From positions 558,001 through 622,000 of the forward strand of contig NW_019028992.1 of assembly GCF_002105155.1 (NCBI RefSeq): 64,000 bases of DNA, written 5' to 3'. Below, piece by piece: positions 1-64,000 of the stretch (position 1 is the first letter of the stretch; each line of letters starts with the position of its first letter). Under the pieces are notes generated by a model. The model was not told where the DNA came from. It saw only the letters and a program-made list of their open reading frames with translations, and did not search any database. Position numbers and translations under genes: made by a program. The DNA is from Lobosporangium transversale. Taxonomy: Eukaryota.

Positions 1-1644
1 TCCTCTCTCTCCGCGTTTAATTAAAGGTAATTACGGTCATTGATTAGCGGATGATGACTCGTTTATGCATTTGATTACCATCCATTTTCTCTGCACCATT
101 TTTTACTTCATTCTGTACACCTCTCTACGCATTTTTTTTTTTTTTTTTTTTTTGCCTCTGCACACCACTTTATTTTTTTGACTCCCTGCCCTTTTTAACT
201 CTCTCCGCAAACCATCTTATTTCCCTCTCTTCAGACCTTTTTTTTAAAGGAAGTGGGGGACGGAACAATGGTTAGTAGTATTCAGCTCCGTCCACATCCC
301 TTTGCATTCTTTCGCACTTTTTTCTTTATCTCTCTTCCTCGATTTACCACACATCTATTAAGAAAAGCAGTGTTTTTTAATCAACGTCGCTCTCTCACTT
401 CACTCTCGATTCTGTCTCCTCCCTGCTCTTTTCTCTCTGTCGAGTATTTCACATTCTTTGTTCTATCATTAATCTATTACTAAGAGAATTACTATTTGTT
501 CCTAATGTTTCTGTTCATGTATATGTAGATATCTAATCAAACTAAGGGATGTAGTTGATTCAATTGATCGCGCTTTGAAGCACTGTATCGCACGTAGCTT
601 CACTTCTTTAGCTCCGGTTGATATACTTCGGGCTCAAATGAGCAGGGGTAGCTATGATATTGGTGGTTATCAGAAAGATTATACATGGCAACCCCGAAAG
701 TGGCGCCTTGTGATCGATCTGTTTGATTGGCACTATTTTTGACTTTTGAATTTGAGTGTAATAGTAATGTAATCTCTAATTGGATTTCCTTACCCTTTCC
801 TTGTATGATATCATAGGAGATGACAGTACCAAAAGCACATATAAAATGGGCGACTACCAAGATTCCACATCAGGAACATGTGTTCTTCCCCAATTTCGTG
901 AGACATTTCAGATTGGCAGACAAGAGATCTGGAATCAAGATGTTTGAAGACCTTTTGGAAGTTCTCACCAATCGCAGTAAAAGTTAACCCTCACGACGTC
1001 CAGACCATTCATACCATCGATAGGTGCATTGAATCACTATGTTGGGAAAAATAACGTTGTATGCTGACCAGGCAGATACTACTGCATTGCACAATGGTTT
1101 CAAAGTCATCCTCTTCGAACGCGCATTACCTCTTGTCAAAAATACTCAAGAACGCTGACAAGGCTTCTTGTAAGAGGAAAGTGGAAGACGCCTGATATAT
1201 AATGTTGAGCAACTAAAATTCTTTCTACTCTGGTTGGGGATCCTTTTCAAGATCCAAGAGTCTATGATTGTACGGTGTTCGGGCTTGAGGACATACTTCA
1301 AAGGTGTTTATGCACTGACTTTCGTTGGTTGATTTCTTTCAAAGTATTTTTAAGCTTCAAAGAGATAATAAAAGCGCGGAAGCCTAGGTATTTTGTTATC
1401 AGGGTATAGCAAATAAACCCCATGATGACCTTGAAGATTTTTGTTATAAAAAAAAGACAGAATAAAAGCAGAAATGCGCCATTGGAGGTATTCGGCGCCA
1501 AACTAGTACGAGTCAGGCGAAAAAGTGAAATACCTCAGTGGGCAATTCGCTATCTGTATATATATATATTCCCTACCAACAAACGCAGCACTAACGAAAC
1601 AGAAGAAGGCCAGGATCAAGGTCAGAGTCAATCATGCTTTTAAC

Positions 1645-2203
1645 CAGTGACTCGTACTGATGTACCGCACATACCTTCTTGCAGTAAAATATACTGATCA
1701 CGTTTCACAAACATTACCCAAGTAAAAGTAAAATATCAAAGTAACTTACCGATTTCTTACCTCTGCAAAAGTTTATTTTCTAAAAATGGTAATCAACCTC
1801 TTTTTATTTGCATGATATTTTGTGGCTTTACCTTGTCATATTCAACATAAACATTTGCAGAAGTAAGAAATCGGTAAAATATCGGTAAGTCACTTACTGA
1901 TATTTTACTCTCAACAGTAAGTTACTGATATTTTACTCTCATCGGTAAGTTACTTACTGATATTTTACTTCCTTCGGTAAGTCACTTACTGATATTTTAC
2001 TTTCATCGGTAAGTCACTTACTGATATTTTACTTTCATCGGTAAGTCACTTACCGATATTTTACTCTCATCGGTAAGTTACTTACTGATATTTTACTTTC
2101 TTCGGTAAGTTACTTACTTTCCTCGGTAAATGTTTGTAAAACATGATCGATATATTTTTCTATATACAAGCAGGAATATGCGGTACATCAGTACGAGTCA
2201 CTG
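1645..2203. mobile_element. Non-autonomous hAT-like MITE
   Basis: Perfect 25-bp TIRs (CAGTGACTCGTACTGATGTACCGCA at 1645-1669, reverse complement at 2179-2203). 8-bp TSD CTTTTAAC at 1637-1644 and 2204-2211. An 8-bp TSD with CAG termini fits hAT. Confidence 0.9.
1883..2128 (+). repeat. Minisatellite of ~31-bp units inside the MITE
   Basis: About 7-8 copies of CGGTAAGT(C/T)ACTTACTGATATTTTACT(T/C)TCAT. Related inverted motifs lie near 1720-1760. Confidence 0.9.
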
Positions 2204-2790
2204 CTTTTAACTCATGTCTGGTCAAGTCAATTGGACTCCGCAAGCTGAGCATCTCAGGCGTTTTGCATTGCTACCTTTAACCTGTACTGAATCCACTACG
2301 TGTCCTTATAACATATTCATTTCCTCCTAAAAAAAAATAAATAAAAAACCCCTGATGCCTCCTAGAAATTGCTCCAGGCTACTCAGACACTTTTAAGCAA
2401 TGCCTTTGGTCGCCCTCATCATGGTACAAAAAAAGTTTTTAACGGCGACCTAAAAGCAATGTCAGAGGTAAAATTACAAGAAATTGAGATTGAAAAAATG
2501 ATAGGGGCATTCCTTCTTTTTTTATTCGGACGGATCAGCAAATCAATGGCCAATCTCATAGCAATAAGTCATAATATATTTTACTGACAGTATTCTATTC
2601 AACCAAGAGATATCTACAATGACCAAGAGAAATACCATTGAGCAGTGCTCTAGAAGGCTTGAAAGAACCTCTTATTTGTTACATGAAGACGAACAAGAAT
2701 CACAAACCATAAATAGCCTAACGCCCTTCCTTTTTGTGCGTAAAGGTAGGCTGGTGACGAGCCTACATAAAGGCTCATTAATAAGTTTAG

Positions 2791-4504
2791 GGAAAAAGAT
2801 ATTTGCACGGGGGCCATACAAATATTTAAAAAATCCATTTGCACTGCCCCGTACACACCTTATTTACACCGCTCCCCCCGTGCAAATAAAAAAAAATTAT
2901 TTGCACGGGTCTTTTTTTTATTTGTACAGGGTCTTTATTTCAGTCCTAAATACCATAATCAGGAAGCCTTCCACGACACAGGCTTAGATCTAGAGCCGCT
3001 GCCTAAGCATCAAATACTAACCAGAATATTTATCTTATCAAGGTCGTATGTAGCTCAGAGTAGATGTTGGCATTCTTTATGCGACTCTGGGACTAAATAC
3101 AGAATTACAAATGATTTATCTATAATTGAAATATACTATGCCACTCTACTTTGAACTTTTGTTGGCCGTGTTACTATAGATTGTAGATGGTTCCCCGACA
3201 CTTTCTTTCATTTAGCGCGTGCATACATCTCTAGTATTTCCGTACACTATTAAGCACACAACGATGAGTTCAGTTATTAGGAACCTCTAATGTGTAATTT
3301 GTTTCGGTAGATATACAAACAATCATACTACCATACCCATTGCTATGATGAATAGCGTGCCATGTTACTACTCTCTTTCTTTTTCTCTTATATGTCCTTA
3401 TCTCTGTCATTCTTTATTAAGAGCTCAAGCGTCCTTGGTACTATTTTTTGTTTATCAAATTCATCAAAATACAATGGGTAGACCGCAGTTTGTTTTGTGG
3501 AATATCTATCCCCTCACCCGTTTGTAATCCGAGATATTACTTTTCTTTTAATAGGTGGCGCAGTTCGCACTCAAAGCCGATCGTGCCACAATTACCTTTA
3601 TCCCTATATCTAAATAGCTAGAATACTTTAATAGTATAACCGTGACTTATAGTGATAGAAAAAGAGGCATAAATACTCTTTTCTGTTACATTGATAAAGA
3701 TCCTTATTTTTGTCTCATTGCATTTCAAGTTTGTTACCATGTTCAATCAGGGTTGATTTTTCACCAATAATAGCCAGAACTTACCTCGAGTCGTCTTTAG
3801 CACGCAGTGCCGCATACTCAGCAGCGTATGTAGATGCTCACTAGCTTCATATTGTATAACCACCTGAAAGAAAGTTAGGTCAAAAAAATAAAATTTTCAA
3901 ATGGTTATGAAGAGAAGCACTGTCTTCAATCCTATTTCTTACTGTTTTCAGTCAGCATGTACTGTCCAAAAACTTCAGTGATTATCCACATTGGCCTCAT
4001 TAATAAAAACGTAAATTTCCATCTTGGTTGATGAAGTATTTTTGTATGTCACAAATGAGCTGTTTGTCAGAGATTCAAAATAAAAAAATAATAAATAGCC
4101 CGCTTTGACCAGACTTTCTTTTGGGTGATTGTAGAGCGGAATAGAGCGTGAAAAATATTTTATAGATAGATAGTAAGCAGTAGAAAAGTAAGTGAGAGTA
4201 AGGTATGGGCCCACACCACATCCATAGAGTATTTGTTCATTTTCTACTAGAGGGACATACCAGGTAACTACGTACCTATCTGTAGGATCATAATATTGCA
4301 TACTATGGAATATGCAACAGGGCGCGATGAGTATCACAGCTCCCACGGCGCTGCAACTCCCAAAAGTAATAATTCCAGACTCCCCTCTACTCTAGACTGA
4401 CCTTCGCTTATCTCCTTCGAAATAAAAGCTAGAATCATGTAATCTGTAGGATACACGTTGCTGCTTGTAGATGAAATAGAGACCCCGTGCAAATAACTTC
4501 ATCC
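2791..4504. mobile_element. Degenerate Mutator-like non-autonomous element
   Basis: Imperfect 22-bp TIRs (GGAAAAAGATATTTGCACGGGG vs reverse complement GGATGAAGTTATTTGCACGGGG, 19/22). Candidate 9-bp TSD TAAGTTTAG/TAAGTTCAA (7/9). Subterminal TATTTGCACGGG motifs. No transposase ORF. Confidence 0.45.
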
Positions 4505-4605
4505 TAAGTTCAAAAAGAAAAACGAGAAAAGGCGGACATTCCCGAGAGAATACTTTCCAAAACTTAACCATGAAAGACAAGACAACAGGGAAAGTTGACA
4601 AACAT

Positions 4606-5323
4606 GGATTAATCTATTTGGCAGCCTAGTTGCTAAATATTATTTGGCAGCCCATTGCCAAATATAATCAACTTTCAAGACTCTCTTTGGCAGCCCAGTT
4701 GCCAAATAACATTCATTATTTACTTGGCAGCCTACCCAGCGTTATTTGGCCTCTAACTATTTTTTTTTTTTTTTTTTTTTTTCATTCCTAGGAACCGTAT
4801 ATGTATATAACGCTCATACTTTAAATTAATACAGCTCCCGTCTTCTACGTCATAGTCATGTGTAGTGACATTGTCTTGTCTCATTTAGAAAACTAATCTT
4901 TTTTTTTTTTTTTTTTTTTTTTTCAAGTAGGTCGCTCATACAGTTTTGGAGGTGCCATTTGGAGATCAATGCCTATGAGAGGTTTTCGCTCGGAGCAAAC
5001 GCGTCTCACCTACTACCTAGACGTCTTCAATAAACCATTCCCTAACCGTGTACATTGAAGGCTGTTTTGTGAAGATGTCATCGCCGCTGCCCTTAGTACC
5101 TCCGGCGGCATTAGCTGTGCAAGGCAATGTATCCACAGAACGCTGCCTGTTTTACCACTGATGCTATGACACTGTTATAAAAAAAAAAAAAAAAAAAAGT
5201 AATGTATTTGGCAGCCCAGCTGCCACCCAAGAGTGCGAAGTTAAGTGGCAGCCCCCAGAAGTAGGCTGCCAAATAGAGGCAAAAATTACTATATTTGGCA
5301 TGGGCTGCCAAATAGATTAATCC
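4606..5323. mobile_element. Mutator (MULE)-like MITE
   Basis: Perfect 21-bp TIRs GGATTAATCTATTTGGCAGCC (4606-4626 and 5303-5323). Perfect 9-bp TSD GACAAACAT (4597-4605 and 5324-5332). Many subterminal TTTGGCAGCC motifs. Confidence 0.9.
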
Positions 5324-5360
5324 GACAAACATAGGCTTATTGAAGTAGCTAAAAAAGCAT

Positions 5361-5441
5361 CGTCAACAGCAGGATTTGAACCTGCGCGGGAGATCCCATG
5401 AGATTTCGAGTCTCACGCCTTAACCGCTCGGCCATGTTGAC
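5361..5441 (-). tRNA. tRNA-Ser, anticodon CGA
   Basis: Minus strand folds into a full cloverleaf: acceptor GTCAACA/TGTTGAC, anticodon arm TGAGA-CTCGAAA-TCTCA, long variable arm, T arm GCAGG-TTCAAAT-CCTGC, discriminator G. A TTTTTT Pol III terminator follows. Confidence 0.96.
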
Positions 5442-5881
5442 ATGATGAGGTCGGCAAACCAATTAAGAGTAAGCACGGTTCCGTAGTGTCGTAGAGCATC
5501 TACTAGTGATCTCTGGAAACTAGTAGGTAATAATGAAAAATGAAGAATTGGGCAAGAGCCTCGTGGTTTTGGGATACGATAGTGATCCTAAGTAATGCTT
5601 TGAATGATTTTGAGGATGCTGCAAAAGGGCATCGATAATAAGAAGAGAGATCTTTAATAACTGCTAATTTTCTGAGAATTCATAATGAGAATAATGAAGA
5701 TAAACTCACCTGCAAAAGGGCATCGATAATAAGAAGAGAGATGCCGTTTTTGCAGTGAAGGAAAAAGCTACTTAAATACTATTTAAAAATGGTAGAAAAT
5801 AGGATGATAGGAAATAAATAAATTGAAAGGAAATACATATTTAGGTAAATGAATAGGCGTCATTTACGACAGTAGTTCCGT

Positions 5882-7394
5882 GGTGGGCAGCCATTTCGAG
5901 AGCGCTCTTTAAGCAGGGCGGGAAGGTAACTGTGAAATGGGTCAAGGGCCATGCTGGGAATAGAGGCAATATAAGGGCAGACCAAGCCGCCAAAGATGCT
6001 CATTTTAGCGAAATGTGGACAATCAAAGTACTGGAACACAACGATCTGCGCTGCCACGCTATTTTCGAGAACGAGGTGGTGGAGGATGATCTTAGACACC
6101 TGCTAAAACTCCAATCAGCAGTGAGAACACATTACTTGTGGGCGTCTCAGAACAGAGTCAGGAATTATATTGCAGACTGGCGAGAAGTAGAATGGAAAGC
6201 AAGCCTGCATATTCTTCACGATGGCAACACGCCTAGAGGCCTCTTCACCAGCCCAGCAGATTGTCACAAGAGAGCGCACAGAATAAAGAAGGTCCATGGT
6301 ATGCTTCCTACACTCACTTATATGAGGCAGTGGCGACCGGACCTGTATGAGACTGACATCTGCAGGATGTGTGAACAGGAGCAGGAGGACATAGAACACC
6401 TCTGGCGATGTCCCATGACACTGGACGAGCAATTGAAAGGTTGGAAGCAGGCCATAGAACTCATCACGAAGGATGGCAAAAGAGCATTAGTGAAGGAGAA
6501 GAAGCTCTGGGAAGACAAACAAGGGAAAACACAGGAGCCAAACCTGAATAAAGGAGGCCCCTCGTTTACACCTGTAGCCGACAACGTGATTTGGGGCTCT
6601 TTGGAAGCGATGTTCAAGGGCGTCAGAGAGATTCGACATGCGAGCACTCTGTTTGGTGAGGAAGATGTGGATATGGGACGGAGGAACGAGGGTGAGCATG
6701 CCCACTGGACTGTCCAAGACTTGTACCACGGTTTGGTGCCGAAGGAACTGATACAAAAATGGAAGACGATCTTCAGAACCACAGCATCGATCTCAAGGTA
6801 CATTGTTTGCCGCTTTGTCAAGTCAATCGAGGAACTCGGCAGGACTGAAATCTGGAACAGACGCTGCAAAGTCACCGTCAACTGGGAAAGAGAAAATGGT
6901 ATCACCTCTGTGAGCAAACGCGCCAGGGGACGCAACTGTGTTGGGAGGCACAGACGTAGCAGAGGTGAATTCTTTGGCTCTCACCAGGGACAACGACGAA
7001 CAGCAGATGTGAAGGCGATCAGGACTGAGGCAGACCGGCGAGTGGCGGCAAGCTACCGGCAGCAGGTGGAATTGGCGATTATGGAGCGCCTGGAAAGCTG
7101 TAAATTTTTGATGATTGAGGACAGCGGCTAAAGGATGACCTTCGCGCACAACAGGCCAAGTAGGGAGTAGAGCCGTGCCACAGGTCCTCTGGGACCAAGG
7201 AAGTCTACTCAATGCTGACGTGGTTTATGAACAGGATGTAGTACTGTGGCAGTATGACGATGCGGCTTCGGCCGATTATTGGATACCGCTTTATTTGCGA
7301 CCCCAGTAATGGGGCAACCCATTTATAGAGCTAACATCTAAATAAATCCTACATGACCTCGTGGGTCCTTGTTATCAAAAAAAAAAAAAAAAAA
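5882..7394 (+). mobile_element. 5'-truncated non-LTR retrotransposon (LINE) with RNase H remnant, zinc knuckle, 3' UTR and poly(A)
   Basis: ORF 5932-7131 has the RNase H C-terminal motif WVKGHAGNRGNIRADQAAK and CRMC...EDIEHLWRC. Poly(A) at ~7377-7394. Perfect 20-bp TSD ATTTACGACAGTAGTTCCGT at 5862-5881 and 7395-7414. Confidence 0.93.
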
Positions 7395-7525
7395 ATTTAC
7401 GACAGTAGTTCCGTAGTTCCGTCGGTATTAGTAAATTATGTAATTATGACTCATTCCTTAAGTGCACACTCCGCAAATGCACGTTCCGCGATATAAAATA
7501 TAAAAAAATAAAGGCCACGTCGGAA

Positions 7526-8161
7526 TCGTCAGGGCACCCCCCTGTCTAGCCCAGGGGCCGGGTTCGAGTCCTGGTTAAGGCACATAAAGTGAAGCAAACA
7601 TGTGCCAGGTCAGGGATTTGCTTGAGTTTTTATACTTTCTCTCCGAGACAGCCTAGTGTTCTCCGCTAAGGCTAAGATCGTGGGTGCACTACCCTAAGTC
7701 GCCTGGCTGGCCACATGTCTTAGGTATATATTCCACCCCCCAGCCGAACCAGCGGTACATCTGGCAGCACATCCCCCCATCCACCCACTTGACTAGGACA
7801 GCGATGATCACAAAGTTTGACGGAGTCCAAAGTAGAAATTTCAGACCAATCCCGCAAGATTTGGGTCCACATGCCAGTGGATTTGATCGAATAGAAAAGT
7901 TAAAGTCGTCCTTAGCTAGAGTTGGCACGCCAGCCTCCGCGGCTTTTCACGGGCGCAACAGGCCACATCGGAAGGATGGACTTCGAGTACCGATCACGGT
8001 GTACATTGGTAGAGAAAAACATGGATACGAATTGGCTCTTCACAGCCATACCGTGCGAACTTTGAGAGTTTCGCTTGTTTCATATTTGAGGGCGATATCA
8101 TTACTTTAGAGCGAGATTATGAAATAAAATTCCTCGCCTCTGTGGGTTCTTGTTAACACGG
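7526..8161 (+). mobile_element. Candidate tRNA-derived SINE with LINE-like 3' end
   Basis: tRNA-like T arm/B box CCGGG-TTCGAGT-CCTGG at 7558-7574. Segment ~7950-8000 resembles the LINE 3' UTR at ~8917-8965, and the 3' tail resembles both LINE ends. Flanked by the 19-bp direct repeat AATAAAGGCCACGTCGGAA (7507-7525 and 8162-8180). Confidence 0.55.
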
Positions 8162-8180
8162 AATAAAGGCCACGTCGGAA

Positions 8181-9119
8181 AGGAGCACCTTTTTGGATCT
8201 CTCAAAGATATTGGCACTGAAAGAGTAAGTATGGCATTTGGTGTGGTAGTCCAGACACAAGAGGGTGATTTTTACACTGCGCTATCTGGTAGAGTAGCAG
8301 GCAACGCATCCTCGACAAAGGCAGAGCTAGCTGGTTTGTTGGCAGGAATACTTATCAGCCCACGAAACAGACCTATGACAATCCGACTCGATAACAGCGC
8401 AGTTGTGACTCAATTCCGAGCATTGGTCCGAGGCAGAGTGGATAGCACGTTGCGACAACGTATTAGATCACCGTATGCAGTATGGTGGGCAGCTATACAC
8501 AACGCATTTATTCAACAAGGATCGGAGGTCACGGTCGAGTGGGTCAAAGGACATGCCGGCAACCGAGGGAACGAAGAAGCGGACGAAGCAGCAAAACATG
8601 GACATTATGGCGAGCTATGGGATATCAAGGTAACTGTCCCGGACTCGGTCATCCGCGATCTTGTAGATCTCTTTTACATTCAACTTCTGTCTTTGTCTGA
8701 GGGAAGGGACAAGGAAATCATTGCTACTACGTCTGTGCTCCCCAACACAGTTGCGTCCTCTAGCGCGTTTGCTCATAGCAGTGATTCCACGAGCCTTTTC
8801 CCATTCAACGGTGACTTTACACCGTTTGTTCCAGGGGAAAACCAAACTGGACGTGATGGAGCGGCTAGGTGGAATGAAGTTTTTGATGACTATGGATAGC
8901 GGATAATTTGTCGCGTTGCGCAACAGGCCACGTCGGAAAGGTGGACTTTGAGTACCAACCACGGCGGTCAGGGTTTATGAAATCATGGATGCAGCGGCTC
9001 TTGCCGTTTGTGCAGTAATAACTATTTATTGACTATAGTTTCTGGAGCATTTTGTTCATAGAGTGTAGAAAATAAGTCCCATGACCCTGAGGATCCTTGT
9101 TGTCAAAAAAAAAAAAAAA
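8181..9119 (+). mobile_element. Rearranged LINE fragment (RNase H, inverted internal block, C-terminus, poly(A))
   Basis: RNase H motifs SSTKAELAG, IRLDNSAVV and WVKGHAGNRGNEEADEAAK. Block ~8630-8830 is homologous to the first LINE on the opposite strand. Ends LDVMERLGGMKFLMTMDSG*, with poly(A) at ~9105-9119. The 5' boundary is approximate. Confidence 0.85.
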
Positions 9120-9387
9120 TAATAATAATAATAGGGTAACCCATTTATAGAGCCTATTTCTAATTAAGTCTACATGACCTATCAAAAAAATAGCATAATG
9201 TCAGAATACATAGACATGGTTGTTTCTCAACTTTCACTTGAAAGTATGACATTTTACTTTATTCATTCCATGAGAAAAAAAACAAGGAGAAGCATTAGGT
9301 GTCGATAAATAATCATTGTATACATTTACAGAAGGCTTTAAAGTGAAAAATGAATCGTAACAATGGCTGATGTTTGCTAATCGGAGC

Positions 9388-9538
9388 CTAATCCCAGGCA
9401 TCGTCGACATCAAGCAAATGATATAGTTCTTCAGTTGCCTGACGTAGAGCTACACTCTCAGCTATTTCTCTCCTTTGGCTCAATAGCTATTAAGATTGGA
9501 AAGCAAAGCATTAAGTTAAGTTTTTTTGTCTGCATAAG

Positions 9539-9569
<31 letters not shown>

Positions 9570-9946
9570 ACTTCAATACGTGATAACGTGTTTTTGATGA
9601 CATTCTCACGTTGACTCAATTGTTGTTGCAGTTGGTAGCATTGAGCATTCGCTGCATCAAGTTCTCGTAACGCTGAACGCGTCTTTTCTCGCTCCTTCTC
9701 TGTTGCTTTAGACCGTTGTTCCAATTCATTTCGAAGTTGATCATTCATTTTGAATAGACCCACTTCAGTTGCGGATCGTACCAATGAAGAAGCAGAGTTT
9801 TGACGGTTTAGTTGCTCCGAAGCATATAGTGATGAGCCTGTGGCTCCATTGGATTCTTCCTTGCCTTTCTGATGAATATCGACCAATTGCTGTAATTGCG
9901 CATTTTTGCGCTGTAGATTATCTATAGTCTTTTGAGCATTCCTACA

Positions 9947-9978
<32 letters not shown>

Positions 9979-12900
9979 AGTGAAATTGGAAAGTAGTTAG
10001 TAAACGGAACAAAATTAAGAAATAAAAAGTAAAGAAAAGAAAAGGAAGAAAAGGAAGAAAACCTACTCATTTTCACGCGAAAGCCCAGCAACCCTCTCTT
10101 TAGCTCCCTGGCGCTCGCGCTTCACTCGTTCCTCTGCTTCTTTAGTTCTCTTTTCGAGCTCACGTAGTCGTGCGTTCCATCGTTCTTCCGCATCCATCGA
10201 GCGCGTCTTTTCGAGCTGAAGTTTGCGCTCTGCATGTTTGCAACGAGCCTCATAGTCTTGTGCTCGACTATCAGACACAGAACCCGCATAAGCCTTGAGC
10301 TCTAGAATTGTCTTTGTCAGCTGTTGCAATTTAGACTTGTAAAAAAAAAAAAAAGAAATCATATCAATCAAGGTGCTCTCAGGTATTCCAGTGAATGGCA
10401 TAATATGGTGATATCGCAAACTGGAAAAATTGGAAAATGTAGGTCAAGTGGCTCGAGGTTTGCACAAAAATTATGGGCAACAACTCTTTTCAGATGATCT
10501 GTAGTTATTCTTCGAAGGTTATCCTGTAACCTTTCCATTTCTAGCAGATAAGGTCACTGCGCCGGTCCATGTGCTCGTTTTTTGTTCTCAAGCGAACTTG
10601 AAGAAACAAATAACAAGAACTCCATGACCGGTCTCTTCGTATTTGAGCACACTGAGATGCAAAGGCATTGTGGGCTTGATATATACAGCAAATGGAAGAA
10701 AAAAAAAGATTGGCCTCGTGGACATGGGTTAACAATACCTGAAGCTCCTCATTCTCTGTTTGTTTCTTGATTAATTGCTCGCGCCATTTCCGTTGGCGAT
10801 CTGCTGCTGTGCGCACGATAGTCTCAAAGCGGTCTAGTTGCTTCAGTTTGAGATCTAGTTGCTTTTTCAACTGACTGGTAGGGGCAAAGAAAAAAAATGA
10901 ATTAATAAAATGGTTAGTTATTTGGTGCACAAGTTTTCATATAGTTCAAAAGATTCTTTTAGTGTCGAAAATGTTACTTCATCTGCCCGATTGATTTGTC
11001 CTCTAGCTCCTTGCCCTTCTTTTCAAATAAGATGAACAGCTTGCTGAGGGATTTGAGACGTGAGATTAGATGGTTTGTGAAATAAACAAAATTAGCGGAA
11101 GGTTTCGGGAGCATGTCGCTGTCCAGTTGACTATCACCGCCGAGAATACTCTCGAGGTGCTGTAGAACAGTGAGGAGGAGTGAGTTTCGCTCAGTGAGAT
11201 CATTCTTAGTGGACTCTTCCAAAACGTCATCGTCTCGTTGTTTCTGAGTGACTTGAAGCTCCAGCTCCTTAAGGCGTGACTTCATCATCGCAATAGTAGC
11301 TGCACTGTCGCGAAGGGCTGTTTCTAGCCGCTCCTTTTCCTCCTCAAGGGCAGCGACGGAAACATTCAATTTTCTTGTTTTAACGTTCTATATTTATGGC
11401 ATATGGAAGTGTTAAAAGTGTTCCCACAGGAGGCACAAGATTCTAACGAGGTATAAAAATTAATGCCAATTACATCGCGAGCACTAGAGGGCTTACCAAA
11501 CGATCCACTTCGTTAGAGCGAGAATGAAGAAGATCATTCTTTTCTACCCGGTTTGCCTTGATCTGCTCGACTTCCTGCCTGATATCCAAAAGAGCAGCTG
11601 TAGTAGCCTCCAAGTCCTACAAATAGCAATTTGAACACCGCTGTTAGCGGGATAGCATGATTGACCATCACAAATAAAAGGCTATAAACGAGACTATGTT
11701 GCTCACCGAATTCAACTTGTATTCCATTTCTTCGTGACGTTCTTCTACCTCTCGCGATTGTCTTAAGGCACGCTTGAGATGTTCCTCATAATACCGCACG
11801 TCGTTGTCGCGATCTTTCAAATCGTTCGCAAGTTGTGAAATTTCTTCTGAAGCCATGGCGAGTTTCTGTGACAAAAAAAGGGAAAAGAAGTACCATTTGA
11901 GGGGCCATGGCCTTGAATTATAAGCACAACAATTCAAAGGAAATCAAAAGACCTACATCCTGCAACTCATCAATCCGCTCGTTGTATCCTCTCTCTAATT
12001 GCTGACGTTCCTCGTCCCATTGCTGATAATTATTGGGATGGCGACCGCGCTGTAGCTTCTCTGATGCCATCCTTTGGTCAATCTCAATACGAAGTTGCGT
12101 CTCAAGTTTCCGGTTCTGCTCTTCAATTAATGCCAACTCTTCACGCATCATCTGAAAGTCATGAAGTGATACTGATTCGGCAGCCAAGTTGGCAGAAGAG
12201 CCCGGTTGCATTTTCTAGCCGTAATTGGAAGATGATAACCTCACATTCAGCAAGACCACTTTGAAAACCATCGCTCTGAGAAGATAAACTAAAACCATGA
12301 GGGAAAATTAAGAGAAAAAAAGAAGTTTCCTACCGACTTCATCCTTGTAATCACTTCATCATGGATAGCGTCAGCCTCACGCCGGGCCATTTCCATTTGC
12401 TCTAAACGGTCCTCCAGCTCCATTATTTTGCCTTCCCGCAACTGCAGCGCACCGTTAGCGCTCTGGAGATCTTCTTGTAGTTGTATTAATTCCGCTGTCT
12501 TGTCTTCTAGCTCTCCGACAAGATCCGCAAGCTCTTGATCGTGTCGAGCAGCATCTTCATTACGCCATGCCATTAGATCTTGTAACTGGGCTTCGAGTTG
12601 ATCATTCATCTTACGAAGTTCTTCGAGGTCGATGTTCAAATCATTAATCTGACCTCGCATCTGTTGGCGATCTAGCGTCCAACGATCTGATAGCGCATTC
12701 ATGTCGTTAGTATGCATATCCTGAACCTGGCGCAATTGTTCTCTTTCATCTTCCAACTGATGCGAAAGTTCTGCAATATCAAGCCTGGCCTTTGAAAGCT
12801 CATCCCTGTGTTGTTCAATCTGAAGATTCATATCCTGTTCATATGCAGCCTTCTCAGATCTCATCAGTGAGAGCTCCTATCAGTTTAAACAATTGTCTCA

Positions 12901-14207
12901 ATCAAAAATACAAATCTTCTTGTATGTATAAAAATAAAATCAATGATAGTTTAACTAACCTGTTCAAGTTCTGACCGAACTTGATGAGAAGCATTTAGTT
13001 CTTGCTCTAGTTCCCTGTACCTATTTTCCCAGCCGTCATCCACACGCGCCTTTTCCGGTAGACGGGATTCGTTCTGTTGATATCTCAAGAGTTGTTCATG
13101 CAAGTCTCTGATCTGATCTTCGTACTTTGCGGTCAAATCCTTGAGCTGCTCGGCATTCCCTGCTTGATCTTCGAGCTCCTCCAAACGAGATCGCAGCTGT
13201 GCAAGCTCTAAATCCTTGGCATGGTTCTCCTGCTCCAATGCTTCTATCCGCTCCGCGAGTTCCTTCATAGCCGTCCTCAGCTCCAACGCATCTGCAATTG
13301 CATTTCGATAAGCCTCCTCTTCCTCCTCAGACATGCCGTGTTGAAGATCACAGTTTTTTTGCGCCTGGAGAGCCTCAATGGCGGCATGAGCCTCCATCAA
13401 TAGACGTTTGTATTGCTTTAGTTCTGAGAGTAATGTTTGAAGCTTGACCTTTAGCTCAATGTTCTAAATATGAGCGGGAGTAAAAAAATGTCATGGGTGC
13501 CCTTTTCAGGGTGCGTGTAAACAAATATTATCATTGGTAAATCCATACATTTGCTTTAATATGATTGTTCGAGGGCTTCACCAGCATTTTATATTTATAT
13601 TTTTTATTTTATTACCTCATGAGCAGCTTGATCTGCATGCTCTGGTGACAGCTTCGCAAGTCGATCTTCCAGAAAATACACTTTGAGTTTCAAACTGAAG
13701 TTCTGCTTGTTAAGCTCATCAATGATCTAGTTCCAGTGTGGGACAATGATTTTGAGTTGAAAGTCCATACACGCATACCGATAAGTTGAGGAGATAATAA
13801 CATCCGACATGCCAAAAAAAAGTTGCTTTCTCTTCCACTTCTATTTGTCAAGTATCACACTTAATAATCCGAGCAATCAAAAGAGTTCTTTTATTCACCT
13901 TTTCCTGCTCCTTTAGAGTCATTGTCGCAGGTTTTCCAGCCGTGCTACTCCAGCGGTCAATTGTTTTCCGTGCTTTGGCACCATCAGTGATATCTGTCAC
14001 GCCTGCGGAGCTCATGTGCCCACCAAGAGCATTTGGACGCGAATTGCTCCTTGCAGATTCATCAAGATTGATATCTGCGTCAATGGCATCGAAGGTCAGA
14101 TCTAGTTTGGATTCTTCTCCTTCTTCCTCGTCTTCGTCTAATCCATGAGAGCCATATCTCAACAGTAGCGATTGGTCAGGGGAAGCTGCCCACTTTGGGT
14201 TTTCCAT
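9388..14207 (-). CDS. Multi-exon coiled-coil microtubule-organiser protein, Mto1/ApsB (centrosomin CM1 family)
   Basis: CM1 motif MTLKEQEK|IIDELNKQNFSLKLKVYFLEDRL spans exons near 13900-13650. Long heptad exons. C-terminal WNARLRELEKR...ERQGAKERV resembles the Mto2-binding region. Last exon ends ...DVDDAWD* at 9388. GT-AG introns. Confidence 0.85.
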
Positions 14208-14680
14208 AGGGTAGAGTGGAGAGAATGAATAGGTTGTGAGACAGTAGATTGATGACTGACAAAAGGGTTGTGGATAATGCAGTGATAAAAGTGAAGTATG
14301 GACAGTGAATAGTGAACAGCAACAGTTTGACCAAGTGTATAAAATAAAAAAAATTACGCTGATGCAAGAGATGAAAAATGATGTTGAACAACAATGTTTC
14401 TTTCTTTTTCTTTTCTTTTCTTCCTTTCTTGTTCTTTCTTTCTTGTTCTTTCTTTCTTTCTTTCTTTCTTTTTTATTATTATTATGTATTTATCCTGTTC
14501 TTTGTTTATGTGCCTGTGAATGTGTGGGGTAAAGAGACGTAAATTGCTTAAAATTAATATCATTGCATTTAATGCTTTGATGACTTGGTGGCTTGTCTCC
14601 TTGCTGTTGGACTATGCACGTTTGTTCTTGCATTCTGTTCTGATGTCTTGTTCTGTCCTTGATTTTATCCTTTTCACACC

Positions 14681-16810
14681 ATGACCATCCAAATTGTGCC
14701 CCTCGGCGCAGGACAGGACGTAGGACGCAGCTGCATCCTCGTTACTATCGGTGGCAAGAATATTATGCTCGACTGTGGCATGCACATGGGCTTTAATGGT
14801 AAATAAATGAGCCTTACTTTTTTTTTTTTTTGACCAAGAACTCATCATATATTAGTCCTTTTAGTAGTTAATGACATTCTTCTTATTCTTGATTGCGCCT
14901 TCTCAGATGAACGTCGATTCCCAGACTTTTCTTACATCTCTAAGACTGGCGATTTCACTGAAATGCTCGACTGTGTAATCATTTCCCATTTCCATCTTGA
15001 CCACTGCGGTGCTCTACCCTTTTTTACAGAGATGTGCGGATATGATGGCAACATTTACATGACACATCCAACCAAAGCTATCTGTCCTATTTTACTTGAG
15101 GACTATCGCAAGATCACTGTCGACCGCAAGGGTGAACGTAACTTCTTTACCAGTCAGGATATCAAAAATTGCATGAAAAAGGTTATTGCCGTCAATCTGC
15201 ATCAGACCATCATGGTTGATGATGACTTGGAAATTTGTGCCTACTATGCCGGACATGTTCTTGGTGCTGCCATGTTTTATATCCGTGTAGGTGAAGAATC
15301 CTTAGTCTATACAGGCGACTACAATATGACACCGGATCGGCACTTGGGGAGTGCTTGGATTGACAAAGTGCGACCCGACGTCTTGATCACGGAATCAACT
15401 TATGCCACCACTATTCGCGACTCGAAGCGATCAAGAGAGAGAGACTTTTTGAAAAAAGTTCATGACTGCGTTGCTGATGGGGGCAATGTTATCATCCCTG
15501 TCTTTGCACTGGGTCGTGCACAAGAGCTTTGTATCTTGATTGAAACATATTGGGAGCGTATGGACCTCAAAGTCCCGATCTACTTCTCTGCAGGACTCAC
15601 GGAAAAGGCAAACCACTTTTATCGACTTTTTATCAACTGGACCAATGAAAAGATCAAGAGTACGTTTGTGCACCGCAACATGTTTGATTTCAAGCATATC
15701 AAGGCTTGGGATAGGTCCTACATGGATTCACCAGGTCCTATGGTTGTCTTCGCCACTCCAGGAATGCTGCACAGCGGAACATCACTTGAGCTTTTCAAGA
15801 AATGGGCCCCTGATCCCAAGAATATGGTCATCATGCCTGGTTATTGTGTCGCAGGGACAGTTGGATCCAAGGTCTTGGCTGGCGAAAAAAAGATTCAAAT
15901 TGATGCTTTTAATTCTGTAGATGTCAATTTACAGGTCAAGAATCTATCATTCAGTGCACACGCAGATGCAAAGGGCATTATGCAGTTGATTCGGCAATGC
16001 GAGGCCAAGAATGTAGTCTTGGTTCACGGTGAAAAGAGCTCCATGGGATTCTTAAAATCTAGGATCATGACTGAATTTGGCATCCCTTGCTTTGACCCTG
16101 CCAACGGCCAAACTATCAGCATTGAGACTAGTCATGTTATTCCTATCGAAATGTCAGCTAGCCTACTGAAACAACATTTGATCCGCCAGTCTGAGACTAC
16201 AGTAGAGAATACAAACGAAGGATTGACCTCTTCTAGTAGTCCAGATGATAGCTCTGATGAAAACCTTCAACAACCCATCAATCTTAAAAAGCCACTAAGC
16301 ATAAAGCCCAAGGATAAAGTACTAATCCAAGGCATGCTTGTAATGGAAGATGGAAAGCCGATCCGATTAGAAGATGCAGAGGAAGCGTTGGACAGAGTTG
16401 GCACTGCCAAGCACAAAGTGCGGTTTGAGGTTCGAAAAGCTTATAATGCAACAGCATTGCGCATGGCAGTTGAAGAACCAGAATACTATAAAAGGATGGC
16501 ACGTTCAGCAGATAATGATTCCACAGAAATGGAGCATGTTTCAGAAGATCTAGAAAATGACTGGGATAGTGATGCGTTTGCTTTGGATCTTGTTTATGTA
16601 GCACTACAAAAATCGATTGGAAATCATATCAAGCTGGCCCGAGAGGGGGAGAGTGGCGCTATTGTTGTACGTAGTGTTCGGATCCGGGCGCCAACAGAAC
16701 AAGATGAATTTGAACGAGGAGGGCTTTTGATAGGATGGGATTACCAAGATGAAGATCTCGCAACTAGAATATTGTCAGTTGTCGCCTTAACTCTTGCTGC
16801 CAATCGCTGA
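14681..16810 (+). CDS. INTS11: Integrator complex subunit 11 (CPSF73-like beta-CASP metallo-beta-lactamase endonuclease)
   Basis: Exon 1 (14681-14798) [39 protein letters not shown], intron 14799-14906, exon 2 with [39 protein letters not shown] and SFSAHAD. These motifs are INTS11-type rather than CPSF73/Ysh1-type. Confidence 0.93.
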
Positions 16811-17046
16811 AATAGTCAACGCAACGTCCCTCTTTTTATTTTATTTTTTCCTATGATCTTTGTACATAAATCCAACTCACACAACATGTATACCCAATTA
16901 TTAATTGAGTTTATGATTGATTGCAAATGTTTAAATTGCTTCAGCAATGCATAAAGCGCTATACGTATTATCCATGAACATCTTCAATAGCTTCATTTTT
17001 TTGTCAATATATTTTCTTTATTAGATACTAAACTAGTGAAGAAGAC

Positions 17047-20000
17047 TATGTGCAATTATAAACAAGAAGATATTGGGGGATTGCGGGATTGTGGGTATTG
17101 TGAGTATTGTGGGTATTGTGGGTATTGTGGGTATAGATGGGAGTTCGAGAAGGTCCTGCTTCTCATAGGATCCCATGGGTCCTCAATAGGTGATGAAGCC
17201 TGCACCAACAAGATATTACTGAAAATTAAAAGAAAAGAAAAAAAAGATAGATAGATAAAAGTGGCTATACAAACATATTCATGTTCGGCTTAAGGCCCTT
17301 AGGCTTGAAGATTGCTTATGCGTCCTCCTCAATGTTCATGACTGGACGATAGCGGCTGCCACCCGCATATTGTGCCTCAGCCTCAGAAGCTTCTTGCTCA
17401 ATGTTCATGACTGGACGGTAGCGGCTACCACCAGCGTACTGAGCCTCTTGTTCAATGTTCATCACAGGGCGATAACGACTGCCACCGGCGTACTGGGCCT
17501 CAGCCTCAGAAGCCTCAGCCTCAGAAGCCTCTTGTTCAATGTTCATCACTGGGCGATAGCGACTACCACCAGCGTACTGGGCCTCTGGCTCAGCAGCTTC
17601 TTGCTCGATGTTCATCACTGGGCGATAACGGCTGCCACCGACGAACTGTGCCTCCTGCTCAATGTTCATCACTGGACGGTAGCGGCTACCACCAGCGTAC
17701 TGGGCCTCTGGCTCAGCAGCTTCTTGCTCGATGTTCATCACGGGACGATAACGACTTCCACCTGCATACTGTGCCTCATGTTGGATTGGGAGTGCCTGAA
17801 CTGTGGCAATGGAAGCTGCAATAGAGAAAAGGAGTGTGGTCTGGAACTTCATGGTTGGTTATGTGTACGAGAGAGAGAAAGAGAGAAAAGTTGTTGAGAG
17901 AAGTAAAAGTGTGAGTGGGCGAGTGAGTGAGTGAGAGTAAGAGTAAGAGTCTGAGAAAATGGGAAAGATGCAAGTAAGCTGATGTAGCTATTCTTTGCTT
18001 GAGTGGATGGAGAAAAGACTGTTTGAGTGAAGAACTGGTTGGAAGTGGAGGATGTCCACTGTATTTATATGTGAATCCTCCCTTTTCATTCATCGCCGAT
18101 CTATGTAACACCACGGGCGCCTGTTTCCATGCATGGTTACACGTTGTTGTGCAACAAGCCTTGTTCTCGACTCAAGGAGCAGCCATAATTGCATTTTGCA
18201 ATCGGCAACGGCCCAGCTGAGCGGTTGACGGAGGATTAACGGGAATTCCCAGCAGAGACATATTGCTTATACTGATGAATAAGGGGGGAGGAGCAAAGGA
18301 AGAAAGAAGAGGTCGTGCGCAGGTCTGTTCGCTCTCAAAGTCTGTTCGACCAATCGCCTGTATGGCGGGGTGCAGGAAACCTTGCTGAAGTAACCTAATA
18401 AACATTCCAGTAAAACCAAGAAATGAGCACAGACAGCAAGGTCGTCTCACTAAAACAGCCGTGGCATAAGAAAACAAGTTATTATTGTCTTGGAAAACAA
18501 GTTCAGGCACAAGGCCTAACCTCTTATATTTATTGCTCCGCCTGATGATCTACTGTCACCAGCCCTGTGTGTCTCGCATGGACGCTCATCGATGTTTCTA
18601 AATAACTAGATGACTAGATGATTAAATGACTAAACAACCAAATGGTTAAGTGCTGGTGACAGACTATCCATCTGTTCTCTTCTTGCATTAGTTGTTGCAG
18701 ATATGGGCGCAATGAGGAAATGACAGACCATGGCCTTATATCACCTTCTTTGAATTCTAGATAGAAAAAGAGAAAAAGAAATTTACGCCGGTGCGGTGTC
18801 TGACCTTTGTTTGTGTTGCTCACTGTTTCTCTCTCTCTCTTATAGAAAGGAAGAAAAAAATCCGTGCTGCTTCCTCTCTGGACCATGTCAACGGTTAGAA
18901 GGTCAAGGCGGCGACAAGTCTGCAAAGAGTCAAGAATTGAGGGTGAACAAGTAAAGTAGAAAGAAGGTTACGGATTTTTGCTTACAGCTCGACTGTTGAC
19001 TGGCTGTAGCATATGTAGCACAGGCTGAATCGATTGACTCTCATCACCGATCTTGTACTTGAGACATCCCCCATAGACATTCCTTCCACCAATCCCACCA
19101 ACTTTAGTAAGAAAAGGTACAAAATAGCGTTATCGCTTCTAGATTTCTTCCAGACATTGCTACTTTGGTATGTTGCCGAACTCTCTACCGAGCTAATTGC
19201 TAATTGCCAATCGTCATTCGTCCGCGCCTTCTGTTTCCTGTTGCCCAATTGCTTAATCCTATTGGGGTCCTATTGCGAAAAAGGCCGACACATGGCATCC
19301 CTCTGAATATAGGTTACACACATACTCTTACTTCTTGTTATTGCTCTTAGCTAGTATCGCTCCCGAGCCCTTTGTTGAGGAAAGAACCTTGTTGTGACCC
19401 CTCTCTCTAGGTTTGAGTACTGTGTTACTATGTCTATTTTGCATTTCCACCCTAGGATGTTTCGCGTCTCTCTCTCTCTTTCTCTCTACAGCTCTCTAGC
19501 TGTGATTATAGTACAGGCGTCGGTATATAGATGGTATGATAGTGAGGTAATATGTTAGTATCCGCAATATGAATGCATCAATCTCAATTATAGAGTCTTC
19601 CAAGCACTTTACGCATTAGTTCTTTTTGTCTGATTCATTTCACTTATTCCCAAGTCAGCAAGCCAGCAACAGCCAAGAAAGATAGAGGTGGTCATTTATT
19701 TTATATGACATTACATGGCCCAAACAACACAGCAGACCTGATAGCAACTTTGTAACCTACAATCTGCATTGATCTGCATCGAAACATGGCCCAGAAAAGA
19801 GGAAAAAGAGATGCGGGGCGCATATTATTATTCTACGGTGTGGAGAAGTTCAGAAAAAGGATACAGCAATCAATGTGTATACAATATTATGGTACGTATT
19901 CAATTATGACCCTAAACATGCATGCATGCACGCTAAGATTGTAACACATTACATTCAATGCTGTAAAATAATTAAGACTAAATATCGACCATGTCAGCAG

Positions 20001-20445
20001 AAGTTCTTGTTTTACATTTATGACTACATTACAGTGTTACGTACCACTAGAAAAAGGTGCATGTAAAACAGTACAGAGTCATCTTGCAGCACTTGTTGCA
20101 CGAACTACATGTTCTGATTTCTATGGTTAATATCCAGAGCCAGATGCTCTTTTTTTCCTCTTCTTCTTTCTCTTGTAACACTTTCTCTTGCGAATGGCTT
20201 CATTTTATGCATGGAGGATACTTCATTTCATTATCTTTGTCAATCACATACGTAGATTTATGGCAAGCAGGCATGTATATCATTGAAAAAACCTCTTCTC
20301 TATATCTTTAGTAATTGCTAAGTATACATATATATACATATTATACATATTATACATGCGCAATTATGCGTTTTTAAATTATACACTCAGTAGAATCCTA
20401 GATTTCGCGAAAAGTCTGTTACAATAATAAGAGATAGCATATACT
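17047..20445. repeat. Left arm of 3399-bp inverted duplication
   Basis: Reverse complement of 22640-26038 (mirrored positions sum to 43085). ORFs lying wholly within the arms translate identically. One mismatch seen (20422 vs 22663). Confidence 0.97.
17316..17852 (-). CDS. Secreted tandem-repeat peptide precursor, copy A (7 cores, Tyr type)
   Basis: Signal peptide MKFQTTLLFSIAASIATVQA followed by 6x QYAGGSRYRPVMN and 1x QFVGGSRYRPVMN with acidic spacers. Repeats differ mainly at synonymous sites. Confidence 0.95.
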   Translation of the reverse strand: MKFQTTLLFSIAASIATVQALPIQHEAQYAGGSRYRPVMNIEQEAAEPEAQYAGGSRYRPVMNIEQEAQFVGGSRYRPVMNIEQEAAEPEAQYAGGSRYRPVMNIEQEASEAEASEAEAQYAGGSRYRPVMNIEQEAQYAGGSRYRPVMNIEQEASEAEAQYAGGSRYRPVMNIEEDA

Positions 20446-20829
20446 TTTTTTTTTTTTTAAAGAATATCTGCAAGCTGACTAAGGCATGAGAAAGAAGACA
20501 TTATCAATATCAAACCTTCTAGACCCTCAAACTCTGGCCAAGGATATGTGAAAGCTCCCTCTTGTTAAACTCACGCATTTATTGGTAAACATAAAATTAG
20601 CCATAAAATCATTTCACTTAGCCAATACGACAAGGATAATAAAAGATTGATTTATTATTTTTATTTTATTTTATTATATCATAGAATTATGAAATTAATA
20701 ACATATAATGGTTATAGATGAGGGTATAAGGTAGCAAATTTAAGAAGGACCGGCTTCTCATAAGATCTCATGGATCCTTTTTAGCGCAAAGCAAAGATTG
20801 TACAAATATTATCGAAACTAGAGTCTCAC

Positions 20830-21420
20830 TTATGCATCCTCCTCAATATTCATGACTGGACGATAACGGCTGCCACCAGCGAACTGCGCCTCTGGCTCAG
20901 CAGCTTCTTGCTCAACGTTCATCACTGGGCGGTAGCGACTGCCGCCTGCGAATTGTGCCTCGGCCTCAGAAGCGTCTTGTTCGATGTTCATGACTGGACG
21001 ATAACGGCTGCCACCAGCGAACTGGGCCTCTGACTCAGCAGCTTCTTGCTCAATGTTCATAACGGGGCGGTAACGGCTACCACCAGCGAACTGGGCCTCC
21101 TGCTCGATGTTCATCACAGGACGATAACGACTACCGCCTGCAAATTGTGCCTCGGGTTCGGAAGCGTCCTGCTCAATGTTCATGACTGGGCGATAGCGAC
21201 TACCACCAGCGAACTGGGCCTCAGGCTCAACATTCATCACGGGACGGTAGCGGCTGCCACCAGTGAACTGGGCTTCTGGCTGGGCCGCTTCCTGCTCGAT
21301 ATTCATCACAGGACGGTAGCGGGTACCTCCTGCAAACTGTGCCTCATGTTGGATTGGGAGTGCCTGAACTGTGGCAATGGAAGCTGCAATAGAGAAAAGG
21401 AGTGTGGTCTGGAACTTCAT
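20830..21420 (-). CDS. Secreted tandem-repeat peptide precursor, copy B (8 cores, Phe type)
   Basis: Same signal peptide, then 6x QFAGGSRYRPVMN, 1x QFAGGTRYRPVMN and 1x QFTGGSRYRPVMN. Confidence 0.95.
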   Translation of the reverse strand: MKFQTTLLFSIAASIATVQALPIQHEAQFAGGTRYRPVMNIEQEAAQPEAQFTGGSRYRPVMNVEPEAQFAGGSRYRPVMNIEQDASEPEAQFAGGSRYRPVMNIEQEAQFAGGSRYRPVMNIEQEAAESEAQFAGGSRYRPVMNIEQDASEAEAQFAGGSRYRPVMNVEQEAAEPEAQFAGGSRYRPVMNIEEDA

Positions 21421-21689
21421 GGTTGATTATGTGTACGATATTAAAAGAGAAGGGTATTTGTGTGTGGGTGTGAGGTTGAGAGATTAAAAGTTGGAGAGAG
21501 TGAGGATGGTGCAAGTAAGCTAGCGTGCTGTTATTTGCTTGAATGGATGGAGTAAGGACTAGTTGAATGAAGAACTAGATGAAAGTAGGGATGGCCACCG
21601 GTTTTATATGTGTCCCTAGACGAAGAGGAATGAACCCTTCATGCTCATTGACGGCTTTCTAGGCACCATGTACAACCATGGATGCTTGC

Positions 21690-22160
21690 TTCCATGCATG
21701 GTTACACGTTGTTGTGCAACAAGCCTTGTTCTCGACTCAAGGAGCAGCCATAATTGCATTTTGCAATCGGCAACGGCCCAGCTGAGCGGTTGACGGAGGA
21801 TTAACGGGAATTCCCAGCAGAGACATATTGCTTATACTGATGAATAAGGGGGGAGGAGCAAAGGAAGAAAGAAGAGGTCGTGCGCAGGTCTGTTCGCTCT
21901 CAAAGTCTGTTCGACCAATCGCCTGTATGGCGGGGTGCAGGAAACCTTGCTGAAGTAACCTAATAAACATTCCAGTAAAACCAAGAAATGAGCACAGACA
22001 GCAAGGTCGTCTCACTAAAACAGCCGTGGCATAAGAAAACAAGTTATTATTGTCTTGAAAAACAACCCCAGGCACAAGGCCTAACCTCTTATATTTATTG
22101 CCCCGCATGGCAATCGACTGGCAGTCTATTTGTGTCTCGCATGGATGCACACCGGTTTCT
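21690..22160. repeat. Upstream block shared by all three precursor genes
   Basis: 21690-~22057 is essentially identical to 18125-~18492 (and, inverted, to ~24593-24960). Similarity then decays to ~22160. Confidence 0.9.
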
Positions 22161-25015
22161 GAATGTGCATGGAAATGGCTGTATTTTTTGCTGAAAGACC
22201 GTTAGTGATGCCAGATGTGGGTATATGGAGACCACGCCTTGAGGTCTAGCCTTTCTTCGAACAGCTCATCCGGAATTATAAAGCACTCTTTTGTGTTCTG
22301 TACCATATTACTGGTTTGGACAAGTTTCCTAGTTTGCGACTCTTACTGACCGTTGGCAGATAGCATATTTGATCTTTCAAATGCTATTTATATTCTTCAA
22401 GCTTTGAGACAACAGTTTATTAAACCAAAGCGGTCAGATAATCAGTCAACATTCCCCTAAGGTTTTTGTCACATTTGCCATCTAAAGCATCGTGTAACTA
22501 TTGTGCAAAAAACCAGTTCATGCTGTAGTAGTATGTGAGCTATCGCAGACTGGAGGATGGGGAGGTTAGGGATGCCGAGACATTATGCTTGCTGCAAGAC
22601 CACAATTTGCAATAGGCATAGACATGGCTATCATGCGCCAGTATATGCTATCTCTTATTATTATAACAGACTTTTCGCGAAATCTAGGATTCTACTGAGT
22701 GTATAATTTAAAAACGCATAATTGCGCATGTATAATATGTATAATATGTATATATATGTATACTTAGCAATTACTAAAGATATAGAGAAGAGGTTTTTTC
22801 AATGATATACATGCCTGCTTGCCATAAATCTACGTATGTGATTGACAAAGATAATGAAATGAAGTATCCTCCATGCATAAAATGAAGCCATTCGCAAGAG
22901 AAAGTGTTACAAGAGAAAGAAGAAGAGGAAAAAAAGAGCATCTGGCTCTGGATATTAACCATAGAAATCAGAACATGTAGTTCGTGCAACAAGTGCTGCA
23001 AGATGACTCTGTACTGTTTTACATGCACCTTTTTCTAGTGGTACGTAACACTGTAATGTAGTCATAAATGTAAAACAAGAACTTCTGCTGACATGGTCGA
23101 TATTTAGTCTTAATTATTTTACAGCATTGAATGTAATGTGTTACAATCTTAGCGTGCATGCATGCATGTTTAGGGTCATAATTGAATACGTACCATAATA
23201 TTGTATACACATTGATTGCTGTATCCTTTTTCTGAACTTCTCCACACCGTAGAATAATAATATGCGCCCCGCATCTCTTTTTCCTCTTTTCTGGGCCATG
23301 TTTCGATGCAGATCAATGCAGATTGTAGGTTACAAAGTTGCTATCAGGTCTGCTGTGTTGTTTGGGCCATGTAATGTCATATAAAATAAATGACCACCTC
23401 TATCTTTCTTGGCTGTTGCTGGCTTGCTGACTTGGGAATAAGTGAAATGAATCAGACAAAAAGAACTAATGCGTAAAGTGCTTGGAAGACTCTATAATTG
23501 AGATTGATGCATTCATATTGCGGATACTAACATATTACCTCACTATCATACCATCTATATACCGACGCCTGTACTATAATCACAGCTAGAGAGCTGTAGA
23601 GAGAAAGAGAGAGAGAGACGCGAAACATCCTAGGGTGGAAATGCAAAATAGACATAGTAACACAGTACTCAAACCTAGAGAGAGGGGTCACAACAAGGTT
23701 CTTTCCTCAACAAAGGGCTCGGGAGCGATACTAGCTAAGAGCAATAACAAGAAGTAAGAGTATGTGTGTAACCTATATTCAGAGGGATGCCATGTGTCGG
23801 CCTTTTTCGCAATAGGACCCCAATAGGATTAAGCAATTGGGCAACAGGAAACAGAAGGCGCGGACGAATGACGATTGGCAATTAGCAATTAGCTCGGTAG
23901 AGAGTTCGGCAACATACCAAAGTAGCAATGTCTGGAAGAAATCTAGAAGCGATAACGCTATTTTGTACCTTTTCTTACTAAAGTTGGTGGGATTGGTGGA
24001 AGGAATGTCTATGGGGGATGTCTCAAGTACAAGATCGGTGATGAGAGTCAATCGATTCAGCCTGTGCTACATATGCTACAGCCAGTCAACAGTCGAGCTG
24101 TAAGCAAAAATCCGTAACCTTCTTTCTACTTTACTTGTTCACCCTCAATTCTTGACTCTTTGCAGACTTGTCGCCGCCTTGACCTTCTAACCGTTGACAT
24201 GGTCCAGAGAGGAAGCAGCACGGATTTTTTTCTTCCTTTCTATAAGAGAGAGAGAGAAACAGTGAGCAACACAAACAAAGGTCAGACACCGCACCGGCGT
24301 AAATTTCTTTTTCTCTTTTTCTATCTAGAATTCAAAGAAGGTGATATAAGGCCATGGTCTGTCATTTCCTCATTGCGCCCATATCTGCAACAACTAATGC
24401 AAGAAGAGAACAGATGGATAGTCTGTCACCAGCACTTAACCATTTGGTTGTTTAGTCATTTAATCATCTAGTCATCTAGTTATTTAGAAACATCGATGAG
24501 CGTCCATGCGAGACACACAGGGCTGGTGACAGTAGATCATCAGGCGGAGCAATAAATATAAGAGGTTAGGCCTTGTGCCTGAACTTGTTTTCCAAGACAA
24601 TAATAACTTGTTTTCTTATGCCACGGCTGTTTTAGTGAGACGACCTTGCTGTCTGTGCTCATTTCTTGGTTTTACTGGAATGTTTATTAGGTTACTTCAG
24701 CAAGGTTTCCTGCACCCCGCCATACAGGCGATTGGTCGAACAGACTTTGAGAGCGAACAGACCTGCGCACGACCTCTTCTTTCTTCCTTTGCTCCTCCCC
24801 CCTTATTCATCAGTATAAGCAATATGTCTCTGCTGGGAATTCCCGTTAATCCTCCGTCAACCGCTCAGCTGGGCCGTTGCCGATTGCAAAATGCAATTAT
24901 GGCTGCTCCTTGAGTCGAGAACAAGGCTTGTTGCACAACAACGTGTAACCATGCATGGAAACAGGCGCCCGTGGTGTTACATAGATCGGCGATGAATGAA
25001 AAGGGAGGATTCACA

Positions 25016-25021
25016 TATAAA
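25016..25021 (+). promoter_or_regulatory. Putative TATA box of precursor copy C
   Basis: TATAAA ~215 bp upstream of the ATG, followed by a CT-rich leader. Copy B has a CATATAAAAC at a similar position near 21601-21610. Confidence 0.45.
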
Positions 25022-25232
25022 TACAGTGGACATCCTCCACTTCCAACCAGTTCTTCACTCAAACAGTCTTTTCTCCATCCACTCAAGCAAAGAATAGCTA
25101 CATCAGCTTACTTGCATCTTTCCCATTTTCTCAGACTCTTACTCTTACTCTCACTCACTCACTCGCCCACTCACACTTTTACTTCTCTCAACAACTTTTC
25201 TCTCTTTCTCTCTCTCGTACACATAACCAACC

Positions 25233-25769
25233 ATGAAGTTCCAGACCACACTCCTTTTCTCTATTGCAGCTTCCATTGCCACAGTTCAGGCACTCCCAAT
25301 CCAACATGAGGCACAGTATGCAGGTGGAAGTCGTTATCGTCCCGTGATGAACATCGAGCAAGAAGCTGCTGAGCCAGAGGCCCAGTACGCTGGTGGTAGC
25401 CGCTACCGTCCAGTGATGAACATTGAGCAGGAGGCACAGTTCGTCGGTGGCAGCCGTTATCGCCCAGTGATGAACATCGAGCAAGAAGCTGCTGAGCCAG
25501 AGGCCCAGTACGCTGGTGGTAGTCGCTATCGCCCAGTGATGAACATTGAACAAGAGGCTTCTGAGGCTGAGGCTTCTGAGGCTGAGGCCCAGTACGCCGG
25601 TGGCAGTCGTTATCGCCCTGTGATGAACATTGAACAAGAGGCTCAGTACGCTGGTGGTAGCCGCTACCGTCCAGTCATGAACATTGAGCAAGAAGCTTCT
25701 GAGGCTGAGGCACAATATGCGGGTGGCAGCCGCTATCGTCCAGTCATGAACATTGAGGAGGACGCATAA
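25233..25769 (+). CDS. Secreted tandem-repeat peptide precursor, copy C (same protein as copy A)
   Basis: 178-aa ORF with a translation identical to 17316-17852. Confidence 0.95.
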   Translation: MKFQTTLLFSIAASIATVQALPIQHEAQYAGGSRYRPVMNIEQEAAEPEAQYAGGSRYRPVMNIEQEAQFVGGSRYRPVMNIEQEAAEPEAQYAGGSRYRPVMNIEQEASEAEASEAEAQYAGGSRYRPVMNIEQEAQYAGGSRYRPVMNIEQEASEAEAQYAGGSRYRPVMNIEEDA

Positions 25770-26464
25770 GCAATCTTCAAGCCTAAGGGCCTTAAGCCGA
25801 ACATGAATATGTTTGTATAGCCACTTTTATCTATCTATCTTTTTTTTCTTTTCTTTTAATTTTCAGTAATATCTTGTTGGTGCAGGCTTCATCACCTATT
25901 GAGGACCCATGGGATCCTATGAGAAGCAGGACCTTCTCGAACTCCCATCTATACCCACAATACCCACAATACCCACAATACTCACAATACCCACAATCCC
26001 GCAATCCCCCAATATCTTCTTGTTTATAATTGCACATAACATGTTATATATAATTATCTATTATTTAATAAAAGAACATTGCGATTAAAAAAAAGCTAAC
26101 AGATATTGATATTGAAAACTCTAAAGAAAACTATTGAAGTATACCAGTAGCATAATAAGTAATGAGAGCGAAAGAATGATGTATTTATTATGACCCAGGA
26201 ATTCTCGTTAAATAAAAGTGGATAAATATCTTAACACCCATATAAATGACTGCTAATCGCAACAAGCATCTGTCATGTTATTGTCTGCAAAGTTATGTAA
26301 ATCATTATAGGTATTATTTAAAAATTTTGATGTATAAGAGTAGAAGGTTGTTGTTACATTTAAGTGTATATAATTGAATGCAGATAGAAGTTATTAGATA
26401 TGTAATTTTTGATAGGCTTGGAAGAGAGCAGGCGCGGGATGTTCTGCTTCTCTCTTTCTCCGTC

Positions 26465-26650
26465 TTATTGGAGGTAAAAAGCAGAGTTCATGCTGTTGTT
26501 TGCGACCTTCTGCATCGCCTGGTAGATCGTATCATCCTTGGTCTGTACTTGAGTGGAAGGGCGCTCCTCGTGGATGGAGGTACGGGGTGTTTGAGCTGGG
26601 GTTGCGGCAGCTGAGGCAGACTTGTTCTTGTTGGACTTGAAGAGAGGCAT
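26465..26650 (-). CDS. 61-aa microprotein of unknown function (paralog of 28570-28773)
   Basis: MPLFKSNKNKSASAAATPAQTPRTSIHEERP... shares 29 of its first 30 residues with the + strand paralog, with synonymous differences. TATA-like motif upstream. Confidence 0.8.
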   Translation of the reverse strand: MPLFKSNKNKSASAAATPAQTPRTSIHEERPSTQVQTKDDTIYQAMQKVANNSMNSAFYLQ

Positions 26651-27263
26651 AGTTGGCTTGATTGTGTGTGGATGTTTTTGTAGTGATGGAGTTGTAAAGT
26701 ATTTATCTTTTTGTGGCTTTGATTTGCTTACAGATGTGATGAAAAAGAGGAAGAGGGAGTAAAGATGGCTTTTTATACGAAGTTGACCGTGCCGTTTATG
26801 AATGTTCCCAAGATATTTTTCAGTTCGGAAGGAGAGCATGGGCCTCCATGGTTTTAGCAGGGATTCTATTTTAGTGTTCTTTTCCTTCGCCCAGAAGTGG
26901 AGAATGAAAAAATTAATTGCCTCATTTTCCCATGACATGTCCTGAGAAAAAAGAAGTGTTTCGGTGCCTGAAATTTTATTATTTCATTACTACCGCAGTT
27001 GTTTCGTCAGCCATTACTCATACCATATTTAGCAAATGATTAAGAAATCGGGTTTGGTTTGATTCCTAAAGACTTTATCACAAAGGATGGAAAAGTCGAC
27101 GGTTTTAAAAAAATACCGCTATTCTTAGGAACTTTGCTAGTTGGTGAAGATGCTTTGTTCATCACACTGAATAATTTTTTTTTCCTTCAACAGATCTTGA
27201 CAGTTGGAAAAACTTCTTAATGGGGTAGATATTCAACACATTTCATTGTATATATCTATCGGT

Positions 27264-27470
27264 ATTCCCTTAACATCAACAACCTCTAAAGGACAGGTGT
27301 CCCTGCTGCTGGAGCCCGGCTGGACACTGGGGTTTGTTCATGAGAAACATCCTATCACCCAAACGCGGACAAAGACACAGGTGTGCGCTTGGGGTACAGG
27401 AGACCACATTATCTATTTAGCAATACAAAAAGTTGTCGATAGCATCATGGCGTTTCATTTGCTTTCACTC
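27264..27470 (+). pseudogene. Degenerate third copy of the MPLFKS microprotein family
   Basis: HEKHPITQTRTK...DHIIYLAIQKVVDSIMAF aligns with HEERPSTQVQTKDDTIYQAMQKVANNSMNSAF. ATT stands where the ATG is expected, and the 5' part appears frameshifted. Confidence 0.5.
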
Positions 27471-28569
27471 AAGAGGAGTATGTATAAAGCATATTCCCCC
27501 CAACCTAGCCTCCAAAATTGATATTTTTATTCTAACTCTATGCCATGTCATAATAAATGTGTTGTATTTAGTTTCTTTTTAAGCGCTCAGGAATATATTA
27601 TACGCTTGATTGGTTGATATCATGCCGGAGTGCCTGATTTAAAATACACTGCTGCCTGACTGGGGGGTCGCGGGATTGAAGCAGCAACAACATAAATCCA
27701 TCCAAGTCTTCCTCCCATTGAGTTGATTTCTTCATGTTGACGGGAATCAAAAGCATCCTACACTTTCTCGGCAAAGACTTTAATGGAGGGCATAAAAAAA
27801 AGAGTGGGGCGATAGAAATCGACTGACTCAGCTTTATCTAGACAATAGTCATTTGTGGTCTTTGGAAGACTTCCCTTTGCGGATTCTGAACTTCAGTCTT
27901 TGGAGTTTCAATTTTTATTTCTAAGATGGAACGCGGGAAAGAATTGTGGAAAATTGGAAAGGACGAATAGGTGACTACATGAACATGGCCCATGCTTTTT
28001 CTAATTAGACTCAGCAACAAGATCGGGCATTAAAATAAGCATGGCCAGAAGGAAATTCTTGACCTATTTTATAAAAAATTGCCTCAGAGATCTATATTTA
28101 TTCAAATACTCGAAGGTTCGAGACAAAATAAACAACTTTTAAAATGCTCCATGCTTTCCATATTTGTCTGTTGCTATGAAGTCAAATAAACATTTCGTCA
28201 CCAAAAAAAAATTCATTCTCCACTCCTCCAGGTGCCAAGCCCGACAGTTACGTGCCGTGTATCTTTATTCACTGTCCTCTGCCGATTTCAGTGTTTGATG
28301 ACTAAATGCGACACACGGACCGGAGATCCATTTGGTCCATGCGCGACGTCAATTCGACATTGACTATTCTGGTACATAGCGATGTATATTACCAAGAATA
28401 GAAAAGAACAACATCCTTCATAAAAAAAAAAGATATAAAAAGAAGACCTTTCAACCACATCTTTTCTTCATCCAAACATCAATAAAAGCTACATCAACAG
28501 CAACAACAACAACAATCAGCGCTATCAATCAATTATTCGCCTTTTAAGACCTTTAAAAACTACTACACC

Positions 28570-28773
28570 ATGCCTCTCTTCAAGTCCAACAAGAACAAGT
28601 CTGCCTCTGCTGCCACCACCCCGGCTCAGACACCTCGCACATCTATTCACGAAGAGCGTCCTATGACAACCAAGGCCGGTACCAATGCTCACAAGATGAC
28701 TCGCGATCAAGCTCTCGAGGTTATCATGAAGACGTCTATGGGCAATGCCGCTAATACCGCTTTCGCTCAATAA
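28570..28773 (+). CDS. 67-aa microprotein of unknown function
   Basis: ORF with ACCATG context, C-ending codon bias, upstream TATAAAA, CAA-rich leader and a conserved paralog. Confidence 0.8.
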   Translation: MPLFKSNKNKSASAATTPAQTPRTSIHEERPMTTKAGTNAHKMTRDQALEVIMKTSMGNAANTAFAQ

Positions 28774-29245
28774 GCGTATAAACATAAATAAGGTGCCTCC
28801 AAGGACCTCCAATTGGCCGTCATCAAGAGACACTCTTCCGTATGTTTCGCAGAAAGAGTTCAAAAGAACCAGCATTACCTTAATATCCATTATATCAAGC
28901 CCATTGCATCCACATTTGTAATATAAGCAAATTAATAAATCAATACCATCTTCCTAAGTGACATGATTTTTTTATATTTGACAAGGGGTCAAAACTTCCT
29001 CGCAGTAACTTTAATCATAAAAAAAAGCCACGTTTTTCAGATTATCTTGCACATGGAAGATGCAGGGTTTCAATGCAACGGTCAAAAGAATCAAACAAAT
29101 TTCTACTATTCCGGTTTCAATTTCTCTTTCTCTTGTGTATAAGCAGCTGCACTTTCAGTAGAATATAGAAGTCCGTCTCTAGGCGTATGCATTCTATGAT
29201 TACTTTCTTTGATAGTCATGTCCTCGTATTGCAAATAGATTTTTG

Positions 29246-29291
<46 letters not shown>

Positions 29292-30709
29292 AAAGTATCC
29301 AGTATCTTCATGGTTGAGTAGAATTTCTGATGTTCAAGTCGGCTTTTTTTTTTTTTTTTTTTTTTTTTGTTGTTCTGTCCCTGCAGGTTGAATTTGTTCT
29401 TACAATGAGTTTGTCAGGGGACAAGAAAGAAGGGCAGGGGAACAAGGACAGTGAGTGACATCAGCCAATCAGCATTGAGAATAGAAGAACGTGCTAGACT
29501 CAAAAAACAAAAAAAAAAATAAATGTCACAAACGCCATGCCAGAGAGGGATAGTTGGTAAAGAGTAAAAGAAAATGGGGCCGATAACGAAGGATCAAGGA
29601 AAGCAAGCCGGAGAGTCAAGACAATTATTTTTTACATTCGTTAATCACAACAAGTAGCGATGTTGTTAATCATGTTTCATTTGCGGGGTAAGAATAAGGA
29701 TCCAAAGCTCAAAGACTAGCGACCCTTGTGCAAAGCCCAATGTGCAAAGTATAACAGATCGTAATGGTCGGTCCTCTTGAGGACATTTAAGTCGGAGAAA
29801 ATACGCATGTGGTGGCGCCCTTATGATCGAGGTGACCCCAAAAGAACCGTATGGTTTACTGAACTGCGATTATGCCTTTGCTCTCACAGAAGGCTGAGGT
29901 TTGAGTTAGTAGAGTCTGTGTTTGTTTTTTCTCTCTCTCTTTTTTTTTTTTTTTTTTTTTCTTTTTCTTTTTCTTTTTTGAGTCCTCCTTCCTCCTTCCT
30001 CATCCAAGATACAGCATTTCTGTCAGCCTTGTCTGATCTTCAGTACTGTCAAAGTTCCACCTGATATACATCACCAAAATCCATTTCTCCTTTTCTTCGA
30101 AAGCTTTCTCGATTATATTGATTTTTTTTTCTTTAAGAAAAGGACATCCGCCAAGGTAGAGAAAATGATAAAGTGTTACTGGTGTGAGCTTTAATGGATG
30201 CAAGTCAATCAATTCAACTAGCCAACGAACGAGCGAACAAAACCTAATTATTCAAACCAGGCAGCCAGGCAGCCAAGGGAGGCCTAAGATAAGGAAGACA
30301 CTCAATTTGGAGATAAGATCTTCATAACAACGGATGTGAATAGTCTGGTTTCAACCTCAGTGGATTCCACAAGCAATTTGTTTTTCTTCCATTCATCCTT
30401 TTTTTTTTTTTCTTCTTCTTGGCTTTTCATCTTGCTACATTGTTCAAACCCAACATCAGGACGTCGGGACATACTCATTCATATACTCATTCATATACTC
30501 ATTCATACTCTCTGCGTCTCTCATTCTCTTCGTGTCCGTCAGAGTGATAGTCATCCGATAATTAGTCAAGTAGTCAAGGCAGTTCTCACTCTCGCTCCTG
30601 GTCCATTTCTTCCTACTCTCAGCACTCAGTTTACCCAGGAGTTCTTCTTATTTTATATACTCTTCGAGTTGCCCTTGTCATAACAAGCATCTGGACCCAG
30701 GCCAGATCT

Positions 30710-30838
30710 ATGGCGTTCAACTTTGATGGCAACTTCGCTCTCGAGCAGACCGGGCTTGATATCTCTCTCAATGACTTTACGTTCGATCCATCTCAACAGC
30801 AACAGATTCATCTACATCAACAACAACAACAACAACAA

Positions 30839-30897
<59 letters not shown>

Positions 30898-33800
30898 TGA
30901 TCATCAGCAACGTGAGCTTCATAGCCTACTTCTACAAGACGGGCGTGGTAACAATGTGGCACAGGCGGGATCAATGAATGAAGCTTCGACCTCAAGATCA
31001 TTTGATTTCCATCCTTCAGCATTGAACTCGGAGATGATGGTTGCCTCAGCCTCCACAACTCCTATCTTTCCCATGGTCCTTGACAAGCTTAGCCCCGGTA
31101 CTGGCTCAATATCACAGCAATTGCTGATGCAACATCAACATCAACATCAACAGCAACAACAACAGCAGCAACAACAACAACAACAACAACAGCAACAGCA
31201 ACAACAGCAACAGCAACAACAGCAACAGCAACAACAGCAACAGCAACAGCAACAGCAACAACAACATCAGCAGCAAGCAGCACAGTCAATACCAACATCA
31301 CAGCATGATCAATTGCTCACTCCGGCTGGTAGCGAATACTACTCAACAGATTATACTCAGTACATGTCACCGCTCGCGGTACAGCCTGAAAGTTCTACAG
31401 GTGCGGCTATGGTGATCACAGATCAATTCGAAGACGACGAGGTGAGAATCAGTTATTGTACTTTTGTCAGACACCCAAATTCCCTCGATGCAAGGGCTCC
31501 CTAATTGTTTCCTTGGATGGCTTTTTTTTGTCCGATTCTTTCCCCTTCTTTCCGTCCTTTGATTGCCCTTTTTATCTTTATCTAGATGTCCAGTTCAATC
31601 CATTATTGAAGTGAATTCAATAGTCCAGCAGTCATTGAATCCCCTTATTTTCATGTCAAATTGTAGAAAGCTAATCCAGATTGAACTTGAATGCGAAATT
31701 TGATTCTTGCTTGTTGATAGGTCTTCTTTACGCCCTTGATCTCCCCAGCAATGACTCCGTCTCATCCTTACTCAAATCTTCCTCATGCCCTGTCGACTGC
31801 CAATGAAATCTTTTCGCCACTGACCTCGCCAGTATTGCAGCCTCACCGGACCACTATTGATTATCTTTCGTTTTCAGGGCAGAATTTTAGTCAATTGCCA
31901 ACGCAGTTCCTTCAGGCTCAATCGCAACAATCACTGCAACATCAACTTCATCAGCTTCAGACTCAATCTCAGACTGACTTGACACAACAAGGTCAATTGC
32001 AGCAACAGCAACAACAGCAGCAAGTGATTCAAGCATCTCAAGCGTCAGGTAGTAATGTGGCACGGATCAATGTTGGAAGCCCAGCTCTTAACTCTCAAAG
32101 GCCTTCTATCAAACGTAGGGCAACTGGGGAACGTGGTACAAATGGGCTAAATACTACTGCGCCTAGAGCCGGAGGCTCAGTAAGAGGATCATTACCAAAG
32201 AGTTCACCGGCAATGAGGCCACTTACAAGTCCGTTGTCCCCGGCCTCCCTTCGGAAATCTCAGACAAGCCGTGGTCGATCTTCTTCTATTGCACCAGCTT
32301 CACCACTCATCATGCACTTCCCTTCTAATCGCCCAAGCCCTTCGCCATTGCTCATCTCGACAACACAACCTCCATTATCCCAAGCTGCTCTTGCATCGCC
32401 TTCCCCTCGCCTAGTCACTAATATGCACCAGTTATCGATGGTGCCCTCATCTCCAGTAGGTGTAGTTACTACATCTAATGGAGTACAGAGTCCGGCACTC
32501 TTTGCTCTTCCCGCTTCTCAAATGATGCCCCCTCCTAGCTCACCTATGATTTTACCATCTGCCTCTCAATCAAATAATGTTCCGAGGCAGCGCAGTCTCG
32601 CACAGCTACAGCAACCAATTCAAATACAGAGTCAGCACCAACTTTCGATTCATCAGCCTATCTCATCAGCTAGTCAGCCCTCTCCAGCGTTGAAGCCTAG
32701 ATCGGACAGCATGTCTTCTGCACTTACATCTACATCGGACAAAATTGATCTGGCCAAGGCCATAACTCCTAGATTCGGTTCATCATTAGGTACTTCTTTA
32801 CCTGCCTTGGCTCCAGTTACACCTGCATCACTAATGAACCTAGGTGCTGGATCCGGAACTGAGTCGACGCCCACATCACCCAAATTCGGAATTCATACAA
32901 AGTCAAAGGCCACCACAGACTCCGAGTCCCCTCCACTGACTGCTATAACAAGCGACACAACAATCACAGCCACAATCGATTCAACCTCTTCACAGAAACG
33001 AGGAACTAAACGCCAGGCAAATGGAGAGGCTGTTGTACCATCTGGTGCGCCTAGCACTCCTCGTCAGCTGGCTATGACGCCTGGCTCTGCTGCAATGTCA
33101 CCTATGCCTCCCCCTAATGGATTTGCTCTCATTTCGCCAGCTCTCAAGCCCACCATGCTGAATCATCGTGGAAGCACATCCATGCTTGTATCACCTCGCC
33201 TACAGCCGCAACTCGTCTCACCACGGTTGCCCGGCGGTAAGTCCTTATTTAAAAGAAAAATACATACGGCTTGTTGCTGTTGCCTCGCATCGCCTTGGTC
33301 ACATATCCATCGGCTCATCGTACGCATGTTCGAATCAAATAATTAAACAGCATCGTTTTTTTTTTTATTTTTTTATTTTTTTATTTTTTTATTAATTTGT
33401 TGCGTTGCAAATAGTGTCAACAACTGAAGCTATGGCTCGTTTAGCTTCCAAGTCTAATTATCAGAACATACTCGATGGGGATCACACGTAAGTTTGAGTG
33501 AAATAGCAAAAGTTTTTATTCATTGTTTATCACTTGTTTCCACAGTATGAACTGTGTGGAGGATGTGAAAGTTACTCTAACCGCAAGTTTGTGGTTCCTT
33601 TCTGTGTATAGTGCCCTAGGTTTGTCATATAACACAGATCTTCATTCTGGTATCGAGCTTCGTCGTACATCGCATAAAGCAGCTGAACAAAAACGTCGTG
33701 ACTCTCTCAAGCATTGTTTCGATGATCTGCGTCAGATGATTCCTAATATTCAAGAGAAATCGCCATCCAAAGTGTTCTTGTTGAAGAAGTCTTTTGACTA

Positions 33801-34503
33801 TATCTGTAATCTTAAGTCTGAGGTTGCGAAGCGTGATCTGGAAATGGCGCGTCTGAAAGCTCAGCATGAGTTTATGGTAACAGCCATGCAGTCTTGGACG
33901 GCTAGTTTGCCAGAAGACAGCCCCTTCCGAAAAGGATTGATTGAATCATGGGAAATGCCAGATGAGGACGTGAAGAAGGCGGTTGTAAAGGAGGAGGAAG
34001 CGGCCAAGAAGGCAGCAGAGATGGCTGAATTAAGCGCCGCAGCTGTTGAAGCTGCACGAACACAGCCTGGTGGGCAGAACAAAGGTGGTAAGGAAAGCCA
34101 TGTGGATCCTGATGATAGTGATGAGGATGGGCCTTCTAAGAATAAGAAGTCAGGATCAAGGACTGGAGCATCCTCTTCCACTTCAAAAAATACAAGCAGC
34201 TCAGGAAAGAAGATGAGCAAAACTGACGTATCATCGGTAGTGGATTCTGCTACTACCGCTACTACTGCCAATGTAGCAGAGACAACCAGCACGGATAGAA
34301 ATGGAGCTGAAACTGGTGACGGCTCCGCTGCAAAACAAGGTCAAGGTTCCTCTGCTGATATATCAAGTAAGACAAAGATGCAGTCTGGCGGAAAGACGAG
34401 CGATGAAGAAGATGAGGACGATGAGGACGAAGCTGAAGATCACGAGATGATAGATGCTACTGCTGAGAGTGAATCAACACAGAGCGCAGCAGTATGCACA
34501 TAG
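30710..34503 (+). CDS. bHLH transcription factor, Pho4/NUC-1/PalcA-like, with polyQ tracts
   Basis: Approximate exons 30710-31441, 31721-33236, 33415-33487 and 33612-34503. LASKSNYQNILDG precedes the basic region RRTSHKAAEQKRRDSLKHCFDDLRQMIP...SKVFLLKKSFDYICNL, as in NUC-1/PalcA. Many SP/TP sites. Confidence 0.85.
30816..31275 (+). repeat. Two coding CAA/CAG microsatellites (polyQ)
   Basis: (CAA)n and (CAACAG)n runs at ~30816-30896 and ~31147-31275. Confidence 0.95.
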
Positions 34504-34550
34504 ACATGCATGCACATAGTTCCCGCACATTCTCACCTTTTACATACTTT

Positions 34551-34584
<34 letters not shown>

Positions 34585-34924
34585 CCCTCCTCTTCCTCTT
34601 TAATATTTGCATTTAAAGAAGTTTTGTAATTATAAAATCTTGAAGGTCATTATTTGGGCAATTGCTGGTGTATCCCTGTAGATTCATAGTCTAGAATACA
34701 GAGAGAGGATAAAAAACTGTTCTTTAAGCCGATGATGTGATGTATATATTATGCTGGGCTTGACTTTGAGGTACATGCGTATTGACTGATACTGCAAATA
34801 TATTTATACGCATAACTTTGCAGAAAGTGTTACATTAAAATTTCATTTGTATTCTATTCCTTGATTATTTTTTTTATCAAAGTATTCACCAAGAGCGACT
34901 CTACTTCTTATTTTAATTACAGCA

Positions 34925-36604
34925 ATGGCATCAGGGGAAAAGTCCTCTCAAAAGAGTGCGATTGGTAATACTAATTCCGCATCGGTGAGTTGAAAGGATT
35001 ATTTTGTTACATTAAATGCATTCGTCATGAACTTTGCAGGCTAACAGAAAAAAAAAAAAAAAAAAAACAAGGACTTATTATTGTCATTATCAACATCATT
35101 AGTTGATAGCACTCGCTGCAGAAATCGCCAAACATGAGCAAAGCTTCCAAAGAGTGAAAGGAAGCAGCGGTAGCCTCAGTGGTATTAGAGCACCTAAATC
35201 TGTTAAGGCAAGAAAAAAAAAAGTAGAACAGAAGAAGGCTGATCAAATATGTATATTTATAAAGTCTTATAACTTATCTGATTTAATTAACAAAAATAGA
35301 AGCCAACAGTATGGCAACGACAGAATACAGGACTCTCGAAACGAGCCATGAAGGATGATATAGGTGGCAGCGGCGGTTATAATGATTCTGAAGCGGAAGC
35401 TACAAGGAAAGCAGCGATGGAACGGAAAGCAAAGGTGTATGAGATGTTGGAGCGTGGAGAGGATGTTCCAGATCAACTAAGAGAGGAATTACTAGTGGAA
35501 TTTGAGCACAGGGATCGTCGGCGGGATTATAGTGACAGTGATATTAGTAGTGATGACACAAGAGAGCGAAGTGGTAGAAGAAGAAGCAGGAGTAGAGGTC
35601 GAGAAAGAGGCAGAGAAGGAGAGTTTCGAGGAAGGAGGAGGGCGAGCTGGGGTAGAGGAGGCCGAAGTAGGAGTAGATCAAGTGATTGGGACCGGGATGA
35701 ATCTGCAGCTTTAGCAAGAGATCCAAAAGAATTTATGGTAAAAAAAAATTGGAGATGTAGCAAAAAGTCTCTCTAATAACTTTCATTATATATATATATA
35801 TTTTTTTACTAATATAGTAGGCTGATGTCCTTTACCATTTAATATTATAGGCTGATCCATGGGTAGAACATGTGGATGAGTTTGGAAGGACACGACTAAT
35901 GCGTCAGTCAGAGGTACCGAAACCGGAACTTCGCAAAGAAGATATGGAGAATCCAGGGTATTTTTCATTATTTTTATTCCTTTTTTATACTTCATAGGCA
36001 ACATATTAGAAAGAATTACATCCGCAAACACTCATCCTTCATTTTTGACTTTAATTTTTTTAGAATCCATAATCCTGCCAATCCCTTCCCAGTTTTCCGA
36101 AATCAGGATGCAGTTGATAAACAAGAATGGATTCGGGATGCCACAGGGGAACTGAAAAGGTCCAATAATAATTATAATATGCCAGGAGTAGGCGGTGGAG
36201 GATATTCACTTGCGAATACAGTACGCCATTACAGCAGTGCAGCAGAGAGGAGAGCTCATGGTGTTGGATTCTATCAGTTTTCTCAAGATGAAGAAGAGCG
36301 CGCAAAACAAATGCAGGAGTTGCGCAACATTCGAAGTGAGGTAACTCGATAAAAAAAAATAAAAATAAAAATAAAAAAAAAAAAAAAGATTCTTACGTTT
36401 ACAGTTCAGAGAATCTGTATTTTTCAGGTCGGTGGTAACTGAGAATTGTTGTTATCATTATATTGGGTTTACTATTAGACCGAGACGAAAAGGGCACTGC
36501 ATCGACCGTTGCGAGAAAAGAGGAGAGGGGAGATCGAAGCACGTAAAAAGATTATCCAGCAGAAGCGTCTGAAATCCTTAGCCAGCACAATCACAGCAGC
36601 ATAA
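34925..36604 (+). CDS. CCDC174/DUF4078-like protein, multi-exon, with RS-rich segment
   Basis: Motifs MERKAKVYEML, DPWVEHVDEFGRTRLM and RAHGVGFYQFSQDEEERAKQMQEL recalled as typical of the family. GT-AG introns. Confidence 0.8.
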
Positions 36605-36916
36605 TTTGGAAAGATGCAAAGCCATTCGAAGTATTTCTACTAGAGTTGTAACTGACAAGCTGATACTAGGACTGGCGGAAACTCAATGATATGAAGCGGA
36701 CTATGCGGACTACAAACTAAATGCTGCCGGCCGGGGGATTGTACAATGCACATATAATAAAGGCAGTGGTTTCCTTTCTTTCGTCCTCTCTTTTTCTTTT
36801 TTGTTTGTTCTCTTCTTTTAGATACCCCTTATTTGCAAAAACACAACTTCTCCTGTATTTCATATCATAGCGCTTCTTTTGTTTTTCTAAAATAATTTCC
36901 CACGAACTTGATTATG

Positions 36917-37627
36917 ATGGCCACGTCTGCTGATACCACTGCTGCTGTTCCTATTCACACATACAGTCCCGGCACACTTGTGTACGAGGTTAATTTGTCT
37001 GTTCCACGGGAGAAAGTAGACGAATATCTTCAATGGCTTCGTCAATTTACAAAGGCATGTCTCTATTTTTTTCTGTCTCCTACACGCTCTTTTATCATTG
37101 TTCGAGCCAGTGAAATTTGTAAATGAATGTTCCATCGAGTCGAAAGGAATCAGGACTAATGAGGTGTGTGTTGGCATCGACATTTCTTACAGGAGCAAGT
37201 TGAGCGCATTCCAGGATTCTTGTCCTCCATGGTTTTTCGGCAGCCCAAGCCATGTAAGAATAAAACTTTTTTTTTTTTCTCTTCCGGGTGGGTCCATACC
37301 CAGACCCCATACTTTCTTTCCAATTGGAAGAAAGCAAAAATTATTATGTCCCTGTTTTTTCCGAAGTGAATGTTTTGTATGAGAATGTCACTTGTTAGAC
37401 TAAACCTTTTTTTTTTTTTTTTTTTTTTTTTGAAATGCTTAGATGGATTACATTGGCTTTCAGAAGAAGGCAATAATAAGACCTATATCACAGTTCACTA
37501 TGTAATTGAGTCGCAAGCACACCTTGAACAATACTTGGCAAAGGAACAACCTACTGTGGCTGCAGCAGAGCAGGAGCGTTTTGAATTCTTGGTCACTAGT
37601 CGTCGTACTCTCAGTGTTGTGTTTTAA
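36917..37627 (+). CDS. Small DUF4286-like (dimeric alpha/beta barrel) protein, 3 exons
   Basis: Spliced product LVYEVNLSVPREKVDEYLQWL...EQVERIPGF...YITVHYVIESQAHLEQYL...RF...RRTL. Introns 37055-37192 (GC-AG) and 37254-37442. Confidence 0.7.
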
Positions 37628-37892
37628 ACATTGAAAGAGCACCTTCTATCGAGCCGGAAGAACCAAATCGACTTTCGCAACAACAAGCAAACACATAATA
37701 ATAACAGTAACGAATGATAAAAAAAAAAACAAATAAATAAAGACAAACAAACAAACAAACAAACAAAAAGAAAAAAACGACCGCAGGAAATACCAATACA
37801 GTAACCGTATCATAGTCTAGCTGTTAACAACTGGAACTGTATTCGTTATCGAATGTTAAATAATAAGAAAAAAGAAGTGCACAGGAAAACCC

Positions 37893-38830
37893 TTAGCTGT
37901 CTTTATTCATAGCCTCAGGAAGCAAATAGGCTGGTGTCTCTACGATGTTGTAGGGTGTTGGCTCTGGTGTTCCAAAAACAGTTTTCATTGGAACGACACC
38001 CGAATAATGTTTCTTGAGCAACTCGGGATCTTCTTTATCCTTGATATCATCACTCACACCTCCAGTCCTGATCTTGGCCGAGGCACGTTCAATCTGGACA
38101 GCGATGACTTTAGTCGATTTGAGATCAATTGTGTTGGGCGGACGAGAATCATTCCAACGATCTGCATGTCGGAAAGGTTGGTTCGTGATAGCTTCCAAAG
38201 CGCGATCCTTTTCTTCTGGAGAATCGACTAGTCGACCTCGACCAAAGATAACGGCAGACTTGTAGTTCATGGAGTTATGGAATGGCGACATTGCAACTAC
38301 AAGCGCATCCACTTGTGAAACCTTTTTTTTTTTTTTTTAGAAAAGATTGATCAGCACTTTCAAAAATTGATAGAGACCTTTTTTTTCACTATTCAGATTA
38401 GGATGATCCTAATATATACATACTGTAATGCACACTTTGGGAAGCGTATCGGATGCCAAGGCCTTCATCATGCGTCCACTTACGTATCTGTGAATAAGAA
38501 AGAGGAGAAAAGGCTGAATATAGCGTTCATGGAGAAATTGCTAGATGCAGATGGAGACTTTCAAAATTCAACTACAGAAAAAAAAAACGGAAGAAAGACC
38601 TACCCATGAAGGTAGACAGTGTCGTCAACTCGACCGTAGCACATGGGCATTACAAATGGCCAATCATCCTCATCTGCAGCCCCTGGAGGCAACGTGAATC
38701 CGACATGGGCCAATAGGTTGTTGTCGAGAATAGAATGTATCGTCTCTGCATCATAGCGAGCGCGGTCTTTGAGACGATGAACCTGATTGATAGCCTTATG
38801 AGACGTTGGTGTATACTCTACAGCTGCCAT
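37893..38830 (-). CDS. Pyridoxamine 5'-phosphate oxidase-like flavin-nucleotide-binding protein (NimA-related)
   Basis: RLKDRARYD...ILD...AHVGF, PFVMPM...VYLHG and SPFHNSMNYKSAVIFG motifs. Three exons. Confidence 0.88.
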
Positions 38831-38887
38831 TCTTTAAAAAAAAAAATTTTCCAATTAGTCCGTGTTCCTAAAAATTGATGCTTGTTG

Positions 38888-38918
<31 letters not shown>

Positions 38919-40098
38919 GATATGAGGAAGATGAAAAGTAAGAAAAAAAGAAAATACAAAACCATTGGATCGAGACCAAGGCCTTTTTAAACAATCGTGA
39001 GAAAAATTAAATAACAGATGATCACAGTTCGGACCAGTTCGCCGAACTTTTCAGAGCGCATGCTTGTGTTACCATCAACTGGGAAGACTATGTAACTCAC
39101 AATGACTCTTCTTTACCTCTCTGTCCTTTTGGCAACGTACTGGCCTTGCCTCAACCCTGTAATAGCCATAATTTCTGACTAAGATTTGCGCCGCTTTTTT
39201 TTTTTTTTCCCCATAGTTCTATACCTACTCGAGCTCAAGCAGTTGGACGCGTCCGCAGCTAGTCTATACCGCAAAACCTCTCTCAATCGATAACAACCGC
39301 AATCGCGAAGCTGGATTTACTTACAAATTATCTTTTGTGTCAAGACGCCCTATTTGTCTGCGGATTACCAGCCGTACAGATTGATGAGTGCTAGTATGTT
39401 GACGACATGCGGATGTCGTCATCGCTCTCTTGGCGCTTGTAACGATGGCACGAGTGTTGCTGGTGCTAGTTGCCTGTGCGGATGAGCAACTGGTTTTTCT
39501 CTGCTAAAATACCTCTTTTTTCCATGTGTCCTTATCCTTATATGGGGAGTAGACCACCACACTTGCCCATAGCTATTGAAGGCTGGTGTTGAAGCAGAAG
39601 CAATTAGAAGCAAACTGAGACAATATATGGGCTATTGGATATTATCCAGATGCGGATCAGCATCAGTTAGTTTGTGTATGATGATCATTGGAGCAAGGTC
39701 AGGGCTGGTGTGTGTTTGGCGCAGTTGTGATTCTTATTGCTTGATCGCCTTTATAAGTATGCTGATATTTGTGCTACTGCCTTGGCTATTGTTATTGATT
39801 GGGCTACTAAGTAATGACCTTGGCGGATGGTGCGGTTTCTGGATATGCAGCCTGCCTTTTGTTTTCTTGCCACTTTCTCCAGTACCGTTTATAGAACCCG
39901 GGTATATGACCAAGCGAGCAAACTCATAGTAGGTTGTGGTAATGTCTTTCCACAGACCTCTGAATTTGAAACAACACAAAATCCAGCATCGATGCAAAGC
40001 TCTACCACTATGTGGTTTCCATCAATTATTCTGCAAGTATTTTTCATTTAGATCCTTTGTTCACAAGAATACACTTCGCGAATGGGTACTTCCAAATA

Positions 40099-40132
<34 letters not shown>

Positions 40133-41070
40133 TTTTTTTTTTTTTTTTTTTTTTTTTTTGGCTATTTGCTGATTTAAATAAGTGTATTACTGTGGCTAGA
40201 GTAACGGTTCTTGTAGAATCCACGCGTATCTGTATTCTTAAATGTGTGAATAAAGCAGGACTGAGATGTATTTTCTACCTCGTGTCCTGTGTGTAGGATG
40301 AAAATGGTGTGTTGCCAGTCCAAAAACTTGTCTGTTCCTAGATTCGTTCTCCATTTGGGATAGTTAAGGTTGTGGAGATTGATCTTTTACGACCAGCAAT
40401 GACAGTCATATCAATTTTGTGTGCCACCCATTAAGGCTCTCACTTTTAGGATTTTATTGAGTGAAAAGCTGGGTCATTAAAAGTTGTCTGACAGGACAAT
40501 GTAATATGGGTTTAGGTAGCACATGTTATCCGGAGGAAATAGCAGCTTTGATTGTCGGGAAGATGATAACTTTGTTAACTACATCTAACGAGGGCGTATG
40601 GGAATAGCATATTAGGTGCTTTGTTGTGGTGCTGAGGATAGGTAGGGTAAGATCAATTTGTGCCAAAAGCATATTTTTTAGTTTGGATACGACATGTGAA
40701 TTAAAAAACAAAAAAAGGAAATGGCGCCGTCCAAACGCTCTTGAGAAATGAGAAAAAATTCTCTCGGCGTACAATTTTTTATTTTTAGGTGAGCCATCAC
40801 TAGACGCGATCATCAAATGAGCGTGCACTGACACAAAGCATTGCCAGAAGAGTGCCTGTTACTCGGTAAATTGGCACGTTTTGTGGGTTTTTGTGGTCAG
40901 TTTCTTTTTTTTCCCCTCTTTCTTTCTTTTCTTTTTTTTATAATCAGCTCATTTTTTTTCTATACATCCTCTATACTCTCTCTTCTTTTACTCCTACTTC
41001 ATTGCTTCGTACTTCTATTCATTGTCCCCTTTGTATTATTATAATTAAAAAAAAAAAAAAAAAAAAAACC

Positions 41071-42756
41071 ATGTCAGGAATGCGAACACTGAGAATATTA
41101 AGCATGGGGATTGTCCTCTTCACAGGCTTATCTCTATATCATTTATCGACTAATCTTCAGAACATGGAAGCCAATAATGTGTATCATAGTCAATATCCGA
41201 CAACACAAATAACTTCAATAAATAACATTGCCAGCAACAGCACCAGAGCCGGCAACATCCATATGAACAGCAATAACAACATTGGCAATACTGGCGACAC
41301 TAACGGCCATTATGCACCGCCAATATCACCGCCCGTAGTGGTGTCTGATTCAGAGCTCGATCAAAAACAGACTAATGATCATAGCCCTCAAGGGTCTCTG
41401 CTTTTACCAATATCTAAAGAAACACCTCTACCTCCGGATATCCCCAAGGCAAAGACACTCCTTGATCCTAATGTTAAATACCTCAGCTTCATGACATATG
41501 CAGGGCTAACTAATCAAGTATGGCACACAATTGACAAAAAAAGAAAAAACTCTAGTCCCTTTTTTCTTGGATGGGAATCAAAAGAAGACGAAAAAAGAAG
41601 TTACACAATTTCTCTTTGTCCATAACTGTACACATTGGGGTCATCCGCCCAATTAACCTTACGCTTTCCTCTCGACTCTCGACTTCTATTTTGTGCTTTG
41701 TAGTTCATGGCCCTCGAGAATGCAGCATACGTTGCCCTTCGTATTAACAGAACGCTCATTATCCCACCCATCACGACCAATTCACATGACAATCACAATT
41801 CAAACCAACGCTGGTCTGACTTCTTCGACCTTTCGCAATTCTCTACCTTGACAGGGCTCAAGGTTGTGGAATGGAGTGATATCCGGCCTCTGAATGCTGA
41901 CCAAATAGAGGTTGGTAAACGTCAAGTGCGTGCGGGAGGGAAGCATTATCCAATATGGGAAAAGTTAGCTGATAACCTAACCTGTCAAGTAATCTATGGG
42001 TTTGGGGACTCGGAACGGTTACATACAACCGAGCTGACTTTTGCACGCCAATTCTTGTTCCGCCCTCAGTTTGTACGTCCACCTCCTCGGAAGAACAAGA
42101 CTCAAGTTTTTGATCGAGCCTATATCGGATCCAAAGATAACCTCAATATGGACGATATTGTGACAATAGATGACCTAGTGGATCGATATGAAGACAATTC
42201 CGATCAACTCTTGTTCTTGAGCCATTCATTCAAACTAAAGGATCCTTTAGGAAGGCGATCATGGTTCCTTGTCGGAAGACATTTACATTTCTTGCCAAAG
42301 GTCAATGATTATGCAAAACAATTGATTCTACACCATGCACCGGAGACGAAAGAGCATGGAAAGTATATTGCGGTTCATGTTCGTAGAGGGGATATCTGGC
42401 AGAAATGTCGCGACAAAACAGAAGAGGAGATGGTGACCTGTATTGTGCCGTTAGGGCGCTATGCAGAAGCTGTAGAAACAGCATATCGGATTGCAGGGGA
42501 ACGTTTGCCTGTGCTTGTTGCCACAGATTCTCAATCAGAAGAAGATCATGTTGCGATGGCCAAGTTGGGTTGGCGACGGTTGAATCATAACCTCTACACA
42601 ACTGAAAAAGAGCTAGGGATCTTTGGACCTGCGTTGGTGGATGCAGCGATTCTGGTGAATGCAGAGGTAATGGTTGGAAGCTATAGTAGCAGCATGAGTC
42701 GTGTGGCCGCAAGGAGGCAAAGGGGTTGGCGTCAACGAGAGGCGCTCTACCCCTGA
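41071..42756 (+). CDS. GDP-fucose O-fucosyltransferase family protein (type II membrane)
   Basis: N-terminal signal anchor, AGLTNQ|FMALENA...NRTLIIPP across intron 41518-41703, YIAVHVRRGD, VATDS and GSYSSSMS. Confidence 0.85.
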
Positions 42757-43237
42757 ACAACTGCTTTGTGGATGTTTATTTCGCAAAAAAATATATTTAT
42801 ATAGTTAAAGTGCATACCCAGTAATAGCTTACTTTCTTTTCTTTTGTCTTCTTTCACGTCTGTGATGTTATTGCCCTCTTTCCCCTTTTATTTTCAAGAA
42901 TCTCTTTTGTACAGAATAGTTAATCAATAAATTTCTATCGTTTGCTTGAAAGTCGACAGTCGATCCATTAAGTACATCTGCTTTTTACAAGCTCTCGCAT
43001 GATGTCGGCAGTGTTCATAAAGAGTCATATCTCTATATAATCTAGCAACATATCATGATTATAAAAAAAAGTATCATGAGTGGTCACCATTCATTATCAA
43101 ATTGTCATCGATAGAAACGCCCTCGATTCATAATACTCATAGAAAATAGACGGAGCAGATGTGGTGAGCTCCCTTCACATTGAGATGGCTCCGCCTCCGG
43201 AGGCGAAGTGTATTAGAGTCATAGAACTCTTATCGCA

Positions 43238-43276
<39 letters not shown>

Positions 43277-43705
43277 GCAGTAAAAGAGATGAAGTAGCAA
43301 GTGACAAGTACAGTTATTCTAGCAAATGATAATAAGAAAAAAAAAAGAGATGGAATTGTGCTTCGCCCACGAGTAGATGCATGCTCATTGGTTTATAACC
43401 AAAGGAATGACCGCAGCAAAAATGTAATGCAACGCCTCCATTTCCCCCTCATAAACACATTCTCATTTATCCATTATCACGAGAGAAAGAGGAGATCGGG
43501 AGCATAAAATGGTGAGCCCTTTTTTCTTTTTCTTTTTTTTCCCTTCTTTCTTTCTTTCCTTTTTTTATCTTAAAAGACTTCCCCTTTTCTAAGAGAAAAA
43601 AAAAAAAAATCAACACATTCTTTTTACAAATATACCAAATCAAACAATCACCAGTAGCAAAAGACTCACTTTGTTTAGCAAAGCAAAAAAAAAGTGACAC
43701 CAAAC

Positions 43706-46700
43706 ATGGGTATCAACAAAATTGACAAGGATGCAAAAATAGAAGTAGAAGCAATCTGCAAGGCATTCCATCCACTGGAAAATGATGATTCTGTAACAGT
43801 ACTATCCTTCAAGGTTCCTCCTCCTGCGCCACTTAATACTGAAGACGGAGATGGCTCTGCTGCTGCGACAGCTGTATTGCAGAAGAAGGAAGCCTTCTTC
43901 GACATTTGTCTCGATATTTCGGGATCCATGGCAGGGTCTGGAATCGCATGCGCGAAAAGGGCGATGAAAAATCTCATCCGTCATCTAATTGAGAATTGTA
44001 GTGTGCCATACTCCAGAATTACGGTCTATCTATTTCAAAGCGACTGCAAAGTCCGACGTTTGAAGAGTGACAATGATTATGATTGGATCGATAGTATAAA
44101 AGCGGGAGGAGGTAAAGCGAACATATTATTTTTTTCTCTTCTGCACTGCCCAATCATACTCTTGGGACTAATGGAGGCTATAAAGCTCATCAGCAGATTA
44201 GAGAGCAAGGGGAATTAACTTTTTTTATGCTTTCATATTTCAAGGAACGATTTTTGCCAACGTGTTCAAGGAGGTGATCAATAATACTGCCGCTCATCTT
44301 GAAGAAGTTGGGTCTGACAAGGTAGATGTGGAGATGACCTTGTTCTTCCTGACTGACGGCGAGGACGGGGACAGAGGCGCTTTGAATAGGATCAAGGGCA
44401 GCTTCGAGAACCTGCTAAAGGGTACGGAAAGGCTAGATACGACCGTTCATACATTTGGGTTCTCATCTAGCCATGATGCTAAGCTTTTGAGTTGGTTGAC
44501 GAGCATTGGAAAGAACAGTGGATGCTTCCAGTATATCCAGTCAGCGTCCGAGATCGAGACAGCAATGGCAAAGACATTGCAGCTGCTGGGTGACTCTTCT
44601 ATAATGGTCGCAAGGAGGAAAATAGAGATCCTCCCCATAGAAGATGGAGAAGTGGCCCAGAATGGGAGGAATTGGATCCCAGTCAAGCTGGAGAGTGATG
44701 GCCTATCTGGTTCAGCTGTGGTACGTGGCAAACTATTCACTGGAAGTCTGATCAAGTGGAGAGAGCAGCAGCAGCATACACAGGAGGACAACAACAGCAG
44801 TAGCAGTGTTACAAATGCTCCAGCTTCCCCATCTAATCAAGCCGTTCACGATATGCGCGTTGAATGGCTGCCAGAGGACAGTGTACAGCGTATTCTATCT
44901 ATGATGACATTTATCCAGCACGAGCTCGTAAGACTAGTCGAAGTCATCAACGCTATTGGCAGCGGCTCCGGGTCCGCGAGTGAGAAGCGCACAAAGCTAC
45001 TCGCGGTTGACGCAGAGACGGAATCGTATACGAAAGTACTAGGCACCATGACCTCTGCAGCAGCAAGGATGAAGGACAAGGCTTCACGTGAGCCTTGCAT
45101 GTTGGCTTGTCAACAGACTCGATCACTCCTTCAGTCATTCCTGACCGTCAAGGCAGACGCCCACAAACAAGGCGGATCGATTTCCAACACCAGCTTGGCG
45201 ACATTCAATTCCCTCGCGTATGGCCAGATTACAGAGGCCAAGCTGAAGGCTAAACTGGACGCTAGGGCTGGAAAGAACACGGCATTGTTTGCAGACCTTG
45301 ATGAAAAGGTGAAGTCGATTGTGGAGGGTATGGATCTTGATGCGATGGAAACTGCAGAATCTGAGGATAAACTCCGTGAGCTTTCTTGTGCATTCTCAAC
45401 CAACAGCTACATCGAGGCGCTTCGTGATGGTGATTGTCTTTGCATGACTATGGACGGTAAGCGCTTTTTTTTTTTTTTTTTTTTTTTTTCTTGTGGATAA
45501 TTTAAAACTGAAATTCTTTTCGTTATTGATTTCTGACACATGAATTTACAAACGTAAATGGTTTGATGACTATTTATAGTATCTCGAGGCGCTGGCACTA
45601 TCGCAGACCCAAGTCAGTTGGTGATCAAGTCTATCTTCCCAACTTACCTGACCTCATCCATGTTTACCATGGCTCTGGGCCATTCACTCTCGCAAAACAC
45701 TCCTGAAGACGTTCATGGGGGCTTTGATCGCAATAGTTTTGCTAGCATTGCTCCTGGTGTTGCTCATGAGAATATTACTGCAGTTATGCCTCTTTACATT
45801 AATAAGGAGCATTGGCAGGTAGCTAAGCTGCGTATGAAGGTAAGGCGGTATCTACAGCCTCTTGTATGTGGTTCGGATTCTTTGCACCCGGGGGTGCAAG
45901 CCTGGTGCCGAGTATTAACAAAAATATCGTTGTACCATTTCTATGCTATTCTATGTTGTAGCCTATCCTGGGTTATGTGGTGACACTGGACGCGACGGGA
46001 TACACTTACAGCCAGTCGACGACCGTGCCTTTCCTTGTCTTGGCCAAAGCCATAGAGTCTTATCCCATGACAGAATTTAGACAGCACCAGATCAAGTTAA
46101 TTCTTGAGACCTGCGATGCCATCTACTTCGACTCAAGGAACTTGCGTGACACTACAAGATCGATGGTCCAGCAGTACTGTAGCTCACATACGCAGCGTAC
46201 TGTAGACGTGGTGGTCAACAACTACGTATTCTTAGGTCACATCATTTGCGCATTGCGTGCTGGTGATATTACGGGGGAGGAGATGAGGGCCATGATGCCT
46301 AAATTTGAGACTGCCATCATAGAGGAGCAGATCCGTAGAGACATGTCCTGGAGAGTTTCGGAAGATTTAATGGGAAGTGTGATGGACTGGTTCAATATCG
46401 ATAGACAAAGAGACATTGTTATCCCTGGACGCCGATACCGCGAGCAGCACGATGCTTATGTAAGAGCATTGGAAAAAGAGAGAGGTGATTTTGGCATCGA
46501 GGGGCAATATCGTGCTCTGTTTGAAGCCACGAGGCTGAAGCAAGGCGTCAAGGAGACTCAACCAGCTGAGTCCGAGAAAGCAGAAGCAAAGGTGGACTCA
46601 AAGTTGTCACCATCAGTAGTAGCGTCTTCCCTATCCATATCCGATCCAGCAGTTATGGTGAAACCAGAGTTTAGCGTTCCAGAGTTTGATCCTGTCCAAT

Positions 46701-47747
46701 GGGAAATCTCGGAAGCATCCTTAGATCGCTTAAGCATGATCCAGCATGCTGTCTCTACAAGTGTTGACAAGATTCGCCGGCTTCTAGAAGTAGTGAAATC
46801 TCCATTTGATAACGAATTGTCTGAAGTCCTAACCGTACGTCTGGGGTCCTTCCCACATAAGGGTCTTTCGGATGAGTTTTTTGCAAGGTATTCTACCAAG
46901 GTTAACCTTGCAACGCTGCTTCAAGCCTATGCTCACGTCAAGAACTCTGACCGCCGGTCGATTGAAAAGTTTATGACCCCTTTTGAGCGTGAGAAGGCTA
47001 CAGGGCCAGACACTGTTGCAGACGAAGCCCTTCAGTTCCTTAAATCATTACAGAATGCAAAGATGGCTCAGATGGTGAACGAAATTGTATCTGCGGTCGA
47101 AGAAGAGTATCTCGAATCGAAGAAGAATGGAGCTGCATCCATTTTCTTGAATACAATGGACCTAACGGTGGCAGCAGCTGTGTTGATCGAGTCCAAGTAC
47201 AGGGGAGGCACAGGAGGTTCGTTGGTCACGCTTTGCGCAAGATCAGACATGACTTTGCCACGTGAAAAAATCCAGATGATGCTCAGCGGAGTGTTTATGG
47301 GTGTTCGTTTGTTTTCAGACAAGAGTGGAGCCGGTAAGACTCTTTTCTCCCCTCTTCCCACAATTCATTTTTTGGTATATTTTGCTAAGCATTTATCCAT
47401 GATTTTTTTTTTTTTTTTTTATAGCAGAGGATATTCGCTGGTTCCCCTGCAAACAGACACTCTATCGCATGTTCATGAGATACCACGACAAGTTCACACT
47501 AAGCGAGTGGTACGTTTATTTCCCTTTAACATATTGTCGACCTAACTGTTTTTTTGATTCGCTTTTATTATTAGTTAGGATAGAGGTATTAACATCCTCA
47601 ATCTCGTTTTTTTCTAGGCGTCAGTTCCACCCTAATAATTATGATGACTATTTTGCATACCGATATGTCATTGATGGACATCTCTCAGAGCTTCCAGAGG
47701 AGGGTCAGTCTGAAGTCAAGGCGATCTACGAGGGTCGTTTCAGTTGA
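43706..47747 (+). CDS. Large von Willebrand factor type A domain protein, multi-exon
   Basis: MIDAS motif LDISGSM, GG|GT, FFLTDGED and HTFGF. Long helical C-terminal region of unknown function. Confidence 0.85.
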
Positions 47748-49092
47748 TAGTCTCCACCCTCTTAGTTCTTTAGCGTCGGAAAAAAATAAAATAATAAAAA
47801 TAAAAGCTATTGACGTAGCAATATAATTAATTAAGCAAACATCAAGATGATGATACGAGAAGAAGACCCTATTTAAGGGACAATTGCGCCTCGGCTTCTA
47901 TATTGCATGTTTACTTGCGAAAATATATTACACAGGCTATACCCGATTACATGGCATGTCCAATACCACAAGAACCACCTAACGGTCTTATAAATTTTGA
48001 AATATGGTATTTAATTCAGCGCAGAGAGACTTAATCAAAAGTTGGTTCACAGTTCAGAGAAGAGGGAAAGAATGACAATTATTTCATTTCCCCGCCGGTA
48101 TGAACCTAGATGGGCTTATTAAAGAAGCTTTTATCGCCATCATTTGACTACAAAATAACGATAATATAATACGTCTCAAGCCATTTGAAGTAGTTTGCTT
48201 ATTATGTGATTAACCATGCCATGCTTAGCCTGACAGACAGGCTACAGATGGCTATGATTATATGTGGCTCAAAGGTTCATGGCCGTTTAGTTCTATTAAG
48301 GATATGAATGAAATTATCGCATCTGTCTTACTATGAAGAATGGCAAAGTAATCATGTTCGGTTCTGATCAAGCGCGTGTTTATCAGGAGGCGCGACAAGT
48401 TTAGGTTTAAACCTTAACCCATAGACGCTCTAACGGCAGAAATGAAGCCAAGCTTATTGGCTTCGTAGTAAGGCGATGCTGGAATAGAATCTATTGCAGT
48501 ATGCTAAGCAAACGTTACTAGCCCTGGGCTACTATGTTATTTCAGAAAGTTACAAAAAGAAAGGGGAGTATGGATTTGCATTCTGCGGCAGTGCCTTTCA
48601 TCTATGGGGAATTAATACTACGTTAATGAACGAATCTCCTTGCTTGCTTAATTTCATTTTGACGGAGGGGGCAGAGCTTAGTTCTGCTTTGGCTTCGGTC
48701 ATTCTCCAGTATAAAAATTAACTGTGGGTTAGTAACTTTCTCTTATTGAATGTGAAAAGCCCCTTCATTTGTTAAAGACTTGCATGGATTTGGGGTCTCA
48801 ATATGCTCTGTTCTAGCCTCCACAACCTTTTTTTTCCCTAGTTGCTGCTATTAGTATAAGAACCTCGATGTTCGCGTCCACTTTTTCAACATCAAGCACT
48901 TCATCTTCATTAAGATCCTCAAGCAAATCTCCATCCCCACAACAGTAGCAACCACACACCTTTCTGATTAACTCGTAAGGAATAAGAATTCCCCTGTTCT
49001 ATAACATGCAACAGTATTTAAGAAAGTAAGTAAGACTAACTCCTCTCATTATTTTTCATTCCGTACGCTTTTCCTTTTTTATATAGGTCAAC

Positions 49093-49353
49093 ATGTACAA
49101 GTCCTTGGTATTCATTGGCGCTTTCTTGTTCTCTGCCGCCTCTGTCCAGGCTGCCCCTACTACTCAGGACAGTGGTTCGTGGTGCTACAACCCCAAGAAT
49201 GAACCTTACTGGGGTGCTGCCACTGCCTCCTGCTGCAATGGCTACCTTGGAGGAGACCGTCGTTGCCACAGCATCCCCGACTGCGGAGCCTTTTATCGCT
49301 GCTGCATTGTCAACTGGAATAGCGGTAACCACGCAGACGATGGTTGCCATTAG
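49093..49353 (+). CDS. Small secreted 8-cysteine protein (86 aa), copy 1
   Basis: Signal peptide ending VQA. Pattern C-x15-CC-x9-C-x5-C-x5-CC-x13-C. Paralog at 63403-63663. Splice acceptor 6 nt upstream of the ATG. Confidence 0.92.
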   Translation: MYKSLVFIGAFLFSAASVQAAPTTQDSGSWCYNPKNEPYWGAATASCCNGYLGGDRRCHSIPDCGAFYRCCIVNWNSGNHADDGCH

Positions 49354-49906
49354 ATAGCCCCTGCCAACCTGTTCGACTCTCGTTTCCTAAATCTTTAAGA
49401 ATGAAAAAATCAATAAACACTGCTCCTTGCCTTTTTGTTCAAAAATGGTGCCTTTTCAGCCAAAGAGGACGTGGTTAATATATAATAAATTCGAATAGTT
49501 TATGGGGAAATATATGTGATATGGATGAATTTATTTCGCTGCTTGCTTTCATATCAAGTTTCAAAAAGAAGGCTACGCATAGGATGGGGTATATCAAAAA
49601 AGAAAAAAAAAAAAGGCAGTGATGGTTGACACGCTTCTATTTATAATAGGGCCGTAAATGTGAAAGCATAGATTTTACAAGGAAGAGTTACAGATATCTT
49701 AGACTTCAGGCAAAACAAAAAATCCCTAGGAAGGTGGCATTCACCCAAGTTAGGTTCTTTTTTAAGAAAATGTCTAATTGTTTTAGGACATCGACATCGA
49801 ATAACAAGCGATCTCTGTAGGCTTGATCCAAATATGTGTTTTGTTTTATTGGATTATGATCTCCAATTCCAACCTTTTATTTTATTTTATTTTTTTTATT
49901 TACTCC

Positions 49907-50140
49907 CTACTTATCCTCAGGGTTTTCAGCCACTTTTACAAAGAACTCAGCGAGCATGTTCACCGCCTCCATACCAGCTCTGAATTGAACAGGATCAGAC
50001 CAATCGCCACGGCTACCTGTCCAACCATGGTGAACTTCAGTAAATCTTTTATGTACAGACCTAGTAGAAAAGTTCTTTCGGTTCACCTCCTCGACTAAAG
50101 GGATCTAGAAATAAAAAAAGGACTTGTTTTAGCCCTCTTC

Positions 50141-50174
<34 letters not shown>

Positions 50175-50896
50175 CGCTTGTGCAAATGAACGTATAATAT
50201 TTCCCTTTGTACTGCCTTCTCCTCACACCTACCATGTCATCATCATCTTTTGCAGGTAAGAGTATCACTGGACATTTGATATTCTTGACCAATTCAACTG
50301 TGCACATAGCTGGATGTGGCCCTCCAGCTGCCAAGAAGGGGCTATCGTCTTCTGATGCCGCCAAAATAGAAATATAGGTGCCCCAGCACTGTCCAAAGAT
50401 TGAAAATGTTGTACACCCATCTGAACGTAAATCCTCAACGGCTGCACGAATCAAATCGTCATAATGGTTCTTCTTGTAGTTTGCATTGTCATCTATCCAG
50501 GCTATTGCTAAAGGGCGATTTCCAATGTAGGATTCTGGTAAAATCTTCTTGAAAAAGTAAGGGGCCGAGACCTGGAACCCACCATTTGCTGTAGCGAGAC
50601 GCTTTATATGCAGTAAAAAGCAAATTGGTCGTTAGCTCCGGTCTTGATAGGAGGCTTTCAAAAGAAATGCTTCTCTCTATCATTGTATAACCTACATCAT
50701 AGAATTGATAGGTTGTGGGATGAAAGCCAAGAATATCGTAAACAGCGATGATGCCGTACTTCGAGTCCTTAGGCCCAGTCCTGTAAACCTTTTGTTCTTC
50801 TCCATGTACTTTGGTCAGTAGGACCTTATCATGGCCTTTCCTCTCCCATTCTGCGTTTGTTGGGGGAGTGTTGCAACAAGAATCTGACAAACTCAT
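49907..50896 (-). CDS. Dienelactone hydrolase family protein, multi-exon
   Basis: MSLSDSCCNTPP, IIAVYDILGF, nucleophile GQCWG and HGWTGSRGD. Stop after ...ENPEDK. Confidence 0.9.
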
Positions 50897-51148
50897 TTTT
50901 TTTATTAAAGCTTGGCTAAAGTGGAAAGGTCTATTTTTTTCTTGAATCGTGGGAATTTTTTTTTAAAAAGAAAGGAGCTAAACTGACATGAGTTCGTTTT
51001 TAAAGGCAAACGCATCTCTTGGTCAGGATGTATTAGTGGCGAAACAGTCACGGGATCCAACCAAAATGGCGTCAAAATGAAGTTAGAATGAAACTCTCTC
51101 GCTTTCTTCTTCTTTCTAAACACAGCACAAGAAACGACAGCAACAACC

Positions 51149-52279
51149 ATGAGCCACCATTGCCACGACGAAGCACATGCACATGGACATGGACATGGAC
51201 ACCATGACCATGACCACGACCATGACGAGCTACCTGATTCAGGACTGGTACATGAGTCTCTCTACCAGAAAATCGACCATGACAACGTCACTTGTCTGAA
51301 TGAAGCAGAGCCCAATTCTGGAAAGAGCGTATTGAAGCCATGGCACGAAAAAATGGATGATACAAAGGTAGGTCACGCTATATAGCCTCTTAAGATTGAA
51401 CTTGATATTTGCCTCAAGGGAATCAATGATATTATTATACGCGAGACTGATTCATCTTATAATCATAGTTTGTTGAAAGTGACGCAGATGAACAGCTTAT
51501 TTTCAGAATCCCGTAAGTTACGTAGCTATTTATTGTTTTGAAAAAAGCTACGGAGAGGAATGGAAAAGGCCAAATCTGCACTGCATGGAGAACTTTTTGC
51601 CTCTTTTTTTACTGTTCTGACAAATCCATGAATTGATCAATCATTCCTAATGATAGCTTCACAGGCTTGGTCAAATTAAAATCGATTTCACTCAGGACTG
51701 ATCCTGGAGAAAGCGCTCCGCGTAAGATGAAGGCGTAAGTGATCATTTTTTTATGGAAGGAATGGGGAGAAAGAGGAGGATAGGGGGGAAGATATTGCCT
51801 CTTATCATGGCTGTATGCTTAAAACACTTATTTCCTTCCTCTCTTTGAATGCTTTAGATTCGTTAACAAGGATGACCTAGATTTCGATAATGCTGAATCA
51901 ACAGTACCGACACAAGAGTGGGACCTTGTAGAAGACTCACATGGACAGATCGCAGAATACTCTACAAGGTAATAATGATAAAATACATCAGGATTATCAA
52001 CTGCTTGTGGAGCAAACATTGATTTTTTTTTTTTTTTTTTTTTTTTTTTACTCTTTCATCTATTATTATAGAGTGGCAAAGTTTACGAGCATTCGCAGTC
52101 TGACGTTATTTTTTAGTGAGAATTTTGGAGGTGATGTGACAAAAATCAGCTTCATTGGGCTCAAGGGCGAGTTCTCAGAGGTAAAAAAAAAAAAAAAAAA
52201 AATACTTACTCATAAATAATACAAATAATACAAGGACTTGTCATTTGCTAAATGGAGACAATATTCGCTTTTCTTCGTT

Positions 52280-52312
<33 letters not shown>

Positions 52313-52418
52313 CTAGTTCAAACGCGATCCAATTATCACAGTTTATGAGCTACAAGCGAACCCTGCAGACCATAAGGTTCCTGGCGCTAATGATATCCTT
52401 GGACATGAGGTCGAATAG
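51149..52418 (+). CDS. PITHD1: PITH domain-containing protein 1
   Basis: His-rich N-terminus, SLYQKID...CLNE, VESDADEQLIFRIP|FTGLVKLKSI, LTLFFSENFG and YELQANPADHK. Multiple introns. Confidence 0.9.
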
Positions 52419-52997
52419 GCACTCTACTATCACGGCGAGCATTTGTAAAACTCACAATAACAATAAAGCAAAAGTGTATAATACCTACAATTGCGTTTTA
52501 TACAGCACCACATAGCCGGCGTGTACGATCACCGCATTGCTCTATTGACACGCTTATCATCAAGAGTCGAACATGTGTATGCTATGACCAAACTATTATT
52601 GATTGGCACATAGGACGACTTTTTTTTGTTAATTATACACAGTTGGGCAAAGTAAATGATAGTGGTTACACAGCCAAGCATTTCACGCGATAGCACAATG
52701 TTGCTCGGTTGGAACATTCCATTAAAAGTGATTCCAAAAGTACACCACCAATTCCTTGCTACAGATCAATCTTTGCTTTAGCAAAGCCCTTCATAACTCT
52801 GTTTCTCGTATTTCAACAGGCGATGTCTCTATTCCATGAGAAACCCAAAAAATTAAAGAAAAAAAAGCAGTAATAATGATTTATGAATGATATTGTATTT
52901 TTTTTTTGTTTTTTTTTTTTTTTTTGAATGATAAACACAGTGTGTGGATCTTCCACTTTCTATTCTATTGTACCCGCTCTTTTTTAAATCATACATT

Positions 52998-54974
52998 TTA
53001 CTTGGCAGCAGCAGTCAACTTGAAGGTGTCTGAGTTGCGGTCCAACCAGCTGGAGACGCGCTCGTAGACAGCAAAGGTGACGGCCTGACCAGGAGCGACA
53101 CGGAGCACACGGGGTGTAACGCCCTTGTAGAAAGCCCTCCAGCCCTCGTTCTTCAAGATTTGTGAGTTGACGTCGGTAAAACGAGCCCAGCCACTGAGAC
53201 CCTCGGGGTTGGGAGTCTTTTGGATACGAGTCTTGACAATATCGATGGGGTTGTTGACAAGAGGACCCATAGCACCAGAGATGCATCCGATGACTGCGGC
53301 TTGGTAGCCGGGCAACTCCTTGACATCCTGGATCTTCAAGAGCTGACCCTTCAAGAAGTGGTATGTGGGGAAGTTTGCAGCCTGGTTGGTGGCCTGGCGA
53401 AGTGAGGTCAAAGCAACACCGCGGTAAAGAGCACCAACACCCTCCTCACGAACGACAGTGAAGACACAGTGAGCGGCGTTGCGGTACTTGGGCACATCCA
53501 GAGGGTCAGTCATAGAGTGACGCTGTGCCTGAAGACGAATCTTGACCACATCCATGGGGGTGACTACCAAGACAGCCTCAGTGATACCAGCGAATAGACC
53601 AGCTATTCATTAATTAAAAAAAGAAAAAAGAAAAAGAAAAAGAAAGACAAATAGAGTATAATGTTAGTGATGTGGGCAACTTTTAGGAAGTTTGTTATGG
53701 GGACAGTTAGCAGCGTGGGAAAGTGTAGATTTTTTTTTTTTTGATATCTGAATTAAATTTAGATAAAAGTCGTGTGTGTCGTGTGTGTACTGAAATACTT
53801 TTCTTCATCGTGTCATTCCTGTCAAGGCGTATATGTGGTCCGTTGTGTTGATCGTGTGCTTAGTTCGGCTGGGTTGAACTTTGATCTTCCGTCCTTTTCA
53901 TGTTCATGTGTTGGTAAATTCACACAGACCGATTGCCGAGAGCATTTCCAATTGAAAAGCACGTAATGCGATCCAATCTCAATCAGTATTGTTATTGTTA
54001 CAATTATTTTTCCTTACCCCACAAATTGTTCAACTTCCAGGGCGTGCCATTCTTGTCAACCATGAGGTCCTTGTAGAACTGGAAGGTGGTGAAACGGATA
54101 GCCATCTTTGGGACAATACCCGCTGTGACAGCACCCAGACCCTTGTACAACGCAAGAGGTGATTCCTTTTGGACGATCCTCATACCCACGCCCAAGAACG
54201 ACAAGTTGCCACCCTAAATTGATTTATACATTAGGACAGTTAGGAATGTTGAGTCATTGCTTAAATATTTCTATTTTCATGTTTCCCCTCCTGTGTAATC
54301 TGATGAATCAATCATTCATCTTTTGTTCCCAATAAATGCGATTATTATGACTATTCTGTGCAACCAAGCATGCATGGGACAACTGTCAAGTCCGTGGTCC
54401 GCTTTTTATTTTTCCTCCCACTTTCACTCCAGATTTTTCTTTTTTTAAAAGCCCGCGCTCAGCATCTTTTCGAATCGCATCGTGCCCATGTCAATGCCAT
54501 TCCTCATCCCTTTGTCCTCTCATCTTTTATTCATCCAGGTCAAACTATCCTGTCTTGTATGAAATAAACATACTCTTTTTTTTTTTTTTTTTTTTTTTTT
54601 TCTTTTCTTTTCTTTTCTTTTCTTTTCTTTTCTTTTTCTGTTTTATCCTTGTAATCCTCAAATTTTGTTTTAGTGATTCCATTTTTTGGTGTCAAACTTG
54701 ATGATGATAGTTTTTCCCTTCTCCCGAAACATTGAATGTTGAGAAATAGAAAGAGGAATGCTGATGGTGGTAATGATAGTAATAGTAATAATGATAATAA
54801 TAACATAATAATAAAAATAATTTCACTTACAGCAGCATTTCTGGGAGCGTTCTTGGCGAGCTGCATGCGGACCTTGATTGTATCAAGAGGATGGCAGATC
54901 AAGGCCTCCATGAAACCAGCAGTACCACCGGCAACCAAGTTGGTGAGAGGAGACTTCTTTTCCCTGGCAGCCAT
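52998..54974 (-). CDS. SFC1: Mitochondrial succinate/fumarate carrier
   Basis: Three carrier repeats (PLDTIKVRMQ, PMDVVKIRLQAQ, PIDIVKTRIQK). GIVPKMAIRF, RQATNQAANF and RVLRVAPGQAVTF match Sfc1/Acr1. Confidence 0.9.
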
Positions 54975-57281
54975 TTTTATTTGTAATATGTATTGAGTAT
55001 TAGTTACTGTAGTTGGGGAGGTTTTTTTTTTTGTTGTAAAATCAGATCAAAGCTGAAAAAGGTGAAGTTAAATGTTGATAGAGTGGGGAGGTAATATAAA
55101 GGAAAGAAAGGAATAAAAGAGAGGAGAGTTGGAAAAGAAAAAGAAGAGGAAAAAAAAGAAGAAAGAGTAATAAAAGTACAAGAAGAGAAGGAAAGTACGT
55201 TTTATTTATACAACGAGGGCGAGTGAAAGGAGAGCCGAGAGAGGAAGCCGATTAAAAACGAGCGTGAAGAAAGTGAATGATCTAATGGCTAATAGAGTAA
55301 AAAAGGATTACAATGCAAGTACAATAGAATACAACATGTACACAATAGAATGACAAATAGTGTTTTTGATGTCCTTCGGCACATGTAATGTATGGCTAAA
55401 GGAAACAAATCAGGTACAACAACACATCCTCTCTCCACCTCGCCTGGCCTCTTTCTTTATTATTCGTCATCGGGGCGTGACCCTTCCAGACTAAAAAAGC
55501 GTCCTCATTATCATCATGGCTATTTTATCACCTTGATCTTTTGGAGTCTTCAACATGACTTTTCAGCTGGAACGACTGCATCATTAATCAAAAGGAGATA
55601 ATGTGTCCGTGGACAAAATTAGGTGACAGACAGAACCAGGGGTTTATTTTAGTCCTTTCATTCAATAATCAAATATCGGATTTGCAACCATCATCTCTTC
55701 CTGAATCTTCTTTCTCGATGTTTGAAAGCAAAAAGTAGTAGGCAACAGGGTCACTAAAGACACTTTTGTTTTCTTTTTTGCTTTTTTACCCCGCACTGCT
55801 GTTCTTAACAAAAGAGTCAATAGAGTTCTTGAATAATATATAGCTTAACCAGTCCCGGAATAGGACCTGACAGGGGGAAACGGACTGATCTTTTTTCCTT
55901 ATACATTTCCTCAGTACTTCACGATGTGCACATCTATTGGCTGAAGCCAGATCAGCAACCTTCGACTGTTTTACAATACTATGACTACTGGCTCACCTTT
56001 AACTCGACTCCATCGCTACTCTTGCAGCTTCGTCTTCATTCCACACTTACTACTCTTATTCCTGTTTATCTCTCTATCCTGCCTCCCATCTCTCATTCTA
56101 TCTCTGTTCTCCTTTACTGAGTTCTACTTTGATTTTTTATTTTCTTTTTTACTTTGGATCGGCTTGCTTATTGAATATAGACATGGTGATATAGACTGAT
56201 CAACTGACACACTCTAAATGTACATTGGTTTACTCTATAATCTGTTAAACACAGCAGTTCTCCTCCCTCTCTCCGATTCTCTCTCTCTTTCTATTTTATA
56301 TACAAATGTGATTTTTCTTTCACTGCCTCCAGATCAATGTCAAAGCCTTTGATGTGTCATAGAGTTTGTAAGGTTTTACTTTGTTTACACCATTTCTCTC
56401 CAAAATAAAATAAAGAGTTGCATCTTGCCAGATTTAGGCCTTGCCCCGGACTCCTTAAGCAAAAGCACATCATCACTTGGGCTTACACTATTCTGTGTCA
56501 CAAAAAAAGGGTCATTTCTCTTCACTTTCACATGTGTCTGCTCTCATTAAGATAAAATCGTGTGGAAATATTTACATTTTTATATTTTTATAACACCAAC
56601 ATGCATGCCATGCATACTGAATCTGTTTGGCGAAATAGGGCCAGCTTTTTTTTTTTTTATATTCTCCTCTGACCCAAAGAAAGTCTTTTGTTTGTTCCGT
56701 TGAGAGAAGCACGCGCGGAAAAAGGGTGCCACATCTGTATTCCGTTCAATTGAGCACTGAGTTTATTAGTTTATCCTTTTTATATTGATCTACTTGACCC
56801 TTGTTTGCTTCCTGCTTCCTGCTGCTTTCGATCATCCATTTACCCCGCTCGCGTTCACCATCTTTTTTTTTTTTTTTTTTTTTTTTTTTGAAGGTCCGAT
56901 TATCTGATCCGACTTTGTCCATGGACGGACCCAACCAACCATCTCTTCTCTCTCACGCATATAAACGCATATATACGTATTAAACACTCTGTAACCATAG
57001 TTTTTTTAGTCCTCCTCGCGTCGACATGTAAAAGGAAGATCAAGACATTTGACTGTATTATATGTTTGTACCCTTAAAAAATATAAATATTCACATAGAC
57101 AAAAATGAAATTGTCTTCAACAACTGCCATGACCAGTGTTTATTGTATAATACGAAGTCAAGATTGTTTTTGGATGGTGAAGTTAGATCCTCCAAGGTCT
57201 TTTTGTTTTTTTTTTTGTTTTTCTACAGTATTATGACATTCTACTTTCTACCTTTTTTTTTTTTTTTTTTACTTTTTACTT

Positions 57282-58715
57282 TTACATAACCTTACGAGCT
57301 CCAGGACGAGCAGGTTTGCTGAATCCCCGTGCGCCTCCACTACCCAAACCAAGGTTTACTGCTCCTGTTCCTGCCCTTGCCCCTACCCCTGCATTGTTGC
57401 CGCCAAATGCTGGGGATGATGTCCTGGGGTGCAATTCCTCCAACACAAAGGTCTCTGTCAAGTCAGAAACATCAGTCGTCTCCAGCTTCTTGTCTACATT
57501 CAAGTCCGCGTCATCCTTGGCTGCCTGCAATACTCCTGCTCTGCAAGATGAATACAACATGCGCTCGCGAATCTTAGATTTGGTTGGGCACGTGTACATA
57601 AACACTAAAAAAAAAAAAACCACAAAGGTTAATTTTACCTTTAACAGTAGAAATGAATGAACATTAAGAGAAAAGGAAAACTAAGATTCCTTACCAAGAG
57701 AATCATGAGCTACTCCATTGTGTTTATGCTCATAGGCAAAGAAGGTGAAACGAGGTGATTCCTCATGGATGTTTCTGACCAATTCGTTGGCGCCAATCTT
57801 GGCCTCACCAGCAAGATCAATACGCTCATTCTCTGCATCAATTGCCTAAAGCGAAAAAAAAAAAAAAAAAAAAAAAAAAAAAGCACCTTGTTAAGACATG
57901 TGTAGTGTTGAGGTTTCTTCCCAATTGCTATTTAAAGATATTTCTTACCAATGTAACAAAGTTGATAGTGCGTTCCGCCTTGACAGGAGCTGCTGGTGCT
58001 TCTTCCTCCTTAGTCTCCGACACCTTCTCTTCTTGTGTTGGCTCTGCTTCTGCTGCCGCCGAAACAGTTGTAGCAGCAGTCTTAGGCTCCTCCGCTGTAG
58101 TCTTGGTTTCTTCCAGAGTAGGTTTAGGCTCCTCAGTCTTTACTTTTGTTGTTGTTGTGGTGGTGGTGTCATAGTCTTCTACCTCTCCTCTCCTCTTTAC
58201 TTCCCTGGTCTTTTCCTCATCCCATTTATCTTCTTCCCATTCATCATCAGCCACCTCTGCTGTCTCTGAAGCCTTTTTGACTTCTGTAGTACTTGAGCTT
58301 GTGTTTTCCCGGGTAATCACTGGCGATTCTGGTAAAGGCGTTGATGCAGGACTGGTAACCTTTCTTGTGGCTGCTACAGTAGCAGAAGGTTTGGCAGCTG
58401 GAGTAACAGGTGCAAGCTTTTTAAGCGCAGCAATTGCCTTCTCTGTCAATGGGAAACTCATTCCTGGAGCATGCGACTTTCTATAAGCGCCTCCTTTCAT
58501 ACTCTCAACCATAATCTTCTCATTCTCCTTGATTTCTGCTAGCTGACGTTCACGTTCTGTCAAAGGCTTAGGAGCATTCAAACTGGCTCTGTGCTTCTTG
58601 TAACCGTCCAATGTGAAGTCACTCTGTATCGATGGTGATTTTATTTTTGCATAGAAAAAAAGATAATTGTCAGCCATCATGATATTGAAAGTATCTTCAT
58701 ATATCAATTAATTAA

Positions 58716-58746
<31 letters not shown>

Positions 58747-59559
58747 ACCTTGTTCGTTCCATAAATCGAATCTGTAAAGTGAGAATCACCAAGATCCTTT
58801 GTCAAAGTGGCTCTTGTAGCAGCATAGATCATCTTTTGGCGGATAGGGGCCACATCTGGAACATAGCATAAAAAGATCCACTCTGAAGCCTTGGCGCCAT
58901 CCAATCGAACCACGAAATATGCAGGTTGCTTCTCTTCCAAATTGTCACACACAATACTGAAGTCTATCAAGGATTAGAGAAAAAAAAAAAAAAAAAAAAA
59001 TACAATAAGCAACCTTGATATATTTGAAAGACCTTTCTTTTATATTGCTTACAACTTCATACTGACCTTGATCAAAGGTTCCTCTGATATCGAAAATGCC
59101 ATCGTCTTCCAAAGCCTCATTGATAATCGAGATCTTGAGAGCACGAACTGTGCTACCAACTGTAGCTTGTTTCCAAGCATCAGCGAGCTTCTGAGAAACT
59201 ATTAAACCGTCATAAGGAAGAAAAAAAAAAGGGGAGGGGGGGAGGAGGAAGGTCATTCGATCATCAGTATTGTTTTTTCGTTTTTTGCTTTTTGTTTTGT
59301 TCTGAAAGCTATAAATAGGTAAAAGGCGCGTCCGTTCTTCTGTTCTTATTCTCTTTCAGCCCCTGTCACCTCTAAAAAAAAAAATGAGGATGATCAAGTG
59401 CGAAAAATATGTTCATTACCTTTGATACCAGTTTGATTGGACACTATAGTGAAAAGATATAACAAAGGTATGGAATGAAGGATAGACGCGCCGTTATTAA
59501 GCATCAATTGATCTTTCCAAGTCAAACTATGTCAATTGCTATTTCAGTTTTTCCTTACT
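57282..59559 (-). CDS. TWF1: Twinfilin (two ADF-H domains plus capping-protein-binding tail)
   Basis: MSNQTGIK..., YVPDVAPIRQKMIYAATRATL, PLTERE, YTCP...IRERMLYSS and tail FSKPARPG. The start codon appears split by intron 59444-59558. Confidence 0.92.
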
Positions 59560-60986
59560 TGGGAGATTTTATGCTCTGTGACAGTGTTGGCGAGGCGAAG
59601 TGAGGCGAAGCAGTGCAGTAAGGCGATGTAATTAAGGTAGAAAGAGAAAAGATGAGATAAGAGAAGAGAAGAGTGTGCCTATGAAGGAATGAAAAAGTGT
59701 GATGTGTAAAGGTAATGAGGAAAAGAAAATGAGAGAATGAGAGTGAGATGACCGAACTGCTCTCATCTTTCTCAGGGCACCACAGTGTGGGACCACAATA
59801 ACGTCACAAAAATCGTGATCTCACAGGCGTTGCAATTTCGTTGTGAACCCTCGCTGCCGCATCATATCCTTGCAAGGCACTCTATACCTGCCATGATCAG
59901 GTGCCATGCTGCATGGACGCGTAGACAAGTGAGATCAGTGGATAGGAAAATAAACAAATACTTCGTAGCAGTGCCACTTGAAAAAAAAAAAAAAAACCCC
60001 CCCCGAAGATTGACAATAAACGACGAGAATTTATATATGGATCGCAGTACCAACGGTGCTTAGCATTTCCACTAGGGCTGATCATTGATCTGTAATGCCA
60101 AATATTAATTTTATACTGATACAAATGCAGTGTTGTCAATATGCAACTATGATAAATATCTATGCAATTGCATTAATCTACTGTTCTCCAGACCCTATTG
60201 CCTGGCCCATCACACATGTTCCAATCTTGAGTCAAGGAATAAAAAAGACGGTGCCCTTCAAGTGCGCCCCCAAGCCTTTGGGTACATGTTACAATTATAA
60301 TGCCACTTTCTCCATTGTAAAGCCACGTTCATTCTTGTACAAGACTAATTTAGTATCTCCAACATTGACTCTTGTTATTCAGTCCGAAATCCTCAGCAGC
60401 CTAACAGCTCTCGAAGAAAAGCTACTAAGCTCTTCTTGATCCCGTAGAAGAGTATTTTATTTCTGATCCCTTCTAGACCATTAAGACAGCCAATAAAGTG
60501 AGCTGTGGGGATTAAAAGGTTGTGACTCGATCACGGCGTATGTCAGGTGTTGTGGTACGTCTAGATCGACTAGGACAATATGATTGTGGCAACTACCATA
60601 CGAGCGGAAGTAGAGGATAGCTCGCTATGCGGCCGAGGGCCGATGACCTGAACTGAAATTGATCGCTACGTTATTGACCTTCATGAATGACTCCACGCGG
60701 AGTATATTCGTTGAAAAATTGAACGAGACTCACTCAAGGGCCAGCGCCACCTAAGTCTATGACCGTGTAAACCACATGTTTACTCTGATCATATTATATT
60801 TAGCGTAGCTATAAATATATAAATACAGAATAGCCCTTCACAAATATTTCTTTTATAAACACTTACCCCTGCCTTTGACTTTGTGCTTGCTGTTGCTTAA
60901 GTCCACAGCAATAGGAAATAGTTTGGCCATCAAATGAAGCTATAAGAAACGTTACGTTCTATATCTTGAGGTTTTAAGCAGAGACG

Positions 60987-61025
<39 letters not shown>

Positions 61026-61278
61026 TTTGATACTCTACACAATGTAATGCAATGAATGATCTCATAATCTAATGTTAAAGTCTTTAAAATTAATGCACTT
61101 TCGTTACTCTATTGGGATGCGTTAAATATTGGTTATTCGTTTCTATTGTAGGTTTCATGTTTGTGGGATGTATGCTGATAATAGTTGTTTTGTAGATGTG
61201 TGAAAATCTATGCTCTTGAAACGCTTTGTACATGTATATAGCCTTGAGGTTCGCACGTTTAGATGTTTGCTTTTTATC

Positions 61279-61587
61279 TTAAGCAAGCTTTAATAGTGGG
61301 GATTCGTCCATTTCAAAGTCGTCATCGAGTTTTAGGTAAGCTCTTGCGCGATGGCGGCGCGTGCCATCACATAAAGAATTGAACATCCGAGTCATTCTAT
61401 TGGGCTTCATATAAGTACATTCAGTGGCCCTTGATCGATGGATATTAGTGTCTTCGATTGCTGCAGCTGATTCTCGCCTATTGCCAGATCTAGAAGGGGC
61501 CGACCGAGTAGCGGGTGTTGGTACTGATGAAGAGCGTGTCTGGGACATAATCACGATAACCAAAGGAACAGCGGATAGGAACATCAT
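61279..61587 (-). CDS. Hypothetical ~100-aa protein
   Basis: Open frame with higher GC than its AT-rich flanks, TATA-like motif upstream and a short hydrophobic N-terminus. No recognisable domain. Confidence 0.45.
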   Translation of the reverse strand: MMFLSAVPLVIVIMSQTRSSSVPTPATRSAPSRSGNRRESAAAIEDTNIHRSRATECTYMKPNRMTRMFNSLCDGTRRHRARAYLKLDDDFEMDESPLLKLA

Positions 61588-62706
61588 GATGAATGTATTT
61601 AAAAGACTTTTTTGTATCTTTTTTTGTATAAAAGTATGTTAAGTGTTACAAATCTAAGGATTTGAACCTAGGAAGTTCTCGCCTTTTATTCTTTTTTTTT
61701 ATACCTCTTTCTTTCACTTTAGATTTGGTTTATTCAAAGAAGGAACATTCCTTGTGTTGTGTAGATATGAAACGAAGGCTGAACCCTCTTGCTCAATTCT
61801 ATAGAAATCCGAAACAAAAGGCCTCTATTTTTACAAATAATTTCTATTCACGCAGCCCCTTCTCCATTCAGTGAAGCCTCCACTTCATTTAACTCACCCC
61901 TCTTTCGCTGCCTGTCAATGCGAAATGTCTAAATTTGTGGCTATCTTCATAGATGACGGCAAGGAAACTGAGGTGCTTTTTTTTCCCTGTTAAAAAAAAA
62001 AAGATGGCTTTCATGAACGCTTGGTGACTACACGGACTTTTTACACAATAAATATGCTTTTGTTGTATTAATAGACTGTAATTGATAAAATTGTAAAGTG
62101 TCTCCGGAACCCACAATCTTATCAAGGAAATCATACGAGCGATCTATCATGCGAGGTTTTCAAGTCATTCCCCTTATTGTATCGATACGTAATAATCAAC
62201 TCTTCGTGTCTTTGTTTCCCTTGGTCGGTTGACTCGTTACACCGATAATCGCGTTATCAAATTAAACTGTGGAGCCAAGGTCTGCTGCATTTGGGGGGCT
62301 TCTATAGCCTGCTAGTTTCCTGAAGTAGGGTAAAGGCGCCTCTCTTATGAGAAGATAAATTACAGCACTTGTTCAGATAAACGTGACTACCGGCTTCGTT
62401 TATGCCTTTCCTTACTACTCCTTTTCCTGTCCCCCTCTTTAACATATCATTTACATTTTCCCCCCTTCGATCAGGAGAGAGACTCGTCAATCCATTCTAG
62501 AACTGAGGTCAATGGGGGATTTTCTCTTATCCTTATCCTCCATAGCATTTCATTTTTTTTTTCTAAAAGATTAAGTTCCTTTTTTTTTTTTTTTTTTTTT
62601 TTTTTTTGGCTAGATAAAGAGTGATTGCATAAAGGATTGAGTAGAAAATTTTCCTGTCCGTATTCAGCCTAGATGTTAATCAAGATAGTACTGTTTGTGA
62701 GCAGCG

Positions 62707-62738
<32 letters not shown>

Positions 62739-63402
62739 TGGAAGCCCATCTCGAAGGTAGGCCAGTGGCCTATGGACAGATGAGTGCTGCCTTGAAAGGA
62801 GTGGCTGGCAATTCCCTATCTGCCTTGGCTAGTAGGCGCCCTTCTGTTTACACGCGTCTGAAATGACACAGGATCAACAATCCGTTACTACAATCTGTTT
62901 CATATAAAAAACCTTGGTGGTCCAGGGCCAATCAAGGAACGCTCTCTCTCACGCAGCTGAGCTGACCTAAGGAATTAAACCCTACATCTGGCGCATAGTA
63001 GTAGCGCGATGCCTGGTCAGGAGCTTTACCATACACTCTAGATCATAGCATGGTCCTTAATCAACACCACCTTTCCCCTACTGATCTCTACTGTGTTTTC
63101 GTGTAGTACAATGCGTTGCCAACCCCATACCCGCTCTCTGAGAGTATAGTCTTTCTAACAATCCAAATTGGCTCCAACAAAATGTATGTAGTCTAATATA
63201 CTTGGTCGCGTTCCTTCATGGTTTCGATATTAAATTTTCTTCATTCAAAAGGTGGCTGTGCTTACAAACTCAAATGTGATGTGGGGCAAGGAATAAATTT
63301 ATTTTCAAATAAATTGATAATAGACCGTAGTTGAGTAACAGATATTTTTTTTTCTTTCTTTTTTTGTAAGTCGGATGATGTTAGTCTTGCCCTGGAGTTG
63401 AT

Positions 63403-63663
63403 TTAGTAGCATTTATCAGACTCGTGGTTGCCGCTGTTCCACTTAATCATGCAGCAGCGGTAGAAAGCCCTGCAGTCGGAGATGTTGTGGCAGCGACGGT
63501 CGTCTCCAAGGTTGCCATTGCAGCAGGAGGCAGTGGCAGCACCCCAGTAAGGTTCATTCTTGGGGTTGTAGCACCACGAACCACTGTCCTGAGTAGTAGG
63601 AGCAGCCTGGACAGCGACGGCAGAGAACAAGAAAGCACCGATGAGAACCAAGGACTTGTACAT
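63403..63663 (-). CDS. Small secreted 8-cysteine protein (86 aa), copy 2
   Basis: 71/86 residues identical to 49093-49353 with all eight Cys conserved. Same 5' UTR acceptor position. Confidence 0.92.
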   Translation of the reverse strand: MYKSLVLIGAFLFSAVAVQAAPTTQDSGSWCYNPKNEPYWGAATASCCNGNLGDDRRCHNISDCRAFYRCCMIKWNSGNHESDKCY

Positions 63664-64000
63664 GTTGATCTACTAGAGAAAGAGAAAAGAAGTATGTCTA
63701 TTTATTAAATCTTTTTTTTCTAGCCTGCCTCGGAGTACGATCTGAAAAGGATGGGATGGGATTTTTTTTCCTCCTAATTGTAGATCTCTTCTTACAAGTT
63801 GCGCTTGTTGTGGTTTTAAGGGAATGAAAGCTGCTTGAGGAGATTGAGGAGTAGGGGCTTGATGATGAAGATGAAGAAAAAAAAAAAAGGAGCACCTTGA
63901 GGGCTTTTATAGTTGTCGCGAGAACTAACAAAGAGTGAAAGGAGTTATAGAGAAATGCATAAAAAATCACCCCTTCAAATTCTTTACATCTATTGAATAG

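Follow-up and report, generated by a model that had tools for sequence, protein, structure and literature searches.

We found that a 64,000-nucleotide stretch of the Lobosporangium transversale genome (the window) encodes a transcribed, strongly selected family of repeat precursors with a predicted signal peptide, which is invisible to surveys based on dibasic sites. Our preferred reading, drawn by analogy and held at a little under even confidence, is that genes 1-3 would encode alpha-factor-like precursors that are cut in the secretory pathway into short linear Gly-rich signal peptides. L. transversale belongs to the Mortierellaceae, and the Mucorales framing of the preliminary description was not borne out. 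The features of the cluster are as follows.

17047..20445, no strand: left arm of an inverted duplication of 3,399 bp, with gene 1 and the 2.6 kb upstream of it
17049..18018, minus strand: cover by contigs of run X5, gene 1 with its UTRs
17316..17852, minus strand: gene 1, 178-aa precursor with predicted signal peptide, LPIQHEA pro-piece and 7 units
17793..17852, minus strand: predicted signal peptide of gene 1, residues 1-20
18064..18069, minus strand: TATA-like box, 217 nt 5' of the gene 1 ATG, function putative
18125..18492, no strand: 368-bp upstream element, gene 1 copy, identical before genes 1 and 2
20830..21420, minus strand: gene 2, 196-aa precursor with 8 Phe-type units
21690..22057, no strand: 368-bp upstream element, gene 2 copy, by sequence identity
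22640..26038, no strand: right arm of the inverted duplication with gene 3, mismatched to the left arm at one position
24593-24960: 368-bp upstream element, gene 3 copy, placed by symmetry of the inverted repeat
25233..25769, plus strand: gene 3, 178-aa copy of gene 1, identical in DNA

The three ORFs were present as first described, each stop-free in a single frame; the core Q[YF][AVT]GG[ST]RYRPVMN occurs 7 times in gene 1, 8 times in gene 2 and 7 times in gene 3. EA stands before each of the 22 cores and [IV]E after it. KR, RR, KK and RK were absent from the three proteins, whose sole Lys is residue 2. Searched for in the DNA with a degenerate pattern, RYRPVMN[IV]E turned up 22 times in the window and 0 times in each of 100 shuffles. 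Gene 1 encodes six units of QYAGGSRYRPVMN and one QFVGG variant, and its protein ends in IEEDA before the stop; gene 2 encodes six units of QFAGGSRYRPVMN, one Thr6 variant and one Thr3 variant. The units are 18, 23 or 28 residues long in no regular order, and the precursors contain no NxS/T site and no long glycosylated pro-region. The earlier count of three genes held for ORFs but not for independent genes: gene 3 repeats gene 1 nucleotide for nucleotide, which brings the distinct genes down from three to two and the independent repeats from 22 to 15. Public runs only partly backed gene 3 as an exact copy. In the deepest public DNA run (X1), depth matched the copy numbers predicted from the window on 7/7 pieces; in the low-depth run X2, two pieces predicted at 2x were at about 1x, and 3/3 DNA runs lacked the contig break expected at 17047. 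Public runs gave no cover at 18574-20300, but these data are record-filtered, so this is not evidence.

Purifying selection on the repeats was borne out, with a core pN/pS of 0.044 (pS 0.685, pN 0.030; 105 pairs among the 15 distinct repeats). For RYRPVMN, pN was 0 in the same pairs, and synonymous sites of the cores were near saturation. This strict selection on one core, rather than diversification, speaks against the unlikely reading that the same processing yields peptides aimed at bacteria, fungi or roots, as weapons or effectors, and not self-signals. Gene duplication and high copy number would maximise the output of a weapon, cores differ among genera, and the charge of the 13-mer (+2) could be masked in the precursor by acidic spacers (-11 to -12 for the mature precursor). 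However, that charge is low, the 18-residue unit is neutral, and the core has neither Cys nor an amphipathic pattern. With +2 on the core and none on the unit, the antimicrobial role first suggested fared poorly.

The 368-bp element upstream of the genes is likely a shared regulatory region homogenised through gene conversion. No Rfam match was found for it or across 16800-26500, and its scanned ORFs gave no Pfam match. A TATA-like box was also found at -188 relative to the gene 2 ATG. Contigs of RNA run X5 (one run, contig level, no strand information) cover gene 1, so the absence of transcription, which would have counted against the preliminary description, did not hold for this gene. A piece of gene 2 and its 3' flank were among the X5 contigs at low depth. 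Run X5 was judged to be RNA because the GT..AG intron of the neighbouring INTS11 is spliced in it; its contig ends give a weak hint of transcript ends.

The precursors begin with a hydrophobic helix at residues 2-20 (mean KD 2.08) and an A-x-A type site (V-Q-A before LP), both kept in three homologues, which fits a predicted signal peptide. Genes 1 and 2 share their first 27 codons exactly in DNA, with an exact run of 90 bp. The LPIQHEA pro-piece resembles the internal block (LPINHEA versus LPVMNLKEA in the homologue P0006), a likeness which suggests that both are spacers. Spacers between cores are 5, 10 or 15 residues long and made from optional pentamers; therefore no product can span them. 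Back from Gln, the XA/XP run takes up only 2-6 of the 5-15 spacer residues and never reaches Asn (13/13 spacers), so Ste13 trimming alone would be insufficient. An acidic follower closes all four distinct complete precursors (IEEDA twice, LDQEA and LKEAD).

Both AlphaFold2 models contained the signal helix only (pLDDT 45.6 and 42.7, pTM 0.12 and 0.13), suggesting disordered precursors. An uncut secreted repeat polymer, such as a surface coat, amyloid or beta-solenoid, is a poor candidate in view of this lack of fold in either run, although canonical cleavage sites are absent and an Atlas model of gene 2 (pTM 0.54, pLDDT 0.61) aligned to beta-repeat proteins, all under the bar. The irregular alternation of unit lengths also speaks against a polymer, as do the lack of any PDB match for the precursors and the absence of the 16-residue TxT/SLT motifs that sections of PMC12978214 give for Mortierellaceae ice-nucleation proteins.

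A phmmer search found three relatives, all in Mortierellaceae; 8 of its 11 matches were discarded as unrelated repeats once the sequences were read. Among 7,988 candidates 51-368 aa long, a profile search recovered the 3 homologues that went into it and no others, and a word-index search with gene 2 returned nothing. Metagenome scans gave 42 pattern matches, 0 of them confirmed, and the signal-peptide pattern hit 12 metagenome loci that were all out-of-frame or unrelated once translated. The relatives share the signal peptide, LPI-x-[HR]-EA and a P-x-M-N..EA block, and differ in the Gly-rich 7-11 residues before P-V-M-N-[ILM]..EA. A Gly-rich variable core appears to lie between kept flanking sequences in the five sequences and 26 units of the family (11 outside the window), as counted with a motif regex written after reading the sequences. 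In these units, Pro stands at the junction in 23/26 (8/11 outside the window), Met two residues on in 25/26, and Arg at Pro-3 in 22/26. The most conserved cross-genus block, P-V-M-N-[ILM]-x(1-2)-EA, straddles the border between core and spacer, making the 12-13-mer boundary of the preliminary description doubtful. Gln-initial cores are a minority among the homologues, which means that pyroGlu does not characterise the family.

The alpha-factor-like route would comprise five steps. The first, transcription, was seen at contig level for gene 1, and the predicted second is entry into the ER with removal of the signal peptide between VQA and LP. Cleavage behind the acidic x-E-x-[ED]-A motif would then expose Gln1, which would form pyroglutamate; this needs an endoprotease, with Ste13 at most completing the final EA/EP dipeptides. 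In the fourth step, a second cut at or just past the conserved Arg/Pro before VMN, made by a Kex2-type enzyme acting on the single Arg or by a different protease, would give pyroGlu-[YF]AGGSR(YRP), with P-V-M-N-I-x-x-E-A acting as a recognition spacer. A receptor and a cell-to-cell role are proposed by analogy as the fifth. A product of 7-10 residues has about an even chance of being the right one; the 13-mer and the 18-mer unit are each rather unlikely. Two other enzymes were considered. The site-1-protease consensus is R-x-[LV]-x, and a corresponding reading of RPVM was dropped, with no support for such an enzyme in Mucoromycota in the literature searched. Cleavage by an asparaginyl endopeptidase was rejected, as 4/11 homologue units have K, D or S in place of Asn.

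The copies are near-identical inside a precursor and divergent among genera, consistent with alpha-pheromone-like logic, whereas the four different cores of the paralogue P0005 fit a compound library better than a single hormone. Sections of PMC6339444 propose precursors with a Ste13 signature as peptide-hormone candidates, and parts of PMC9769878 record pyroGlu KEP peptides and mention peptides bounded by single Arg. Passages of PMC3834313 name trisporic acid as the sexual signal of Mortierellales and report that a related AM fungus yielded no peptide pheromone of the Dikarya type.

The Dissophora homologue P0006 carries RR in 4/5 units, aligned on the single Arg of the Lobosporangium units, and would come under the published KEP rule of at least 3 repeats of at least 8 residues between dibasic sites. 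Together with Arg at Pro-3 in most family units, this favours a KEP in disguise, in which Kex2 would cut at the single Arg (between Arg and Tyr of S/T-R-Y), followed by Kex1/Ste13 and general exopeptidases with no dedicated enzyme. Such a route overlaps the fourth step above. It is nevertheless highly improbable, as 11, 16 or 21 residues that are not XA/XP runs would be left before Gln after the Arg cut, and P0007, whose one RR lies ahead of its first unit, lacks Arg at Pro-3 in both complete units. The earlier "non-Kex2" label therefore stood as regards the absence of dibasic sites in genes 1-3 but not as a proven route, given the RR of Dissophora and the Arg of 22/26 units; a Kex2-type cut at the single Arg is possible.

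The conserved flanks around variable Gly-rich cores, the Pro at the junction with Met two on, the follower retained after the last core of every complete precursor, and the four cores of P0005 may also be read as follower-dependent macrocyclisation. In this improbable RiPP scheme, a transamidating protease would read V/A/R-M-N-[ILM]..EA and join the Pro-ending core head to tail, giving a cyclic 10-mer from genes 1-3 by a cassette logic likened to that described in parts of PMC10885120 for cyanobactin PatA/PatG. On the other hand, no candidate enzyme was found in the scanned ORFs of the window, and 3/11 homologue units lack Pro. Known Pro-specific macrocyclases are cytosolic, in contrast to precursors with a predicted signal peptide. 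A DUF3328 neighbour was recorded for 0/357 Mucoromycota KEPs (PMC7329392 Table 1). The RiPP system first suggested thus found no backing in the scanned window ORFs, which held no DUF3328, tyrosinase, peptidase or transporter; for DUF3328 the scan covered 232 of 235 stop-free stretches of at least 65 aa outside the cluster and 29 of 44 of at least 45 aa within it.

It is conceivable, though doubtful, that a Mortierellaceae-specific ribosomal pathway exists in which Gly-rich 7-11-mers are cut out, and perhaps also macrocyclised, by a secretory-pathway protease reading P-V-M-N-[ILM]..EA. If true, this dedicated protease pathway would represent a peptide hormone/pheromone or cyclic RiPP class where trisporoids get the credit for sexual signalling, and the first member of a class of repeat precursors that dibasic-site genome mining cannot detect. 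The family was not found in the KEP catalogues or the literature searched, the core motifs included. Both published surveys of fungal repeat precursors demand dibasic sites, and PMC7329392 retained 7,878 of 69,264 signal-plus-repeat proteins, none of them for L. transversale, the sole such strain among 39 Mucoromycota (0 KEPs in its Table S1). A transcribed, strongly selected family without these sites is a blind spot of such catalogues. Concrete peptide masses are now available as targets: calculated monoisotopic values for the Tyr and Phe forms are 1480.688 and 1464.693 Da (pyroGlu 13-mers), 1136.536 and 1120.541 Da (pyroGlu 10-mers), 1135.552 and 1119.557 Da (cyclic 10-mers) and 2050.953 and 2034.958 Da (pyroGlu 18-mers). 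The Dissophora (RR) and Lobosporangium (no RR) members form a natural pair for the gain or loss of processing sites. In Mortierellaceae, fungi common in soil and in association with roots, the family would give access to RiPP chemistry or peptide signalling.

Among known systems, the Mortierellaceae ice-nucleation protein differs in its 16-residue TxT/SLT/YGS beta-solenoid repeats, absent here, where units have 18-28 residues and no fold. Dikaritin precursors (UstA of ustiloxin, phomopsin, asperipin-2a, GigA of epichloecyclin) share the signal plus repeats, and ustiloxin B YAIG is loosely like YAGG of gene 1 after acidic residues. However, Kex2 sites are lacking here, no DUF3328 or tyrosinase lies nearby, and the ether link requires Tyr whereas position 2 of the gene 2 units is Phe (8/8). 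KEPs (sections of PMC6339444 and PMC9769878; PMC7329392) are likewise small, disordered and lineage-specific, with a signal peptide, at least 3 tandem short units and Gln-initial units able to form pyroGlu; with 7 and 8 tandem units, genes 1 and 2 fall within the KEP repeat definition (at least 3, of 8-100 residues). They differ in that repeats between KR, KK, RK or RR (Umemura 2020) are absent from genes 1-3 and P0005, and an acidic follower ends the precursor.

Alpha-factor has 13 residues with Pro near the end. The ascomycete alpha-pheromone precursors (MF-alpha1; Kex2/Kex1/Ste13) resemble ours in near-identical copies, each behind EA or EP-EA, and in having Pro close to the end of a stretch of 13 residues. 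They differ in the KR followed by XA/XP straight to the peptide: here EA precedes 22/22 cores with no KR before it, none of the 13 spacers is clearable by Ste13, the long glycosylated pro-region is missing, and the host is a member of the Mortierellaceae. Neither the MF_alpha nor the MF_alpha_N profile gave a match in genes 1-3, on which all Pfam matches were below cut-off, and the Atlas feature similarity to MF-alpha clusters (0.75-0.79) was under Atlas's own bar. Cyanobactin precursors (PatE with PatA/PatG; parts of PMC10885120) are bacterial and cytosolic, with clustered enzymes; the likeness, in logic only, lies in several variable cores set between conserved recognition sequences on the N- and C-sides.

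A preliminary description had claimed three multi-unit open reading frames without dibasic pairs, and these were present as described, with no KR, KK, RK or RR in any of the three proteins. The unit Q[YF][AVT]GG[ST]RYRPVMN was present 22 times. A degenerate DNA pattern for RYRPVMN[IV]E likewise matched the window 22 times and was absent from each of 100 shuffles, and every one of the 22 units was preceded by EA and followed by [IV]E. The features concerned were as follows.

17316-17852, minus strand: gene 1, 178 aa, 7 units
20830-21420, minus strand: gene 2, 196 aa, 8 units
25233-25769, plus strand: gene 3, 178 aa, 7 units
17047-20445 and 22640-26038: 3,399-bp inverted repeat, one mismatch between the arms, which flank gene 2
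14701-16890, plus strand: Integrator subunit 11 (INTS11) gene, with an intron (14798-14905) verified by a contig of the RNA run

Genes 1 and 3 were parts of the inverted repeat and identical in DNA. Of the "three-gene cluster" previously proposed, three reading frames thus exist, but they represent two distinct genes with 15 independent repeats. Contigs of three DNA runs (X1, X2 and X4) broke largely at sites predicted by the k-mer graph of the window, with two exceptions: a small bubble that every run had collapsed, and a break that the low-depth X4 had lost. Scaled to two gene 2 pieces, X1 depth was 1.11, 2.0, 1.91, 2.22, 3.48, 2.05 and 3.01, with predicted copy numbers of 1.12, 2, 2, 2, 3, 2 and 2.89, and in X2 (~10x) two pieces with a prediction of 2 had depths of 1.07 and 1.10, contig depth not being equal to copy number. 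The window DNA itself may derive from X1 and X2. The break predicted at 17047 was missing in all three DNA runs. A recent gene 1/gene 3 duplication, with a putative outer junction, is likely. The outer edge lay within 2 bases of the end of the gene 1 RNA contig (17047-17049).

The neighbouring INTS11 matched that of Lobosporangium transversale at 100% identity, and those of other Mortierellaceae at 91% at most. Since a contig of run X5 joined across its GT..AG intron, X5 was judged to be RNA. Expression was judged from this one run, as contigs without strand or level, which covered the gene 1 region (17049-18018) and, at low depth, included gene 2 pieces. A short contig found in all four runs, X5 included, matched 17388-17423 and read as an extra repeat variant, in which position 6 has Gln rather than Ser and one spacer pentamer is foreign to the window. 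Its loose ends did not occur in the window either, so the genome has another paralogue elsewhere.

The earlier view that the repeats are under purifying selection was borne out. Over the 105 pairs, not mutually independent, that the 15 distinct repeats form, pS was 0.685 and pN 0.030 in the 13-residue stretch; pN was 0 for RYRPVMN and for the preceding EA, and pN/pS was 0.09 in the N-terminal half of the stretch and 0.11 in the following pentamer. Genes 1 and 2 shared their first 27 codons at the DNA level (within a 90-bp exact run) and an identical 368-bp upstream element, whereas their 3' flanks aligned no better than shuffles. This contrast suggests that the promoter and signal region were homogenised by gene conversion.

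Among 1.84 billion representatives, phmmer returned 11 matches, of which three were true homologues.

P0005: 103-aa paralogue in L. transversale
P0006: from Dissophora ornata
P0007: from Mortierella sp. AM989, partial

A profile search found no homologues beyond these three, and metagenome scans found no family members. The exact gene 1 and gene 2 proteins were absent from a collection of 15 billion proteins that holds another small protein of the window; the gene 2 protein was present in Atlas, a protein structure and feature resource. The family shared MKxQ, V-x-[AG]-L-P-I-x-[HR]-E-A and, per unit, P-[VAR]-M-[NKDS]-[ILM]..EA, while the Gly-rich 7-11 residues ahead of Pro differed (QYAGGSRYR, GGEYGTGRRL, YGFGRNL, VFGGGSGGAL). 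Of 26 units, 15 of them from the window and 11 from elsewhere, scored with a motif written after the sequences were read, 23 had Pro at the junction, 25 had Met two residues later, and 22 had Arg three residues ahead of the Pro position.

The precursors are predicted to carry an N-terminal signal peptide and to be disordered outside its helix, the only element formed in both AlphaFold2 models (pLDDT 45.6 and 42.7). The Atlas model of gene 2 (pTM 0.54) resembled beta-repeat proteins, under the Atlas bar; that the protein serves as an intact polymer is quite unlikely. Spacers had 5, 10 or 15 residues built of optional x-E-x-[ED]-A pentamers, and this variability would confine the product to the stretch that runs from Gln to the next EA. 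Cleavage after Asn with Ste13 trimming failed in 13 of 13 spacers, so that an endoprotease cutting at or near EA would be needed to free the product. Pyroglutamate KEP (Kex2-processed repeat protein) peptides, Ste13-type trimming in basidiomycetes and single-Arg-bounded peptides are described in PMC9769878. Processing by Kex2 and Ste13 alone, without a new enzyme, is very improbable here. The pro-piece LPIQHEA (LPINHEA in P0006) was similar to the internal block (LPVMNLKEA in P0006), which was also the final element of every complete precursor. In place of the 12-13-mer core proposed earlier, this suggests a recognition spacer and a Gly-rich payload of 7-10 residues. Conversely, RYRPVMN may be the invariant active end.

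DUF3328, tyrosinase, peptidase and transporter matches were absent from the 232 stretches scanned, out of 235, of at least 65 aa outside the cluster and from the 29 scanned, out of 44, shorter stretches inside it, and flanking genes were of housekeeping types (INTS11, bHLH factor, O-fucosyltransferase, mitochondrial carrier). A cyclic RiPP, for which PMC10885120 supplied the PatA/PatG comparison, is unlikely, and a defence peptide rather unlikely. Linear signal peptides, released by the putative processing, are the leading if tentative reading. For Mortierella, PMC3834313 cites trisporic acid; in AM fungi it reports an STE3 orthologue and no peptide pheromone. PMC12582325 is relevant only to a possible receptor assay.

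Elsewhere in the window, the 86-aa proteins encoded at 49093-49353 (plus) and 63403-63663 (minus) are paralogues, each with 8 Cys and a signal-like N-terminus. They shared 88.8% DNA identity over 267 bp and had no Pfam match; the protein collection places the second in a cluster of 3 members, labelled unnamed or hypothetical. Both are candidates for defensin-like proteins or effectors. Short ORFs at 26558-26653 (minus) and 28570-28773 (plus), divergent in orientation, began MPLFKSNKNKSAS and were 87% alike over ~95 bp; neither matched Pfam, and the second was not in the protein collection. Two RNase H-bearing fragments (5857-8899) are likely a decayed retroelement. In a large multi-exon gene (43679-47747, plus), the first part matched VWA weakly, and the long later exons had no Pfam match.

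The family was not found in the open-access literature searched. In the parts available, PMC7329392 counts 0 KEPs in L. transversale and lacks the P0005 accession, motif absence there being weakly informative as Table S2 gives accessions rather than sequences; PMC6339444 and its supplement show no Lobosporangium entry and no PVMN. Identity with the Mortierellaceae ice-nucleation protein was rejected by comparison with PMC12978214. The family is real, transcribed, under selection and apparently undescribed, comprising multi-unit secreted-type precursors of Mortierellaceae. Its Lobosporangium members are without dibasic sites; P0006 has RR at the conserved Arg in 4 of 5 units and would satisfy the published KEP rule, and P0007 has one RR, ahead of its first unit. 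Genes 1-3 would resemble KEPs and alpha-factor precursors in working but fail their defining dibasic-site test, and fail the DUF3328 test of dikaritins, and were therefore not filed in those classes. Their architecture has known precedents; the novelty lies in peptides, spacer logic and lineage.
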